DNA of 64,000 bases, from assembly GCA_965261085.1 (NCBI GenBank), contig OZ253442.1, forward strand, positions 1,120,001 to 1,184,000, read 5' to 3'. Within the stretch, counting starts at the first letter, position 1. Every line of letters starts with the position of its first letter. Below, piece after piece: positions 1 through 64,000 of this stretch. Source of the DNA: a bacterium. Its GTDB lineage: Bacteria; UBA8248. The notes beneath the pieces were generated by a model. It ran no database searches. It was not told the origin of the DNA and saw nothing but the letters and a program-made list of their open reading frames with translations. Both the position numbers and the translations under genes were made by a program.

Positions 1-184
1 TGAAATAACGGGCCAACCGCAGCGCAGTCTCAGCAGTGATACCCCGGCGCCCACGAACGATTTCGCTGATTCGCACCGGTGATACACCAATCGCCCTGGC
101 GAGAGCGGCGCAAGACAGCGCGAAAGGCTGCATAAAATCGTGTTTCAAAATTTCGCCGGGGTGAACTGGTTCCAGCTTGCTCAT
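1..184 (-). CDS. higA: HigA-family antitoxin (HTH), runs off window start
   Basis: Manual translation from ATG 184: MSKLEPVHPGEILKHDFMQPFALSCAALARAIGVSPVRISEIVRGRRGITAETALRLARYF; HPGEIL and ITAETALRL motifs; GGAGGG RBS; follows higB. Confidence 0.93.
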   Translation of the reverse strand, partial: MSKLEPVHPGEILKHDFMQPFALSCAALARAIGVSPVRISEIVRGRRGITAETALRLARYF

Positions 185-206
185 GGCGCTCCCTCCTTGT
201 TCGGCG

Positions 207-485
207 TTAGTGATAGTCGACTATTTCGACATCGTAGGCGTCTCCTTCAGAAAACCGGAAACAGAGCCGCCACTGCTCGTTGATCCGGATACTGTACCAA
301 CCGCGGAGTTCGCCTCGTAGCGCCTCGAGCCGATTCCCTGGTGGCACCCGAAGGAAAGCGAGCGTTGCGGCAGCATCCAACTGCGCGAGTTTACGCCGAG
401 CGACTCGTTCCACGCTCGCGAAACGGCGCACCCGATAATTATTGGCGAGCCGTTCGGTATCCTTGCAACGGTAGCTTCGAATCAT
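207..485 (-). CDS. higB: HigB-family (RelE superfamily) toxin
   Basis: MIRSY...PPGNRLEALRG...YSIRINEQWRLCFRF...VEIVDYH; toxin precedes antitoxin. Confidence 0.93.
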   Translation of the reverse strand: MIRSYRCKDTERLANNYRVRRFASVERVARRKLAQLDAAATLAFLRVPPGNRLEALRGELRGWYSIRINEQWRLCFRFSEGDAYDVEIVDYH

Positions 486-747
486 CTGTCGCCAGATATG
501 GCATTTCGATGGGTTGTTGTCAAATAATCCAGTGAATGGGCGTCCAGATAAGCCATACAGAGGAAACTACATCCCCGGGCAAATAAATCAAGCAACAGGC
601 CCGAGGCTAGACATGGCATTTACAAACCTTTTGGCGAGTTTTTCGCATCCCTTCTCTCCAGAGAGCGTATCATCGCACCATTTGATCCATGGTTTCGAAG
701 CCGACCCTCTTGAATCGATGAATTTGACTTAAGGTTTTTACTGATTC

Positions 748-776
748 ATGTTCCCCGCCCGCGCGGGGATGAACCG
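748..776 (+). CRISPR. Solitary type I-E-like CRISPR repeat (no array, no cas genes in window)
   Basis: ATGTTCCCCGCCCGCGCGGGGATGAACCG, 29 nt, TCCCCGC/GCGGGGA stem and ATGAACCG 3' handle as in I-E repeats. Confidence 0.7.
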
Positions 777-1179
777 CCGGACGATGGATGAACCCGGAAA
801 CCACCCCAGGAGCGCGGAAAGAGGCTGCTTTCGCCGGGACACGACGGCGCATCCGGCATTCCCACCCCCCCGGTTTCCGGTTTCGGGGGAAGACGCACGA
901 CCCTCATCGCAGGCCTGCGCGCGTCTGTCGTAAAACCGTCGATACTCCGTTTGTTGCCCGGTTGAAACACCCGTACATTCGTATTATATTCGATATTGTA
1001 AGACCGATGGGAGCGCCGGCGGGAAATCCCCGGCGACGATTGCGCGCTCCGCGCCTGGTCCGTGACCGGCGGATGCGCGGCAGCGCTTCCGCGACACGCA
1101 AGGCCGGGAGAACACCTCTTTGGGAATCCGTGCACGAGACAGAAGCCGCACCGGCTGGAGGGCCGTCCTGGAGCCCGGC

Positions 1180-1770
1180 ATGTGGTTGCGCTCGCTGCTC
1201 TTAACGGCTGTCTTCGTCGTTTCGACCTCGGCGCTGGCGTGTATCGTGGGGTTTGCGCGCGACACGACGGGCCATGACTGGCATGCGACCGGCAAGCTCT
1301 TCCTGGCGGAAATCCTCTTAGCGCTCAACTTCGACCCCCGGGCGCAGGTTAAATACCGGACGAGGGAGGGCGCGGAAGTGACTCTCGCCCGCGGTGAGCT
1401 CGCGTTCAGCGGCGAGGCGCTGCTGGCGCGGGACCACCTCCTACGCACGGCGAGGCGAGCCGCCGAACTCGGCGCCTGGTGCGGCATCGGCGGTGCGCTG
1501 GTGTGCCTGGTGCTGGTCCGGCGGCAAGAGGACGAACGCGGCGAGCGGCGCACGTCGCCCGAGCCGCCCCGCAGGAGGCCGGGCTCAGGTGTATCGACGC
1601 CGGTGGCCACGGCGCCTGTTCGCGCACCGGCGGTGCGGCCGCCGGGACCGGATACTCCGCGGCCCCTGAATCCGCAGCCTGCCGGCTCGGACCGCAGGGA
1701 TACGGCCCCGGGCAGGGAAGACGCGGCGGCGCCCGCCCGCCGCGAACGCGGCTACGGGCGCTGGATCTGA
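1180..1770 (+). CDS. Mini-TraD: N-terminal membrane region of a coupling protein plus Pro-rich tail, no ATPase domain
   Basis: TTGHDWHATGKLFLAEILLALNFDPRAQVKYRTREG aligns by eye with TraD TTSAHEWRVVGLGVLAEAKLGLGYSPDSRQAYEWREG; stop overlaps traI start (TGATG); start uncertain (1120 or 1180). Confidence 0.65.
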   Translation: MWLRSLLLTAVFVVSTSALACIVGFARDTTGHDWHATGKLFLAEILLALNFDPRAQVKYRTREGAEVTLARGELAFSGEALLARDHLLRTARRAAELGAWCGIGGALVCLVLVRRQEDERGERRTSPEPPRRRPGSGVSTPVATAPVRAPAVRPPGPDTPRPLNPQPAGSDRRDTAPGREDAAAPARRERGYGRWI

Positions 1771-4751
1771 TGGTCGCCTCGATCGGCGCGGTGGCGAGCC
1801 CCTCGCAGGGCGCCGCCTACTACGAACGGGACGGCTACTACGCGAAGGACTCGGCCGAGCACCGGAGGCTGAGCGCCTGGGCCGGCAAGGGCGCCGAAGC
1901 CCTGGGCCTAGAGGGCGCAGTCGATCCGGACGTGTTCCGGGCGGTGCTCGAGGGCCATGTGCCGGACGGCTCCGGGCAACGCCTCGGCCGCAGGACCCGG
2001 GACGGAGAGATTCACCACCGGCCCGGGCGCGACCTCACCTTCTCGGCGCCCAAGTCCGTATCCCTCGTTGCGCTCATCGGCGGCGACGCGCGCATCGTCG
2101 ACGCCCACGAGCGCGCCGTCACGCGGGCGCTCGGGTGGTTCGAGCGAGGCACCGCCGAGACCCGGATGCGGGACCAGGCTACCGGACGGATGGTACGGGC
2201 CGGCGGCCAGAAGGCCGTGATCTCCACGTTCCGGCACGAGACGTCGCGGAACCTCGACCCGGCGCTGCATACCCACTCGGTCATCGCCAACATGTTGCTC
2301 GGCCCGGACGGCAAATGGAGGACGATGGCGAACGAGCGCCTCTATGCTTCCAAGATGCTGCTGGGCGCGCTCTACCGGAGCGAACTCGCAGGTGATCTGG
2401 CGAGGCTCGGGTACCGGATCGAGAAGACCCACGCCGACGGGCGATTCGAGATCGCGGGCGTCTCGCGCGAAATCGTCGAGGCGTTCTCCTCGCGCCGCGC
2501 CGAGATCGAAGCGGCGATGGAAAGCCGGGGCCACGGCGCCACGGCGGAGAACCAGCACCTCGCCCGGCGGGCGGCCCTGATGACCCGTGCGCACAAGCGC
2601 GACGTCGACAAGGAGGCGCTGCGCGGGATCTGGGCAAAACAGGCGTCAGAACTCGGCTTCGACGCGAAAGCGCTCGTCGCCTCGGCCATGGAGCGGGCGT
2701 CGCGCGGCCCGGAGAAAGAGAACTCACGGGAAGCGGGCAGGGACGCTCCGCCCGGGGCGGATCGGCAGGCGTACCTCATCGGGCATCCGTCGCGGACGGG
2801 ACCTGCGAAGGAGGCCGTCGAGTGGGCGATTTCGCATCTCTCGGAGCGTGATGCGGTGTTTGCGAGGAATGGACTGCTCGCCGCAGCGCTCGCCTACAGC
2901 CCCGGCGCCGCGTCCATCGGTGCCATCGAGCGGGTCGTCGAGGGTCTCACGCGCGAGGGCCGCCTGCACGATGCGCCCGTGCTCCCCGGATCGGGTCCGG
3001 GGCAGGCCGGAGGCGGGGGGCTCACCACCGATGTGGCCGTGGCCCGTGAGCGCGAGACGATCGCGCTGATGCGCGCGGGTGCTGCCCGGGGCAAGGCGGC
3101 GATGCGCGGCTGGATGGTGGATCGGCATCTGCGCAATGGGCCGCTCACGGCCGGGCAGAAACGGGCGGTGAAACTCATCCTTTCGGAGAAGGACCGGACC
3201 GTCGGCGTGCAGGGCTACGCCGGCGCCGGCAAGACCCGGATGCTCGATCGCGCGCGAACGATTGCGGGGAAGAAGGGCTGGCGCGTCGCGGGGCTCGCCC
3301 CCTCGGCGTCGGCGGTGCGCACGCTGGAGGCGGAATCGGGGATTAAGAGCGAGACCCTGCAGCGGTTCCTGGCGCGCAACGTCGGGCTGGCCGAAGGCCG
3401 CCTCACGAAAGGGGCCGCCAGAAAGATGCGCGCCGCCTTCGCGAAGACCGTGCTGGTGGTCGACGAGGGCTCGCTGGCGTCCACCGCCCAGGCCCGCGAC
3501 CTGCTCCGGATCGCGGGCGCCCTGCGCATACCGAAGCTCGTTCTCGTCGGGGACGCCAGGCAACTGGAAGCCGTCGACGCCGGCAAACCCTTCGCACAGC
3601 TCCAGGCAGCGGGCATGAAGACCGCGGTGATGGACGAGATCCTGCGCCAGCGCGACCCGGACCTCAAGGCCGCGGTCGAGGCGACTCTCGCGGGCGAGAT
3701 CGGGCGCGCATTTCAAAAACTGGGAGACAACGTCGCTGAAGTAAACCCCAAAAACATCGCGGGCGCCGTGGCGGCAAGGTGGCTGAAACTCTCCCCCGAC
3801 ATGCGCGAGCGCACCGGGGTGATGTCGCCTGGCCATGAACTGCGCGAGGCGATCAACGCCCACATCCGCGAACGCCTGGTCCGCGAGGGCCGCATCGCGG
3901 GTCCTGCGCTCAAGACGCGGAGGCTGGTTTCCAGGGGCTACACGAACGCCGAGAAGGCGTTAGCGGCCAACTACGCGCCCGGCGACGTGGTCGCCTTCCA
4001 CCGGTACTACAAGCGGATCGGGGTCGAAAAGGGCGAGGAGCGGCGCGTCATGGGCGTCGGTCGCGAGCGCGGAACCGTCCGGCTCGAAGGCCCTGAGGGC
4101 TCGAGCGTGGACTGGAAGCCGGCCCGGATCGGCGGGCGGCGGGGCGGGACCGAGGTCTACCGGGCCGAAACCATCGAGCTTCGCGCCGGCGACCGGGTGC
4201 GCTGGACCCGGAACGACAAGGGGCTGGGACTCGTGAACAGCGCCACCGCGGAGGTTTCAGGGGTACGCAACGGGCGGGTGACGTTCATGCTGGAGGAAGG
4301 CCGCAAGCTCGTCCTCACCCGGGGCGACCCGCAACTGCGCCATCTCGATCGCGCCTGGGCCTCGACCGTGCACGCCTTTCAGGGGCGCACGGTGGACAAC
4401 GTCATCGCCGCGATGGAGGCGAACCACCCTCACCTGACCACGGCGAAAGCGTTTTACGTCGAGATATCGCGCGCCCGCGATAGGGCCGAACTCGTCCCTG
4501 ACGACGCGAAGGCGCTCAGGGAACGCCTCGAAACCGTCACCGGCGAGCGCATCTCCGCACTCGAGGGCATTGGTGAATCCGTTCGTCCGGAGCCTGAACT
4601 CGACGTAAAGGCGCCTCTCGAACGCGAAATGCCGGAGCGGGAGCTGGCCGATTCCTCTTCCCCGGGCATGAAAACCGGACGAGAAATGCCGCGCACGAAG
4701 GCGCCCGAACCCGATCGCGGGAAGCGGATCGAGATGGACTTGGGGCTCTGA
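1770..4751 (+). CDS. traI: MOBF relaxase-helicase (TrwC/TraI type), copy 1
   Basis: YYERDGYY tyrosines, DLTFSAPKSVS, HETSRNLDPALHTH, GYAGAGKT Walker A, VVDE, STVHAFQG; start at MVASIG. Confidence 0.95.
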   Translation: MVASIGAVASPSQGAAYYERDGYYAKDSAEHRRLSAWAGKGAEALGLEGAVDPDVFRAVLEGHVPDGSGQRLGRRTRDGEIHHRPGRDLTFSAPKSVSLVALIGGDARIVDAHERAVTRALGWFERGTAETRMRDQATGRMVRAGGQKAVISTFRHETSRNLDPALHTHSVIANMLLGPDGKWRTMANERLYASKMLLGALYRSELAGDLARLGYRIEKTHADGRFEIAGVSREIVEAFSSRRAEIEAAMESRGHGATAENQHLARRAALMTRAHKRDVDKEALRGIWAKQASELGFDAKALVASAMERASRGPEKENSREAGRDAPPGADRQAYLIGHPSRTGPAKEAVEWAISHLSERDAVFARNGLLAAALAYSPGAASIGAIERVVEGLTREGRLHDAPVLPGSGPGQAGGGGLTTDVAVARERETIALMRAGAARGKAAMRGWMVDRHLRNGPLTAGQKRAVKLILSEKDRTVGVQGYAGAGKTRMLDRARTIAGKKGWRVAGLAPSASAVRTLEAESGIKSETLQRFLARNVGLAEGRLTKGAARKMRAAFAKTVLVVDEGSLASTAQARDLLRIAGALRIPKLVLVGDARQLEAVDAGKPFAQLQAAGMKTAVMDEILRQRDPDLKAAVEATLAGEIGRAFQKLGDNVAEVNPKNIAGAVAARWLKLSPDMRERTGVMSPGHELREAINAHIRERLVREGRIAGPALKTRRLVSRGYTNAEKALAANYAPGDVVAFHRYYKRIGVEKGEERRVMGVGRERGTVRLEGPEGSSVDWKPARIGGRRGGTEVYRAETIELRAGDRVRWTRNDKGLGLVNSATAEVSGVRNGRVTFMLEEGRKLVLTRGDPQLRHLDRAWASTVHAFQGRTVDNVIAAMEANHPHLTTAKAFYVEISRARDRAELVPDDAKALRERLETVTGERISALEGIGESVRPEPELDVKAPLEREMPERELADSSSPGMKTGREMPRTKAPEPDRGKRIEMDLGL

Positions 4752-4830
4752 ACGCGGCCCGACCGGGCCTGATTCCCACATTCCCTCGAAAAATTCGTAG
4801 CCGATGAACCGGCCAGCGGAACCAACGCAG

Positions 4831-5000
4831 GAGTTACACTCAGATCTTGTGTATGAGTTGAATTGAAGAAGGCAGCGCATCCTGCTGAAACGGGTTTGCC
4901 AAAAGCCTGGTCATTCAGCATACAGGAGATACGCTACCATGAGAAAAGATATGACGATTCCCTTCAGGAATACAGCCTTGCGGGACGAATTGAGCGAATC
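4831..5000 (+). mobile_element. IS256-family left-end remnant (terminal repeat plus first transposase codons)
   Basis: GAGTTACACTCAGATCTTGTGTATG...ATGAGAAAAGAT closely matches 28475-28645. Confidence 0.75.
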
Positions 5001-5046
5001 AATATTATTTATTTACACAGCCACTCTCAAGGAGTAGTGTCGGAGT

Positions 5047-5745
5047 ATGAACTGGAGAAGATCATGTTCTATTTTTGTTGGCGTTTCTAGCTTTTTGGGT
5101 TTCATTTACGACCTGCCCGGCAGGTGGGAAGACCGTAAAGCATGGAAGGAGATATGGTATTCCATAAAACCCGAATGGAGTTCTTCCGATTTAATTTTGT
5201 TATCTGTCAGTTTCGTACTCCTGCTTTATGGGACTTATCCATTATGGATGAAAATTCTTGGATGGCTATCACGGCTATGGAGAAATGTAAATCCAGATAC
5301 AAAGCCAACTGCCGTCGCGGTGGATACCAAACCTCTCAAATACAACTACACATTGAGCAAAGCGGTTGGTTGGGTGATACCTGCGTTATTGCTAGTCTTG
5401 CTAGCTGTTATTGCACTGAAGCCAACCATGAACTGGATTCAGGAAGAACAAAAACCCATGCAAGTCTCCAATGATTCCCTTAGAACCAGACCGATTTGCG
5501 GTTCCACCTGTACAAACTTTGCCTGGATTGTCGAAGTGTGCAAGCGAGAGGCTGTGAAAATCGGTGGTTTGACAGGTTCGCCTTTGGATTCTGATGCCGG
5601 AAAAGCCACACGCTACTTTCGGGGTTGCCTAATAGACAAGGAGATGAACTGGGAAATATGCAACAAAGGGGGACCCAAATGTATGAGGCTTAGTTATATA
5701 GGACTACATCGTCGAGGCACTGATCTTCCGTCGTTTATTGAGTGA
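5047..5745 (+). CDS. Hypothetical membrane protein with Cys-rich C-terminus (AT-rich cargo)
   Basis: 232-aa ORF, 2-3 hydrophobic segments, six C-terminal Cys, GGAG RBS. Confidence 0.65.
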   Translation: MNWRRSCSIFVGVSSFLGFIYDLPGRWEDRKAWKEIWYSIKPEWSSSDLILLSVSFVLLLYGTYPLWMKILGWLSRLWRNVNPDTKPTAVAVDTKPLKYNYTLSKAVGWVIPALLLVLLAVIALKPTMNWIQEEQKPMQVSNDSLRTRPICGSTCTNFAWIVEVCKREAVKIGGLTGSPLDSDAGKATRYFRGCLIDKEMNWEICNKGGPKCMRLSYIGLHRRGTDLPSFIE

Positions 5746-5800
5746 CTTGTATTCGAAAAATCAAAGCCATCAAGCTGTGAGTTTCTTGTACTCCCAGGGG

Positions 5801-5850
5801 GAGTTATCCTCAGGTCTTGTGTATGGGCTGAATTGAAGAAGGTGGCGCAT
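5801..5850 (+). mobile_element. Second short IS256 left-end remnant
   Basis: GAGTTATCCTCAGGTCTTGTGTATGGGCTGAATTGAAGAAGGTGGCGCAT matches 4831 and 28475. Confidence 0.7.
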
Positions 5851-5870
5851 ACCTGAGTCACCCTGTGCGT

Positions 5871-6257
5871 TCACGCCGGGCCTTCGTCCATGGTCTCGGC
5901 CATCGTCCTGCGGGCCGCGGCAATGAGGTTTTCGAGCTCTTTCCCGCGCCCGGCGTCGAGCAATCGTCCCCGATCCAGGGTCGCCATCATGTAGACCATG
6001 CGGTAGACGGCCTCGATGAGGGCGGCGTGTCCGGACGACAAGGTAACCGCTGGAGGCTCACCGAGCCGCTCCTCGGCGGCGGCGAGCGCGCCGGAGCGGA
6101 CGAGTTCGCCGGCCGCAATGCCGTGCAGCGCGGCGGCCCGCTCAACTAGACTCCACTCCGAACCCGAGAAGCGGACCGAGTGCGGCGCTCGCGGGTCGCT
6201 CGGGTTTTCCGCTAATTTTTTGCCCTTTCCGGGCTGATTCGGATCGTTTCGCGTCAT
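5871..6257 (-). CDS. Ribbon-helix-helix-like DNA-binding protein (possible relaxosome accessory), paralog of 36407-36778
   Basis: PHSVRFSGSEWSLVERAAALHGIAAGELVRSGALAAA strand-helix-helix pattern. Confidence 0.65.
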   Translation of the reverse strand: MTRNDPNQPGKGKKLAENPSDPRAPHSVRFSGSEWSLVERAAALHGIAAGELVRSGALAAAEERLGEPPAVTLSSGHAALIEAVYRMVYMMATLDRGRLLDAGRGKELENLIAAARRTMAETMDEGPA

Positions 6258-6473
6258 CTTTTTCGCTTCCTCAGGACAAGATCGGGCAACGAAACAGACC
6301 GTATCGACCGCCGATGCCGGTTCCCGACACGGCTCGTTTCAGGCGAAACCCAAGCATATCCGGAGCCGTCTACGCTTGATTCAACGTCCCGTGTTCAAGA
6401 CCTTGCAGCCAATTGCGAGAGCGTGCTCCGCCCCGATGCGGCCCCGGCGCACCGCGAAAAGGCCGTCACCGGG

Positions 6474-6612
6474 AGCATACGAACGTATTACGGACCGTAA
6501 CACATCGTGTTACGAAGCGCCACCAATTGCGACAGGCCCGGTATCCGTGCGCGACATGCGCAACCATGCGCCCTCAGGGATGAGAAAGGGTGTGTATGCT
6601 CTGAGCATACAC
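6474..6612. promoter_or_regulatory. GTATGCT/AGCATAC motif cluster, candidate RHH operator or oriT
   Basis: Perfect inverted repeat GTGTATGCT-CTG-AGCATACAC at 6592-6612; same motif at 20823 and 36252-36311. Confidence 0.45.
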
Positions 6613-7001
6613 TCGATCCGCCATAAATCTGACGCCCCGTGTCGCCGACAGGAGACGGGATAGCAGCCCGGTCGTCGTATGCCGGACCCCTGCAGCCCGC
6701 TGCGTTCCGGTGTGATAACAGGAGCCGCCGAAGGGCGTCCAATTGACCTAATCCGAGGGACAGACGATGGGGGAATCGACGCCGGAGAAGATGGCGAGCG
6801 GGAGCCGCCGCGGCGCCTGAGCGGTTGGAGACTCGGTGCAAGAGGGTGTGAGAGCGCTGAAGCTTGCGCCTGGATTCACAAGCGGAGGGCGAACAGGGCG
6901 CTGTAGCTTGCGCTTCTTATCACAAGCAGACGGACGACACGGGAGGCGACGAGCCGCGCCGCCACCGGGCGGGGTGGCGACGCGACTCGTGTGTGTTCGC
7001 C

Positions 7002-7955
7002 TCAAGCCGCGACGCGCTTGACGGGTATGCCGAGGCTTTGGGCTTTGTCGACGAGGTTGTCCGTGATGCCCGAACCCGGGAACGCGATCACGCCCTTGGG
7101 GAGGAGTGCCAGGAGTTCGTCGTTGCGCCTGAAGGGAGCGGCCCGTCCGTGCGCATCCCAGTCGGGCTTGCACACGACTTGGTGGACGCCGTTTCGCTCG
7201 GCCCATCCCGCCGCTATCTTCTCGGCGCCCGGGCCGCCGCCGTGGACGAGAACGACGTCGGCGTACTTGGCCTTGACCTTGTCGAGATGGCCGATGATTT
7301 TGCCTGCGTCGTTCGCCTCCTTGCCTCCCGCGACGGCGACGAGGGTTCCCTGGGGCAAGTGCGCGGTGTTCTCGCGGTCCTTTCTGGCTCTTTGAAAGTC
7401 GCGCGCGTCGATCATGGCGGAGGTGAGCTTGCCGGTCTGGGAGACGTGGGAGCCTCGCCGTGGCCGCCATACCTCGCCGGTCTCGATGCGGTAGGCCTCT
7501 GCGGCCGTGTCGCGCAGTCCTTCGAAGGCGTCGCGGCGGGCGGAGAGATTTTGAGCGCGGTCGGTCTTGAGTTCGAGTTCGCGCGAGCGGATCTCGGAGC
7601 CGTCCTGCTCGCGCTGTAGTTCGCGGATGCCGGGGATGAGTTTGTCGGCGGCGCGGTCGAGGCGCTGTGTCTGCGCGTCGATGGTGTTGACGAAGCCCCA
7701 GAGGAGGTTTCTTCGCTCATCCGCAAGCTGCGTGCCGTCGGGCGCTGCCTCGGCGAGCAGGTGGAAGGCTTTAAGGACGGCGGCGGTCGCCTCGTGCTCG
7801 TCCCACACGGGGCGGTTGTCGAACTCATCCGGCCCGGGCGTTGCGCCGAAGAGGGCGGCCTGCTCGCAGACCATGGCGGTGAAGGATTCGTTCTGGGCTT
7901 CGTGTTCCGTGTGCTCGTTCATGTTCATCTCCTTGTGGTCGTGTGTAGCGGTCAT
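7002..7955 (-). CDS. DUF2493 (YspA-related SLOG domain) protein, copy 1
   Basis: VVLVHGGGPGAEKIAAGWA...PDWDAHGRAAPFRRND...VIAFPGSGITDNLVDKA. Confidence 0.85.
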   Translation of the reverse strand: MTATHDHKEMNMNEHTEHEAQNESFTAMVCEQAALFGATPGPDEFDNRPVWDEHEATAAVLKAFHLLAEAAPDGTQLADERRNLLWGFVNTIDAQTQRLDRAADKLIPGIRELQREQDGSEIRSRELELKTDRAQNLSARRDAFEGLRDTAAEAYRIETGEVWRPRRGSHVSQTGKLTSAMIDARDFQRARKDRENTAHLPQGTLVAVAGGKEANDAGKIIGHLDKVKAKYADVVLVHGGGPGAEKIAAGWAERNGVHQVVCKPDWDAHGRAAPFRRNDELLALLPKGVIAFPGSGITDNLVDKAQSLGIPVKRVAA

Positions 7956-7976
7956 CGTTGACTCCTTTCGTAGTCC

Positions 7977-8348
7977 TCAAGCGAGGGGATGGTTGTATTG
8001 GGGCAGCGCGTAGCCGAGATCGTCCCGCTTCACTTCTTTGGGCATCTCGTCGAGATACCTGGCTGCCCATTCAGCGGCGCGCGCGAGGACGTCGCCGTGG
8101 CACGGGAGGGGCCGGCAGTGGCAGCCGAGTTCGCAGCCGTGCAGGTCGGCGAGTTCGTGGAGATTCACCTCCTCCTGCCGGATTTTTTCCCACAGCCATC
8201 GCCGGAATTTTTCGATCACGTCGTCGCGGTCGCCGTCCTGGCCGATGCGGAAGGGATTTCCCCACTTCGTCATGCGGTCGATCCTCACCAGCAAGCCACT
8301 GTCGAGTTCATCGACATAGGTGTTCAGGTTCACCACGGTGGTTTCCAT
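7977..8348 (-). CDS. DUF4326 domain protein, copy 1
   Basis: IDRMTKWGNPFRIGQDGDRDDVIEKFRRWL...LGCHCRPLPCHGDVL. Confidence 0.88.
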   Translation of the reverse strand: METTVVNLNTYVDELDSGLLVRIDRMTKWGNPFRIGQDGDRDDVIEKFRRWLWEKIRQEEVNLHELADLHGCELGCHCRPLPCHGDVLARAAEWAARYLDEMPKEVKRDDLGYALPQYNHPLA

Positions 8349-8852
8349 GCCTTTCTCCTTTCCAGAGAGTTAACGGATGCGCTTCTTAGCGTCCCATTTT
8401 CAGCACGTAAGGGCGCCGGTCGGTGTTTCCGGCGCCCGTAGGCGGGCGAATCAAGGGCTCGTCATTTTCCGGGGGGTTCCCGAAAAACACGGGTCATCGT
8501 TTTTTGGGGGGCACCGGCAAATGATGGCCGCTTGCGGCCACCCTTTATTCGCTCGGCGTTCGTGCTAAAATGAGGACGCTAAGAGAGAGACATTAGTATC
8601 GCCACCGGGATACAAGAGTTTTTGGTTGTTTCACGATGAAGGCGAAGCTCATCGGGAAACGATCTCTCATGCTGCGGAAAGGGTCATTTCGGGCCGTTTT
8701 TTCCGGCCCGAAATTCCCGCAGCGGGGGGTAGACCGAGCCACTGTCTTGAATATGGAATGATTGCAGGCGCCTGCGGATCTTCCGTGAACATGGTTTATC
8801 GTTCGCGGAACCGGAGATTTCCCGGGGGTTCCCGGTAGATGAGAGGGCCGGC
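8349..8852. promoter_or_regulatory. Multi-hairpin noncoding element, Frpo/ssi-like ssDNA promoter candidate, copy 1
   Basis: Long stem 8384-8407/8561-8584 with TGcTAAAAT in the 3' arm; nested hairpins; compensatory changes versus 18493-19027. Confidence 0.6.
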
Positions 8853-8904
8853 AGGGCGGGAAAGGCGAAGGGCTTCGGCGGCGGACTCCCTCTGGATAAC
8901 GAGC

Positions 8905-8938
8905 AAAAAAACAGGCCGACACCGAAGCGCCGGCCCGT
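8905..8938 (-). terminator. Intrinsic terminator after ssb
   Basis: GGCCGGCGC-TTCG-GTGTCGGCC then T-run on the minus strand; paralogous to 17216. Confidence 0.65.
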
Positions 8939-8965
8939 TGTGAGACCCAAAACACAAACCCTTGC

Positions 8966-9403
8966 CTAGAACGGAATATCTTCGCCGACCACGCCTGCAG
9001 GCGCCATCGTCTCGGGGTGCGCGCCGACTCCGTTGCCATTGCCGTTCCCGTTCACCTTGTCGAGGAATTGCACGCGCCCGCCCGGCGCGAGTAATATCTC
9101 GGTCGAGAACCGATCCGAGTCTTCCTCGTCCTTCTTCCAGCGGCGGGTCTGGAGCTTGCCCGCCACGTAGACCAGGCGGCCCTTCTTCGCGTGCCGCTCG
9201 AACATATCCACCAACCCGGGCTGGAAAGTCACGACCCGGTGCCACTCGGTTTTGTCCACCCGATCGCCGGATTGCTTGTCGACGTAGCCCTCGTCGGTGG
9301 CGATCGATAGGTTGGCGACGCGTCCCCCGCTCGCGAGATGGTTGATGGTGACGTCGGCGCCTAAGCGCCCGATCAGTTCCGCTCTGTTGAGTCCGAATGC
9401 CAT
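8966..9403 (-). CDS. ssb: Single-stranded DNA-binding protein
   Basis: LNRAELIGRLGAD...TEWHRVV...GRLVYVAGKLQTRRW; C-terminal EDIPF. Confidence 0.95.
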   Translation of the reverse strand: MAFGLNRAELIGRLGADVTINHLASGGRVANLSIATDEGYVDKQSGDRVDKTEWHRVVTFQPGLVDMFERHAKKGRLVYVAGKLQTRRWKKDEEDSDRFSTEILLAPGGRVQFLDKVNGNGNGNGVGAHPETMAPAGVVGEDIPF

Positions 9404-9484
9404 GGTAGTACTCCTTCGTGGTGTGAGTGTGAAAAAAATGATGGGAGGGAGAGAGCCTTTCTCTCCCCGGCCCCCCGGTTCGCC

Positions 9485-9616
9485 CTAAACGCTACAGAAC
9501 TCCACCTCGCCGTCCGCCTCGTCGCGCAGCTTGCGGATCGTGTAGGCGTCGAGTCCTAGTTCTGCGAGCAGTTCGTCCGCGGTGGGAACGTCGACGTCGT
9601 AGTCGTTCTCGTACAT
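9485..9616 (-). CDS. Small acidic hypothetical protein (43 aa)
   Basis: GAGGAGG RBS before MYENDYDVDVPTADELLAELGLDAYTIRKLRDEADGEVEFCSV. Confidence 0.6.
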   Translation of the reverse strand: MYENDYDVDVPTADELLAELGLDAYTIRKLRDEADGEVEFCSV

Positions 9617-10277
9617 GGCCAGGCCTCCTCTCGGGTTGTCGCACCCGGCGTCGGGACCGGGAGACCGTCTCCCTCTCCCTACCGGGCATTTGCCCGGCTC
9701 CCCGCTTCTCTCCACCTCTCCCCGGGGGGATCACGTCCGGTGAGGGGCCGTCCACGGAGCGTGAACGGCCTCGGCCCCCGCCGGGTCGAGCGGGAGACGG
9801 ACGGGAACGGAAGCCGCAACGGGTGCGCCCCGGTTCGGGGTTCGGATGGATGAGGCATGGGGATAGGGGGACGTATCGAGTGGTGGAATTTCGGGGCGGC
9901 GACGTTCTTGTCCTCGCCGGTGGGGTTGGTGGTCGGCACTCTCGCGCTGTCGGCACCGGGAAGATGGAGACTATGGAAGCCGGGTTGGCTTCGCGCCGCC
10001 TGGCGGGCCGGGATTGCGCTCGGCGCCTTCGTCGGCGGTGGCGAACTCGGCTAGACGACCGTACGGGCGTGCGCAGCCCCCCGGCCCGGAGATCTAGGTG
10101 CTTCACGCGGAGGAGGCGAGTCCGGCAGGCGCCCCCCCCCCGGCGGCCGAAAGGGCGGCGGTACGTACCCTCGACGGCGGGCCGGCTGCGCAGCAGGGCG
10201 GCGCCACCCCCCTGGCCGGGGTCTGCCCCCGCCGGAGGGGGGACGGCGGCACGTGCCCGGAGAACCGGCGAGAGCAC

Positions 10278-11087
10278 CTACCAGCTAGTAAACCTGGCCA
10301 TAGGCGACGCGTCTTCGATGACTTCCACTTCATGGCGGGATAGCCTTTCGAAGGCGAGGCACATCGCAACCTCCTCCCAGGAGTCCCAGGGCCCGTGCTC
10401 CTCGCCCGTGGCGAGTTCGACCACGGTGTATCGAGGCGGATGGATGGGCATTCCCTTGTGCTCGCCCGAGGAGTACCAGGAGCGCCTCGCGCATGGTTCA
10501 CACCGCGCGGAAAGGCCCGCTGGCTGAGCGCAATCCACGCAGAGCCTCTTTGCGCGCCTGTCGGCGTAGCGCCTCTTGCTCGCGGTGTTCTTCTTCGGAG
10601 CGCGTCCCTCCTCAAGCGCGGCGCACGGGCCGCACCTGGAAGCCCCCGCGAAGACGGGGCCTCCACAACGGCCGCACATGCCTTTCGCTCTCCTGGCGGC
10701 GTAGAGCTTCCGTTCTTCAGCGCGCCTCGCCTCCCGGCAGGACTCGCAGAAGGCGCCGCCCCGGTCAGGAGGACGCTCTCCACAAGCCGTGCACAGCCCC
10801 GCTTCCTTGCGTTCGCGCCTTCGCCTCTTGTTCCTCTCCCTGGCCATTCGGCGTCGGCCCTCGGGGTACCTCCCCCCGTAGGGGTCCCCGGCAGCCTTAC
10901 GCCTGGCATAGCGTTCGCGCTCGGCGGCCCGTCCCCTCTCGCTGCAGGCTTCGCACAGGCTGCGCTCGGGCGCGGGGGGTTGTTTCCCGCACTTGGGGCA
11001 CAATCCCTGCGCGCGTCGATCTGCGGCGCGTTTGCGGTGGCGTTCGCGTTCTTTCTTGTGTCCCTGCTCACGGTTCTTGTACGGCAT
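10278..11087 (-). CDS. Cys-rich repeat protein (four CxxC-Xn-CxxC units with basic helices)
   Basis: CPKC..CEAC, CTAC..CESC, CGRC..CGPC, CVDC..CEPC; AGAGG RBS. Confidence 0.75.
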   Translation of the reverse strand: MPYKNREQGHKKERERHRKRAADRRAQGLCPKCGKQPPAPERSLCEACSERGRAAERERYARRKAAGDPYGGRYPEGRRRMARERNKRRRRERKEAGLCTACGERPPDRGGAFCESCREARRAEERKLYAARRAKGMCGRCGGPVFAGASRCGPCAALEEGRAPKKNTASKRRYADRRAKRLCVDCAQPAGLSARCEPCARRSWYSSGEHKGMPIHPPRYTVVELATGEEHGPWDSWEEVAMCLAFERLSRHEVEVIEDASPMARFTSW

Positions 11088-11102
11088 CCTCTCTCCTCCC
11101 CC

Positions 11103-11417
11103 TCAGCGCCGCCGGCTTTGGCCGAAGAGGCCGATCGAATACACGCCCCAATATTGGACCCCGCTGTCCCTGGTGCGCAGGCCCGTACAGACGATGATCT
11201 CGTCCCGCGCGGGCCGCATCTCCCGGACGGCCTTGCGGGTAACCGTCGCGCGTTTCCTCTTGCGCCCGCTTCCGGTCTTCGCTTCCGCAGCGGGCATGGG
11301 GCGGATCTCGCCGTCCATCGTGGACTTGAACCGCTCGACGGCGTATCGCTCATCCTCCAGCCCCCGGCCGAAGGTGTGGGTGAGGAAGGTGTTCGACTCT
11401 CGTATGGTCGTCCGCAT
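11103..11417 (-). CDS. Hypothetical protein
   Basis: AGGAGG RBS; co-oriented just upstream of the Cys-rich gene. Confidence 0.5.
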   Translation of the reverse strand: MRTTIRESNTFLTHTFGRGLEDERYAVERFKSTMDGEIRPMPAAEAKTGSGRKRKRATVTRKAVREMRPARDEIIVCTGLRTRDSGVQYWGVYSIGLFGQSRRR

Positions 11418-11949
11418 CGCGGGCCTCCTTGCTGTGGGTGGTCGGGAAGGCGGAGAACGTCCTCTCCCGGACGCCCCGCCGCCGCCCCCTCACGGCCAAG
11501 CTCGGCCTCTTGGTGGCGCGGGAGTCGAGTCTGTGGACATCGGCTCGGAGGAGTGGCACAGTGAACTGGGGTCCGACCCAGCGTTTTGGACGGCGTCAGG
11601 AAGGCCGGAAAGGCAGCATTCCATGCCGCTCACGGTAGGCATCGATCGAGGAGTAAAAGTCAGTGCTCGAAGTTCTGGAACGAATGCGTAAGCTTCCCCC
11701 TAATCCGGGCCATTGCATGTGAGGTTTTCCTAGAGATGTTCCGGCCATGCCTTCATGTTCCGGGCCGAGGGAAACGCCGGGAATTATATTCTTAACTTGA
11801 CAGGGAAGGGTAAACCGAGGGGGTCCCAGTTTGAAATTTGACGCTTCAATCGCGATTTACTGATTTACAAAAACGAGGCGAATTTCAGGGGCAATCAAAG
11901 AGCGTATTGCATTCAAGGCATTCTATCGTAGATAGAGGCTCCGCGAAGC

Positions 11950-13794
11950 TTGCTACGAGGCTTCACTCCAACATTCCTTCTCCGACACGCTAGGCCACCC
12001 TTTGAGGCGTTCCCAATGAAGCTTACCGTAACAAACCCGGAGGTTCTGGACACGCTCGTGGACATTCCAGTCGGCCTATGGCCCATTCGCCGCCCTAGGG
12101 ACTCGCGAATGATCCTCGTTGTGAAGACCTCGAGAGAGGCGGCTCAAACGGCCAGACTACGCAAAGGATTCCGCTTCTATTTGGTTCCTGTCCATGCCGG
12201 CAGCGTGGCTACGTATGGTCTGGTGACAGCCTTCTTCGACGACAACGATGAACCGCTCGTCATCCAGACACCACTCTTCCACGAGGAGATCACCCGAGAT
12301 TTCGTTTTGCTGCTCTCGTCGGACGCCTTCTATGTCCATTTCTTCGACGAGCACGATCGGGAACTGCTCGGCTTCCGAGCTGAGAACCCGGATGCTCATC
12401 GCTTCCGCGTACTCTCGAATACGATTCGTTTCGCGTCGCCAACCCTTGACCGAGCGCGCCAGGTCCTCGACGTGATGCAATCCCGGTTCGGCGCTCGCTC
12501 GCCGGCGGACGACGCCGCTGCGTTCACTATCCACCTGCGGGAGCGGCTGTTTCCCGACAGCCTGGAAGAAAACGTCGAAAACCCAGGCGATCTCAATGAG
12601 CCTGACATAGCCAACGCCCTGCATCGGTCGTTTGGGAGTGACAATGTCTTCGCGAACCCGATTCGCGCCGACAACGAACGAGAATTTGTAGACGTTCTCG
12701 TGGCAACGGACAAGACCCTCCTCCTGGTTCAGGCCAAGGATAGCCCAAGCGACGAGTCAGCACTGAACCGGAAGATCGATCGCAAGAAGACCACCGCTGC
12801 CCACCATGTAAGGAGGGCAACCCGCCAGTTGAAGGGATCAATCAATTACCTCCGATCTGGGGATCCCATTGAGATCTTTACCGAGAAGAAGAGCCGCGAA
12901 GTGTCCACGTCCGGCCGCGACGTCTTCGGACTCGTCATCGTCAAGGAGCTGTTCGACCCGGAGCGACCAACCTGCAGCCCACCTGTCCTTACCGTGTTCA
13001 ACGACACGGGCATTCCTTGCCTACTTCTGGACCATACAGAGTTTCAACAGTTAACCTTCTTCCGGACCACCGAGGAGAGCTTCGTAGGGGCGCTGAAGGA
13101 TATCTTCTCGGCCGCCTGCGCGCATAGCGTGTTCCCACCTAGCCGATTTGGCCTTCGTACGGGGAAGACGGTGGTGTACGATCCAACTGGAACAGGGAAC
13201 GCGCCAGACTCGACTACGCACGAACGGGTTCAAGTTGTCACGGAGGGCAGCTCCATCATTACCGCTCCCATATCGGGCGATTGGGTAACCGACGAGGTTG
13301 CTGGAATGGGGTTTCGGGAAGACTTGGGTGCCGACTGGCTTCGTGTGGTCGTAGACCGCTCGGAAGTGAAAGCCCTCGACGTGTCCGGTACGGCGGCAAC
13401 CCTGTCGCGTGTGCTTGCTGACAGGGACGCCGTCGAACGGTATCGGGGGCGGGTAGACTTAGCCTTTTTCGGTTACTCCAACGACTCGCGAGAACTACGC
13501 GACATCCCGGAGGTACGGCGCTTCTGCTCCAAGCTGGACGACGCATTTCCCTATTGGTTCTACTTCCTTTCCACGGAGGGAGTGACCCTGGGGGTGATCG
13601 CGTGCTGCTTGTGTTCTGTCGCTCAGCTGAGGCCAGGGGTCGTCAGCTTTGGTCCTGACCTGCTCGAATTCATGACACGTCATTACGAAGCACTGAATTG
13701 GCTATTCGATAACTACTCTCTGGACGAGAGGCTCAATGTCGAGATAAGCGGCAACGTCGCCGAGTATTTCGGCAAGACCGAGTCAATCCAATAG
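11950..13794 (+). CDS. Multidomain protein: PD-(D/E)XK-like nuclease plus C-terminal DUF1817/CRR6-like domain
   Basis: EFVDVLVATDKTLLLVQAKDS; FFGYSNDSRELRDIPEVRRFCSKLDDAFPYWFYFL; true start possibly ATG 12016. Confidence 0.6.
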   Translation: MLRGFTPTFLLRHARPPFEAFPMKLTVTNPEVLDTLVDIPVGLWPIRRPRDSRMILVVKTSREAAQTARLRKGFRFYLVPVHAGSVATYGLVTAFFDDNDEPLVIQTPLFHEEITRDFVLLLSSDAFYVHFFDEHDRELLGFRAENPDAHRFRVLSNTIRFASPTLDRARQVLDVMQSRFGARSPADDAAAFTIHLRERLFPDSLEENVENPGDLNEPDIANALHRSFGSDNVFANPIRADNEREFVDVLVATDKTLLLVQAKDSPSDESALNRKIDRKKTTAAHHVRRATRQLKGSINYLRSGDPIEIFTEKKSREVSTSGRDVFGLVIVKELFDPERPTCSPPVLTVFNDTGIPCLLLDHTEFQQLTFFRTTEESFVGALKDIFSAACAHSVFPPSRFGLRTGKTVVYDPTGTGNAPDSTTHERVQVVTEGSSIITAPISGDWVTDEVAGMGFREDLGADWLRVVVDRSEVKALDVSGTAATLSRVLADRDAVERYRGRVDLAFFGYSNDSRELRDIPEVRRFCSKLDDAFPYWFYFLSTEGVTLGVIACCLCSVAQLRPGVVSFGPDLLEFMTRHYEALNWLFDNYSLDERLNVEISGNVAEYFGKTESIQ

Positions 13795-13896
13795 CGCCCG
13801 AGACCTCGGTCGATGCTCGTAGCGTCCGGCCGATTCCGCTGCCGGGACTCCTCTAGCGGCTCGGACCATGATTGCGCTCTCATCCACGCTGGCGCG

Positions 13897-14211
13897 TCAG
13901 ATCCAGCAGCCGCGCGACCTCGCGGCGAGCGTTCCGTAGTACTCAGCCAAGCGTGTCACTTGCTCGTCCAGCCGCTCGACCTGTCTCTGCAAAGCCTCGA
14001 CCTGCTCTGAGTGCCGCAGCTGTTCCGTCTCGTACTGCGCGGACAACCTCTCCAAGGCCGCAGTGCTCAACACTGCGTCGGCTGGCTTAGCCACCTTAAG
14101 GGTGCCAGTCAGCCTCCCGGCAAGCGCACCGGACGCTCTCCGGCGGCGGGAATCTCGGGTCGGCGGAGTCTCCATACCGTACACGGAGAGGTCCGGCCCA
14201 AGCCGTGTCAA
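13897..14211 (-). CDS. Possible coiled-coil fragment (weak MbeD/MobD-like resemblance)
   Basis: LERLSAQYETEQ...LQRQVERLDEQVTRLAE heptad pattern only. Confidence 0.3.
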   Translation of the reverse strand: MTRLGPDLSVYGMETPPTRDSRRRRASGALAGRLTGTLKVAKPADAVLSTAALERLSAQYETEQLRHSEQVEALQRQVERLDEQVTRLAEYYGTLAARSRGCWI

Positions 14212-14561
14212 CGGCTCGAATCGAGGCGATTTTCCAAGGGCTCCAGCGCCGTCCCGGAGTCGGATCGGCCTCCGCCGACGCCGCCTCCATTGCCTCCCAA
14301 CAAGCGTAAAGCGACGCTTTGGGCTTCGCGTCCTTGGCCTCCCAGGGAATTGGCCTATCGTTGCTACCGTGCCCTCCTAGGCCACGTTTCAGCACGGAAG
14401 GAACACTGTTCGAGAAGGAAGATGGGTTGTAGGAGAAACGGACATGCGAATTAGGCGCGATCAAATCTTGGTCGGGGTTCCGCCGCACAAAGGGGCGGGG
14501 CCCTAACCCAGCCAGCCCGCTGGGGGGCATCCGCACTTCGAGGGACCAAGCCGCGTCCACG

Positions 14562-15716
14562 TTATGTGACCACGGGATGATCCTCGCCATTCCCCCAGTC
14601 GATCCAGCTGAGGGCATCAGTTGAGAATCCCTGATTCCATACGCGTGTTTTGGCGGGATCTAGGAACGGAAAACACTTGAGGGCATGCTGCCTCGAATCA
14701 GCCAGTGTGATCAGTTGAATAGGCACGCGCCGATGCTCCCAGGAGGTGATATCGCCGCCCAGCTGGTACTGAACGAAGAGTCGGCCCAGCGTCTCATATG
14801 CGTAGCTGTCATATGGAGGCATCGAGTAGCCGATCACGACAATGGACGAATAGATGTCCTGGCCCGATGAAAGATTTTCCCACAGATCCAGGATGGGGTC
14901 GTATCCAAGCAGCTTGTCGTAAGCTGGTGGGAGAATGAAGGGAACGACTTGTGACACAACTCTCCCCTCTATGGGGAAGTGCGCTGCGTGGTTGGGGACG
15001 CGGAAGACTCGTGGGAGGATGTGATTCCCGAACGCCACCTCCGTCTGTCCTCGTGAAAGAGGCTCTGACGGAACTGTCGGAGCGGGGCCGAAGATCGGAT
15101 CCCGGTTGGGCACGTCGTGACCTTGCTCGGCGTGCCAGCGCACGGCAGCGTCAAGGTAGTAACGGTCATACCAGTCAATCGACCCGTGGAGCTTGAGGAG
15201 GTCAACAAATCTTGGTTCGAATCCACCCGGGTCCGTTATGAGCCACCACTCAGGACTAAGGGTGTACGGCTTGCCAGCGTCATCGAGTGCTTGCTCCAAG
15301 AGGGTGTCGTAATTGAACGTAAGCACGACGTCGCGGGGGCAAAGCCGCTGAGCAAAATCCCGGTACAGCTTCGGGGTGTCGCTGGGCGTCGCTTGAATGA
15401 GTATCCGCTGGATCGCTCGCCGCGCAGCGACTATTGACCGGCTGCCGTGGTCGAAGTACTCGTCGGAACCTATGAGGCGGAGGTAGTGCTTCCGGAGGCT
15501 ATATGCGAGTACGCGCTCCAGATCGATCGACTCACCTGGATACAGCGAAGACCATTCTCCGATCTCTTGTTCCAGGGTACCGTCCCAGCCGGAGAGCTGA
15601 AACGAGCCGCGGACATCCTCTCGGACGCGTTCAAGGAGACCATTCCCCAGAGGCAGGCCCCCGGGGGCGGAGAAGCCAGCCCCGAGTACGAATAGACGGT
15701 GAGGGGGTACGTTCAC
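14562..15716 (-). CDS. SIR2-like (SIR2_2) protein
   Basis: FVLGAGFS, LTFNYDTLLE, LKLHGSIDW, VVIGYS motifs. Confidence 0.88.
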   Translation of the reverse strand: MNVPPHRLFVLGAGFSAPGGLPLGNGLLERVREDVRGSFQLSGWDGTLEQEIGEWSSLYPGESIDLERVLAYSLRKHYLRLIGSDEYFDHGSRSIVAARRAIQRILIQATPSDTPKLYRDFAQRLCPRDVVLTFNYDTLLEQALDDAGKPYTLSPEWWLITDPGGFEPRFVDLLKLHGSIDWYDRYYLDAAVRWHAEQGHDVPNRDPIFGPAPTVPSEPLSRGQTEVAFGNHILPRVFRVPNHAAHFPIEGRVVSQVVPFILPPAYDKLLGYDPILDLWENLSSGQDIYSSIVVIGYSMPPYDSYAYETLGRLFVQYQLGGDITSWEHRRVPIQLITLADSRQHALKCFPFLDPAKTRVWNQGFSTDALSWIDWGNGEDHPVVT

Positions 15717-16104
15717 GTCCTAGCTCTTCCGCGGACGAGGGCGGGGAGGTGACAAGTGGCGATTGATCGTAATCGGTCGCAATCAAGGAAGACAGCGTGA
15801 GTCGCATACCTGTGGCTTATGGGGACGAGCGCGCTCACCGCAGGCCATCCAGACGCAGAGATCGACCAGGGGTGCGGGGCACCTAGGGTTGGCAGCCGGC
15901 ATTGCCCACTCCACGCTTCGTTACCGCCGCAGACCAATGGGACGACGGGTCCAATCAAGAAGGCTCGACCTCCTGGTTACGTCCGTTCTCGGCTAGGGAA
16001 AGCCAACAGAATCCGTTCTGTCTCGGCGGAAAAAATGGTGGGGTCCGCAGTGAAGATATGTTCATAAGTGATTTGCCCTAAATAATTTATAGTGTACGGT
16101 GGGC

Positions 16105-16172
16105 TAGGCGTTCTGCCAAGCGGCCTTCCGGCATTCTTCGGCGACGACGAATCCTTGGGGTATCTCGCTCAC
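16105..16172 (-). pseudogene. Start of a gene overlapping the methylase remnant, resembling RM-linked HNH proteins
   Basis: GTG-SEIPQGFVVAEECRKAAWQNA-stop; resemblance from memory only. Confidence 0.35.
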
Positions 16173-16445
16173 AAGCCCAGTTCCATGAATTGGCCGCTCG
16201 TCTCCATTCGGTCCCAGGCCGCAGGGATAGTCCGGGCCCTTCACGTCGGCGGGGTCGAGGATGTAGCGCAGCTCGTTGCGAGTCAGACGATAGGCTCGTG
16301 CGTAGAACGCATCCAGGTCGGCGTGCAGAAGGGCGCGGCGCTCCTCGTCCTAGGTAAACGGCGGACCGTGATGGCTGCTCAGGTCACGGGCAAACGGCGC
16401 CAGCGCGTGGGAGGCGTATGTGAGTTCCAGCACCTTTGGAATGAG
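16169..16445 (-). pseudogene. C-terminal remnant of a type IIG/Eco57I-like N6 methylase-restriction protein
   Basis: [17 protein letters not shown]...PPF(stop)DEERRALLHADLDAFYARAYRLTRNELRYILDPADVKGPDYP...AAWDRME with stop and deletion. Confidence 0.65.
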
Positions 16446-16480
16446 GAACGCGAGGCTGAGTTTGGTATAGAAGGCTGGGG

Positions 16481-16605
16481 TGACCTTCCCCCTTCAAACG
16501 AGTCCCGTTTATCAATGAGTATTCCTGGATTTGTAGAAGGAGGCGGAGGATGGCAAGGAAGAGGTTTACAGCGGAACAGATCGTCATCAAGCTGCGAGAG
16601 GCGCC
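16481..16605 (+). mobile_element. IS3-family left-end remnant
   Basis: TG-starting end TGACCTTCCCCC; RBS and MARKRFTAEQIVIKLREA at 16550 (OrfA start). Confidence 0.7.
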
Positions 16606-16958
16606 CGGGTTTTATCCGGCAGTGGAAGCTGGCAAGCAGTGGAACGCCCCGGCATCCGTCGCCTCCACCTTTTTATCGGCCGGACCGACTTTGACGGACA
16701 TCACGCCAACTGCAGGATAGAATCCTGACAACGGGACAAGTGGGAAATCGCATAAATGGACATTCGGATTGCGGAGGTTGAACCCTTCAGCGAAACGGAA
16801 TATCCTTGCCGTTCTCACCCATGCGCAGGCAAGCGATGTCGTGTTTATGATCGATGCGTCGTGTTGCTATAGTGTTGATAATCATTATATAGCAAATCTA
16901 TTTTATAAATAAATACATTATATTCAACAGGTTATATTGAATATAAAATAATGAATAC

Positions 16959-17207
16959 ATGTTCGAGAAGCACGCGAAGAAGGGCCGTCTGGTCTACGTG
17001 GCGGGCAAGCTGCAGACCAGGCGCTGGAAGAAGGACGAGGAAAACTCCGAGCGGTTCTCCACCGAGATATTACTCGCCCCGGGCGGGCGCATTCAGTTCC
17101 TGGACAAGGTGAACGGGAACGGGAACGGCAACGGCAACGGCGCGCACCCCGAGACGGCGGCGGTGGCGGCGTCCGCAGGTGTAGCAGGGGAAGACATTCC
17201 ATTCTGA
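16959..17207 (+). pseudogene. ssb: 5'-truncated ssb copy
   Basis: MFEKHAKKGRLVYVAGKLQTRRW...EDIPF matches the C-half of 8966-9403; N-half replaced by AT-rich DNA. Confidence 0.85.
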
Positions 17208-17215
17208 TCCCGACA

Positions 17216-17246
17216 AGGGCCGGCGCTTCGGCGCCGGCCTTTTTTT
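17216..17246 (+). terminator. Intrinsic terminator
   Basis: GGCCGGCGC-TTCG-GCGCCGGCC-TTTTTTT. Confidence 0.8.
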
Positions 17247-17271
17247 GCTCTTTATCCAGAGGAGGTCCGCC

Positions 17272-18267
17272 ATGCCCCAAACACCCTCTCCCGCTGCCGA
17301 AATCGCCGCGGCGCTCGCCTCGCGCGCCGAGGACGTCTGCCGCCGCTATCTGCCGCAAGGCAAGAAGCAGGGCCGCTACTGGCTCGCGGGCGACGTCGAC
17401 GGCGCGCCCGGGCGCTCGCTCTTCGTCCGCCTGCAGCCTCCGGGCGTACCGGGCAAGTGGTGTGATGCGGCCACCGGGGAGCACGGCGACCTGCTCGACC
17501 TGATCCGCCGCCGCAGCGCAGCATCCACGCTCCGCGCCGCCATGGACGAGGCGCGCGCCTTCCTCGCCCTGCCTGCCCCTATTTTACCGGGCGAGGGCCC
17601 GCCATACGACGCAAGGGAGGCGGCGCGGCGCATCTGGCGGCGTTGCCGCCCGATTGAGGGCGCCCCGGCCGAGACCTACCTCCATGCCCGGGGGATCACG
17701 CGGCGCCGCTTCCCCTCTCTGCGCTTCCACCCGGCGCTCTTCCACCGGGAGGCCGACAGCCGCCTGCCCGCACTGGTCGCCGCCGTGACCGACACGGACG
17801 GCGCGCTCCACGGCGTACACCGCACCTGGATCGATCCCGCTGCGCAGTCCAAGGCCGACGTCCTCCCGTCCCGCAAGGCGCTTGGCCGGGTCTTCGGACA
17901 CGCCGTGCGCTTAGGCGCCCCCGACGCTACGCTCCTGGTCGGGGAGGGGATCGAGACCGTGCTCTCGCTCGTAAGCGCCGCGCCCCGGATCCCGGCGGCA
18001 GCCGCTCTCTCCGCAGGCAGCCTCGGCGCCTTCATCCCGCCCGAGGGGCTCTCCCGCCTGATCATCGCCCGTGACAACGACGTGGAAGGTGAGAGGGCTG
18101 CGGAGCGCCTCGCCCGGCGCTGCGCATGGGCCGGGATCGACGCCCGCGTCATCGTCTCTGAACGCGGCGACTTCAACGACGACCTCGCTGCGCTCGGACC
18201 CGCTGCCCTCGCCGCACGGCTCGGTCCGCTCTTCCGCTTCGCGAGAATCGGAGAGGAGCGGGCCTGA
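17272..18267 (+). CDS. Toprim-domain primase-like protein
   Basis: YLHARGI, LVAAVTD..GVHRTWI, LVGEGIETVLS, IARDND, GDFND; GGAGG RBS. Confidence 0.85.
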   Translation: MPQTPSPAAEIAAALASRAEDVCRRYLPQGKKQGRYWLAGDVDGAPGRSLFVRLQPPGVPGKWCDAATGEHGDLLDLIRRRSAASTLRAAMDEARAFLALPAPILPGEGPPYDAREAARRIWRRCRPIEGAPAETYLHARGITRRRFPSLRFHPALFHREADSRLPALVAAVTDTDGALHGVHRTWIDPAAQSKADVLPSRKALGRVFGHAVRLGAPDATLLVGEGIETVLSLVSAAPRIPAAAALSAGSLGAFIPPEGLSRLIIARDNDVEGERAAERLARRCAWAGIDARVIVSERGDFNDDLAALGPAALAARLGPLFRFARIGEERA

Positions 18268-18492
18268 GCGGGGCAAAGCCCTGGTGGAAGGAGAGAGAAA
18301 ATGGACACCGTCACCTTCAAGCGGGTCAGCCCGCACGAGTCCTGCATCTACGTCGGGGGCGAGCATGTCGGCAACCTCTTCCGCCTCGTCGATTCACACC
18401 CGCCACGATCGCCGATAACCCGGCGCCGGAAGTCCCGCCACTCGATACGTCTCCGTTTGTCCACGCCTCATCCATCGAATCCCGGACCGCGC

Positions 18493-19027
18493 GCCGGCCC
18501 CTCTCATCTACCGGGAACACCCAGGAAATCTCCGATTCCGTGAACGATAAACCATGTTCACGGAAAATCGGCATGAACGCTACAATCACCGCATACCCTG
18601 GATAGTGGTTCGGTCTACCCCCCGCTGCGGGAATTTTGGGCTGGAAAAAACGGCCCAAAATGACCCTATCCGCAGCATGAAAGATTGCTTCACGATGAGC
18701 TTCGCTTTCATCGTGAAACAACCAGAAGCTCTTATGTCCCGGTGGCGAAACCACCCTCTCTCTCTTAGCGTCCTCATTTTAGCACGAACGGCGAGCAATA
18801 AAGGGTGGCCGCAAGCGGCCATCATTTTCCGGTACCCCCCAAAAAACGTCGTGCGGCAAAAAACGAAAGCGCCGCTCTATGGAGCGTGTTTTTTGGGAAC
18901 CCCCCGGAAAATGACGAGCCCTTGATTCGCTCGCCTACGGGCACCGGGAACACCGCCCGATGCCCTTACGTGCTGAAAATGAGGCGCTAAGAAGCACATC
19001 CGTTAATCCTCTAGAAAGGAGAAAGGC
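18493..19027. promoter_or_regulatory. Multi-hairpin noncoding element, copy 2
   Basis: Stem 18763-18786/18969-18992 with the same nested hairpins as 8349-8852. Confidence 0.6.
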
Positions 19028-19402
19028 ATGGAAACCGCCGTTGTGAACTTGAGCGACTATCGGCATGACAACTTCGGAAGTGGCTGTCTCATCAAAATTG
19101 ACAGGACGACGAAGTGGGGAAATCCCTACCGGATCGGCCAGGATGGCGATCGCGCCGCCGTGATTGAAAAATACCGACGATGGCTCTGGAGAAATATCCA
19201 GCAGGAGGAGATCAACCTCTACGAACTCGCCGACCTGCATGGCTGCGAGCTCGGTTGCCACTGCCATCCCCTCCCGTGTCACGGCGATGTCCTCGCACGC
19301 GCCGCCGCGTGGGCAGCCGACTACCTCGGCGACATGCCGAAAGAAGTGAAGCGAGACGATCTTGGCTACGCTCTGCCCCAATACGACTATCCCCTCGCTT
19401 GA
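19028..19402 (+). CDS. DUF4326 domain protein, copy 2
   Basis: KWGNPY...LGCHCHPLPCHGDVL; AGGAG RBS. Confidence 0.88.
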   Translation: METAVVNLSDYRHDNFGSGCLIKIDRTTKWGNPYRIGQDGDRAAVIEKYRRWLWRNIQQEEINLYELADLHGCELGCHCHPLPCHGDVLARAAAWAADYLGDMPKEVKRDDLGYALPQYDYPLA

Positions 19403-19423
19403 GGACAACGAAAGGAGTGAACG

Positions 19424-20383
19424 ATGACTGCCACCGCGACACACGATCACAAGGAGAGCATCATGCACGAGCACACAGAGCACGAAGCACAGAATGAATC
19501 CTTCACCGCCATGGTCTGCGAGCAGGCGCAACTCTTCGGCGCGACTCCGGGGCCCGATGAATTCGACTCCCGCGTCGTATGGGACGAGAAGGAAGCCACC
19601 TCCGCCGTCATCAAGGCCTTCCACCTCCTCGCACAGGCCGCACCCGACGGCACACAGCTCGCCGACGAACGAGCGAACCTCCTGTGGGGCTTCGTCAACA
19701 CCCTCGACGCACAGACACAGCGCCTCGACCGCGCCGCCGACAGGCTCATCCCCGGTATCCGTGAACTGCAGCGCGAACAGGACGGCTCCGAGATCCGCTC
19801 CCGCGAACTCGAACTCAAGACCGACCGGGCGCAAAATCTCTCCAACCGCCGAGACGCCTTCGAAGGACTGCGCGACACGGCCGCCGAGGCTTATCGCGTA
19901 GAGACCGGCGAGGTATGGCGACCCCGGCGAGGCTCCCACGTCTCGCAGACCGGCAAGCTCACATCGGCCATGATCGACGCGCGCGACTTCCAGCGGGCGA
20001 GAAAGGACCGCGAGAACACCGCGCATCTTCCGCAGGGGACACTCGTGGCCGTCGCGGGCGGCAAGGAGGCGAACGACGCAAGCGCCATCATCGGCCACCT
20101 CGACAAGCTCAAGGCCAAGTACACAGACGTCGTCCTCGTCCACGGCGGCGGTCCCGGCGCCGAGAAGATAGCGGCAGGATGGGCGGAGCGCAACGGCGTC
20201 CACCAGGTCGTCTGCAAGCCCGACTGGGACGCACACGGACGGGCCGCTCCCTTCAGGCGCAACGATGAACTCCTCGCTCTGCTCCCCAAGGGCGTCATCG
20301 CCTTCCCCGGCAGCGGCATCACCGACAACCTCGTCGACAAGGCCAACAGGCTCGGCATCCCCGTCCAGCGCGTCGCCGCATAG
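19424..20383 (+). CDS. DUF2493 (SLOG) protein, copy 2
   Basis: Nearly identical protein to 7002-7955. Confidence 0.85.
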   Translation: MTATATHDHKESIMHEHTEHEAQNESFTAMVCEQAQLFGATPGPDEFDSRVVWDEKEATSAVIKAFHLLAQAAPDGTQLADERANLLWGFVNTLDAQTQRLDRAADRLIPGIRELQREQDGSEIRSRELELKTDRAQNLSNRRDAFEGLRDTAAEAYRVETGEVWRPRRGSHVSQTGKLTSAMIDARDFQRARKDRENTAHLPQGTLVAVAGGKEANDASAIIGHLDKLKAKYTDVVLVHGGGPGAEKIAAGWAERNGVHQVVCKPDWDAHGRAAPFRRNDELLALLPKGVIAFPGSGITDNLVDKANRLGIPVQRVAA

Positions 20384-21055
20384 GACACTCGACCCGGCGG
20401 GTCGTGTCGCCACCCCGGCGGCGCGGCCCGCTCTTCTTCTTTGCACACCCCGCCGCACCGCTGTACGGACCCTCGTACAGAACTCCCCACAATGGCGTCG
20501 GCCCCGCTGTACGAACCTCCGTGCACACCTCCCCGCATTGCTCCCCTCGCCTCCGTCCGCTCAATCGCCGCGGCGGCTCCCGACCGCCTCTCTCACCGGC
20601 TTCGATTCCCCCATCGTTCGTTCCCCGTATCTGGTCCTTTTGACGCCCTTCGGCGCTTCGGTTCTCACACCCCACGCATCTGAAGATGCCTGCCCTCCAT
20701 GCGCGCGCCTGGCATACAGCGTTCTGCGCAAACGACGACAATGACCGCCTCCTTCATACTGGAAAAGCAATACCAATCTGGTAGCACGTGAACCCTTTGA
20801 AATCACTGCACTTAAAAATCGCGTATGCTATTTGTAATACGGTGTAATACGAGGATTTCCTGAAGGATACCAAATTGGTAGTACACAGGCCCGCGCTGCG
20901 CTATGATGGATTCCGATTTGGTATTGCGACTTCCGGCATCGATTCGAGACCTTCCAGGTTCGCGACGAATGTGTTCGGTGAAAGCAAACGAGAATTTCCC
21001 GAGCGTTTCGGGACCGGAATCGAGGAAAATCTTAACGAAAGGAGTGACGAAACGA

Positions 21056-21532
21056 ATGGTTCAGACGATACAGAAGAACATCAGAGTCACGCCTGAACAA
21101 TGGAAGCACGTCGAAAAAGAGGCGATTGAACGCGAGGTCAGTCCGAATCGGCTCGTGGTAGAACTCGCGATAGAGGCCCTAAAGCACAGGGAGTGGCCGC
21201 GGACCGAAGCGGAAATCCACCTCTTGCGTTCGGCCATGTTCACCGCACAGGCCATTATCCGCGACATGGAGAAGGCCGGACGCGAGGAGGAAATCGAGCA
21301 AATCAGCAGAACTATCTCCGAAGTCGCGCCTGAATTGCCGGGCGGCCCCATGAAACTGGAGCATCACCAGCCCCAACCGCCGGACTTCATGGAAGAAAAT
21401 GCTTGCGCCGACCTCCCCGATCCGGGTGGTTCAGCCGGGTATAGCCACTGGTATCGACAACATATGCACGCCGACGGGCGGATGACGGGATATTGTTGTC
21501 GGAAGTATCTTGGTATTTGCCATCGAGTTTGA
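21056..21532 (+). CDS. RHH-like DNA-binding protein
   Basis: AAGGAG RBS; MVQTIQKNIRVTPEQWKHVEKEAIEREVSPNRLVVELAIEAL. Confidence 0.6.
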   Translation: MVQTIQKNIRVTPEQWKHVEKEAIEREVSPNRLVVELAIEALKHREWPRTEAEIHLLRSAMFTAQAIIRDMEKAGREEEIEQISRTISEVAPELPGGPMKLEHHQPQPPDFMEENACADLPDPGGSAGYSHWYRQHMHADGRMTGYCCRKYLGICHRV

Positions 21533-21954
21533 TTCCTATCCCTACCGGAATTTTCTGGTCGGGCTCTAATCTGCTATTTGCCGATCACGAGCTTTTTGGG
21601 GGGAGTATCGGGGAGTCGGGGGCAATCCAAGCAAGCGCGTGGGGTGATTTTCTTTACACGAGAAGCGCCAACTGCTCGAAAACGACACCATCACGAACAT
21701 CTAGTCCATCGAGTACAAACGCTTGCATGATGGAAGAAGAAAAGACAGACGTGAAAAGGGCGTATGGATACAAAGCGACGGGGATTCTCTTCTTTTGGAT
21801 TTCCATTAACATGGGTGCTCTAACTACATCGCCATAGCGTTGGCGTGTGGCATCAAATCAATAGACATCACGGGTTATCCGTGCCGCGTCAAAATCGAAT
21901 GTGAGGTTTTAACGGGCCAGGCACGTCAAAACAGTTTGGGACATACTCTCGAAA

Positions 21955-23460
21955 CTAGGAGAGTCTCTTTTTGATCGCCGGTAGTATCATGAAAATCAGC
22001 AACAGTGCGGTCGAGATCAGGAACGCCGCGCTGATTGGGCGGGTGATGAATATCATCGGGTCACCGCGCGAGAGCAGCAGTGAGCGTCTCAGGTTTTCCT
22101 CCATCATCGGTCCCAGAACTAACGCAAGAATCATAGGTGCCGGCTCAAGCTTGAGTTTTATGAAAACATAGCCCACGAGACCGAAGAAAATAGTCAAGTA
22201 AATGTCCAACTCGAGTTTGTTTACGCTGTAAATGCCAATGGCCATGAATACGAGAATCGCCGGAAACATGAATCGATAAGGAACTTTGAGCAATTTTACC
22301 CATATGCCAATCAGTGGCAGATTGAGAATTACCAGAATCAAGTTGCCAATCCACATGCTGGCGATTAGGCCCCAAAACAGATCGGGTCGCTCGGTCATGA
22401 CCTGAGGTCCGGGTGTGATGCCATGGATTGTCAACGCGCCCAGCACCACCGCCATCGTGCCGCTACCCGGAATACCTAGCGTCAGGGTTGGGATGAATGC
22501 GCACTGGGCTGCGGCATTGTTTGCCGCCTCTGGCCCTGCCACACCTTGGATCGCGCCTTTCCCAAAAATCGAATCGTCCTTTGCTACTTTTTTTTCGACG
22601 GCATAGCTCGAAAACGCGCTGATTGTGGCACCTGCGCCTGGCAATGTACCGAAGAACGCTCCTATTGCGGTACCGCGCATAATGGCGCCCATTGAAACCT
22701 TGATGTCGGCCCATGTCGGCATCAAACCATAAATTTTTTTCGACAGCATAACTCGGGTCTCGCTTTCCTTGCTCTTTCCCAGGTTGGACAGAATCTCGGA
22801 TAAGCCGAACAATCCCATTGCGACCACAGGGAAACTCAACCCTTCAGACAGCGCCGCGGCTCCGAAGGTAAAGCGCCACATTCCCGAGTTGACATCGGTG
22901 CCAATGATGCCAAGTAACAGACCTAGAACAATCATCGCGATCGCCTTGAGTATGTTGCCATGAGCCAGCACCGCAGAAAAAATCAACCCCATCACCATCA
23001 GGGAAAAAAACTCGGGCGAGCCGAATTCAAGCGCGACTTCGGCGAGCGGCGGTCCGGCTACCGCAATAATCAACGTGCAAACCGTTCCGGCAAAAAACGA
23101 TCCGACAGCCGCGATTGCTAAAGCCGGCCCTGCCCGGCCCTGCTTCGCCATTTCATAGCCGTCGATACAGGTCACCACCGAAGCTGTTTCACCCGGCAGT
23201 TTGATTAGAATCGACGTGGTGGAGCCGCCGTACTGGGTGCCGTAGAAAATTCCGGCTAACATGATCAGCGCACCGACCGGCGGCAGTACAAATGTCGCCG
23301 GCAATAGCATCGACATTGCGGCGAGAGGTCCTATGCCAGGCAGCACTCCGACCAAAGTGCCGAGAAATACTCCGACGAAACAGTACCAAAGATTGATTGA
23401 CGTAATCGCTGTTTGGAATCCGAATGCAAGGCCTGGTAAAACTGTCGCCAAGGATTCCAA
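21955..23460 (-). CDS. tctA: Tripartite tricarboxylate transporter permease TctA
   Basis: GTLVGVLPGIG, YGGSTTSIL..PGE, AGPEAANNA, TLGIPGS. Confidence 0.95.
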   Translation of the reverse strand: MESLATVLPGLAFGFQTAITSINLWYCFVGVFLGTLVGVLPGIGPLAAMSMLLPATFVLPPVGALIMLAGIFYGTQYGGSTTSILIKLPGETASVVTCIDGYEMAKQGRAGPALAIAAVGSFFAGTVCTLIIAVAGPPLAEVALEFGSPEFFSLMVMGLIFSAVLAHGNILKAIAMIVLGLLLGIIGTDVNSGMWRFTFGAAALSEGLSFPVVAMGLFGLSEILSNLGKSKESETRVMLSKKIYGLMPTWADIKVSMGAIMRGTAIGAFFGTLPGAGATISAFSSYAVEKKVAKDDSIFGKGAIQGVAGPEAANNAAAQCAFIPTLTLGIPGSGTMAVVLGALTIHGITPGPQVMTERPDLFWGLIASMWIGNLILVILNLPLIGIWVKLLKVPYRFMFPAILVFMAIGIYSVNKLELDIYLTIFFGLVGYVFIKLKLEPAPMILALVLGPMMEENLRRSLLLSRGDPMIFITRPISAAFLISTALLLIFMILPAIKKRLS

Positions 23461-23461
23461 G

Positions 23462-23914
23462 TCATCTCCATCCGAAAAGCTGGAAAGGCAGATTCAGGCC
23501 CCATACGAAAACCGCCCAGGACCCTGTGATAAGCACCACACTCATGATCAGTACTTCTCCCCATTTGAATTCTCTTCCCGATGCTGCGGACACGACGATC
23601 AGCGCGAACAGTGCCGGTATGAAACCAACGTGATCGATGCTCCATCCAAAAATCGCAAAGGCAACGCTTACCAGTATCATCGGACGATACGCAAAAGGTT
23701 CAATGCCTTCGCCCTCGACTTTGACCGACAACGCGGCGATGAGCACGCCCAAAATGGCAAGAATGCAACCTAATACCGTGGGGAAATACCCAGGCCCCAT
23801 GCGATTCGCCGATCCCATTGGATAGTCACGAGACAGGACGACCGCAAGTATACCTAAACCGATAAACATCAGGCCCGACCAAAAGTTTTCCGGACTTTTA
23901 ATTCTATATCGCAT
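23462..23914 (-). CDS. tctB: TctB family small membrane subunit
   Basis: MGPGYFP motif, several TM segments, directly upstream of tctA. Confidence 0.9.
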   Translation of the reverse strand: MRYRIKSPENFWSGLMFIGLGILAVVLSRDYPMGSANRMGPGYFPTVLGCILAILGVLIAALSVKVEGEGIEPFAYRPMILVSVAFAIFGWSIDHVGFIPALFALIVVSAASGREFKWGEVLIMSVVLITGSWAVFVWGLNLPFQLFGWR

Positions 23915-24169
23915 GTCTTCTTTCTATTTGCTGCTTATCAACCCAGCCTTGCCCAAAGAAAATGCAACGAATCTTTAATCTTTCTCCTCTTGATGAAATC
24001 TTGTGCTATCATGTAACAAATAATTTCATAAAACCGCGATTGTACACTACAAGCCACGATAGCGATGCTTTGCGTAAGGCTTTCACAAATAGCAAAATCG
24101 TGGTCACAGGACTACAATTCTGTAAAGGACTCCCTAGTTTGTCAATTTAACCTGTAAAGGAGGCTAGTC

Positions 24170-25171
24170 ATGACTGATAGGGTAAAGAATACGACAGCTT
24201 TGGCAATCGCAATAGTTTTTCTTTTCATCCTGGCAGCCATGTCGCGGGTCGCATCGGCGGCAAACGAAAAATGGCGTCCGAATCGCCCGATTCGACTGGT
24301 CGTGGCAGGCTCGCCAGGTGGTGCTTTTAGTATTGTTTCGCGCCTTCTTGCGCCCACGGTCAAAGAAGTACTCGGCCAACCGTTGGTGTTGGATAATCGT
24401 GGCGGCAGAGGGGGAACCATCGCTGGCGATATCGTAGTTCGCGCCAAACCCGACGGACATACGATACTAATAACAAATGGTCTCTTGCTCACTGTGCGCC
24501 CGCAGTTACACAAGATGCCCTACAAAGTATCGGATCTTGCTCCCATCTCTACTTTGGTCAGAGGACAATACATGCTGGCGCTACACCCTTCCGTCAAGGC
24601 GAACAATCTCAAGGAGTTCATCGCACTGGCAAAGAGCAAGCCCGCTGGGCACTTTAACTACGCGGGGACCGGCGTGGGAGCCCCTACGCATCTGGCACCG
24701 GAACTGCTCAGTATGCGCGCGGGGATCAAGATGACCAATATCCCATACAAAGGTGGCGCTAAAGCAGCCAAGGCTGCCCTTTCTGGTGAGGTGCATATGG
24801 TTTTCGTCAGCCTGGTATCGGCGGTTCCTTTTGTGAAGGCTGGACGCCTCAAGGGACTTGCCGTCAGCGGGCCCGCTCGCGCTACGATAGCGCCAAATAT
24901 CCCGACCGTGGCAGAGTTGGGTTATCCGGGATTCGACGTATCGGCGTGGTTTGGGATGTTCGCTCCCGCGAAGACCCCGAGGGGCGTTTTGGAGTCGCTG
25001 GCGGACGCATTTGCGAGAGGGCTTGAAAAGCCTGATGTGAAGAAGGCGCTCATAAAGTTAGGATACGCCATCTACTTCAAAAGGACGAACGATGTCGTGA
25101 CCCTGATGAGGAACGAGACCAAAATGTGGGGTAAGGCAATCAAGGCCGCGAATATCAAGTCGAAAAAGTAA
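24170..25171 (+). CDS. tctC: TctC/Bug substrate-binding protein
   Basis: Signal peptide, PNRPIRLVV, AKPDGHTIL, IPYKGG, PTVAELGYPGF. Confidence 0.92.
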   Translation: MTDRVKNTTALAIAIVFLFILAAMSRVASAANEKWRPNRPIRLVVAGSPGGAFSIVSRLLAPTVKEVLGQPLVLDNRGGRGGTIAGDIVVRAKPDGHTILITNGLLLTVRPQLHKMPYKVSDLAPISTLVRGQYMLALHPSVKANNLKEFIALAKSKPAGHFNYAGTGVGAPTHLAPELLSMRAGIKMTNIPYKGGAKAAKAALSGEVHMVFVSLVSAVPFVKAGRLKGLAVSGPARATIAPNIPTVAELGYPGFDVSAWFGMFAPAKTPRGVLESLADAFARGLEKPDVKKALIKLGYAIYFKRTNDVVTLMRNETKMWGKAIKAANIKSKK

Positions 25172-25441
25172 CATCGCTATGGCCTGGCGGTAATAACATA
25201 TTGTCATCTGTTTTCTCATTAAGTGTAATACGCTAAGAGTAATCTAAGGTGGCCTGATGACCGTCAGGCCCATATCGAGCTCGCAGAACTCCGTGCACTC
25301 CTTCACGTGACGTATATCCAAGATATACACGTCATCAAAGATGCCTGTGCGTCACCCTTTGATTGAGCGATGCTGTGAAGTGCAATGTAAATAGAGTAAT
25401 TGTCAGCCAAGGAAGACGAAAGGAACAAGGGAGATGAAAAA

Positions 25442-26839
25442 ATGGATTATATCAGCCAGAACGAATTGAAGCAGGTCAGAGAAGAGATAGCCAAGGTTCG
25501 AACCCCTGAAACCTTGGTTGAGGGGAAATGGAATATCAGCCCCCTTAACCGGGACCCTAACGTACTGTCCAATTTCGGACCGCCCCGATATCCGGATTCA
25601 GTGGTGATTCGTGATAACACCCTGCGAACAATTGAACAAACGCCTGGTGTTTGTCTAAGCGATTCCGAGCGGCAAAGACTGGCTGCCGCACTCGTTGAAG
25701 CAGGGCTGAGGTCACTGCACACCGCTCTTTTGTATCAACCAACAAAGAGATTGCAGAGGGGAGACCCCAAGGAACTATTGTCCCTAACCTCCGGTGCCTC
25801 CGAGAAAGAAGTTAAATTCATCAAGAGCTTGGATAGCAGCATCGAAGTAATCGTGGGAGGAAGCACTGAAGAAGAAGTAGACGCAGTGGTAGATTCTGGT
25901 GCGGATATGGTTCAGATCTTTTTCCCGTGTATGCCGATATTGAATCTTGTGTATGGTATCTACGGACGCCAGATTCAACGTGCTGCGTGGCGTGGCGAGG
26001 ATTGGCGCAAAACGATACACCCACCATTGACGAATGAGGCGTTGATTGAAAGAATTCAGGAGCTCTCCACCTATGCCAAAAGCAAGGGTCTTAAGGTTCA
26101 ATTAGCCACGCCTCAACTTTTACACGCATCTCTTGAATACTTCGATAAGCTGTGCAAAGGGGCTTCGGAAGTGGGCATAGAAGAGATTGGACTTGGGGAT
26201 GGTTCGAGCGCTTTTGGCCATGAGGCCTATGCGTACCTGGTCTCTCGCGCAGTAGAGATGGCCCCGGGAGTACGCATATGCCTATCTCGTCCACACAATG
26301 GATTCGGCAACGCTATGGCCAAAGCGATGGCGGGCATTCACGCGGGAGCTGAAGTGCTGGAAGGTTCGGTCAACAGTCTTTGCACCGGCGCGGGACAGGT
26401 AGACATCACGGAGGCGGTGGCGGCCTTGGAAGTTTTGTATGGCGTGAAAACCGGAGTTAAGATGGAGAGACTTACGTCGCTACGGCGATTGGTGGAGGAT
26501 ATCAGCCAAGTCTTCATGGCGCAAAATAAGCCCGTGACGGGTGAGCATGCCTGGTCCTACACCGAGGAAGCAAACACGGAGGAGGATGAGCTTGGTTTAT
26601 ATCTTCACAAGTGCGTCAACCCCGCCCTCTTCGGAAACGTGGGCAGGTTGGTCGTGGGGCGGTACAGCGGCACATGGACCATGTGGGGAATACTCAATGA
26701 GATTGGTGTGAGCGTGGAAAAGGACCTTGTGCCCATTATTCTTGACGAGGTGAAGCACGAGATAGAGATTAGGAAACGAGTTCTTTCTGATGATGAAATA
26801 AAGGAAATAGCAGAACGTATAAAATCAATGTCCGGATAG
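25442..26839 (+). CDS. HMGL-like / LeuA-homocitrate-synthase-like TIM-barrel protein with altered motifs
   Basis: IRDNTLRTIEQTPG, HNGFGNAMA, GSVNSL..GAGQ, NKPVTGEHAW. Confidence 0.8.
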   Translation: MDYISQNELKQVREEIAKVRTPETLVEGKWNISPLNRDPNVLSNFGPPRYPDSVVIRDNTLRTIEQTPGVCLSDSERQRLAAALVEAGLRSLHTALLYQPTKRLQRGDPKELLSLTSGASEKEVKFIKSLDSSIEVIVGGSTEEEVDAVVDSGADMVQIFFPCMPILNLVYGIYGRQIQRAAWRGEDWRKTIHPPLTNEALIERIQELSTYAKSKGLKVQLATPQLLHASLEYFDKLCKGASEVGIEEIGLGDGSSAFGHEAYAYLVSRAVEMAPGVRICLSRPHNGFGNAMAKAMAGIHAGAEVLEGSVNSLCTGAGQVDITEAVAALEVLYGVKTGVKMERLTSLRRLVEDISQVFMAQNKPVTGEHAWSYTEEANTEEDELGLYLHKCVNPALFGNVGRLVVGRYSGTWTMWGILNEIGVSVEKDLVPIILDEVKHEIEIRKRVLSDDEIKEIAERIKSMSG

Positions 26840-27100
26840 GAGGCGTGTGAGTGGAGAGCGTGGCAACAAGGTCGGAGGCTCCACACGGCAGGAATTTCTC
26901 CCACTATCCTGTTTTGCAGATACCCGTGTCTTACCCCTGTGTCTGTTGGCGAAACTCTGACATGCTGTGGATGCGCCAATAGAAAGAATAATTTCTGAAT
27001 CAAATCGGAACAAAGGTGGGTGTCTTGCCGTGGGAGCGGAACAGTTTCAGGGACAATGTGAAAGAAGGGAATTATATACAATCTTACCCAAGAGGGGATG

Positions 27101-28234
27101 TTATATGGTCAACACTTCGTCTCCAATATGATTGAGCCGCTCATATCCTTCGTGTGTCAATAAATAAGTTTCTCCCCAAAAAGAATTGCTCTTACGATCA
27201 GGCGTGAAAATACGCGGGTGGATAATTATCGCGGTTCCCGGAGTTAACACCATCTTATTATCGCCATTCAAGCGAGCTTCCACTAGATCAACGCCACAGA
27301 TATGCCCCACTGCAGATCTTAGTTCATAGCCACCCTTATTCACATGGGACTTCATGGCTGAAAAAACATCTGCAACAGTTCTCCCCGGATTCAGGCGCTC
27401 CAACCCTTTTTTTATGGCGTTACTGCTTAAGGTATTCAATTTGCTGAGGGCATGGTTAGGATAACCAACATTAACCCTACGCACCAATTGTGTCCAATAA
27501 CCTCCATAGCGTGGTGTAATTTCAAATTCTACGGTATCTCCGATTTCGATTAGTCGAGGCGACGGAACATGAAGCCCTCCCAACATATTTTTGTCACCAA
27601 GAGCAAATTTGCCACTAGTGATTAAGGTGAAACATTCTTCCGCCCCTCGGGCCCTAGCAAAATGTTCGATTTCAGCGACAATTTCTTGTTCACTAACCTT
27701 GGGGCGAATCATTTTTGCGACGGCTTCAAAACCGCCATCGGCCAATGCCGCTCCTTTGCGATAAATATCGGCTTCCTCCTCGCTACGTTGGAGGCGAACT
27801 TGTAAAATCCGTTCATGGACTTCCTCCCACTCAATCTGGGGAAGTTCTTTCTTGAAATGCATAAACCAGGCTGTTGGCAGCATTTCAAAGCTAACCCCGA
27901 CTCTTCCTACAACAACCCCGCGATCTTTCAGAAGATTAGCCACATCCGCCGCGAAATAGCTGCTGGCGCGACAATCGTTCACAAAAGACCTCTCAGCCGC
28001 AACTCGTCTCTGCGATTCACTACTTTCTATAAACAACACTGGTTCGGAATTGGGGAAGACGACAACAACCTGCCGATAATAAAATACGCGGTAATCAGTT
28101 AAATACCGCAAATCTCCATAAAAGCCGGGCCCGATACCCATGTCGCCTACAAGTATTATTGCTTTGAGGTCTTCTGTATTGAGTACCTGACGTACAGCTC
28201 TATATCTCGCTTCTTTTTCTGACGCTGAAAACAT
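27101..28234 (-). CDS. M24 (Xaa-Pro peptidase/creatinase-like) family protein
   Basis: Creatinase-N-like start, RSEEEADIYRKGAALADGGF, YGGYWTQLVR, GHICGVD; start at MFSASEKE. Confidence 0.8.
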   Translation of the reverse strand: MFSASEKEARYRAVRQVLNTEDLKAIILVGDMGIGPGFYGDLRYLTDYRVFYYRQVVVVFPNSEPVLFIESSESQRRVAAERSFVNDCRASSYFAADVANLLKDRGVVVGRVGVSFEMLPTAWFMHFKKELPQIEWEEVHERILQVRLQRSEEEADIYRKGAALADGGFEAVAKMIRPKVSEQEIVAEIEHFARARGAEECFTLITSGKFALGDKNMLGGLHVPSPRLIEIGDTVEFEITPRYGGYWTQLVRRVNVGYPNHALSKLNTLSSNAIKKGLERLNPGRTVADVFSAMKSHVNKGGYELRSAVGHICGVDLVEARLNGDNKMVLTPGTAIIIHPRIFTPDRKSNSFWGETYLLTHEGYERLNHIGDEVLTI

Positions 28235-28474
28235 AATTTTCTTTCTCCTGAATTCCTTACTATCATATGCTTTCTTATCCCAAGAATCGAACGGGCCGAG
28301 GGTTTCCATTAAGAGAAAGTCGTGTCCTTGAACTTGTGCATCCTGACAGGAGCATCCAGTTTGTCCCCTAAGAACGACCACCGGGATTATCCCCCTCTTC
28401 TCGTCCCTGAGAGGGAAAAGCGGCTCTCGAAAGCGAGGCCGCCGATTTGCTTGGGGGTGCAGGCGCAGGGTCTG

Positions 28475-29090
28475 GAGATACGCTCAGATCTTGTGTATGG
28501 GCTGAATTGAAGAAGGCGGCGCATCCTGCTGAAATAGGGTTGTCAGAAGCCCGGTCATTCAGCACACAGGAGATGCGCCACCATGAGAGAAGATACGACG
28601 ATTCCCTTCAGGAATCCAGCCTTACGGGACGAGTTGAGCGAACTGTTGCGCGAAGGCGCGCAACGAATCATCCGCCGGGCCGTGGAAGCGGAGTTGGAGG
28701 CTTTTCTGGAAGGGTATGCGACCGATCATGACTCGCAAGGTCGACGCGCGGTAGTCCGCAACGGATACCTGCCGTCGCGGGAGGTGTTGACGGGGGTCGG
28801 CCCGGTGCGTGTCCAGGTTCCGCGGACACGGGACAGGTCGGGCGCGGGCCGGTGCTTCCGCTCGGAGCTTTTGCCGCCGTATTTGAAGAAGACGAGGCGT
28901 GTGGAGGCGGTGATTCTCTGATGTATCTGTAAGGGATATCGACGAATGACTTAGGTGAGGCGCTGAGAGCGCTGTTCGGCGAATCGGTGAGGGGATTGTC
29001 CCCGGCGAGCGTTGCGTGGCTCAAGTGCGGCTGGGAGCGCGAGTACGCGCAGTGGCCGAGCGCGACTGGGGAGGCGAGGTGTTCGTGTAT
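28475..29090 (+). mobile_element. IS256-family 5' part, degenerate transposase ending at the intron
   Basis: RDELSELLREGAQRII..EAEL..VVRNGYLP.REVLTGVGPV.V.VPR.RDR; stops and frameshifts after 28921. Confidence 0.85.
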
Positions 29091-31020
29091 GTGCGCCAGG
29101 CTAACTGGCGGAAGGGCAGCCGGTGGAAGTCCGGCAGGATGGAAAGGCCAACCACCCCCTCCACCGCGAGCCGTGCGTCGTCACCCGCGAGGGTGTCGGC
29201 GAAGCGTCGGTAGCGGCGCGTGCGTGCGGGGCGATTGAGCACCGAAAGCACTCTACAACTGGAGCGCCGAGACTCTATACACGGTCGAAGGCAGCACTCC
29301 GCGGGCCGCCATGGTGAGGACCGCGGAGGCTCCACGGTGTCGAAGAACCCATGCACGCACGTACGCCCTCCACCGGGACCTGGGAGGTCTCCATGTCACC
29401 CCGCCGTCGTGGCGGGGTCGCTGAGGGAAGGAGGAATCCGTAGCCGATGACGAACGGCATGGAGAAGTCAGACCCGGCCGTAGTAGCCGAGAAGCCGACG
29501 AACAAGGGGACGCGAGTCCCGGCGGAGTCGGTGGAGTCAAGGGCCGGGCCCGAGGGGAATCCGGGAAGCCAAAGCACGCGCCGGACACAGGGCCGGGAGA
29601 GCGTGTCACAGGCGGCTGAGCGGATACGGCAATTCGTTCGACGGGAACCACGGGAACGTTTGACGGCGCTTCTCCACCACGTCACGCTCGATGCGCTGCG
29701 CTGGGCGTTCTTCGAGTTGAAGAGAAATGTTGCGGCAGGCGCGGACGGGGTGACGTGGCGGATGTACGCGGAAGGGCTGGAAGGCCGACTGGCCGACCTG
29801 CACGAGCGCGTGCAATCGGGGGCGTACCGGGCGACGCCGTCACGGCGGGTGAACATCCCCAAGCCCGACGGCGGGACACGACCGCTCGGCGTCGCGGCCA
29901 TCGAGGACAAGATAGTCCAGAAGGCCGTGACGGAGACAATCCTGACGCCGATATACGAGGCGGAGTTCCTGGGGTTCAGCTACGGGTTCCGGCCCGGGCG
30001 CGGGGCGCATGATGCGCTCGACGCGCTCGCAGTCGGGATAACACGGCGCAAAATCGACTGGGTGGTGGACATTGACATCCGCGCATTCTTCGACACGGTG
30101 TCGAGGGAGTGGCTGGTGCGCTTCTGTAAGCACCGCATCGGGGACAAGCGGGTCATCAGGCTCATCATCAAGTGGTTGAGGGCCGGTGTCATGGAGGCTG
30201 GAGAGTGGCGGGACGACCTGCGGGGAACGCCGCAAGGCTCGGTGGCATCACCGATTCTGGCGAACGTCTACCTGCACTACGTCCTCGACCTGTGGCTCCA
30301 GAAGAAGTGGCGCAGCCGCGAGGCCAAAGGCGACGCAATCATCGTTCGCTACGCCGACGACTTCGTGGTGGGATTTCAGCACAAGGAGGACGCGGAGCGG
30401 TTCCTGAGCGCCGTGAAGGAGCGGTTCGGAAGCTTCGGACTGGAGATACATCCCGACAAGACCCGGCTTATTGAGTTCGGGCGGTTTGCCATGGAGAATC
30501 GACGGCAGCGTGGTCAAGGTAGACCGGAGACCTTCGACTTCCTGGGTTTCACGCACTACTGCGCGAAAACTAGAGAAGGAGGGCGATTCCTGTTGGGGCG
30601 CAAGCCGGTCGCGAAACGGATGAGGCGCACCCTGAAGCGGATAAAAGAAGAGATACGCAGACGCATGCACCACAACATCAAGGATACGGCGAGATGGCTG
30701 GGCAGAGTGGTCGACGGATGGCTGAACTATTTTGCCGTCCCGACCAGCTTTCGGTATCTCCGGCAATTCGTCGCACGACTCATGCGGCTGTGGCTCCGCG
30801 CCCTGCGACGAAGGTCGCAAAAGGACCGCTATACGTGGGCAAGACTTGCAAAACTGGCCAGGACGTACTGGCCGAAGCTGAACGTCCGACACCCGTGGCC
30901 GAGCCAACGATTTACCGTCAGCGCTTTGAGGGGCGCAACCCAAGGGAGGAGCCGGATGCCTTAGCGGGCACGTCCGGATCTGTGCGGGGGGCGCCGGGTA
31001 ACCGGCGTTCCTACCGCGAT
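29091..31020 (+). mobile_element. Group II intron
   Basis: 5' GTGCG at 29091; domain V GAGCCGGATGCC..GGCACGTCCGGATC, domain VI and ..CGAT 3' end at 31020. Confidence 0.88.
29447..30964 (+). CDS. ltrA: Group II intron reverse transcriptase/maturase, no evident endonuclease domain
   Basis: IPKPDGGTRPLG, SYGFRPGR, GTPQGS..SPILANVYLH, RYADDF, FDFLGF. Confidence 0.95.
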   Translation: MTNGMEKSDPAVVAEKPTNKGTRVPAESVESRAGPEGNPGSQSTRRTQGRESVSQAAERIRQFVRREPRERLTALLHHVTLDALRWAFFELKRNVAAGADGVTWRMYAEGLEGRLADLHERVQSGAYRATPSRRVNIPKPDGGTRPLGVAAIEDKIVQKAVTETILTPIYEAEFLGFSYGFRPGRGAHDALDALAVGITRRKIDWVVDIDIRAFFDTVSREWLVRFCKHRIGDKRVIRLIIKWLRAGVMEAGEWRDDLRGTPQGSVASPILANVYLHYVLDLWLQKKWRSREAKGDAIIVRYADDFVVGFQHKEDAERFLSAVKERFGSFGLEIHPDKTRLIEFGRFAMENRRQRGQGRPETFDFLGFTHYCAKTREGGRFLLGRKPVAKRMRRTLKRIKEEIRRRMHHNIKDTARWLGRVVDGWLNYFAVPTSFRYLRQFVARLMRLWLRALRRRSQKDRYTWARLAKLARTYWPKLNVRHPWPSQRFTVSALRGATQGRSRMP

Positions 31021-31217
31021 TGCCTCCTCGGTTGGACGCCGGCGCTCACCGGCACGGTTTCGTGGTTCCTCTGCCGAGGATGCACCCCTCTTAATTTTCC
31101 AGCAAGTTTAGGACTTTACCGAAGCCGGGCTTGGTCATGTATGGATACGAGTTGGCTTTCTCTTCCAATTCCTTCCAAGACTTTGGATCCATCTTGCCGC
31201 TTGGCCTATTGCAGGTT

Positions 31218-31233
31218 ATATTACTGGTAATAT
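31218..31233. promoter_or_regulatory. Palindromic operator of the TA operon
   Basis: ATATTAC-TG-GTAATAT immediately before the antitoxin RBS. Confidence 0.6.
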
Positions 31234-31246
31234 GAGGAGGTCAATC

Positions 31247-31549
31247 ATGAGTGATATATCCCAGAGACGTGCGACAAAAAAATATCGAAGTCGTTTGACT
31301 GAACGCGGCATGGCCCGCTTTGAGGTCCTCGGGCGCGACACCGACCGAGAGCTTATCCGCTCGTTGGCCAGACGTTTAGCTGAGGACTGTCCGGAAGCCG
31401 ATCGTCTGAGGACCGTCGTCAGCCAAGGCGTCGCCGGCAAACCACCACGGAAAGGCGGAGTCCTTGAAGCACTACGCCGCTCGCCGCTCGTCGGCGCCGA
31501 AGCTATTGCATCCCGTCCATTCGAGTCCGGTCGCAAGGTTGATCTGTGA
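31247..31549 (+). CDS. Putative antitoxin of the PIN toxin
   Basis: Small basic ORF, GAGGAGG RBS, GTGA overlap with vapC. Confidence 0.75.
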   Translation: MSDISQRRATKKYRSRLTERGMARFEVLGRDTDRELIRSLARRLAEDCPEADRLRTVVSQGVAGKPPRKGGVLEALRRSPLVGAEAIASRPFESGRKVDL

Positions 31550-31980
31550 GCCGGTATCTTCTTGACACCAATATCATCAGTAGTGTCACGAAGCCCGTGC
31601 CATCGGAGTCTCTACTGGCATGGATGGCCGATCAGGCTGACGAAAACCTCTTCATTTCCGCGCTTACTATCGCCGAGGTTCGACGCGGCGTGCTGGAGAA
31701 GCCTGCCGGTCGCAAACGTGATCAACTTGAAGCGTGGTTCGCGGGTCCGGAAGGTCCATCAGCTCTTTTCGCCGGTCGCGTCCTCCCCTTCGACGAGAAG
31801 GCCGGTCTCGTATGGGCAAGACTTATGGCGGAAGGCAAGGCGCAAGGCCGTTCCCGCAGCGCGCTCGACACGATCATCGCGGCGATCGCGGAAGCCAATG
31901 AATGTATCGTCGTGACCGACAATGAAAGGGACTTCATCGGCGTCGAGACGTTCAACCCGCTTCGAAACGCGGCGCGATGA
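31546..31980 (+). CDS. vapC: VapC-family PIN toxin
   Basis: YLLDTNIIS, ISALTIAEV, DTIIAAIA, VVTDNERDF. Confidence 0.92.
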   Translation: MSRYLLDTNIISSVTKPVPSESLLAWMADQADENLFISALTIAEVRRGVLEKPAGRKRDQLEAWFAGPEGPSALFAGRVLPFDEKAGLVWARLMAEGKAQGRSRSALDTIIAAIAEANECIVVTDNERDFIGVETFNPLRNAAR

Positions 31981-32034
31981 AAAAGCGAGTGCTCAGCGTT
32001 CAGTTCGTTATGGCGAGTCGTCAAGGAGAACAAG

Positions 32035-32814
32035 ATGTCGGAGACCCGGATAGAGTGGACGGATGCAACCTGGAATCCCGTGGTGGGATGCTCCGTTCTG
32101 ACAACCGGCTGCACCAATTGTTATGCCATGGCAATGGCGAAGCGCCTGGAGGCCATGGGGGTCGAGAAATATGCGGGACTGACTCGCCGAAGCGGCAAAC
32201 GCACCGTGTGGAACGGAGTCGTAAAAGAGGATAAAAGAGCGCTTTCTTTGCCTCATACGTGGAAGAAGCCGCGCAAGATATTCGTGAATTCGATGAGCGA
32301 TCTCTTTCATGAACGTGTCAGCGATTCTTTCATAATGGATGTTTGGCAGGTCATGCGCGACACGCCTCGCCACAACTATCAAATTCTGACGAAACGCCCC
32401 GAACGCATGTCCGAAATGGTCTCGGGTAAAGTGGGGGCGATTCTTCCCAACGTGTGGCTCGGAACAAGCGTCGAGGACAGGGATACCATCGGGCGTCTGG
32501 ATCATCTACGCCGTACGCCTGCCGCGATCCGCTTCGTCTCCTTTGAACCGCTGATCGGTTCAATCGGCAGCGTTGATCTGGCAGGGATTCACTGGGCCAT
32601 CGTCGGCGGCGAAAGCGGAAGGGATGCGCGGCCTATCCGGGAAGAATGGATCGATGAAATACACATTCAATGCGTCCGACAGCGGACAGCTTTCTTCTTC
32701 AAACAGTGGGGTACTTGGAGCATGGACAACAAGCGCCGCTCAAAATCGGCGAACGGTCGCGAATACCGTGGAAGGACTTGGGACGAGATGCCGACAGCAC
32801 CGACCCCGATATAG
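32035..32814 (+). CDS. DUF5131 / phage Gp37-Gp68 family protein
   Basis: IEWTDATWNPVVGC...GCTNCYA, FVNSMSDLFHE, WAIVGGESG, FFFKQWG. Confidence 0.92.
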   Translation: MSETRIEWTDATWNPVVGCSVLTTGCTNCYAMAMAKRLEAMGVEKYAGLTRRSGKRTVWNGVVKEDKRALSLPHTWKKPRKIFVNSMSDLFHERVSDSFIMDVWQVMRDTPRHNYQILTKRPERMSEMVSGKVGAILPNVWLGTSVEDRDTIGRLDHLRRTPAAIRFVSFEPLIGSIGSVDLAGIHWAIVGGESGRDARPIREEWIDEIHIQCVRQRTAFFFKQWGTWSMDNKRRSKSANGREYRGRTWDEMPTAPTPI

Positions 32815-32843
32815 GCTCCTTGCGAGATAGGGATAGAAATTAG

Positions 32844-32975
32844 ATGGTGCAGAAACTTTATGACTGGGCAAACGGCGCCACTCTTGAAGATCACTCGCGT
32901 CGCCAGCACAAGATTCTGCGATAATATTTATTTAACTTCCTGGAGGTTCGCTGTCAGCTCCCTCTGCTAAATTAG
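32844..32975 (+). pseudogene. tcmP: Truncated three-Cys-motif partner protein (TcmP) gene
   Basis: MVQKLYDWANGATLEDHSRRQHKILR(stop)YLFNFLEVRCQLP; HSxxKHxIL-like start next to its usual DUF5131 partner. Confidence 0.6.
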
Positions 32976-33198
32976 ATTTGGTTTTTTACTGAATGAAGCT
33001 TTCACTATTGAAAATATTTTGATTCAAATTTAGGGAACTGCTTATATATCTAGGCACGGGCCGATTTCCTAGTTGGTTTCATTGTTCAAATTTCCTAAGA
33101 AGTGCCAGCAGAAACGGTGACATCCCATATCTTCACAATATAAAGAATGTATCGTATATAATGTTCCTCAAGTTGGCAAAAATGGAGGGCATGTCTGT

Positions 33199-35187
33199 AT
33201 GAGTAATGTTAATATTGGTAGATTGGTAGATAATATATCTCACAAAAGAACTAATATTTACACGCCAGTAGTAGAGTTGATCGTCAATGCAATACAGGCA
33301 ATTGAAGAATTGAGGCAATCGAATGGGATAATTTCGGTTCGCGTCTTGCGAAATACGCAACAGACTGAAATGTTCGATGGCCGTGGCGATATAGTTGGTT
33401 TTGAAGTGAAAGATAATGGAGTTGGGTTTACTGATGAACATCTAGAATCATTCGACACCCTTTACACAGAGAAAAGAAGTCTTAAAGGTGGCAAGGGATT
33501 TGGACGTTTTACCTGCCTGAAATACTTTGATCGACTTCACGTTGAGAGTGTTTATCGCAATGGTGATGAATTTCGAAAAAGAAATTTCCAGATGGGCAAA
33601 GAACGTGACATCATTGTCGATATAGATACTACCAGAAGCGAAATAGAAGAATCTGGGACGATTGTCAGGTTAATCAAACCTAAGCAAGTGACCAAATTTG
33701 AAAAAACACTCGAAAGTTTGGCTAAAAATATCACAGAACGAATACTGCCTTATTTAATCACAGAAGAATACGAGTGCCCAAAAATTATTTTATCTGAATA
33801 TGATGGTAGTGATGAAAAAATCCTAAACGAAATATCTGGTTCAATAAAAGAGATTCCGTTGAATCTAAACACATTTGAATTACAGGATGTTCAGCAAGAA
33901 CAACAAAAATTTCATGTTCGTTTGTTTAAGATATATTCTCCCGGAACCCAACGAAATAAAATTAGTCTCATTGCTCACAAACGCGATGTCATTGGGTCTT
34001 GGCTTTCAAGTCATATTTCTGAATTTGAAGAAGCATTCTTTGATGAAGGGCACATCAATGAATATGGGCATAAATTTATCATCAAAGCTCATGTGTTGGG
34101 AGATTACCTCGACCGCCATGTATCACTAGAGCGTGGGGGATTTGAGTTTCCTCCATCTGGTAATTTGCTTCTTGGTATAACCGAAGAAATAATAGAGAAG
34201 GAAGTCGCTAGGATCACCGAAGCGGCGGTTGGCAATGAGATCAAGTCAAGAAAAGAGGACAAGAGAAAACGTGTTCAAAATCACATTGATGAAAATTCTC
34301 CATGGCTTAAACGAATCTTAAAAGATATTGACCTTGGAGATTTGTCATTTCGTCCAACCCCAGAACAAATTGAAGAATTTTTATACAAACAAAAACTCAA
34401 GGAAGAATTAAAAGTTTAAAACGAAGTAAAAAAAATCTTGGATGATACAGACCCGAATAATTTGCAGGAAAAGGCAAATGATATTGCAGGAAAGGTCTTG
34501 GACACTAGCAAGGATGAATTAGCTCACTATATTGCGCTCAGAAAAAGTGCACTCGATCTGCTGGATAAAAGTCTAGGGATAGATGATGCTGGAAATTACT
34601 CCTCCGAGAAAGTGGTTCATGACATTATATTTCCTCAAAAGGGAGATTCCGAAGAGACACATTTTGAAGCTCAAAATCTTTGGATTCTGGATGAACGCTT
34701 AAACTTCACCGAGTATGTGAGTTCAGATAAACCTCTTAGCGCAGGGAATCGTTCTCGGCCAGATATTTTGGTTTACGGAAAAAAGGTACTGTTTCGTGAG
34801 GGGGACGAGCCAAGTAACCCTGTTACGATATTTGAGTTCAAAAAACCTAATAGAAGTGACTTTAAAACCGATCGTGACAATCCGATCGATCAACTATTGG
34901 ATTATGTGGACGATATCAAGAAGGGTCGTTGCAAAACTCCAAAAGGTCGAACTGTTCATGTGATGCCAAACACTCCATTTTATGGCTTCCTGGTGTGCGA
35001 TGTATCGAAGGATATTAGTGACTGGCTAAAAAGTCGGCATGACTTTAAACCGTTTCCCGACGGGATGGGTTGGTTTCGTTGGTGGGAAAATATAAATCTT
35101 TATTATGAGGTTATCAGATGGGACAAATTACTCAAAGATGCCACGATGCGAAACAAGATTTTCTTTAAAAAGTTAGGGATTGTCTAA
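33199..35187 (+). pseudogene. GHKL (HATPase) ATPase fused to a PD-(D/E)XK nuclease, split by one in-frame TAA at 34417-34419
   Basis: ELIVNAIQA, DNGVGF, GGKGFGRF; PDILV..IFEFKKP; both ORFs share a frame and read KV*NEVKKILDD. Confidence 0.8.
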
Positions 35188-35312
35188 TATTCGAGGCGTC
35201 GAAGTTCAGAACAATTGGCATCAGAGAGTTTTTTGGCCTCAGGCTACGCGCCACTTAAAACAATAGACTTTGGAAACTGGATGAATTAGGAGTGAAAAAA
35301 GCTTTTAGGAAG

Positions 35313-35400
35313 TGCATACGGAGAGACTCGAACTCTCACGGCTGCCTGTACAGCCACAGGATTTGGAGTCCAGTGTGTTTACCAATTCCACCACGAATGC
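35313..35400 (-). tRNA. tRNA with Leu-type body and CCA anticodon (possibly degenerate tRNA-Leu(CAA))
   Basis: GCATTCG TG GTGGAATTGGTAAACAC A CTGGA CTCCAAA TCCTG TGGCTG-TACAGG-CAGCCG T GAGAG TTCGAGT CTCTC CGTATGC A; two U:U mismatches; no encoded 3' CCA. Confidence 0.8.
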
Positions 35401-35506
35401 GATTTTACGCTGCCCCTCATGAATATTTCTAGATTTGAGAGGGGCAGTGCTTGATAGAAGCTAAGGAGGCTCATCAAATGTCAATTCTTGAAAAGGAGAG
35501 AAAGTA

Positions 35507-35689
35507 ATGCACCAAAATGATGCGTTCTTAATGGGCGAAAACTTATACACAACTCCATATTTCGACGAAGGCCGGATTACTTTGATGATCGTCGGTGATG
35601 ACAAAGAAGGAAAATCCATAGACCTCAATAGAGAACAGGCCGAAAGGGTTAAGCTAGCTCTGGAAACATTCCTTCATTTTTCAAAATAA
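35507..35689 (+). CDS. Small hypothetical protein
   Basis: 60-aa ORF with AAGGAG RBS in an AT-rich segment. Confidence 0.45.
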   Translation: MHQNDAFLMGENLYTTPYFDEGRITLMIVGDDKEGKSIDLNREQAERVKLALETFLHFSK

Positions 35690-36251
35690 AGAGACGATGA
35701 CTGTTCGCTCTCGATAACAAACGAACCCGGAGAGTAAAGTGGAATTGTGCAACCCGGCATGGTGGAATGATGTTATCATCGGAGTTCTAATGGTCATTGT
35801 GACTACCTTTCTAGCATTTGCGACCTTAAGCCGGATCAATTATGTTTGTCCAAGATCTCGATCTGCCGCCACTCAGGTCCTGTCATCACGGCCCGCACGA
35901 ACGTTTACACACAGGTAACCGACACAGACCCACCAAGCTGCGCAGGAATTTGAATTCGTTCGCTTTCGTTTTGATTACATCTTCCAGAAATCGAACCTCA
36001 ATCAAAATTCTAAAAAACCAATTTCTTCAATAGTTTCAAGAAGCTACAAAGATTCCAAAACCGTTGGTAATCCCCCGCCGTCTGAAAGCGGGCGAATTAC
36101 GGGAAGAAGTGAACTCTGCGGTTCACACCATCATGACGCCTGAGCCTCACACCCGGCGCATCGGTGATGCCCTGGCAACAGGGCGCGCACTTGTCAGGCA
36201 GCCTCTTGCGTAAACGGCGCCTGAAGAAGGCACGGTATTGTTGGAGAAAGT

Positions 36252-36311
36252 GTATGCTATCAGCATACGGTGGATATAGGCTATTTCCTGCATGTATGCT
36301 ACGAGCACACA
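36252..36311. promoter_or_regulatory. Two GTATGCT-N3-AGCA(T/C)AC palindromes upstream of RHH gene
   Basis: GTATGCTATCAGCATAC and GTATGCTACGAGCACAC. Confidence 0.5.
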
Positions 36312-36406
36312 AGAGAATCGGCGCTCCGGGCGGTCGGAGTTGTTCCGTAAATGCATCGGCTCTGACGACGTCCGGGCCAAAAACTAGAGCTATTGGAGAC
36401 AATACC

Positions 36407-36778
36407 ATGACCGAAAACCATTCCGCCGCCGCCGATTCCGGCGAGAAACCTGCCGAATCGCGCTCGCCGCGATCAATCCGGTTTTCCGATTTCGAGTGGG
36501 CGTGCATCGAACAGGAGGCCGCAGAGCGCGGAATGACGGCCGCCGAGCTCGTGCGCCATGCCGCGGCGGGTTTCGCTACGGGCAAGCTGACCGCAAGTTC
36601 TTCAGCGTTCCCGCCCGGGATTGCAGCCCAGTTCGAGCGCATCTATCGCGGCGTCTACCTTCTTTCGACGCTCAAACGCGATGAAATGGTCCGGGAAGGA
36701 CGCCGGGAAGAGCTCGATCGGATCGGGAAGGACGCCCGTGAATCGCAGGCCGCGATCCTGAAGGGCGTTTCAGAATGA
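36407..36778 (+). CDS. RHH-like protein, paralog of 5871-6257
   Basis: PRSIRFSDFEWACIEQEAAERGMTAAELVRHAA; GGAG RBS. Confidence 0.65.
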   Translation: MTENHSAAADSGEKPAESRSPRSIRFSDFEWACIEQEAAERGMTAAELVRHAAAGFATGKLTASSSAFPPGIAAQFERIYRGVYLLSTLKRDEMVREGRREELDRIGKDARESQAAILKGVSE

Positions 36779-37466
36779 ACCCGGTCCACCCGCACCGGAG
36801 GAGCCTGCGCCTGTGCGCAGACACCCTACTCGGGGCCGTTTCGGGCAAGCGGGGATGATCGAGGCAGCGTCTCCGGGCTGCCGGAGCCGCTTTCAAACGA
36901 CCTCGTTTCCGGCGGCGCGGCGAAAACTTCCCGCTATCCGGCCCGGAAAAGACGGGAAGACCCGTTCAGGGTGGAAGGCGCTTGCAAGGAACGAGGGTGC
37001 GCGAAAGGTCTCTTCGACTTATCGCCAATCGATCCGTCCGGTCTTGAAGACTCGAACCTCCCGTCCATCAGCTCCATGGCGCAGAGATTCCGTATGATCG
37101 CGCATATCATGAAAATCACCGGATTCATTTGTCCATGAACAGCCACAAATGGCTATTCACCGAGGCCGTCAGGATGTTTTTGTCGAGATTCCATTTCTCC
37201 AGGAAGCCGCATTGTCTCGTGTCCAATTCAAATGTTCAAAACTCATTTTATGATGTAAAGCGCCTCGGAGCACGAAAAAGCGCAAGCGGGTGAACCAAAA
37301 ACGTGAAAAAACGTGAGTGAACTTCGAGAGACAAGGCATCAAGCCGAGAAGGCTGCGCGGCGCCGATTCCGCCTGGAACCGCATAGTTTCCGGGACGTTC
37401 GCCCAAGTGGTCATCCGGCTTCGCCCGGTCTGCTCGCCCCTGCCTGCCCCTGACCAGAGCAGACAA

Positions 37467-40328
37467 TCATAAACCGAGATCCCGCTCGACTGGTTTCTCG
37501 CGCACCGGTCCGGCCTCGCGGTCCGCGGCCCGGGCCGCTTTCGCATCGACTTCCGGACCCTTCGCCGGCGCTTCCCGCGCGACCTGCCCGGTCCCCTCGA
37601 GCGCCGAGACCCGCTCGCCCGTGGCCGCCTCGAGCCTCTCGCGCAGCGCCCCGGCGTCGTCGGTCACGAGTTCCGCCCGGTCCCGGGCGCGGCTGATCTC
37701 CACGTAGAGCGTCTTCTGGTTGGTGAGGTTGGGGTGGTTGGCCTCCATCGCGGCGATGACGGTATCCACGGTCCGGCCCTGGAAGGCATGCACCGTGGAA
37801 GCCCAGGCGCGGTCGATATGCCGCAGTTGGGGGTCGCCGGCGGTCATGTCGAGCCTTCGCCCGTCCTCGAGACGGAAGCCCACGCGACCGTCTTTCACGG
37901 CCGCTACCTCGGCGGTCTGGCTGTTCACCAGGCCGAGGTCCTTATCGTTGCGGGTCCAGCGGACCCGGTCGCCCTGTTGCAACTCCATCTGCTCGACCCG
38001 GTAGACCTCGACCCCGCCGCTCCTCGCCGCGATCCGTCCCGGCTCCCAGAGTACCGATCGCCCCTCTTTGCCTTCGAGCCTGACCGTGCGCGTCTCGTGA
38101 TCGACCCCGGCGACGCGGAGTTCGTCGCCCTTCTCTACGTCGAGACGCTTGTAGGGGCGGTGGAAGGCCACCACGTCACCGGGCGCGTAGTTCGCCGCGA
38201 GCGACTTCTCGGCGCGGGTGTAGCCGCGCGAGACGAGGCGTTCGGACTTCATGGCCGGGCCATGGACGACGCCGTCGCGGATAAGCCGCTCGCGGACGAT
38301 GGCGTTTATCTTTTCGCGGATCCTGTGGCTCGGCGCCATCAGCCCCGCCTGGGCGCGCGCTTCCGGCGAGAGCGCGAGCCAGCGCGCGGCGGCCGCGCCC
38401 GCGAGGTTGTCCGGCTTGACTTCGGCGACGTTGGAGCCGAGCTTCTCGAAGGCGCGTTTCACGTCGCCTGACAGGCTCGCCTCGACGGCTGCTTTCAAGT
38501 CCGGGTCGCGCTGGCGCATGATCTCGTCCATGGTCGCCGTCTTCATGCCCGCCGACTGCAACTGCGCGAAGGGCTTGCCCGCGTCCACCGCGTCCAACTG
38601 TTTCGCATCGCCGACCAGCACCAGGCGCGGAAGGCGCAAGGTATTGGCGACCCTGAGGAGGTCGCGGGCCTGCACCGTGGAGGCGAGAGAACCCTCGTCC
38701 ACCACGAGCACGGTCTTGCGGAACGCCGCGCGCATCTCCTTCTCGCCCTTCCTGGTCAGCCGGCCCTGGGCCAGCCCAGAGTTTCTCGCGAGGAAGCGCT
38801 GCAGCGTCTCGCTCTTTATCCCGGCCTCGGCTTCCAAGGTCCGAGCGGCCGAGGCCGAGGGCGCGAGACCCTTGACCTCGTAGCCGCGTTTTTCCAGAAG
38901 GGCGCGGGCGCGGTCCAGCATGGTGGTCTTGCCGGTACCGGCATAGCCCTGCACGCCGACGACGCGGTCATATTCCGAGAGGATGAGCCGGACGGCGTCC
39001 TTCTGTCCCGCCGTGAGCGGCCCCTTGTGCAGATGCGCGCTCACCATCCAGCTCCGCATGGGCGCCCGGCCACGGTTCTCACCACCGCGCATGAGCGCAA
39101 TGGTCTCGCGTTCGTCGGCGAGCGCCTTCTCCGTGGTCATGCCGTCGCCGCCTTCGAGAGCGGGAGCGGCGTGGAGCCGGCCTTCCTTGCGCAGGTCCTC
39201 GACGGCCCGTTCGGCGGCATCGGCGGTGACCGCGCCGGGGGACCAGGCGAGCGCCCCCGCGAGAAGATCGGCGCGGGCGAACACCGCCTCGCGCTCGGCG
39301 AGATGGGCCACCGCCCATTCCACCGCTTCGGCCGCCGGCTCCTTCGTTGCCGGTTCCCGCCGCGACGGGTCGACATCCCGCACGGAAGCGTTCTCCCGGC
39401 CGGCGGCCCTGGACATCGCCTCGGCGGCGAGCGCCCGCGCGTCGAACCCCAGCCCGTCGGCCTGTTTCTCCCAGACGTTCCTGAGGGCCGTCTTGTCCAC
39501 GTCGCGTTTGTGGACCCGGGTCATGAGCGCCGCGCGTTCGGCCAGGCGCGGGTTCCCCGCCGTCTCCCCGAGACCCCGTTCGGCCACCGCCGCCTCGATC
39601 TCCGCGCGCCGGGTCGAGAACGCCTCGATCACAGAGCGGGAAACGCCCGCGATCTCGAACCGCCCGTCGGCGTGGGTCTTCTCGGCGCGGTAGCCGAGCC
39701 CGCCCAACTCCCGCGCGAGTTCGCTCCGGTAGACCATGCCGATGAGCTTCTGGCGGCGGTAGAGCGCCTCGTTGGCCATGGTCCGCCACTTGCCGTCCGC
39801 GCCCTTTACCATGTTGGCGAGGACCGCGTGGGTGTGGAGCTGGGGGTCGAGGTTGCGCGAGGTGTCGTGCCGGAAGGTAGCTGCCACCGTCTTCTGCTCG
39901 CCCGTCCTGACCATGCGGCCCGTCCCGGGGTCGCGCATGCGGGTCTCGGCGGCGTTCCTCTCGACCCAGGCGAGGGTGCGCCCGACGGCGCGGTCGTGGG
40001 CCCGGGTTACGCGCGCATCGCCTCCCACGAGCGCTGCCAGAGAGACGGACTTGGGGGCCGAGAAGGTGAGGTCGCGCCCGGGCCGGTGGTGGATGCCGCC
40101 GTCCTTGCCGGGACGGCCCAGTTGCGGTCCACCCGGCACTTTGCCTTCCAGCACCGCCTTGAAGACGTCCGGGTCGACAGGACCCGATAGCCCCAAGTCC
40201 GCCGCACCCTTTCCGGCCCAGGCGCTCGCCTCCCTGTGCGCCGGGTCGTCTTTCGCGTAGTAGCCGTCCCGCTCGTAGTAGGAGGCGCCCTGCGCGGGAG
40301 CGGCGACGGCGCCGATCGATACGACCAT
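37467..40328 (-). CDS. traI: MOBF relaxase-helicase, copy 2
   Basis: YYERDGYY, DLTFSAPKSVS, HDTSRNLDPQLHTH, GYAGTGKT; TAATG overlap with traD. Confidence 0.95.
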   Translation of the reverse strand: MVVSIGAVAAPAQGASYYERDGYYAKDDPAHREASAWAGKGAADLGLSGPVDPDVFKAVLEGKVPGGPQLGRPGKDGGIHHRPGRDLTFSAPKSVSLAALVGGDARVTRAHDRAVGRTLAWVERNAAETRMRDPGTGRMVRTGEQKTVAATFRHDTSRNLDPQLHTHAVLANMVKGADGKWRTMANEALYRRQKLIGMVYRSELARELGGLGYRAEKTHADGRFEIAGVSRSVIEAFSTRRAEIEAAVAERGLGETAGNPRLAERAALMTRVHKRDVDKTALRNVWEKQADGLGFDARALAAEAMSRAAGRENASVRDVDPSRREPATKEPAAEAVEWAVAHLAEREAVFARADLLAGALAWSPGAVTADAAERAVEDLRKEGRLHAAPALEGGDGMTTEKALADERETIALMRGGENRGRAPMRSWMVSAHLHKGPLTAGQKDAVRLILSEYDRVVGVQGYAGTGKTTMLDRARALLEKRGYEVKGLAPSASAARTLEAEAGIKSETLQRFLARNSGLAQGRLTRKGEKEMRAAFRKTVLVVDEGSLASTVQARDLLRVANTLRLPRLVLVGDAKQLDAVDAGKPFAQLQSAGMKTATMDEIMRQRDPDLKAAVEASLSGDVKRAFEKLGSNVAEVKPDNLAGAAAARWLALSPEARAQAGLMAPSHRIREKINAIVRERLIRDGVVHGPAMKSERLVSRGYTRAEKSLAANYAPGDVVAFHRPYKRLDVEKGDELRVAGVDHETRTVRLEGKEGRSVLWEPGRIAARSGGVEVYRVEQMELQQGDRVRWTRNDKDLGLVNSQTAEVAAVKDGRVGFRLEDGRRLDMTAGDPQLRHIDRAWASTVHAFQGRTVDTVIAAMEANHPNLTNQKTLYVEISRARDRAELVTDDAGALRERLEAATGERVSALEGTGQVAREAPAKGPEVDAKAARAADREAGPVREKPVERDLGL

Positions 40329-42421
40329 TACAGCCAGTCGACCGGCCGGCGCGCCTCCGCGCCGCCGTCTACGGGTCCATCCGGATCGACCGCGGGGTCT
40401 TCCCGCTGTCCGTAAATGGCGGAATCCCGGCCGTCGGAACCAGCCGCCTCGACCTCGGGTATTTCCGCGCCTTCCGCCTCCACCGCGCGGCATTCGGCCG
40501 GGGCCGGCCCGGGTTCTCCCTGGGGTTCCGGTTCAGGCATCTCCCGGGCCCTTGTCGCCGTGTCACGCCCTCCGGGCGGTGCTCCGGGCGGTGCTCCGGG
40601 CAGTGCGGATGCCTCCACCTCTGCGTTTCCCGGGGTTTCCTGTGGCTCGGCCTCCGTGTCCTTCGCCTCGAGGGCCGGTATGTCGCCTCTCGGCACGAAG
40701 CTCTCGGCGGCTTTGGGCCTTTTCACGTAGGGAAGACTGATCCGGGCCACGGGCCAGGGACCGGGGAACTTGAGGTAGCCGCATAAATTCTCGAGGCGCA
40801 TGATCTCCGACGGCAGGGCCAGGGGGCGCATCTCGCGGCGCTGGGTGAGCGAGACCCCGTCCCGCATGGAACTCGCGCCGTAGCTCAAGCCCTGCGCGTA
40901 TTCCGTGACCTCGCCGCGTCCCAAGCTCTCGGCCGACCAGCGCGCCGTCTCCTGGTCGGGCGCCGCCAGCACCACCCGGGTGCCGCAGAGCCCCGACACG
41001 GTCTCGGCGCCGTTTCGGCCGTAGAGGTCGCGCAGGGCGGAGAACACCTGGATCCCGAGCACGAAGCACCCGCCGAACTGGCGCGATTCCGCGAGACCGG
41101 GCTGTAAGCTCGGCACCTGGTGTAAGGTGGGAAGTTCGTCGAGCACCACCCAGACCCTGCGCGCGTCGTCCCGGCCGAGGGAGAGGAGCGCGTTCACCGC
41201 GATCTCGAGCCAGGTGGAGATGAGACCTCTCAAGCTCGCGTGCTGGTCCCCGCGTGAGGTCAGGAACAGGAAGCCCGACTCGTCTTCGCGTTCCACCCAC
41301 TCTCTTATCGAGAAGGGTGCGCCCGTGTCGGGCAGGAACTCGAGCGCGCTCAAATGCGCGGTCAGCATGGCGCGCACCGAGAGAGCGGTCTTGGGGTTCT
41401 CCGGATCCACGATGGACTGGGCCACCGTGCCCTCCATGGCCTGGGCCAGGGCGGTGAGTTCGGTCTTGAGCAGGTGATCGACCAGCACCCGGTTCTCGGT
41501 CACGCCCTGTTTCCAGAGGACGCCCGCGCCGTTTGAGAACAGCTGCCTCGCGGCCGTGACCCAGAAGGGGTCCACCGTGTCCTTCTGCTGGGGGATAAGA
41601 GCGGCGGCCATCGTGTCGAAGTCCCGGGGCGTCCTCGCCTCGAAAAAAGGCGACCAGCGCGGCGCCCGGGCGTCCAGGGGGTTCATCAGAACGTCGCGGG
41701 CGGGGTCGTAGTATGCCCCCGTATAGCTCCCCATCTTGTCGTAGAGGATGCAGCGCTCCCCCCGGGCGCGGATCTGCGCGACCAGGTCCGAGATCAGGAC
41801 GGTCTTGCCCGAACCGGTGGTGCCCGAGACGATGGTGTGCTGGGTCTCGGCGCGCTTTGGCCAGGGTATCCCTGCGATGCGGCAAGACGCCCGTCGAGCG
41901 CTCGGGAAGAGGGCTTCCGCCAGGCGGGCGGAGGCGGGCTGTACGCGCCGTCTGAGCGCACCGGCGGATGTCATCTCCGCTCCCCGGACCCTCTGTGCGC
42001 GGGCCAGGCGCCGGCCCAGGAACCAGAAGGCGAGCGCGCAGAGGAGAATGCCGCCCAAGCCGATCCAGAGGCCCAGCCAGGCCTTTGCATGGATGGCGCC
42101 CAAGAGGCGCCTTTTGATCCGCTCGATCCGGGGGTCCGCCGCGATGAGGGCGATCCGCTCGCTCGTCCGCGCGCCTTCGCGCCACTCGTAGGCCTGGCGC
42201 GAATCTGGAGAATATCCCAGGCCGAGCTTGGCCTCGGCCAAGACACCCAGGCCTACGACCCGCCATTCATGGGCGCTCGTGGTGCGCCAGACCCCGATGA
42301 CGGGGACCAGAACGATCGTCAGGAGGAGTCCTAAAATCCCCCAGCGGACGAGCTGGCCCCACATATGGACGTCGTGCAAGAGGGTCTGGCCTCCCCTTAA
42401 GGTTGCGTTTCCGTACGTCAT
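40328..42421 (-). CDS. traD: Type IV coupling protein TraD/TrwB
   Basis: Two N-terminal TM segments, GTTGSGKT, WVVLDELPTL, RQFGGCFVLGIQ; GAGGA RBS at MTYGNA. Confidence 0.93.
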   Translation of the reverse strand: MTYGNATLRGGQTLLHDVHMWGQLVRWGILGLLLTIVLVPVIGVWRTTSAHEWRVVGLGVLAEAKLGLGYSPDSRQAYEWREGARTSERIALIAADPRIERIKRRLLGAIHAKAWLGLWIGLGGILLCALAFWFLGRRLARAQRVRGAEMTSAGALRRRVQPASARLAEALFPSARRASCRIAGIPWPKRAETQHTIVSGTTGSGKTVLISDLVAQIRARGERCILYDKMGSYTGAYYDPARDVLMNPLDARAPRWSPFFEARTPRDFDTMAAALIPQQKDTVDPFWVTAARQLFSNGAGVLWKQGVTENRVLVDHLLKTELTALAQAMEGTVAQSIVDPENPKTALSVRAMLTAHLSALEFLPDTGAPFSIREWVEREDESGFLFLTSRGDQHASLRGLISTWLEIAVNALLSLGRDDARRVWVVLDELPTLHQVPSLQPGLAESRQFGGCFVLGIQVFSALRDLYGRNGAETVSGLCGTRVVLAAPDQETARWSAESLGRGEVTEYAQGLSYGASSMRDGVSLTQRREMRPLALPSEIMRLENLCGYLKFPGPWPVARISLPYVKRPKAAESFVPRGDIPALEAKDTEAEPQETPGNAEVEASALPGAPPGAPPGGRDTATRAREMPEPEPQGEPGPAPAECRAVEAEGAEIPEVEAAGSDGRDSAIYGQREDPAVDPDGPVDGGAEARRPVDWL

Positions 42422-42596
42422 CCGGTCCTCCTGTTCAGGATTGTGTGGATAGTGGTGCGCCCGTGCGCACTGTGGCGGGGATTCCGTCACGGGGACTGGT
42501 CCTCCTTCGGCCGCTACGAGTTCATTGATGAGGACGGCGACCGCTTCGACCCGGACGGGCCGCTACGCCCGTCCCCGTAGAAGGGACCTCCGCGCC

Positions 42597-42842
42597 CTAA
42601 ATCGGTCTCAGTCCTCGACCATCCGTCCTCCGTCCGGTCCCACCGCGGTCCGGCGCCGGGACCCGTCGCCGCGCCGAGTCCCAGACCTCCAGGTCCGCGG
42701 GCAGGTAGCGCACCCGGAACCCGAACCGGTGGAAAACCGGCCCCTTGCCGCTCACACGGTAGCGCTCCAGCGTCCTCGGCGAGAGGCGCAGCCGTGCGGC
42801 CGCCTCCCGTGTGCTCAGGTAATTCCTGCCGTTCTCGTTCAT
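42597..42842 (-). CDS. Excisionase/AlpA-like HTH protein
   Basis: YLSTREAAARLRLSPRTLERYRVSGKGPVFHRFGFRVRY; AAGGAG RBS. Confidence 0.8.
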   Translation of the reverse strand: MNENGRNYLSTREAAARLRLSPRTLERYRVSGKGPVFHRFGFRVRYLPADLEVWDSARRRVPAPDRGGTGRRTDGRGLRPI

Positions 42843-43149
42843 CGGCGCATCTCCTTCGAGGCCGAACCCGGCGAAAGGGTCCTCCTCCGTTACCCCGGCG
42901 CGGATGGCCCGGGCCTCTTCCTCTCTCGCCTGCGCCGCAACGCTGCGGCGCAGGCGATCGCCGGGGGGCATGTCGGTGTGGGTGTCCAGCGTTCCCATCG
43001 AAACGAACATAAAGTAAAAAAACGCGCCTGAAAATTGTTTTCGATAGCGCATAACCTGCACGCATGTTGCATTCCTGCCCACACATGCGGTGGGCTGCGC
43101 AGCAATGCGACAAAAAAACGGGGGCTCCCCGCGACGACGGAATAGAGGG

Positions 43150-43350
43150 GTATGGCATAAACATATATGAAAAGAAGAAAATCCGCGTCACGCCCGAACA
43201 GTGGGAACGCGTCAATGAAGAGGCGCAACAACGCGAGATCAGCCCGAACCGCCTCTTCATCGAGCCCCTACATGTGGAGGCCATAGAGTGCAGGGAATGC
43301 CCTCGCGCGAAAGCGGAAATTATCTGTTGCGCTCGACCATGCTAGCCGCG
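43150..43350 (+). pseudogene. Degenerate paralog of RHH gene 21056-21532
   Basis: KKIRVTPEQWERVNEEAQQREISPNRLFIE; frameshift near PRAKAE. Confidence 0.6.
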
Positions 43351-44058
43351 CAGGCTGGACCACGGGCGCAAATCGGTGGTTCCCTGATGAATGTTTCTGA
43401 GCGCCGAAGCATGACCGCAATCAAGCTATTACGGGCCGGACTTTACAGGACGGTCGACAGAGACCCGCCGAGATGCGCACGAGTTGTAATTCATCCGCTT
43501 TCGGTTTGGTTACATGCTGGAGAAGGTGAATTCCTAACGGGATCGAGGAGAATGAATCTTTCCCAACAGTATTAACAGGGTAGGAGAATTTCACGAGCGA
43601 TGAATAAGCTTCTCCGCCTCTAAGCGGGCGAAAGACATTTATGTGCGATCCGTAAGGAGGAACACTTCCGGCCGCTCACACCACCATGCTGACGGACCCG
43701 ATGGCGGACACGAACTAGGGAGCATTATCCGGGAGGAGGGCGCCGGCGTCCCGTCCGCACCACCCGCCGCACCACCCACAACACCTTGTTGCGGATATGG
43801 ACGTCTTCTGCGCGGCAGGGAGAATGGTCTGTGGGGATGAGCCGGAGCCTCGGGCGTTCCTCCTCGGCGCCATCGCAGCGCACCGCCGTTGATGATGCAG
43901 TCCGTCATGGGAGTCTTTCTTCCGGGTCATCCAGGCAATCGGGGACTCCGCCACGACATCCGCCGTCAGACGGTTCCCCGGCAATCCGTTCATGGCCTTG
44001 CGGCTTCGCGGGAGGGGCCGCTTCCCTCTACCGGCGCAGGGCGTCAGGCGCCTGTTCC

Positions 44059-44487
44059 TCACGGCCGCCTGACCTCCCACTCCACCTCGCCGAGGACCTC
44101 GACGTCTTCTGCGAAGCAGGGGGCGTAGGCGGGGTTGGCCGGGATGAGCCTCAGGCGTTCGTCCTCCGCACCATCGCCGGGCATCGCCTCGGCTCGTCTG
44201 GCCACCAGGCTCTCCCCGAGCCTGATCAGGAACTTTCCTCCCGCCTCCGGGCGCCGGCTCTCGAGGTCGACCACGACCCATTCGCCCTCGCGCAACTCAG
44301 GCTCCATCGAGTCGTCGCACACCCGCACGATGCGCAGGTGCGTGGTCTTCACGCCTTCTTCGGTGCGATGCTCCACCCAGAAAGGCTCGCCGATCTCGTT
44401 GTCGTCATCTCCCGTGCCGGGGCTCGGTTCGACGGGTTCAATGATCATGTCGATCCCGTTATGGCCCGGTGTGGTGTCGTCCGTCAT
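44059..44487 (-). CDS. Stand-alone S24 (LexA/CI C-terminal-like) domain
   Basis: RVCDDSMEPELREGEWVVVD, LRLIPANPAY; VARR where VKR is usual; no HTH. Confidence 0.7.
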   Translation of the reverse strand: MTDDTTPGHNGIDMIIEPVEPSPGTGDDDNEIGEPFWVEHRTEEGVKTTHLRIVRVCDDSMEPELREGEWVVVDLESRRPEAGGKFLIRLGESLVARRAEAMPGDGAEDERLRLIPANPAYAPCFAEDVEVLGEVEWEVRRP

Positions 44488-44616
44488 GGTGATATTCCTT
44501 TCCGGTAATCCAGGGGACCCGGTTTCGGTCCCCGATGTCCCGCGGGCCCTCGCCCGCATCCTTTCGCTTCACGTTCAAGATTCCAGGAGGCGCGCGCGGG
44601 ATTGCCCCGTCCACCG

Positions 44617-47600
44617 CTACCAGCGCTTCGAGCCCCTCAGGACGAGTCCGGCTTCGTGCTCACCGTCCCCTTCGGGTTCGGCGAGCGTGGCCTCGAGGTT
44701 CAGGGCGAAGGCGGGACCGAGCTTCCAGCGCGCTCCCGCGCGCCAGGTCTCCCCGCTCCCGGTGAGCGCCACGCCCGTATAGGGCGTCAGCAGGCCGCGC
44801 ATCGCGTCCAGTCCGTAGCCCACCTCGGCTTCTAATCGCGCGTCGGGGTCGAACTCCCCCCCCGCCACCGCGCGCTGCGACCAGAGGCGCTCCGTCCCGC
44901 CCGAGGCCGCGCCCCAGGCCGAACCCACCCGCATCGAGAGCCCCCGGCCGTCCCCGCCGGGAGAGAGGGCGAGCGAGGCGCTCACGCCCCATTCCTCATA
45001 ATCGCGCTCCTCGTGCGCGAGAAGGCCCCTTGCGCGCACCTCCACCGAGAGGCCCTTCGCATTCGTCCAGCCGAGGCCGCCGCCCAGTTCCACGCCGCTT
45101 CCCGTCTCCGCGTCGCCCGCATCGAAACGAAGGCCCACCTCGAGGGAGGGCGTGATGACACTGCCGCCACCCAGCTTCACCTCGCGCGAACCCTCCAGCA
45201 CCAGGCGCAGGCGCTGCGTGCGCGCCTCCGCCGAGACGAGGTTCGTCACCGCTTCCGACTCGGTCCACACGAGGAGGACGTCGGTCTTGACCTCAAGGTC
45301 GTAGCCCGCAACGGATGCGAGCTTGCCCCTGGCCCCGAACGCCGCCATCCCCATGGAGATGTCGGTCTCCATGCGCTCCACTATCCCCCCCGTGTTCTCC
45401 ACCTCGAGCGTCAACCCGCCCTCGCCCAGGCCCAGGACGCCCCAGACCGAGAGGCGCTCGCTCACCGTGTAGCGCAGGTAGGGGTGTGCGCTCGCGAGCG
45501 TCGATTCCACCTCGCCCCGCGCGCCGGTGGCCGTGTAGGAACCCTCCCCGGTGCTGTAGGCGAGCGTCACGCCCGCCAGGACCCTGCCACGCTCGTAATC
45601 AGCGCCCACGAGGCCCGTCGAGACGTCCCCCTCGAGCGTGAGCGCGTCCTCCTTGCCGCTGAAGCTCGCGCGCGACCCCCGGGCCCACAGCGACCAGCGC
45701 CCGTTCGCGTCCTCCTTCCCGCCACCTGCCGAGGCCATATGAAACGAACTCGCCATCAGCAGCCCGGCCGTCGATATCTCTTGCGCGGGGGAGTCGTCCG
45801 CCTCCACCCGGAGAAGGTCCTTCGTCTCCCTCAAGTCCGGCCCGAGGACGCTTGCATCCCCGAGGAGAGTCCCCTCCGCCCCGGGCCAGGAAGCGCCCAG
45901 GACCACCTGGTGGCCGCCGAGCGTCAACTGCGTCGAACCCGGAGAGTTCCCCTCGATGCGCGCGCCCACGGCTTCCAGCACCTGCTCCGCGACCGTGCGC
46001 CCGAAGCGCGCCAGCCACGCCTTGGGCATGTGGTCGGTGTTCTTGATCGTCCCCGTCGCCGTACCGTCGGCGATATACGCCCCCGAGGCGTTCGAGAGCG
46101 TGAGCGTCAGCGTCTCCCGCCCCTCGTCGTGCGCATCGTCGAGCACAGCGACCGATACCGTCTTCGCCCTATCGCCGGCCGCGAAGGTCAGCGTACCGCT
46201 CACCGCCGTGTAGTCGGCGCCCGCCTTCGCCGTCCCGTCGGCCGTCGCGTAGTCCACCGTCACCGCCCCCGAAGGCGCCCGGTCGAGCCTCACCACGAAC
46301 GCAAGCGCCGCGTCCGGTTCCTCCTCCACCTCCGCATCCGCCACCGAGAGACCCGGCGGACCCAGAACCCTCGTCGATATCGTCGCCGACAGCGCCCGCC
46401 CGTCGCCGGTGCACACCGCCCCCGGCGTACCGCAGGCGCGCCCGCCTTCGAGCGTCACCGTCACGTCGCCAATCGAACCCGGCTTGACCGTCGCCTCCCA
46501 CAGGTCCTTGCGCCGGTCCACCCGCTTCGCCTTCGTCACGCTCCCGCCGGACACCGACAACGACTGGTCGCGGAACGTCCGGAAGCCGATCGAGATGCCC
46601 TCGCTGAACGCGATCCTGAGCTTGAACGCCGTCTTCCCGTCATGCTCCGCCGGCGCCTGCACGAAACTCGCCGTCAGCGCCACGACCGCCGCCTCGACCG
46701 CGGGGCCGGCCACCGTCGCCGCCGGCGTGTTGGTCAACAGCCGCCGGTTCCCGCCCCGGGTGCAGATCGCCCCGGAGACCGCGCACTCGCGCCCGCCCGG
46801 CAGCGTGATCGTCACCGCCCCGTCCGTCTCGGGCGCGACCGTGATCTCCCACAGGTCATTGCGCCCGTCCACCCGCCGCGCCCCGGTCACCTCGCCCCCG
46901 GACACCGTGAACGAGTCGTCGCGCATCGACCGGAAGCCGATCCCGATGTCCTCGCTGAACGCCACCCGGAAGTGGAACGCGTCCTCGCCGTCATGCGCCT
47001 CCGGCAGGCCCTCGAACGCCGCCGTCAGCGGCGCAGGGCCCGGACCCTCTACCGTCGTCGCGATCCCCTCCGACAGCGAACGCCCGTCCTCCGTGCAGAT
47101 CGCCCCCGCGCCCCCGGCCGGCCGGTTGTCCACCCGGCGCACCGACGTCACCCGGCCGCCCTCGACCCGCACCCCGTGCTCGCCCACGTTCTCCGGGCTC
47201 TCCTCGATCGCCTCGCTGAACGCCACCCGAACCTTGACCCGGCCCGAGCCGTCGTGGCGCTCCGGCGGCGACACGAACCGCGCCTTCAGCGCCCGTGCAC
47301 CGGCCTCGGCGCTCTCCGGCTCGTTCCAGCAGCGGGCACCCCCGCATCCTCGTTGTGCGTGCAGTTGTGCAGCCCCCAGCCCGCGTACGCGCAGTGGGCC
47401 AGCGGCACCGGCAGCGCGGCCACCCTCTGATCGGCGTCGCCCGCCGCGCACGTCATGTCGTCGAGCCAGATCGGGAGGAGGGGCCAGTCCAGCGGATAGG
47501 GGCGGCCCACCGGAGAGTAGGACGCCTGCGCGGACGGTTGGCTCGGCACCCCTGACTGGCCGTAGCCCGACGCGTATTCGCCGTTGCCGTAGCCCATGGC

Positions 47601-50600
47601 CTCGCAGACCAGGGCGGGGGCATCGTTGGCGGATTCAGTTACCGTGACATCGTCCGTTGCGTTGCCGTCCGCATCCAGTTCCACGATGAACCTGGAGGTC
47701 GTTTCTCTCGAGAAGCCGTCGTCGCACACCGTGCCCCAGCGCCCGGCGTGGAACACCTCGACGCGCCCCGCGAACCCCTCATGCCCATCCGGGTGCGTGT
47801 ACGGTTCCTCCACCGGCAACCCCGACGCGGCCTTGACGTATTCGTAGCCCTCATGATCGGGGGGCAGCGACGGCAGAGGCGTGCCGAGATCCACCGTGAC
47901 GTCCCCGGTGTCCTCGGTGCGGATCACGCTCACCGGGTCGCCCGCCACCGAGCCCTTCGCCACCCGCAGCCCCGTTGCACCGAACGCGAGCGTGCCGTTC
48001 TCCACGCTCACCGGCAGGACCAGGTCCGATGGCGCCCCCGCGAGCACCTTCGCCCGCACCTGGCCGTCCTCCGCCTTCTCCACCGTCACGGTCAGGCGCA
48101 AGGGATCGCCGCCGTTATTACCGGCCAAGTTGAGGACCCTCAGCGCCGTCAGGCCGGAGAACAGCCCGGCGGGAAGTGTCACGAGCCGGTTGCCGTCGAG
48201 GATGATGCTCGTCAGTTCCGACAGCCCCGAGAACAGCCTGGCGGGAATAGTGTCGAGGCCGATGCCGCCCAGAGCGAGTAGCCGCAAACTCGTGAGATCG
48301 GAGAACACCGTCGCAGGGAGCGCGGCCCCCAACGAGGCGTTGCGGTTCAGAGAGAGGTTCTCCATCGCCGTCAGCCCGGAAAACACATCCGAGGGAAGCG
48401 ACTCAAGGGCGTTGTTTGACAGATTGAGAATCCCCAGCGCCGTCAGGCCGGAGAACAGGTCCGAAGGAAGCTCGGTGAGCGAGTTATTTCTCAGTTGGAG
48501 CTCATCCAGCGCCGACAGCCCCGCGAAATCGCCCGACTTGAGCGCCGTGACGTTCTTTCTGACCATGTACAGGTTCGTGATCGTGGCCAGGTCCGCGACG
48601 GTCACCGCGGCGCAGTCATCCACGCCGGAGAGCTCGGCCAGGATTGCGTCCTGCACCTGCTGCGTGCGGTCGCAAATGCCGGGCGTCGGCGTCACCGGAC
48701 CCGCCACAGCCTCGGCGCCGTCGCCGTCGGCGCTCACCACGCGGAGCTGGAAGGTGTGGGGCACCTCGTTGGTGAGCCCTGTCACCGTGAACCCGTCCTG
48801 GTTCGCGCCGCCGACCGCGCTGTTCGCAATCCGCGTCCAGTTCGGGGGATAACCGCCGTCCGTCTTGAACTGGTACTCGTGGCGCATGACGCCCGAATCC
48901 GGCGCGGGCGGGCCCGGGGGCGCCTCGCGGCTCACCGTCACCGTGTAGATCAGGAAGGTGGTGGTGTTCTGGGCCGTCACCTTCACCTTGATGACGGTGT
49001 CGCCCACCGCCACCGGCACCTGGTGGCCGGCCGTCCCGGTGTCCGCGTCGTCGAGCGTCACGTCGGACTCGTCCAGATATTCGATCGTCGCGTTGGTTTC
49101 GTTCTTCGTCGCCGTCACCGTCACCTCGTCGACGGTGCTCTCCACCATCGCCGTGTAGGTGAAGGTGCCCGACGCGAAGGTCACCAGGTCCGTGCCGCCG
49201 GCGGTCACCGTCAGATCGCTCAGCGTCGCGTCCGTCGAGCCCCCCACCATCGTGGAACCGTTCGTCACCGCGGGAACGCCGTCCTCGCCGGTGGTGAACG
49301 AGTCGACCTCGTGACCGTCGCTGTCCGCGATCGCGTCGCCGCCGGCAACCGACTTGTCGTAGCTGACGACGACCGTCTGACCCTGGTAGATAGTAGCTGC
49401 CGTAGTAATCTGCAGGGTTTTATTTGAATAAGCGATGGAGTTAAATCCGACTTCGACGCCATCAACCGTCACGGTGAAGGCAGCCGCTATCGACGCCGGC
49501 AAGATGAACGGCAGCCCGTGAAGGTTCTCACTGAAATTGAGACTGATAACATTCGAGAAACCTGCCGCCACCTCCGCACTGCTGAGCGTCGGCGGGGTGA
49601 CCTCAGTCGAATCGTTGTCGACCGCGGGCACCCCGCTCGCGCCGGTGGTGAAGTCGACGACCTCCTTGCCGGCGGCGTCGTCGAGGGCATTCGTGCCGGC
49701 GGCGGACCGGTCGTAGCTGACGACGACGGCCTGGTTCTTCAGGATCCTGGACGACAGGTTGATCTGCAGGCCGCTGCTGCCGTCCTTCGCGAGGCCCGAA
49801 ATCTCCACCGTGTCGCCGGCGGCGGTGACCGAGAAGGCATCCTTGAGCGCCGCCGGGATGGTCGCTGGAAGGTCGAGGTCCTCGTCGAAAGCGAGTTCGA
49901 TGGCAACGCCGGACGACGCCACCGTCGCGCCGGTGAGCTCGGGCGGTCTGAAATCCGCCGCGGAGTTGTTGACCACCGCCGGAATCCCATCCCTGCCGGT
50001 GGTGAAGTCGACGACCTTGTTGCCGTCGGAGTCCCCGAGGGCCTCGGTGCCGGCGGCGGACTGGTCGTAGGACACGACGACGGTCTGACCCGCTGAGATC
50101 GCGCGTCCCACCGAAACGTTCACCTTAGCCATTCCACCGCTGAAGCCATTGACCGGGACATCGGTACCGTCGACGGTGACGGTGAACGCGCTTCGAATCG
50201 TGATCGTGTAGGTGGGGTGGTCCAGGATCTCGTTGAAGGTCAGAGCGATTCTTTGCCCGTTCGTCGATACCTCGGCGGCGGTCACATAGGGCGGGCCGGT
50301 GTCCGTGCCGTTGACGCGGATTTTAGTGACGGACGAATGGGAAGCCCACGTAGGAACAACAGCATCAGGATCTCTGGAGCGGCGTCTATCCGCGATCTCC
50401 CATCCTGATCCCGGGGCCGCGTCTTGATCGTCTGAAGTAGTACCGGCAAGAAATAACCCGCTGGTGGCATCCGATTGCAATACCAGAAAATATGACCTTT
50501 CGGCGGCGAGGGTGGTCCCGGCGGGCGCCGTGAAGGTGTTGTTGCCCACGACGAGAGGCGTTGGAGCGATGAGGGTCGCGTGGACGGCACCCGGATTCCC

Positions 50601-50969
50601 ACTGCTATCGGCTCTTCTCACCGTCGCCGTCGCGGTGACCCCGGCGGGGTCACCTATTAACTTCACCTCAATGCTGGTCAACGGAAAGCCAGCGGCGCTC
50701 CGTCCGGTCGTGAAGCCCTGCCCAAACTCAAGATTCCTGAACGAGTATGAGCTGTTGCCAGATTCGTCAAAATTGCTCACCAGCTCCGCGGCTTGGGCGG
50801 TTGCGGGCAGGGCGAGGCTGCCGGAGAGCGCGAGCAGCGCCGCGGCGGCCAGCGCGCGTGCGGAGCGGAGGAACCCGCCCGCAAAGCGGCGCCGAAGTCC
50901 GGAAGGGGAACCGTGATGCGCTCTTGAACCGTCGTTCCCTGGAGACGAAGCTATCGCGTGTAACATCAT
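44617..50969 (-). pseudogene. Large autotransporter-like adhesin (SwmB-like repeats, cadherin-like, FN3-like, LRR, SRCR, Calx-beta, beta-barrel) with one frameshift near 47340
   Basis: LRR LxxLxLxxNxLxxLP..FSGL; SRCR GRVEVFHAGRWGTVCDD..IWLDD..HNCTHNEDAG; VTVDYATADGTAKAGADY; terminal barrel ending in W; ORFs 47286-50969 and 44617-47451 join at EDAG/RCW. Confidence 0.8.
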
Positions 50970-51252
50970 TGTCTCACCTTTCCTTTCATGTGGTGCGCCG
51001 CCGTCCCGCTACGGCCGCAAGACCGGCATCCGGGTCGTCCATGACTCATGCTTGTCGGTGGTGGATTAGCTGGTATTCGCCGCCAGGGGATGCGGAACGC
51101 CCCTTCGGGCCGCCGGAATGCTCGCTTCCGGGCGCATCTGTGGCGCAAATGCGCCCAAAAAGGCGCAAAACCCCGCCCGGGCGGGCAGGGCCGTGATCGT
51201 TCCGGCGCCCCAAGCCGGGCCGAAGGCCCGGCTCCCGATCCTTGAAGGCCCG

Positions 51253-51437
51253 GGCTTGAGGCTTGAGGCTTGAGGCTTGAGGCTTGAGGCTTGAGGCTTG
51301 AGGCTTGAGGCTTGAGGCTTGAGGCTTGAGGCTTGAGGCTTGAGGCTTGAGGCTTGAGGCTTGAGGCTTGAGGCTTGAGGCTTGAGGCTTGAGGCTTGAG
51401 GCTTGAGGCTTGAGGCTTGAGGCTTGAGGCTTGAGGC
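51253..51437. repeat. Perfect tandem repeat (GGCTTGA)x26
   Basis: Direct reading: 51253-51434 is 182 bp, 26 units, plus GGC. Confidence 0.97.
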
Positions 51438-51669
51438 GCTCAGTATACTAGGATCCGGCGTCTCACGCAATTTCAGGCCTCTCACCAACTTCCCTTGATA
51501 TTCCATGCGTTCCCTTTTCTTTCTTGCGTTCGTTTCACGAGGCGCGGCATGGAACCCGCAATGGGCCCGGGCGATGCGTCGAACGATACGGAGCCGGCCC
51601 GTGGTACGGAACCTGGCGCCTCCTAGCCAAAGTCTGTTCACTTTCTAGGATAACCGATTCGGACACACC

Positions 51670-51740
51670 TTGTGAAACGGGAAATTTTTGGGCTAGGGAT
51701 AATTAAATTAGTGCAAATGCGGGCCCCTTGCGGGGTGGCG
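51670..51740. repeat. ~70-bp direct repeat, copy downstream of lysR
   Basis: TTGTGAAACG.GAAATTTT..GGCTA.GGGATA...GCAAA.GCGGG.CCCTTGCGGGGTGGCG shared with 52744-52815. Confidence 0.8.
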
Positions 51741-51782
51741 TTTCACAGGCCTTCCAGCCGGAAACGAAGCCCGGCGGACGGT

Positions 51783-52673
51783 TCAGGCCTCCTTCCGTAT
51801 CCATTCCCGGAATGCCCGGACTCCCGGATTGCGCCTCGACTCGGCCGTCGTGATGAGGCAGCACCGAGCGGGCGCTTCGGCCTGCCGCTCGAACAGGGGG
51901 ACCAGTTCGCCTTGTTCCATCTCCCGCTCGATCACCCGCGAGTGTCCCATCGCCGTCCCCATGCCACCCACCGCGGCGGCGACCACCATCGAGTAGAGCC
52001 GGTAGCCCGACGCGCGGGAGAGGTCCGGCGAGAGTTTCCCCTGGCGCGCGAACCAGTACGGCCAGTCCGTGTCCCATCCCAGGTCGTACAGCAGGGGCCA
52101 CTCGTGCAGGTCCACCGGGTCGGCGGGCCTCCCGCGCGCCTCGATGAGGGCCGGGCTGCAGACCGGAAACAGATCCTCCTCATAGAGCGTCTCCTCGTAC
52201 AGCCCCTCCGGGCGCGGCGCGGCGGTCTCGCCGACGTATGCGATCCAGACGTCGAAATCGCGCGCCGCAGTGTCGACGCCCCGGTGGTTGGTCTCAAGCT
52301 CGATGACGACGCCGGGGTGGGACGCCTGGAAATCCGCGAGCCTCGGCATGAGCCACTTCTCGGCGACGGACTCGACCGAAACCAGTTTCAGCCGCCGTGT
52401 CCCCGAATCGCCCCGGCGGCGTTCCGTGACGGCCCCGAGCTCGGCCAGAATGCGCTGGACATCCTTCAGATACGCCTTGCCGCGCCCGTTCAGGCGCACT
52501 CCGCGATGGCCGCGCTCGAACAGCGCGCCGCCGAGATGCGCTTCGAGCACCTTGACGCGGTAGGCAACGGCCGAGGGTGTGACGCTGAGTTCCTCCGCCG
52601 CCTTGGCAAAGCTCTCGCGGCGGGCCGCGACTTCAAAAAAGCGCAGGCAATCGAGCGGCGGAATGGGTGGCAT
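51783..52673 (-). CDS. LysR-family regulator (GcvA/AmpR-like)
   Basis: PPLDCLRFFEVAARRESFAKAAEELSVTPSAVAYRVKVLEAHLG..LFER; WLMPRLADF. Confidence 0.93.
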   Translation of the reverse strand: MPPIPPLDCLRFFEVAARRESFAKAAEELSVTPSAVAYRVKVLEAHLGGALFERGHRGVRLNGRGKAYLKDVQRILAELGAVTERRRGDSGTRRLKLVSVESVAEKWLMPRLADFQASHPGVVIELETNHRGVDTAARDFDVWIAYVGETAAPRPEGLYEETLYEEDLFPVCSPALIEARGRPADPVDLHEWPLLYDLGWDTDWPYWFARQGKLSPDLSRASGYRLYSMVVAAAVGGMGTAMGHSRVIEREMEQGELVPLFERQAEAPARCCLITTAESRRNPGVRAFREWIRKEA

Positions 52674-52743
52674 GGTCGCGTAACTCCCAAGGGGAATGGT
52701 CGTCAGTTTGATCGGCTATCAGGATAAGGGTATTTCACGGGAG

Positions 52744-52815
52744 TTGTGAAACGCGAAATTTTATGGCTACGGGATATTATAATTTGGGCAAACGCGGGGC
52801 CCTTGCGGGGTGGCG
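52744..52815. repeat. ~70-bp direct repeat, copy upstream of lysR
   Basis: Matches 51670-51740. Confidence 0.8.
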
Positions 52816-53382
52816 ATTCCCCGCGCGTATTCCTGGAACGACCGGACGCGCCCGGCGCGTTGCCGGCAACAAGGCTTCGGCCAGGCGGGCGGAGGCGGGC
52901 TGCACGCGCCTCCCGAGCGCACCGGCCGACGTCATCTCAGCTCCCCGGACCCTCTGTGCGCGGGCCAGGCGCCGGCCCAGGATGCAAAAGACGACCGCGC
53001 AGAGAGCGACGCCGCCCACCCCAATCCAGAGGCCCAGCCAGGCCTTTGCATGGACGGCGCCCAAGAGGCGCCTCCTGATCCGCTCGATGCGCGGGTCCGC
53101 CGCGATGAGGGCGATCCGCTCGCTCGTCCGCGCGCCTTCGCGCCACTCGTAGGCCTGGCGCGAATCGGGAGAATATCCCAGGCCGAGCTTGGCCTCGGCC
53201 AGGGCACCCAGGCCTACGACCCGCCATTCATGGGCGCTCGTGGTGCGCCAGACCCTGATGACGGGGACCAGAACGATCGTCAGGAGGAGTCCTATAATCC
53301 CCCAGCGGACGAGCTGGCCCCACATATGGACGTCGTGCAAGAGGGTCTGGCCTCCTCTCAAGGTTGCGTTTCCGAAGGTCAT
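52777..53382 (-). pseudogene. traD: Truncated duplicate of the traD 5' end
   Basis: First ~175 aa nearly identical to 40328-42421; ends before Walker A. Confidence 0.88.
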
Positions 53383-53557
53383 CGTGTCCTCCCGTTCGAG
53401 GTTTCATGGTCGATGGTGCTCCCGGTGTCCACGCTTGGCCTCGCGCCCCGCGGGAGGTCGAGGAGGGTTGGGGCTAAGGGCGCGGGAGCAGATTCTGGAG
53501 AGAGTTTATGGCATGGCGCCCGCTACCTATTGACTCGCAATCAGAGAGGAACGACCC

Positions 53558-53920
53558 ATGCGGAATGACAATCCATCCGGCGGAACCGGCCGGCGCGCCC
53601 GCGCCCTCGTCCTCGGGGGACCCCTCCTCGCGTTTCTCTTCACCCTCTTCGTCCTCACGACCGGGAGCGGGTTCCATCTGATCGTCGGCGTCTGGTTCTG
53701 GGCCGTTCTCTGGACCTTCTCCTCCGCGCTCATGGGCGTCCTGTGGCGGGGAATCCGCCATGGGGACTGGTCCGCCTTCCGCCGCTACGAGTTCCCCGAA
53801 GATGACGGCGAGCGGTTCGATTGGTCGACCCGGACCGGCCGCTACGCCTGGCGCCGGGATTACGAGGAGGGAGGTCTTAACGAGGAAGGGGGTTTTCACG
53901 ATCACGGCCCCATCACCTGA
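53558..53920 (+). CDS. Small two-TM protein convergent with traG, entry-exclusion candidate
   Basis: Two hydrophobic helices, acidic tail, GAGG RBS; position like eex of SXT/IncC. Confidence 0.55.
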   Translation: MRNDNPSGGTGRRARALVLGGPLLAFLFTLFVLTTGSGFHLIVGVWFWAVLWTFSSALMGVLWRGIRHGDWSAFRRYEFPEDDGERFDWSTRTGRYAWRRDYEEGGLNEEGGFHDHGPIT

Positions 53921-56823
53921 TCGCCCGAGAAAGCGCTTCCGGCTTCGCGCTCTTTCCTCTCGTCCTGCTCCTTCCCCTCGGGTCCGGGCGCCGCGTTCCG
54001 TGCGGTGCCGTAGAGTTTCCCCCCCAGCCATTCCCCGATGAACGGGACTTCCTCCGTGGCATGCTCGACAAAGGGCTTGTCGGCCTCCGCCGCGACTTTC
54101 ACGTTGCCTCGTCCGATGCGCCCCCCCGTGACTCCCGTCCGGGCCTCGCGTCCCGCTTCGCGGATATCGAGTTCGGTCTCGATCTCGGCGCGCCCGCGCG
54201 CAGCCCGCTTACCGGCGTCGCCCGGCCCGGGCGTACCGGCGCCCCGCGCCCGCTCGCGCACCGAGTCCGACCAGCCCTCCCAGGCCGCCGCGGTCCCGCT
54301 CACGCCGGACTCTTTCAGTCCCTCGCGCGCCCGTTCGTAACCTGCCGGCCCCGGGGCCGGGCGCACCCCCTCGGGCGCCGGGAAGCGCTCCGCGATGAAG
54401 GCGGCGGCGTGCGCGCGCAACACTTCCGCGTCTTCCGCCGTCTGGGGCGAGGCGAGTCGCATGGCGCCCGACGCCCCGATCTCGCGCCCGTCCGCGCCGG
54501 TACGCGCGCTCAGCCAGGCGAAGAAGGGCTGGCCGAGTTCGCTGTCGACCGCCTGGGAGCTGCCGCGCACCTGGGCCGCCTGGGTGCTCCAGTTCTCCGC
54601 TTCGCGGCGGCTCACCGCTTCTTGCTCGCCGAAGCGGCGCAGCCTCGTCATGTTGGCGCCCAGACTCTCATCCAGGCTCTTGAGTTCGCTCTCCCCCGAG
54701 GCGGTGGAATAGCGCCTCGATGCCTCGGCGGCCCGGGACCAGTGGTCGAGCAACTGGTTCTGCTCGGCGTAGTCGGTCATGCGGTTCCAGGCTTCGCGCC
54801 CGAAGGTCTGGCCCCTCCAGCTCGCCGACCCGTCGGCGCCGAACTTCACGATGAAGTCGAACCCGCCTCCCAGCCTGGCCTCGCCCGTGAGGACGGCGGC
54901 CTGCTCCTTCGAGATGCCGCCGGCTTGGGAGAGTTTTTCGAAGTGGGACTCGAGGCTCTGCGCGCTCAGGCTCTCGTTTTCCGTCACCCCCCTCGCATGG
55001 GTGAGGCCGGTTCGCACGTCCCGGGAAAAACGCTCGACCATGGCGGCGGAATCGGTCGCCGCGGCGGTTCGCGCCGTAGCGGCCTCGGCCGACCAGTGAC
55101 GGGCCTGCTCCAGGGCCGTGCCCGCCCGGTTCTCGTGGCTTGCCGCGAGGGATTCGGAGAGCCTGACGCCCGCCGCGGGGATGCGGCTGGTGGCGGAGCC
55201 TGCGTCCATCACCGCGGCGCCCTCTCCGGTCACGGTATAGGCCGCGCCCCCCGGGGCGAAGCCCGTGTAGCGGTCCGTGTCGACGTGCGCCGAAGTGCGG
55301 AGCTGGTGTCCCTCGAGCGATGCGAAGCGGTGCGTGTCTCCTTGCGTGTTGGCGAGCGAGATGTTGCCCGTCGTACCTTCCTGCGCGGCCGATGAGGCCG
55401 CGTCCTGGCCGACCGAGAGCACCGAGGTCGCGAGGCTGGTCGCCCGGCCCACCCCGTAGGCGAGCGCCGCGGCGAGGAAGGGCACCGACATCGAGAGGTA
55501 GCCCGACATCACCGCCACGTCGGCGGCCACGGCCCGGATCCCCGCCTGGGCCACGAGCGAGACGCCGATATCCCCACCCGGCATGAGCGCACCCGCGCCC
55601 ATACGCTCGGCGGCTTCGCCCATGGCGATGCGGTGCAGGACAGCGTAGAGCGGACCCCAGCTCTGCAACCAGACGAGTCCCGCGAAGTAGGAGCGGAATA
55701 TCCCTTCGCCCGCGGGCGTCAGCATCAACAGGACCGCCATCGGGAAAGCGCCGACGTAGAGGCACTCGAACACGATGCGAAGCATCGGGACCCACGTCTC
55801 CGCCTGTCTGCCGATGGCCCGGTAGGCCGAGACGGTCTGGGCCTCCGCCCTGGCCTCAGTATAGGCCCTGAGCGCGGCGGCGTTTCCGGCTTCGGCGCTC
55901 CATTGCTCACCCGCGCCGTGGACGGCGTTCAGCACCATCTGCTGGCGTAGGATATCGGCCGCGGTCCTCGAAGCCCCGATCAGGTAGTCGTGGGCGGCGG
56001 GCAGCGCGGCCAGCAGTTCGGCCCTCGCCAGCGCCTCGCTCGCCGCTCCGGGGAAGAGTCTACGCCCGAAGATTGCGGAGGCCCTCGCGATCTCCGCCCC
56101 CCAGAGCGCGCCCATTCGCGAGGCGGCTTCGGCGCAGGTCACGATCTCGCGTGTGAGCGGCGTGGCGCCCGTGCCCGCCGGTGCGTCGCGGGTCGCGTAT
56201 TCGACCATGCGCGCGGGCGAGGCCCCGGCCGAGGGTGAGCCCGAAGCGGTGACGAGCGCCCAGAGGTCCGTACTCTCGCGCAGGTCGTCGGCCGATATGT
56301 GGCCCAGCAGCAGGGCGTGGAACACGCACTGCCGCGCATAGGCCCGGAGGTTCCGGGCGAAGACGGCGTCGGTCACCTCCATCCGGGTCGCGGCGGCCGC
56401 GAGCCTGGCGCCGAAGATGAAGCCGTGGCGGCGGTAGGCCAGGTCGTCAGGCAGGGAGAAGGCCTGTTCGGTCAGCCGCGTGAGCCCGTCCCCCACCCGG
56501 CTCGTGAGCGAGGCGAAGAGCGCGAGACCGAGCGGCACGTTCGCCACGACCGCGGGCGCGAGCGCAGGGTCCAGCCTGTCCACCACCCGCACGGTCGCCT
56601 TGGGGACCACCATCGCGCCCCAGACGGCTGTGAAGAGCAGCAGCCACTTCGCGTTGTCCTTCCACGACCCGCCGAAGGCGGTGCGGAAGAGCACCCAGGC
56701 GAGCCCGCAGACGCCGGCGATCCGGGCCAGCGTCACGAAGGCCCCGCCGCCGGTGATCGCGGCGACCGCGTTCAGGAGATCGACGAGGTAGGTCCCGCCG
56801 CCCAGGGTGAAGAGTTCGTACAT
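53902..56823 (-). CDS. traG: F-type TraG mating-pair stabilisation protein
   Basis: MYELFTLGGG..LNAVAA, NVPLGLA, WLQSWGPLYAVL; follows traH. Confidence 0.9.
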   Translation of the reverse strand: MYELFTLGGGTYLVDLLNAVAAITGGGAFVTLARIAGVCGLAWVLFRTAFGGSWKDNAKWLLLFTAVWGAMVVPKATVRVVDRLDPALAPAVVANVPLGLALFASLTSRVGDGLTRLTEQAFSLPDDLAYRRHGFIFGARLAAAATRMEVTDAVFARNLRAYARQCVFHALLLGHISADDLRESTDLWALVTASGSPSAGASPARMVEYATRDAPAGTGATPLTREIVTCAEAASRMGALWGAEIARASAIFGRRLFPGAASEALARAELLAALPAAHDYLIGASRTAADILRQQMVLNAVHGAGEQWSAEAGNAAALRAYTEARAEAQTVSAYRAIGRQAETWVPMLRIVFECLYVGAFPMAVLLMLTPAGEGIFRSYFAGLVWLQSWGPLYAVLHRIAMGEAAERMGAGALMPGGDIGVSLVAQAGIRAVAADVAVMSGYLSMSVPFLAAALAYGVGRATSLATSVLSVGQDAASSAAQEGTTGNISLANTQGDTHRFASLEGHQLRTSAHVDTDRYTGFAPGGAAYTVTGEGAAVMDAGSATSRIPAAGVRLSESLAASHENRAGTALEQARHWSAEAATARTAAATDSAAMVERFSRDVRTGLTHARGVTENESLSAQSLESHFEKLSQAGGISKEQAAVLTGEARLGGGFDFIVKFGADGSASWRGQTFGREAWNRMTDYAEQNQLLDHWSRAAEASRRYSTASGESELKSLDESLGANMTRLRRFGEQEAVSRREAENWSTQAAQVRGSSQAVDSELGQPFFAWLSARTGADGREIGASGAMRLASPQTAEDAEVLRAHAAAFIAERFPAPEGVRPAPGPAGYERAREGLKESGVSGTAAAWEGWSDSVRERARGAGTPGPGDAGKRAARGRAEIETELDIREAGREARTGVTGGRIGRGNVKVAAEADKPFVEHATEEVPFIGEWLGGKLYGTARNAAPGPEGKEQDERKEREAGSAFSGDQVMGP

Positions 56824-56846
56824 GGCTGTTTATCCCTGCTACGGCG

Positions 56847-58259
56847 CTACCGGGCGCCGGCCGCGCCGCGGGAGAAGGCGAGCGCCGCGCGGAGTTCGGC
56901 CGAGAGCGCGCCCGCGAGTTCGGTCTCGATGAGCCTTAGTTTCTCGACCACGGCGAGGGCGGTGTTGAATCGCGCAAGTCCCTCGTGGCGGTGGCGAGCG
57001 AGCGCGGTCCGGTTCCTGCGCAGCCCCTCGCGCCAGCGCGAGAGCCGCTCTCCGTCGGCGACGTCGAGTGCGCCCGCGCGTTCCTCGACCGTGCGGTGTA
57101 AGTCCGATATCCAGACCTGGAGCACGTCGAGCGCCACCGCCTCGGCCAAGGCGTCCACCTCCTGTTCCACCACGGCGCCGCGGTAGGCGGCGGCGGTGTT
57201 CACGATCCGGTAGACCGGAAGCGTCGTCAGGTTGACGAGTCCCAGGGCGTCGGCCGGGGGCGCCGTGTCGGCCCGCACCGCGTCGACGAGGCGGCGGAGC
57301 AGTTCCGCGACCCGGTTCCTGAAGCCCCGCGCCGCGGGCACGGTGAGCCTCCCGAGGACGGGGTTGAGACACTCGGTCGAAGTGTCGCAGCGGTATACGG
57401 GCAAGTCGCCGCCTCCTTCCATCAGGATCTCGGTCACGCGGCGGTCGAGCGCCAGGGGTTCCAGCACGCGCACCCGGGGACCGGAAGGGTCGGAGTCCGA
57501 TACCGGGGCGGTCACGATCACGCTCCCCGATACCGACATGGCGAATTCACCCAGGTCGCGGTCGGACGCCAGGAAGCCCGAGGCGCGCACCGCGCGCCAG
57601 GCGTAGTTCACGTTGACCGGCGCCTGGTCCCTGAGCGCCCCCGCTGCCGCGGCCAGGGTCGAGTGGCGTTTCCCGTCCGCGCCGCAGCCGTGGCGCGCGG
57701 CGGCGTAATCGGAAAAAATGCCCTGCCGCGTCCCGACCGCGGCGCAGATCGCGGCGCTCGCCCGGTCGTTCTTCGACCAGACCGCGCCGACGAGAGCCTG
57801 GGCCGTCTCGCAGGAATCGAGGTTCCGGTTGTTCACCCACTGGGCGAGGGCCCTCAGCTTCGACATGGTCTCTGCGATCACGGGCGAGATGGTCTCGAGG
57901 GCGAGTTCGAAGGCGAAGCCCGCTGCGTTCTGTGCGACGGCGCGGGCGAAGGCGATCATCTGGTCGGAATCGATGAAGGAAAATGCGCCGGCGAACGCGT
58001 CGATGCCGCCGCAACCGGCGCGGTAGGAGGGCAGGCTCACCGTGGCGATGGACTCGGAGCGAACCGGCGCGCGCAGGTAGAGGTTGCCGAGCGTCCAGTG
58101 GCCCGAGGCCTGTCCGTCGAAGGCGGTGGGTCCGGTGGTGTTCACCGCCGCGCCCCGCCAGAAGTTCTCCATCTCCGACATCACGTCCGCGTGCGCGGGC
58201 GCGGCGAGAAGGAGCGCGAGGAGCAGGGCCGGCCCCAGGATTTTTCGTCCGGTGGTCAT
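56847..58259 (-). CDS. traH: F-type TraH
   Basis: PSYRAGCGGIDAFAGAFSFI; LDSCETAQALV. Confidence 0.92.
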   Translation of the reverse strand: MTTGRKILGPALLLALLLAAPAHADVMSEMENFWRGAAVNTTGPTAFDGQASGHWTLGNLYLRAPVRSESIATVSLPSYRAGCGGIDAFAGAFSFIDSDQMIAFARAVAQNAAGFAFELALETISPVIAETMSKLRALAQWVNNRNLDSCETAQALVGAVWSKNDRASAAICAAVGTRQGIFSDYAAARHGCGADGKRHSTLAAAAGALRDQAPVNVNYAWRAVRASGFLASDRDLGEFAMSVSGSVIVTAPVSDSDPSGPRVRVLEPLALDRRVTEILMEGGGDLPVYRCDTSTECLNPVLGRLTVPAARGFRNRVAELLRRLVDAVRADTAPPADALGLVNLTTLPVYRIVNTAAAYRGAVVEQEVDALAEAVALDVLQVWISDLHRTVEERAGALDVADGERLSRWREGLRRNRTALARHRHEGLARFNTALAVVEKLRLIETELAGALSAELRAALAFSRGAAGAR

Positions 58260-58263
58260 CCGT

Positions 58264-59061
58264 CTAGTAGTCACTTCCGACCTCCCTTGCGGTAAGCGTG
58301 AAGATGCGCTCGGCCAACTGGTCCTCGGCGACGACGCCGTATGCGACCGGAAGCGTCCGCTTGGTCCGCGTATCGTATAAGACCACGGTGGGCAATACCG
58401 GGGCCTGGATCCCCATCCGCGCGGCGCGGCCCTGATCGGGCACCGCCTCCGGCCAGCCCGCAAGCGGTCCGCCCGTCATCGAGACCGCGAGCACCTCTAT
58501 CCCGTGACGAAGCGCGAAGGCGCGAAGCAGCGGTCCGAATACGCGGCACGCGGGACACCGCTCCGAGCCCAGGTAGATCAGGCCGTAGCGCTCACCGAGT
58601 CTGGCCAGTGCGCCCTCGCGCTCGGCCCGGCGCTCATCCGACCAGAGTTTTTTGGCGAGCGCGCCCACCGGACGTTTTAGGGTGTAATCGAGAGCCGGAT
58701 TCGCCCAGACCGTACGGCGGAAGGCGTCCGAAAACGACGCGGCGCTTTGCAGGGCTTTCTGCTGGAGAGCCAAGTAGGCCGTGACGTTCTCTGTGCTCGG
58801 TTCCAGGATCGCACGCGCGCGGGCCTCTTCCAGCGCCCGGCGGGTCGAGAGAATGCGTTCGGTGGCGCTCGGTGTTTGCGCGGGCCGTGGCGCCTGCGCC
58901 TCATCTTCCGTCGTTTCATCGCGGTCGCAATAGAAGTGCCAGCCGAGCGGGGAACCGGCATCGGGCGTACCGCACCACGAGCGCCATTCCCGCGCCTCCG
59001 CGGGCAGGACGGAGAGAACGGAGAGCAGGCAGGCGAGTATGAATGCGTATGAGCTGATCAT
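58264..59061 (-). CDS. traF: F-type TraF (thioredoxin-like)
   Basis: GWHFYC, PALDY, CPAC; upstream of traH. Confidence 0.88.
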   Translation of the reverse strand: MISSYAFILACLLSVLSVLPAEAREWRSWCGTPDAGSPLGWHFYCDRDETTEDEAQAPRPAQTPSATERILSTRRALEEARARAILEPSTENVTAYLALQQKALQSAASFSDAFRRTVWANPALDYTLKRPVGALAKKLWSDERRAEREGALARLGERYGLIYLGSERCPACRVFGPLLRAFALRHGIEVLAVSMTGGPLAGWPEAVPDQGRAARMGIQAPVLPTVVLYDTRTKRTLPVAYGVVAEDQLAERIFTLTAREVGSDY

Positions 59062-59070
59062 GGTCGTCCC

Positions 59071-60147
59071 TCACTTGTTCCTGTCGTAAAAATCGCGGAT
59101 GCGCGCGCGCATGGCATTGCCGGTTTCGTCGGCTTCGGGAAGCGCGATCGAGGGCGCACTCGACCCGTCTACGATGTTCTCGGTGAACTCCGACAGGTCC
59201 ACGGCCTCGAAGTCGATCCGCTCCATCTCATCGACCGTGAAGCCCCGGCAACTCCCCCAGCCGAGTCCGAGCTGTCCCCGCGTCGCCTCCTGCAGGATGC
59301 GCCCGAGCTTGGAACCGAAGACGCACCAGACACGCTCCCGGCGGATGCAGACGCCGAATATCCGCTTCGCGCACCGCGTTCCGAGGTAGTGCGTATTCCC
59401 GGCATGGCGCTCCTGGGCTAAAAGGCGCTCCCCCTCGGTGCACTCGGCCAGGTCGATGAGTAGACCCGAGTCCTTGCAGCAATCGGCCAGCCCGCCCCAT
59501 CGGATCCGGCACGAGCGGCGCTCGCCGCGGAAAAACCTCAGATTCTCGCGGTCGAATTCCTCCCCGCCCATCTCCATCACCATGTTGAGCCGGGCCGTTG
59601 CGCCGATGAACCCGGTGTTGGCCTGTGGGGTCGTGGTTTCACATCCCGCGCCGGCGCACCAGGAGACCGATCCGCAAGGGCCGCCCGTTTCCGCCTGCGC
59701 GAGGCCGGCGGCGCAGTTCGCGACGGACCCCGACGCCAGGCCCGAGGCGCCGAAGCGCGAAGCTTTCGGGTCGCCCTGGATTTCCTCCCCGCGCACCGGG
59801 ATCGGGTCATCCGCCCTGACGGACGCGTCCGGACGCCCGGTAACACCCTCGATCACGGCGCGTCCGGCCTTTCCGCCAGGATCGGTGGGATCCGTCAAGA
59901 CCCGGTTCGCTGCGGATTCCAGCTCGGCTGCGCCGATGCCTCTTTCGGGCGGGTTCGTTCCTGCGTAACCCGGAACGCGGGCGGTCGAAGCGGGGTCCCT
60001 CGCGACGGCGGCGGCGGCCGCCCGTCCCGCATCGCCAATCGCGCGGGCAGCCGCCTTTGGGTCTTCGGCACGGGCGTTGCCGGCCGACAGGTACGCGAGG
60101 AGCACGAGGGCCGGGGCGACGGCCCGCATCCATAGTTTCCGCTTCAT
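59071..60147 (-). CDS. traN: TraN (short, C-terminal-type)
   Basis: DCCKDSG, WCVFGSKLGRILQ, CRGFTVDEMERIDFEAVDLSEF. Confidence 0.85.
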   Translation of the reverse strand: MKRKLWMRAVAPALVLLAYLSAGNARAEDPKAAARAIGDAGRAAAAAVARDPASTARVPGYAGTNPPERGIGAAELESAANRVLTDPTDPGGKAGRAVIEGVTGRPDASVRADDPIPVRGEEIQGDPKASRFGASGLASGSVANCAAGLAQAETGGPCGSVSWCAGAGCETTTPQANTGFIGATARLNMVMEMGGEEFDRENLRFFRGERRSCRIRWGGLADCCKDSGLLIDLAECTEGERLLAQERHAGNTHYLGTRCAKRIFGVCIRRERVWCVFGSKLGRILQEATRGQLGLGWGSCRGFTVDEMERIDFEAVDLSEFTENIVDGSSAPSIALPEADETGNAMRARIRDFYDRNK

Positions 60148-60857
60148 GGAGAATCTCCTCTGAGCTTTGCGAGATGACGGCGCGCCGTCTCGCGGCCCGG
60201 CCCGCCCTCTTCAGCGATGATCGAAAGCGCCGCTTCAAGGCCGATGTTCCCACTAATACGGTCATGGGGCGGCGGCGGGTCCGCTGCGCAGCCACGGCTC
60301 TTACAGGGCGGGACCCCGCCCGGGACCACGGCGACGGCGGGGATCGCGGTGATACCGAAGAGGCGGAACAGGCGCGGGTCGATCGCGGCGCCTGCGCCTT
60401 CCGCAAGATACGCCCCGATACGCTTGACCGTGGCCTTGAGTCCTTGGGGGCCAAGTCCGCGCAGGACCAGCGGCGCGCCGATTCGCGCCGCCTCCAGGCT
60501 CCATTCACGCCGGCTCGCAGCGGGGGCCGAGAGGCTCATGAAGACGATGACCTCGGAGCCACGGGGACGCGTGGTGAGGCCGTCGGCAACGCGACCGGCA
60601 TGGCCCTCGGCCGGGAGGGGAATGGGGGTTTGAGAGGGATTTTCCCCTGCGCGCCTGAGCGCGCGCTTAATCACCGACCGTGACCAGGCGCTAAGATCGC
60701 CTGCAGGCGATTTTTTCGTTTTCCGTAATACCCCTTCCACCATCTCGCGCGCTGCTTTTTCATTGCTTTCCTGCGCCGGGACCGGAGTGGCCCACGCCGT
60801 GAGGAGGAGGGTGCAGGAAAGCGCCATGACAGTCTTATGAATCACTTTGCAGCCCAT
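60144..60857 (-). CDS. trbC: F-type TrbC pilus assembly protein
   Basis: VFMSLSAP, LVLRGL, AIDPRLFRLFGITAIPAV, ISGNIGLEAAL. Confidence 0.85.
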   Translation of the reverse strand: MGCKVIHKTVMALSCTLLLTAWATPVPAQESNEKAAREMVEGVLRKTKKSPAGDLSAWSRSVIKRALRRAGENPSQTPIPLPAEGHAGRVADGLTTRPRGSEVIVFMSLSAPAASRREWSLEAARIGAPLVLRGLGPQGLKATVKRIGAYLAEGAGAAIDPRLFRLFGITAIPAVAVVPGGVPPCKSRGCAADPPPPHDRISGNIGLEAALSIIAEEGGPGRETARRHLAKLRGDSP

Positions 60858-60868
60858 TATCAATTTCC

Positions 60869-61870
60869 TTAGAGGAGACAGCAGTTGCGCTTGCGCCAGA
60901 GCAGGTACCCGAAATTCTCCCCCGCCACGGGCAACTCGCGCAGCGCTTCCCACAGCACTGTGGAGCGGCCCGTCGGGTTGCAGCCCGTGAGGGGTGACGT
61001 GGCGGGAACCGGCTGGGTCATCTGCCAGCGGTATTGCGATTTCTTCATGATCGGCATGGGATAGCGCCCACACAGCGCCGCAGTCCCCGAGGTGCCCCAG
61101 GCGAGCAGCAGCCTGTGGAGGCGGAACACGAGCCTTTGGGCCGCGAGCAGCGAGGCCTGCACTCCTCCCACGTGGGCGCCCACGTTCCCGGTCAGGGGAT
61201 ACATCCCGCCCTGACAGCCCGCGCACCAGTACAGGGGATCGATCGGCAGGCCCGCAGACGCCGCCGCGCAATCGGCGGCGCAGGCCGCCTGGGCCGGCAG
61301 GTCGGCGAAGAGCGCGGCCTCGGGGTTCAGCAGGAAGGAGAGTTCATCGTCGCGCCAGGCGGGGTCGAGCTCCGAAACCCAGGCGATGTCGAGCCCGCCG
61401 CCTTCCAGGCAGCCCAAGTCGAGCAGCGCTCCGATCCACGAGAGAAGCGGGTAGACGTAGTAGTGGGCGTGCCAGGTGGAACCCTGCGCGCCGTCTCCGC
61501 TTGAAGAACCCGTTCGCCCGCGTCCGGCGGGCAGGCCTGAGTCGATGGTCATGCCGCCGAGATTCGGGAAACACCAGGGCGCGCGGCTCGCGTCTACCAG
61601 CCGCGCCGGCTCCCACATCCCGAGCGAGAGCCCGATCCGGGGGATGGGCTTTCCGCAGAAGCATATCGGAGAACCCGGGTTGGGCGTGTCCGGCGCGCCC
61701 GAGGCTGAGCCCATCCGGATCGGCCCGATCGATATCGGGAACAGACACTCCCAGCACACGTCAGTCACGGGGTTCACGAAACGCCCGGTGCACGATTGCG
61801 CGGACGCGTGACCGGCGGGCAGGACGCAGGCGAGGAGGATGATTAGAATGAAAAAAATCCGGTGTTTCAT
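60869..61870 (-). CDS. traU: TraU
   Basis: CTGRFVNPVTDVCWECLFPISIG; WEPARL; WRKRNCC. Confidence 0.93.
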   Translation of the reverse strand: MKHRIFFILIILLACVLPAGHASAQSCTGRFVNPVTDVCWECLFPISIGPIRMGSASGAPDTPNPGSPICFCGKPIPRIGLSLGMWEPARLVDASRAPWCFPNLGGMTIDSGLPAGRGRTGSSSGDGAQGSTWHAHYYVYPLLSWIGALLDLGCLEGGGLDIAWVSELDPAWRDDELSFLLNPEAALFADLPAQAACAADCAAASAGLPIDPLYWCAGCQGGMYPLTGNVGAHVGGVQASLLAAQRLVFRLHRLLLAWGTSGTAALCGRYPMPIMKKSQYRWQMTQPVPATSPLTGCNPTGRSTVLWEALRELPVAGENFGYLLWRKRNCCLL

Positions 61871-62538
61871 GGCCGGTCTCCTTCGCCCAGGGGATCCGGT
61901 TTGTCTTCGAGAGGCACTTCCGTGATTTTCAGGGTCGATCCCGCAGCCGCGACCACGGACGGCGTGGCGAGAAGCCCCAGGCGCCCCGTGAGCCGACCGC
62001 CCTGATCGTAAAAGAACGCCCGGCCGCGGGTACGGGCCAGTTCCAGCGGACGGCCCGCGAGCAAAACGATCACCGAGGGATTTTCGTGGCGAAGCGCCCA
62101 GGCGACCTCGACAGGACGGGTCCCGTCGATGAACAGGAGATCGCGGGTCAGGGGATGCGTCGAAAGCGGATTGACCCGCGCGCCGCGCGCCGCGAGCAGG
62201 GTCCCGTCCGCCGCCCGGACGTCTTCTTCAAGCGTGACGGAAGGATCGAACAGACGGGTGCGGCGGACACGCGCGGGGAGGATGTCCGAGACGCGGGGAG
62301 GCGCCTCGACGCGCTCCCTGACCCGGGCGAGCGCCTCGCGGCGCATGCGGGCGAGTTCGCCCGTAGTTTCCATCGCCTTGAGTCTGGCCTCGATATCGAG
62401 CAGCAGGTCGGGTTCCGTGATGCGCCATACCGCGCCGCGCACGCCGAGATCCTTCGCCGTCACGGCTTCCGCCATGAGCGTCAACGCGAATGCAATCACG
62501 ACGGACAGCAAACGGGATAGTGGAGGACGCCGCCTCAT
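61867..62538 (-). CDS. traW: TraW
   Basis: KDLGVRGAVWRITEPDLL, FDPS, VNPL, LLFIDG, YDQGG. Confidence 0.92.
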   Translation of the reverse strand: MRRRPPLSRLLSVVIAFALTLMAEAVTAKDLGVRGAVWRITEPDLLLDIEARLKAMETTGELARMRREALARVRERVEAPPRVSDILPARVRRTRLFDPSVTLEEDVRAADGTLLAARGARVNPLSTHPLTRDLLFIDGTRPVEVAWALRHENPSVIVLLAGRPLELARTRGRAFFYDQGGRLTGRLGLLATPSVVAAAGSTLKITEVPLEDKPDPLGEGDRP

Positions 62539-63089
62539 GGCAGCACCTTTTTTTGACTTGCGAGCGGTCCTTTCAGTCCCAGCCACGGGACGTCGGGAAG
62601 CGCCAGGGCACGGCCCCGGATGCGTTCCAGCGGGATGAGCCCGATCTCCTCATAACGGCTGTCGTGGCTGTCCGCGTGATCGGCGTGGACGTAGTAATGA
62701 TCCTGCGGGATCACTACAGGTTTGATCGCTTCAAGCTCGCGTCCGTTGAGCGCACGCCTCTTCGCGGTCCCGATGAGGGCGCCGTTCAGGCGGATGCGGC
62801 GCTCCGCGTCCACCTCCACCCACTCTCCCGGCAGGCCGCGCACGCGCTTCATGTAGGGGATAGGCGATCCCGCCGCCTCCGGCGGGTCGAAGAGCACGAA
62901 GTCGCCGCGTTTCGGCGCGCCCATGAGCGGCAGCGCGAAATACCCCCACGCCGGATCGGAGGTGCTCGCGTTCACGTGCACGCGCGAGGCCGCCGCGAGC
63001 CACAGTCCGGACAGAACGGCCATACAGACCAGGAACCTGAAGCCCCGGGTGTTGGCGCGTCCCGGCGCCTTGGCGTCGGTAATCATCAT
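62535..63089 (-). CDS. Conjugative S26 signal peptidase (TrhF/TraF-peptidase)
   Basis: NASTS, MKRVRGLPG, SHDSRY..IG. Confidence 0.85.
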   Translation of the reverse strand: MMITDAKAPGRANTRGFRFLVCMAVLSGLWLAAASRVHVNASTSDPAWGYFALPLMGAPKRGDFVLFDPPEAAGSPIPYMKRVRGLPGEWVEVDAERRIRLNGALIGTAKRRALNGRELEAIKPVVIPQDHYYVHADHADSHDSRYEEIGLIPLERIRGRALALPDVPWLGLKGPLASQKKVLP

Positions 63090-63469
63090 TTTTTATCCTC
63101 CTTCTTATCCTTCGGGGGATGCGCACGGGGCGGGACCGCGGCCATCGCCGCCTCGACTTCCGCCGTCAGGTCCTTGGCGCCCGCGGCGACCGCGCCCGCC
63201 GTGAGTAGGATGGCTCCGTGGCGAGCCGCCGTCTTTGCGAGCGTCTCTTCCAATCGCCTGGCCCAGGCGCGGGCCGCACCCAAAGCCTCCTCGTTGTTTC
63301 CGCCTTCCCGGAGGGTCCTGGTCACGTAGTCCGCCGTGAGGCTCGATAGACGTACGCTCGCGATACGCGGGACATTTTCGAGGGAGGCCCGCACCGTCAC
63401 TGCCGAGACGGCCGCGGCCACGCCGGCCGCGAGGAGCAGGGAGGCTGCGAACGCCGGGAACCCGCTCAT
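63086..63469 (-). CDS. trbI: F-type TrbI-like protein
   Basis: N-terminal TM, ILLTAGAVAAGAKDLT motif, position upstream of trhF/traW. Confidence 0.75.
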   Translation of the reverse strand: MSGFPAFAASLLLAAGVAAAVSAVTVRASLENVPRIASVRLSSLTADYVTRTLREGGNNEEALGAARAWARRLEETLAKTAARHGAILLTAGAVAAGAKDLTAEVEAAMAAVPPRAHPPKDKKEDKK

Positions 63470-63732
63470 GACCGCTCTCCCGCCGCACGACGCCGCGCAC
63501 TCATCGATATCCATGCCCTGGCGTCGTACCGCCTGAACCAGGCCGTTCCCTCCTCGTCATGGAACATGTAGAGGTAGCGGCCCGCGTAGAGCGGATCGCA
63601 GGGATCGGCCGAGAGCACGCGCGCTGCGATAGCGGCGCGGAACACGCCCTCGGTGTCCTCGAAGACCTGGACGCTCCGCTTCCGTTCAGGCCGCCGCCCG
63701 CGTCCAGGCCGTCGCCTGCGATCAGGCCGCAT
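63466..63732 (-). CDS. Hypothetical protein within the tra operon
   Basis: VFRAAIAARVLSADP..YAGRYLYMF; ATGA overlap with trbI; start uncertain. Confidence 0.5.
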   Translation of the reverse strand: MRPDRRRRPGRGRRPERKRSVQVFEDTEGVFRAAIAARVLSADPCDPLYAGRYLYMFHDEEGTAWFRRYDARAWISMSARRRAAGERS

Positions 63733-64000
63733 CGCGTGAGCCTCCGGCCAGGGGCGAGCGTTCCGACGACGCCTCCGGCGCCGTCCGTACGTGCGCTCCA
63801 TCTTGTTTCTCCTCGTTACTTTCGCCGGCCTCATCAGTGCGGGGCGCCGCGGCGCTCCCGCCCGCGTCCGGCGGTCTCTTGAGGTCGTGGAAACGATCGA
63901 GCCAGAGCCGCGCCGCCCGGGCGGGATCGAGTAGCCTGATGCGGCGATCGAGCGGCGGAAAGGCGACGGACGTGGCCGCGCCCTCGCCCGCTCCGGGGAC
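63722..64000 (-). CDS. 3' end of a hypothetical ORF entering from beyond the window
   Basis: Open frame of 93 codons ending at TGA 63722. Confidence 0.4.
   Translation of the reverse strand, partial: VPGAGEGAATSVAFPPLDRRIRLLDPARAARLWLDRFHDLKRPPDAGGSAAAPRTDEAGESNEEKQDGAHVRTAPEASSERSPLAGGSRDAA

Follow-up and report, generated by a model that had tools for sequence, protein, structure and literature searches.

A solitary type I-E CRISPR repeat beside the relaxase module of an integrated MOBF element: captured array debris or RNA anti-CRISPR?

A single CRISPR repeat that stands alone on a mobile element raises a simple question, namely, whether it serves the element or is only carried along by it. 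Such a sequence of 29 nt, ATGTTCCCCGCCCGCGCGGGGATGAACCG, is found near the left edge of the stretch of bacterial DNA analysed here (64 kb in all, hereafter the window), about 1 kb upstream of a TrwC relaxase gene (Table 1). Solitary repeat units (SRUs) and the RNA anti-CRISPRs (Racrs) RacrIE1 and RacrIE2 have been described by Camara-Wilpert et al. 2023 (PMC10651486), a survey of solitary repeats on phages and plasmids. An earlier note on this DNA had proposed a Racr or a Cascade-guided regulator of the adjacent higBA toxin-antitoxin pair and had kept a relic or a chance hairpin as fallbacks. The relic is the reading which is placed first here, at a little short of an even chance.

Table 1. 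Features of the locus that holds the solitary repeat, with positions in the window.
Feature	Position	Strand	Remarks
higA antitoxin gene, 97 aa	1..184	-	HTH_3 1.1e-09; 3′ end and stop codon beyond the left edge of the window
higB toxin gene	207..485	-	HigB-like_toxin 2.6e-18; neighbouring cargo, outside the conserved module
AT-rich block directly 5′ of the repeat	624..747	+	common to 7 other copies; weakly leader-like
TTGACT, -35-like hexamer	724..729	+	by eye
Solitary type I-E CRISPR repeat (SRU)	748..776	+	7-bp GC stem, 4-nt loop CCGC, 8-nt 5′-handle ATGAACCG
Lineage-specific segment 3′ of the repeat	777..856	+	identity 0.74; not a spacer-repeat unit
GC-rich hairpin CCCCCGG...CCGGGGG	857..900	+	5′ end GCATTCCC resembles the repeat start
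oriT-like core, short inverted repeat then TGTCGT/AA	909..933	+	alignment with L058, L061, L063, and L064
Promoter-like site TTGAAA-17-TATATT	962..990	+	for the ORF216-relaxase operon; kept in close relatives
Conserved 216-aa ORF, no known family	1120..1770	+	always 5′ of the relaxase gene
TrwC/MOBF relaxase-helicase, 993 aa, intact	1770..4751	+	TrwC 1.2e-81, AAA_30 1.8e-44

Judged by its sequence and predicted fold, the 29-mer is a genuine type I-E CRISPR repeat which answers to the definition of an SRU. The repeat, the TTGACT hexamer, and the fragment GGATGAACC further downstream were all recovered in the sequence as first reported. With up to 3 mismatches allowed, a single copy of the repeat is present in the window; the repeat-core pattern, at up to 2 mismatches, has one occurrence in the entire 4.27 Mb single-contig genome. 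Array repeats from the same genus, and from two genomes of another family (G042 and G044), read GTGTTCCCCGCCC(AC/GT)GCGGGGATGAACCG and differ from it only in the loop and in the first base of internal repeats; the first repeats of three arrays (G012, G042, and G044) start with A, as the window repeat does. The predicted RNA fold comprises 7 pairs and a 4-nt loop, as in the array repeat of the genus, and both the stem and the 8-nt handle are intact. A chance hairpin is rejected because the repeat equals these array repeats apart from the loop, and no match arose in 100 shuffles (0/100). Rfam gave no match in positions 1-3000 at E≤1.

The repeat is also alone. An ungapped scan of positions 481-1120 on both strands detected no second repeat, in line with the earlier observation that no full repeat follows some 32 nt further on. 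The best other score on the + strand, 17/29 at 767, is due solely to the GGATGAACC fragment at 786-794 on that strand, and scores of 17-18 on the - strand at 745-749 reflect the palindromic stem of the repeat itself. The fragment had been put forward as a second handle. It is best read as chance and is rejected as a real partial repeat, because a score of 17/29 is common background in the window (about 9e-4 per position) and ten other copies of the element carry GGATTCACC, GGATTAACC, or similar in its place. Decayed spacer-repeat units between 777 and 856 were rejected too, since no repeat-like 29-mer occurs there. With the fragment counted as background, our own scan leaves no full or partial repeat nearby (SRUFinder applies a 100-bp partial-match rule; PMC10651486), and an array or mini-array of at least two repeats with a spacer of about 32 nt is not seen. 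The repeat is intergenic, lies on a mobile element, and does not adjoin cas genes; among the 57 window ORFs scanned (23 + 34), none matched a CRISPR-associated Pfam family, as had been stated for the window from the start.

The rest of the host genome, whose completeness is 96%, is equally poor in CRISPR-Cas components. Pfam detected no Cas1 in it, and no Cas7e or Cas6e was found with the proteins of a relative, G021, as queries; the Pfam model for CasE was negative as well, but its control matched only in Thermus and its sensitivity is doubtful. A k-mer scan yielded no array, its 14 candidates being tandem repeats wherever they were inspected. The repeat pattern (up to 2 mismatches) was matched in 9 of 61 genomes, the own genome (G000) among them. 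Long arrays with a periodicity of 61 nt occur within the genus in G010 (412 repeats), G012 (25), and G021 (70, and one more repeat elsewhere in the genome), and G042 and G044, which belong to another family of the same class, likewise hold long arrays. The array of G021 is adjoined by a full type I-E operon (cas3, cse1, cse2, cas7, cas5, cas6e, cas1, and cas2, with identities assigned by order and size). Relatives of its Cas7 are present in 6 of the 61 genomes, including 3 of 22 other genomes of the genus, and G010, G012, and G021 each hold an I-E Cas7. Comparison with host I-E repeats, which had been suggested earlier, holds for the arrays of the genus, which match apart from the loop, but not for the own host, which is without an array.

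The repeat belongs to an integrated mobile element and not to a host array. Its flanking DNA recurs at 72-87% identity in six genomes (G002, G013, G014, G018, G019, and G021), in some of them at several places and often in fragmentary copies, and there too it is followed by the 216-aa ORF, the relaxase gene, and the downstream genes. One further copy (L132) was found among metagenome contigs. The same arrangement is present in 12 of the 13 element copies examined, all of which come from one genus or from one metagenome contig, and in every repeat-bearing copy the repeat has the same orientation relative to the relaxase. The view that a solitary I-E repeat sits on a mobile element is supported by these recurring copies together with the match to array repeats.

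The region to the left of the repeat contains higBA and, beyond it, integrase fragments and an IS1595 transposase. The higB start lies 263 bp away on the opposite strand, close to the 260 bp first given. This toxin-antitoxin neighbour, and a handle-bearing repeat followed by unique sequence, would suit a crRNA-like regulator (of the CreA or crlRNA type) by which Cascade would be directed to silence higBA or some other promoter. However, the link with higBA is not sustained by the other copies. Only G013 C1 shares the pair (98% identical), there about 10 kb from the relaxase module, so that the adjacency is missing in all of them; the upstream cargo of other copies comprises Hsp70-like plus AAA proteins, AbiEii, or unknown large proteins. 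Moreover, no downstream repeat provides a 3′ hairpin, and the host has no cas genes. The 40 nt 3′ of the repeat, taken from the window and from ten other copies, matched cas loci and the own genome only partially and at chance level. The best of these pseudo-spacer matches span 10-16 nt at E values of at least 0.02; in the match close to cas3 of G021, the paired positions are 20-30 and the seed is left unpaired. A PAM-flanked partial promoter match with a cognate Cas effector, the mark of CreA and crRNA-like RNAs, was not obtained in this search. The regulator reading, one of the two main proposals of the earlier note, is already largely refuted and is regarded as extremely improbable.

To the right of the repeat, the non-coding DNA resembles a transfer origin. 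The inverted repeat with TGTCGT is the only non-coding motif retained in relaxase relatives of other phyla, and its layout resembles the nic region of R388 (nic oligonucleotide in PMC4176350); on this likeness it is taken as the putative oriT core. The CRISPR repeat is situated about 150 nt (within about 180 bp) upstream of it. At such a distance, the hairpin and the AT-rich block could act as an oriT accessory that binds relaxosome proteins or IHF. The block is highly conserved, and one motif within it is putatively IHF-like. It is shared by six copies of G021 and G014 and by L132, and it ranks among the best-conserved non-coding segments, which suggests that something there is under selection. 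Within it, positions 660-725 (CATATCATCGCACCATTTGATCCATGGTTTCGAAGCC...TTGAATCGATGAATT) are the best-conserved non-coding stretch of the locus and contain several short palindromes. On the other hand, the repeat segment is lacking in close relatives (L033/L053, L057, and L060) and in more distant ones, all of which retain the oriT-like core and the promoter; the repeat is thus not retained together with the nic region among relaxase relatives, as a MOBF oriT inverted repeat would be. An accessory role would also leave the near-identity to a CRISPR repeat as an unexplained coincidence, and it is judged highly improbable.

The distribution of the repeat is far narrower than that of the relaxase. 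The relaxase family is widespread, with 350 confirmed relatives whose record titles come from many phyla. Upstream regions were inspected for the best 80 of these 350, and the repeat is missing from 76; the four loci with a repeat-like sequence upstream (three by pattern and one by alignment) all derive from G013, G014, and G021. When up to 5 edits were allowed, 25 of the 80 loci matched the pattern, but hits besides the repeat are weak and none occupies its upstream position, the recurrent weak match falling within the relaxase gene on the other strand. The repeat is absent, too, upstream of a second relaxase gene in the window (37470-40493), which is 70% identical to the first. This pattern of absence among relatives and at the second relaxase points to one late capture. 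A plasmid collection gave no match for positions 600-1800, and viral contigs gave none for the joint between leader and repeat.

In most copies of the lineage the repeat is decaying. The stem is canonical in 3 of the 13 copies, namely, the window, G013 C2 (with the handle ATGAGCCG), and G002. Seven copies (four of G021, two of G014, and L132) have lost 1 nt from the 5′ stem arm and have a changed handle, which reads ATGAAGCG in five, including all four of G021, and ATGAAGAG in L029 and L132. The predicted hairpin is lost in L024-L026 and is down to 4 bp in L028 and L029; L023, from G021, is still predicted to fold a canonical-like 7-bp hairpin. The repeat is degenerate in two copies (L031 and L017) and absent from one (L033). 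Conservation in related elements, on which the earlier note had made its proposal depend, is accordingly divided: the arrangement is kept in 12 of 13 copies, the canonical stem in only 3. When seven copies were compared pairwise, the repeat had a mean identity of 0.81, and its neighbours gave 0.86 (upstream block), 0.74 (positions 777-856), 0.86 (GC-rich hairpin), and 0.80 (core). By this measure, the repeat is under no special constraint and diverges as fast as its flanks. Several observations stand against simple drift. The three copies with the canonical stem retain all of its 14 bases although their flanks are only 74-80% identical, and such retention would occur by chance in about 4% of cases for one pair at 80% identity. 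In one variant, moreover, a G-U pair maintains the stem, a pairing that is of use only in RNA. The strong conservation of the upstream block also points to selection there.

A function as Racr has to be weighed at this point. The repeat would be transcribed and then bound and cut by Cas6e, and the products would tie up Cascade subunits in dead-end complexes; this may shield the element on its entry into relatives that bear a type I-E system. The sequence fits the published description of an SRU: it matches a known repeat, is intergenic, and sits on a mobile element away from cas genes. Two Racrs of type I-E have been validated, both in Pseudomonas aeruginosa (PMC10651486). The intact stem and handle in the window and the conserved position within the lineage would agree with such a function. 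Type I-E is sporadic in the genus (3/22 genomes), and recipients with it therefore exist; the only intact element in the I-E host G021, L023, is the one whose 7-bp hairpin still folds.

Several indirect tests nevertheless lean against the Racr reading. Racrs are usually expressed as small RNAs from their own promoter directly upstream (PMC10651486). A sigma-70 scan predicted no + strand promoter upstream of the repeat, although the promoters of this organism may escape such a scan; the only -10 candidate at 17 nt from TTGACT is CATGTT (3/6 matches), and transcription from it would start inside the repeat stem. Among sequencing runs, none of RNA was listed as containing this stretch. The repeat is conserved no better than its flanks, and 10 of the 13 copies have it damaged, degenerate, or missing, including all four in the I-E host G021. 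Type I-E is present in only this one of the six hosts with a repeat-bearing copy; five of six lack it, whereas about 90% of the hosts in the Racr survey had CRISPR-Cas (PMC10651486). None of the 284 spacers sampled (from G021, part of G010, G012, G042, and G044) targets the element, the longest matches measuring 16-18 nt for elements and 19 nt for the own genome. That the present host lacks cas genes is weak evidence in itself, because a mobile element might require an anti-CRISPR only at its entry into I-E hosts. Altogether, a Racr is considered possible but doubtful.

A more specific version of the Racr reading concerns the order of transfer. As a general rule, relaxase genes of MOBF systems lie in the lagging region (PMC3737333), and by this rule the repeat would lie in the leading region and be among the first DNA to enter a recipient. 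A working I-E Racr beside the oriT of an integrative mobilizable element, blunting I-E immunity as the very first DNA in, would be the first RNA anti-CRISPR tied to the conjugative leading edge, and that in an uncultured lineage. The orientation of the nic-like motif suggests the opposite. The inverted repeat of R388 is located between nic and trwA, with a T-strand that is antisense to the trw genes; in the window, the inverted repeat precedes TGTCGT on the sense strand of the relaxase. Compared with R388, the CRISPR repeat would thus be the last DNA in, and this version is held to be unlikely.

The joints between element lineages offer another approach. Homology breaks at or inside the repeat in four of them (L030, L031, L017, and L032), as is expected of a recombination joint, and the upstream cargo differs each time. 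The repeat could accordingly be a recombination handle, that is, homology with host arrays or other elements for module exchange or for joining arrays. For RecA-dependent recombination a homology of 29 nt is short, in G021 no copy was seen within or adjoining an array, and the breakpoints are equally explained by a capture event. SRU-aided integration into arrays has been raised in PMC10651486, and for the present locus a handle of this kind is considered very unlikely.

The reading preferred here, with tentative confidence that falls slightly below one half, is a captured fragment of a type I-E array, carried by the element, drifting, and inert in a cas-free host. The fragment would have comprised the leader-proximal repeat and possibly some leader. 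It would have been captured by recombination into the non-coding DNA that immediately precedes the oriT/relaxase module in an integrated MOBF mobilizable element, within the genus in which I-E systems with the same repeat circulate. Since then the repeat would have been inherited with the element lineage, drifting at the neutral rate of its surroundings, and in the present host it would do nothing.

Traces of such an origin were looked for on both sides of the repeat. A TTGAATCxATGA motif is common to the upstream block and to real I-E leaders. In a comparison with five leaders, 13/500 and 1/500 shuffles reached the score obtained for two of them, and the other three were not significant; this test has little power, because the real leaders show hardly any similarity among themselves (control score 20). 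In G002, the full repeat is followed by exactly 32 nt and then by the element hairpin, whose first bases, GAGTTCCCGCC, resemble the repeat start. No protospacer was found for this 32-nt stretch, which among the 61 genomes is present only in G002 itself. Lone or nearly lone I-E repeats elsewhere in the clade abut truncated transposase genes (L027 and L049) or rearranged arrays (L051), and scattered array debris therefore seems to be common in it. The breakpoints, the 32-nt spacing in G002, and these lone repeats are in keeping with an origin by recombination of arrays with mobile DNA.

The individual sites differ in their details. L049 and L050 (G029 C1, at about 345.5 kb and 3644 kb) are array stumps in which a single 32-nt spacer separates a repeat from a degenerate terminal repeat, and the trailing sequence is identical in both; by eye, the DNA just 5′ of L049 resembles the core region of an IS3-type transposase that is truncated at the repeat. 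A search for I-E Cas7 in the G029 genome was negative. At L051 (G042 C7, 1013302 and 1025405), the end of Cas2, a leader, and a first repeat are followed by non-array DNA. This array looks broken by inversion or insertion, because the trailing DNA is duplicated in inverted form 12 kb away behind a second identical repeat. L027/L044 (G021 C1, 1486765) is another lone I-E repeat, with the CCGC loop of the window repeat and no relaxase in its flanks. The DNA just 5′ of it reads by eye like the end of a transposase gene (no Pfam match), an AbiEii toxin gene adjoins it, and a DDE-transposase-like ORF below the Pfam cut-off lies about 1.3 kb upstream. At L114 (G042 C5, 1095388-1102551), a 67%-identical relaxase is found about 9 kb past the end of a 45-repeat I-E array, which is probably a coincidence.

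The locus can be compared with several known systems. Like RacrIE1 and RacrIE2 (PMC10651486), it has one intergenic I-E repeat with intact hairpin and handle on a mobile element and no adjoining cas genes. Unlike them, it lies on an integrated MOBF mobilizable element beside oriT and not on a phage or plasmid, it lacks a predicted promoter, its host has no CRISPR-Cas, and most of its sister copies are damaged. Decayed or orphan array remnants share with it the lone repeat, the possible leader remains, the neutral-looking drift, and the cas-free genome, but the window repeat moves with an element and occupies the same site in several genomes. CreA, crRNA-like RNAs, and mini-arrays in cas loci (bioRxiv 10.1101/2023.03.03.530964 and 10.1101/2024.10.29.618823) are likewise repeat-derived and outside a normal array; the window differs in that a second (degenerate) repeat is missing at spacer distance, as are a partial target and a cas locus, and in that its toxin-antitoxin neighbour is not conserved. 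Virus-borne mini-CRISPR arrays (PMC6858448) are also array-derived sequences on mobile elements, but the window lacks a spacer, and only the G002 copy has a spacer-like stretch of 32 nt.

A full-text literature search found no solitary repeat beside the oriT of an integrated MOBF element, although the supplementary lists of PMC10651486 might hold related entries. An active repeat would extend the range of RNA anti-CRISPRs to mobilizable islands and to the moment of entry during conjugation. An inert one, which is thought more likely, would be a dated example of a mobile element that has acquired array debris and carries it along, and it would caution against taking an intact-looking solitary repeat, in itself, as evidence of an anti-CRISPR.

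The remainder of the window contains other mobile DNA. Among the cargo proteins of the first element are a YAcAr SLOG-domain protein (7002-7955, -), a SIR2-like protein (14562-15716, -) with weak PADLOC SIR2 matches, and a Toprim/DUF7146 primase-like protein (17245-18267, +). A group II intron at 29126-30961 (+) consists of Rfam domains D1-D4 at 29126-29349 (156 bits) and then a 505-aa reverse transcriptase ORF. Among 19 neighbouring proteins, PADLOC matched only the SIR2-like protein and this reverse transcriptase, both far from the repeat; the neighbours were compared with Pfam and PADLOC, which are not anti-CRISPR libraries. A tRNA-Trp (CCA) at 35312-35400 (-) is 89 nt in length, unusually long for tRNA-Trp, and its location between a low-GC stretch (32-36 kb) and the second element makes it a possible integration site. 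The second TrwC relaxase gene is on the - strand, and F-type transfer genes for TraG_N, TraH, TraN, and TrbC at 53905-61271 (-) belong to the same element. Together they form a separate and probably self-transmissible element, which might mobilize the first one in trans.

Follow-up and report, generated by a model that had tools for sequence, protein, structure and literature searches.

A hairpin in single-stranded DNA can mimic a promoter for the host RNA polymerase, as happens at the minus-strand origins of filamentous phages and the sso of rolling-circle plasmids, which yield short primers and not mRNAs.

Conjugative plasmids provide the closest described systems to the element that is the subject of this article. 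In Frpo and its relatives, the transferred strand forms a large hairpin that rebuilds a -35 and a -10, permits expression of the leading genes before that strand becomes duplex, and is then silenced (PMC9849209, PMC11541004, PMC12672017). In addition, the class 2 and class 3 promoters of pESBL and F (the klcA/ardA and M.EcoGIX promoters), likewise large hairpins ahead of leading operons, are without homology to Frpo and were recognized by hairpin mining combined with 5' RACE; F carries homologues of both classes (PMC12672017). By experiment, ssDNA promoters are demonstrated for a few IncF and IncI hairpins in E. coli only, and wider surveys proceed mainly by similarity to these hairpins (PMC11541004, PMC12672017).

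The element considered here, which is unrelated to these in sequence, is carried by an integrative element in a lineage that is uncultured. A sequence-only reading had taken it for a Frpo-like hairpin that assembles a promoter only on single-stranded DNA, ahead of a DUF4326 gene. We now think it probable that the element represents a new class of ssDNA promoter, in an integrative conjugative element that combines F-type mating genes with a MOBF relaxase.

The locus and its relatives

The window, that is, the whole stretch of 64,000 nucleotides that was analyzed, comprises positions 1120001-1184000 of a single 4.27-Mb contig. Along the - strand the order is SSB, an intrinsic terminator, the block 8349-8852, DUF4326, and YAcAr/SLOG, and an inverted second set lies further along:

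8966-9403, - strand: SSB gene (profile match)
8910-8939, - strand: intrinsic terminator of the SSB gene (terminator/promoter scan)
8349-8852, template strand +: non-coding element, copy 1 (alignment, folds)
7977-8348, - strand: DUF4326 gene, 123 aa (Pfam PF14216, E 4.6e-25)
7002-7955, - strand: YAcAr/SLOG-domain gene, 317 aa (Pfam PF10686, E 7.7e-22)
18493-19027, template strand -: element copy 2, inverted, also called copy B (alignment, Pfam)
19028-19402, + strand: second DUF4326, downstream of copy 2
19424-20383, + strand: second SLOG, after the second DUF4326

Because of the SSB terminator, DUF4326 and SLOG are isolated from upstream transcription. Copy 2 is preceded by a DUF7146-Toprim gene. 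Self-BLAST of the window aligns 6709-8852 with 20671-18493 at 81.9% identity, and an alignment of the two blocks alone gives a mean column identity of 88%. The earlier claim of a non-coding block kept in both inverted copies is therefore sound, and both blocks are strongly structured. A small ORF at 20404-20643 has a low-complexity, Pro/Arg-rich translation and was taken as non-coding.

The element belongs to a cluster whose other members are a ParB_N/strawberry-notch helicase, Toprim, SSB, DUF4326, and SLOG. The other intergenic regions of this cluster (9940-10277, 11418-11950, 9404-9484, and 6258-6736) are unstructured, with z from -2.7 to +1.0, and none of the four has a comparable box on the template strand. 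On other alphaproteobacterial conjugative plasmids, DUF4326 sits in co-oriented clusters with Toprim, DUF1419, methylase, strawberry-notch, or zincin-like genes, which fits a leading-region role. At distant DUF4326 loci on Bradyrhizobium, Roseomonas, and Aquibium plasmids, the upstream spacers are short and the element is absent.

Matches to the element occur in 14 of 42 genomes of the taxonomic family, the window's own included; the rest of the same genus accounts for 13 of 22 genomes and eight other genera for 0 of 19. This genome holds 4 copies of the element, and as many as 16 matches were found in one genome. A blastn search of 72,556 plasmid records gave no match, and across these records and the 42 genomes of the family the element occurs only in this genus. 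Similarly, an Rfam search of the window at the gathering score left the element unmatched; its only matches, a group II intron and a tRNA, fall in other parts of the window.

The 107 loci yielded 101 elements, 62 of them distinct. A single copy of 1986 nt, presumably with an insertion, was excluded from every alignment, so that the family numbers 61 distinct copies or more; L062 was also kept out of the hairpin set as its anchor was not found. An alignment of 48 copies has the outer stem and flanks in common and the inner 130 nt in two unrelated versions. These versions divide the 61 distinct copies into 34 of type A (the window's type) and 27 of type B, and in the loci of both types the block always stands ahead of DUF4326. 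A third allele, type C, lies directly ahead of SLOG genes without DUF4326 and has five copies in all (two other places in this genome and three other genomes). All three types are long hairpins placed 36-45 nt from a start codon.

Hairpin structure and the folding strand

On the + strand, the block folds into a branched hairpin followed by an array of smaller ones:

8384-8584, + strand (template of DUF4326-SLOG): branched hairpin core (folds; covariation in 34 type-A copies)
8384-8407/8561-8584, + strand: outer stem (fold)
8411-8437, + strand: side hairpin of 27 nt on the 5' arm (fold)
about 8441-8457/8541-8557, + strand: inner stem (fold)
about 8462-8526 and 8527-8540, + strand: two apical branches (fold)
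8585-8852, + strand, 3' of the putative promoter hairpin: conserved array of four to five hairpins (folds, alignments)

The outer stem and the 27-nt hairpin had both been proposed from the letters of the sequence, and the folds recover them. The stem is interrupted at C8401 and at A8573, two conserved single-base bulges that flank the extended -10. In the inner stem, AATCAAGGG (8449-8457) lies opposite CCCTTTATT (8541-8549). The apical part of copy 2 contains an extra 30-nt hairpin. Complementary-strand synthesis would reach the array before the promoter hairpin.

Folded as ssDNA, the + strand of 8349-8860 reaches -132.7 kcal/mol (z -8.65; none of 100 shuffles folds as well) and the - strand -115.7 (z -6.79). 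In template orientation, 99.6% of 2547 cells are paired across the 34 distinct type-A hairpins. Seven of the 75 type-A pairs have changed on both sides; shuffles give 3.0 ± 0.8 such pairs, none of 500 reaches 7, and slid controls give 0-3. Type B is too conserved for this comparison and yields 0 compensatory pairs. The covariation that the sequence-only reading expected among homologues is thus present in type A, and the two compensatory changes that it saw between the window's copies are real and recur as a G-C/A-T alternation (columns 40/58 and 41/57).

Fold statistics alone cannot settle which strand folds, since the sense strand has the lower z in a mononucleotide-shuffle test (-9.6 vs. 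-8.3). Four hairpins were folded with DNA parameters, and in all 4 the template strand was more stable than the sense strand; the consensus energies for template/sense are -183.0/-163.4 in type A, -179.2/-171.1 in type B, and -149.3/-135.7 in type C. A strand-bias test, which compares G-T with A-C in the helices, can tell folded transferred-strand DNA from a folded mRNA without an experiment. Because RNAalifold favors G-U on the strand supplied to it, the count was limited to pairs that appear in the predictions from both strands. One-sided helix substitutions then leave a G-T on the template strand in 45 cells (25 pairs) versus 8 cells (6 pairs) on the sense strand, where it is important to remember that the copies are related and cell counts overstate the number of independent events. 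By type, the G-T counts are:

Type A: template strand 31 cells (15 pairs); sense strand 8 cells (6 pairs)
Type B: template strand 14 cells (10 pairs); sense strand 0
Type C: template strand 4 cells; sense strand 1 cell

When the same table is split, the big hairpin alone gives 17 versus 3 pair positions for template versus sense. An illustration is provided by columns 70/209 of alignment A3, which are G-C in 12 copies, A-T in 11, template-strand G-T in 10, and a sense-strand intermediate in 1. On the sense strand of the adjacent coding DNA, C>T columns number 157 versus 126 for G>A, and in unpaired type-A columns the figures are 21 versus 19. Since sense-strand G>A is not in excess in this background, a general mutation bias does not account for the G-T bias.

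These counts bear directly on a different explanation, in which the block would be a long structured 5' leader RNA of DUF4326-SLOG (e.g., a riboregulator) made from the sense strand, by way of a promoter near 8852 or of read-through from SSB. As RNA, the sense strand does fold well (-210.8 kcal/mol, z -6.79), and a constant position upstream of DUF4326 is what a leader would have. However, in RNA the one-sided changes would be A-C mismatches in 45 cells as against 8 G-U cells, and types B and C have replaced the inner module with unrelated sequence. Nor did the block match an Rfam family, and such a leader would lack a sigma-70 promoter in our scan (see below) while having a terminator just upstream. 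We regard a leader RNA as exceedingly improbable.

Putative promoter boxes and the predicted path into DUF4326

The putative promoter and the start of its gene consist of the following:

8563-8571 (hexamer 8566-8571), + strand, 3' arm: extended -10 TGCTAAAAT (sequence, fold)
8544-8549, + strand: -35-like box TTTATT, 3 of 6 consensus matches, 16-nt spacer to the -10
8349-8383, - strand: short DUF4326 leader, with AAGGAG at 8360-8355 and the ATG at 8348
18784-18776, - strand: TGCTAAAAT in copy 2 (sequence)

The extended -10 and the TTTATT 16 nt upstream of it are both where the sequence-only reading had placed them. The same is true of AATCAA (8449-8454) on the template arm, which lies opposite TTTATT, reads TTGATT on the other strand, and pairs with TTTATT via one conserved T/C mismatch; AATCAA and the mismatch are constant in type A.

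Among the 61 distinct copies, the box of the 3' arm is TGCTAAAAT in 60 and TGCTAGAAT in 1, and its position does not change. For scale, TGNTAAAAT has 45 occurrences in 8.5 million positions, counting both genome strands. The end of the -10 hexamer is 13 nt from the stem base in types A and B and, as read from the alignment, 11-12 nt in type C. A -35-like box is found in 34/34 type-A copies, as TTTATT at 16 nt (24 copies) or 15 nt (9 copies) or as TTTTTT (1 copy). In type B the box is TTGACC at 15 nt (27/27 copies), and in type C the pattern is TTGGCG-N16-TGn-(G/C)A(A/T/C)GAT (5/5 copies). Two features of type A speak against a promoter, namely its weak -35 and a three-way junction within the spacer on the template arm. 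Taken together, 61 natural variants and three convergent alleles give a simple, searchable architecture: a hairpin that lies 36-45 nt from a start codon and bears, on its 3' arm, an extended -10 placed 11-13 nt above the stem base.

Read 5' to 3', the 3' arm runs towards the stem base, and so the paired 5' arm is the template, which leads on into the sequence complementary to the DUF4326 leader. The distance from stem base to ATG is 36 nt. We predict a transcript start opposite about 8389-8391, 6-8 nt past the -10, which would give a leader of ~40 nt containing the AAGGAG. A scan of 7900-9500 for duplex promoters of the sigma-70 type found none by its rule, which takes consensus sigma-70 to be the preference of the uncultured host.

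Because the boxes are contiguous on a single arm, the promoter is present in duplex DNA too, where it points away from DUF4326 and into 8585-8852. The feature that is specific to ssDNA is the coupling of the promoter to the DUF4326 template, not the boxes themselves. This geometry invites another account, namely that a duplex extended -10 promoter on the + strand drives an ncRNA through 8585-8852, antisense to the region upstream of DUF4326, with the hairpin being incidental or regulatory. TGCTAAAAT and a usable spacer are indeed intact in the duplex and face a conserved, hairpin-rich block of 270 nt, in which wobble changes lean to the + strand at 6 versus 2 pair positions. Against this, the + strand has no terminator downstream, in the array. 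An ncRNA also leaves unexplained why the promoter pairs with a covarying partner arm, why a strand bias of 17 versus 3 pair positions exists in the hairpin upstream of the start, and why three unrelated alleles keep their boxes 11-13 nt from the stem base. We judge this account very unlikely.

Candidate nick region, predicted transfer, and comparison with known systems

The ssDNA promoter that we favor depends on which strand is transferred, and four features speak to this (a slash marks the nick point here and below):

6692-6714, + strand: candidate nick region, hairpin GCAGC-CC-GCTGC, then GTTCCGGTGT/G (pattern scan, comparison with F)
20666-20689, - strand: nick-like region of copy B, hairpin GCATC-TTCA-GATGC, then GTGGGGTGT/G (sequence)
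5871-6257, - strand, transcribed away from the nick region: ribbon-helix-helix protein p128 (weak DUF6290 match)
1479-4751, + strand, convergent with the cluster: MOBF (TrwC-type) relaxase-helicase (Pfam TrwC, E 1.4e-81)

A scan of the window for the hairpin and nick pattern gave 1 match (6692-6714) versus 0.02 expected, and by comparison with F we predict a nick between 6713 and 6714 of the + strand. The motif belongs to a conserved block that separates SLOG from the ribbon-helix-helix gene. Of 48 distinct copies read on the template strand, 47 have the hairpin followed by GT-N2-3-GGTGT-R. The hairpin stems covary (GCAGC/GCTGC, GCATC/GATGC, GCACC/GGTGC); the sequence that follows is GTGGGGTGT, as in F, in 12 of these 47, and many others have GTCCGGTGT or GTTCCGGTGT.

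Other candidates for oriT were considered. A perfect 10-nt palindrome at 6592-6612 was dropped in favor of the 6692-6714 motif; it lies within 6258-6690, which is unmatched elsewhere in the genome and common to only 7-8 of 53 related loci. A search by conservation downstream of four relaxase genes aligned gene ends only, and upstream of the relaxase genes the conserved 1.8 kb looks coding and has unremarkable inverted repeats.

The best plasmid matches of the relaxase are MobF relaxases. Within the window and the genome there are several elements with TraG_N, TraH, TraN, TraU, TraC, TraV, TraB, TraK, and TraE together with TrwC-type relaxases. Each has the same order of cluster, nick region, ribbon-helix-helix gene (weakly NikA-like), and 3' end of the convergent relaxase, although in one element the junction of cluster and relaxase is visible only once the element is circularized. 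Homologues of p128 at 36443-36778 and L112:19100-19444 have NikA-like matches (E 2.8e-4 and 1.2e-4) and 37% identity to p128, which is a candidate relaxosome accessory protein.

At the level of sequence, then, the locus has what characterizes a MOBF oriT (a hairpin, ~9-10 nt ending in GGTGT, and a TrwC/TraI-type relaxase in the element) and, at that level only, what characterizes a leading region, in that the strand predicted to be transferred serves the genes downstream as template. As the F-like nick region is on the same strand, the template strand is, by analogy with F, the predicted transferred strand. SLOG and DUF4326 would be the first genes in, and the hairpin would follow about 1.7-1.9 kb behind the nick.

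From the structure, boxes, strand bias, synteny, and nick-like motif we infer the following course of events. The relaxase would nick the + strand at ~6713/6714 and pilot it 5' to 3' into the recipient, so that the SLOG and DUF4326 templates enter first and the 200-nt segment 8384-8584 some 1.7-1.9 kb later. In vivo, this segment would fold, with its 3' arm as a continuous non-template strand bearing the -35-like box, a 15-16 nt spacer, and TGnTAAAAT, and its 5' arm as the template. Host RNA polymerase would recognize these boxes, initiate a few pairs above the stem base, and run off along the single strand, making a DUF4326-SLOG mRNA with a ~40-nt leader and a Shine-Dalgarno sequence. Once the complementary strand was made the hairpin would be lost, leaving an operon without a recognizable sigma-70 promoter. 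The hairpin RNA could possibly have a second role as a primer.

The same structural and strand evidence would apply to an ssDNA signal whose main purpose is not expression, such as a primer site for RNA polymerase or the element's Toprim primase, or a barrier that times the conversion to duplex, with DUF4326-SLOG expressed from elsewhere. A DUF7146-Toprim gene is located within the cluster, Frpo RNA is able to serve as a primer of DNA synthesis, and in F, ssp2 acts as a roadblock (bioRxiv 10.64898/2026.01.09.698686, PMC12672017). Moreover, the array 8585-8852 is without a role under a pure promoter model; given its likeness to ssp2 (bioRxiv 10.64898/2026.01.09.698686), it may be a barrier to complementary-strand synthesis. 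However, synthesis from such a primer would cover only the 1.7-1.9 kb up to the nick, a start at the predicted position gives a neat ~40-nt leader with AAGGAG, the operon has no other recognizable promoter, and all three alleles keep a distance of 36-45 nt from the start codon. We therefore consider a purely priming or barrier function unlikely.

An ssDNA promoter at this site would mark DUF4326 and YAcAr/SLOG, which are common but uncharacterized leading-region genes, as the first to be expressed on entry and as candidates for establishment or anti-defence functions. We would extend this to a broader proposal, which we put forward tentatively and with some doubt. This one family of integrative conjugative elements may have evolved the same device at least three times from unrelated sequence: a transferred-strand hairpin of 200-230 nt, with TTGnnn-N15-16-TGn-nAnnAT ending 11-13 nt above the stem base, that fires only when single-stranded. 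The array would stall complementary synthesis and prolong the period of expression, and DUF4326 and SLOG would be zygotically induced factors of establishment or counter-defence. If this is true, no ssDNA-promoter class beyond the enterobacterial plasmids would have been backed by covariation together with strand bias before.

How close, then, is the element to Frpo? All that the sequence-only reading states about the letters themselves is confirmed, and its interpretation survives in its essentials but not in every part. That interpretation is supported by the G-T bias of the template strand, by unrelated alleles with a -35 and an extended -10 on the same arm, and by the F-like nick region on the same strand, which together suggest a comparable device. 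The boxes, however, are contiguous and exist in the duplex as well, and the likeness is without homology to Frpo in sequence: against the F leading region 54000-68000 (14 kb), the best blastn match has E 0.25 over 16 nt.

Like Frpo/ssi (class 1; F, ColIb-P9/pESBL), the element lies in a putative leading region, its early genes are templated by the strand predicted to be transferred, and it forms a long imperfect hairpin. That hairpin is stable, and its -35 and -10 stand at promoter spacing and face the downstream gene, as in ssDNA promoters. Folded here, Frpo2 of F is a hairpin of ~320 nt that starts ~46 nt from the ssb start codon. The placement of the boxes may differ: in the element they are on the 3' arm near the stem base, from which polymerase would run straight off the hairpin, whereas the best pair in a scan of Frpo2 is on the 5' arm near the loop. 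Unlike Frpo/ssi, the element has a non-enterobacterial host, is part of an integrative element, and in type A contains a three-way junction. In addition, F and pESBL have several ssDNA promoters, whereas this cluster has no other structured intergenic region.

The origin of transfer can be compared in the same way. F oriT reads GCAAAAAC-TT-GTTTTTGC-GTGGGGTGT/GGTGC on the strand that ssb and psiB use as template, with the leading genes on one side and traM on the other. The oligonucleotides tabulated in PMC3074121 divide it exactly at the nick point, as TTTGCGTGGGGTGT/GGTGC, and TraI becomes linked to the 5' phosphate (PMC3074121). Like this oriT (TraI, MOBF), the nick-like region of copy B has a hairpin ending in TGC, then GTGGGGTGT and the predicted nick, on the template strand of the leading genes; thirteen of its bases (TGCGTGGGGTGTG) are the same as in F, and a MOBF relaxase is encoded nearby. 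Unlike F oriT, the hairpin sequences differ and covary among copies, and the relaxase is convergent with the cluster, whereas in F it lies behind the tra operon that starts at oriT.

Finally, the class 2 and class 3 promoters deserve comparison. Their starts were mapped by 5' RACE, whereas that of the element is predicted, and the element has no match in the F leading region. The parallel with these classes lies in the several unrelated alleles found here, all of which share one architecture.

Alleles of the promoter hairpin

Alongside type A, the allele of the window itself, and type B, there is a third allele of the hairpin, type C, which is unrelated to the others and lies immediately 5' of SLOG genes that are without DUF4326. 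Two of its loci are in the window's own genome (G000), and it also occurs in three others (G017, G018, and G022).

G000:C1:3736378-3736792, - strand: type C hairpin, locus L113
G000:C1:3764527-3764923, + strand: type C hairpin, locus L114

All five type-C copies carry TTGGCG-N16-TGn-nAnGAT on the 3' arm of the template strand. Within type A, the apical part varies: a 30-nt insertion forming an extra small hairpin is present in copy B (window 18840-18880) and in about half of type-A copies, whereas the corresponding place in copy A (8349-8852) is without it.

Element copies, cargo, and insertions

Across the whole genus, the DUF4326 leader reaches up to 16 copies per 4-Mb genome, which implies that these chromosomes each hold many copies or remnants of one F-type/MOBF integrative element family. 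Other features of the window are as follows.

14562-15716, - strand: SIR2_2-domain protein (E 6.1e-08), cargo between the two inverted clusters
28583-28921: Mutator-family transposase fragment, adjoining the group II intron
29126-29349 and 29447-30964: group II intron (Rfam D1-D4 domain, 156.5 bits; reverse transcriptase/maturase ORF)

The SIR2_2 gene may serve in defence. Between the relaxase and ribbon-helix-helix genes, one insertion-sequence end occurs twice (4830-4998 and 5800-5855), with 89% identity to the end beside the Mutator transposase (28474-28642). Separately, a stretch of ~180 nt (35920-36096) has over 20 copies genome-wide, which often adjoin S24-peptidase or HTH_17 regulator genes of the conjugative elements, and the second conjugative element contains a 534-bp direct repeat (41903-42436 and 52864-53397; 92% identity).

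From the SLOG stop codon to the candidate nick region

Beyond the SLOG stop codon of copy A, a GC-rich hairpin is followed by tandem hairpin units, which most copies retain and which could act as binding sites close to the nick region.

6949-6990: GC-rich hairpin
6830-6945, - strand sense: tandem hairpin unit, two copies, GCTTGTGA-N-GCGCAAGC
6692-6714, + strand: candidate origin-of-transfer nick region, copy A side
20666-20689, - strand: candidate origin-of-transfer nick region, copy B side

In 47 of 48 related loci, the candidate nick region is laid out as a hairpin with a covarying stem and then GT-N2-3-GGTGT-R. Copies A and B cease to be homologous at 6709, within the candidate motif. When the copy B region is compared with the F plasmid, TGCGTGGGGTGTG is identical in both.
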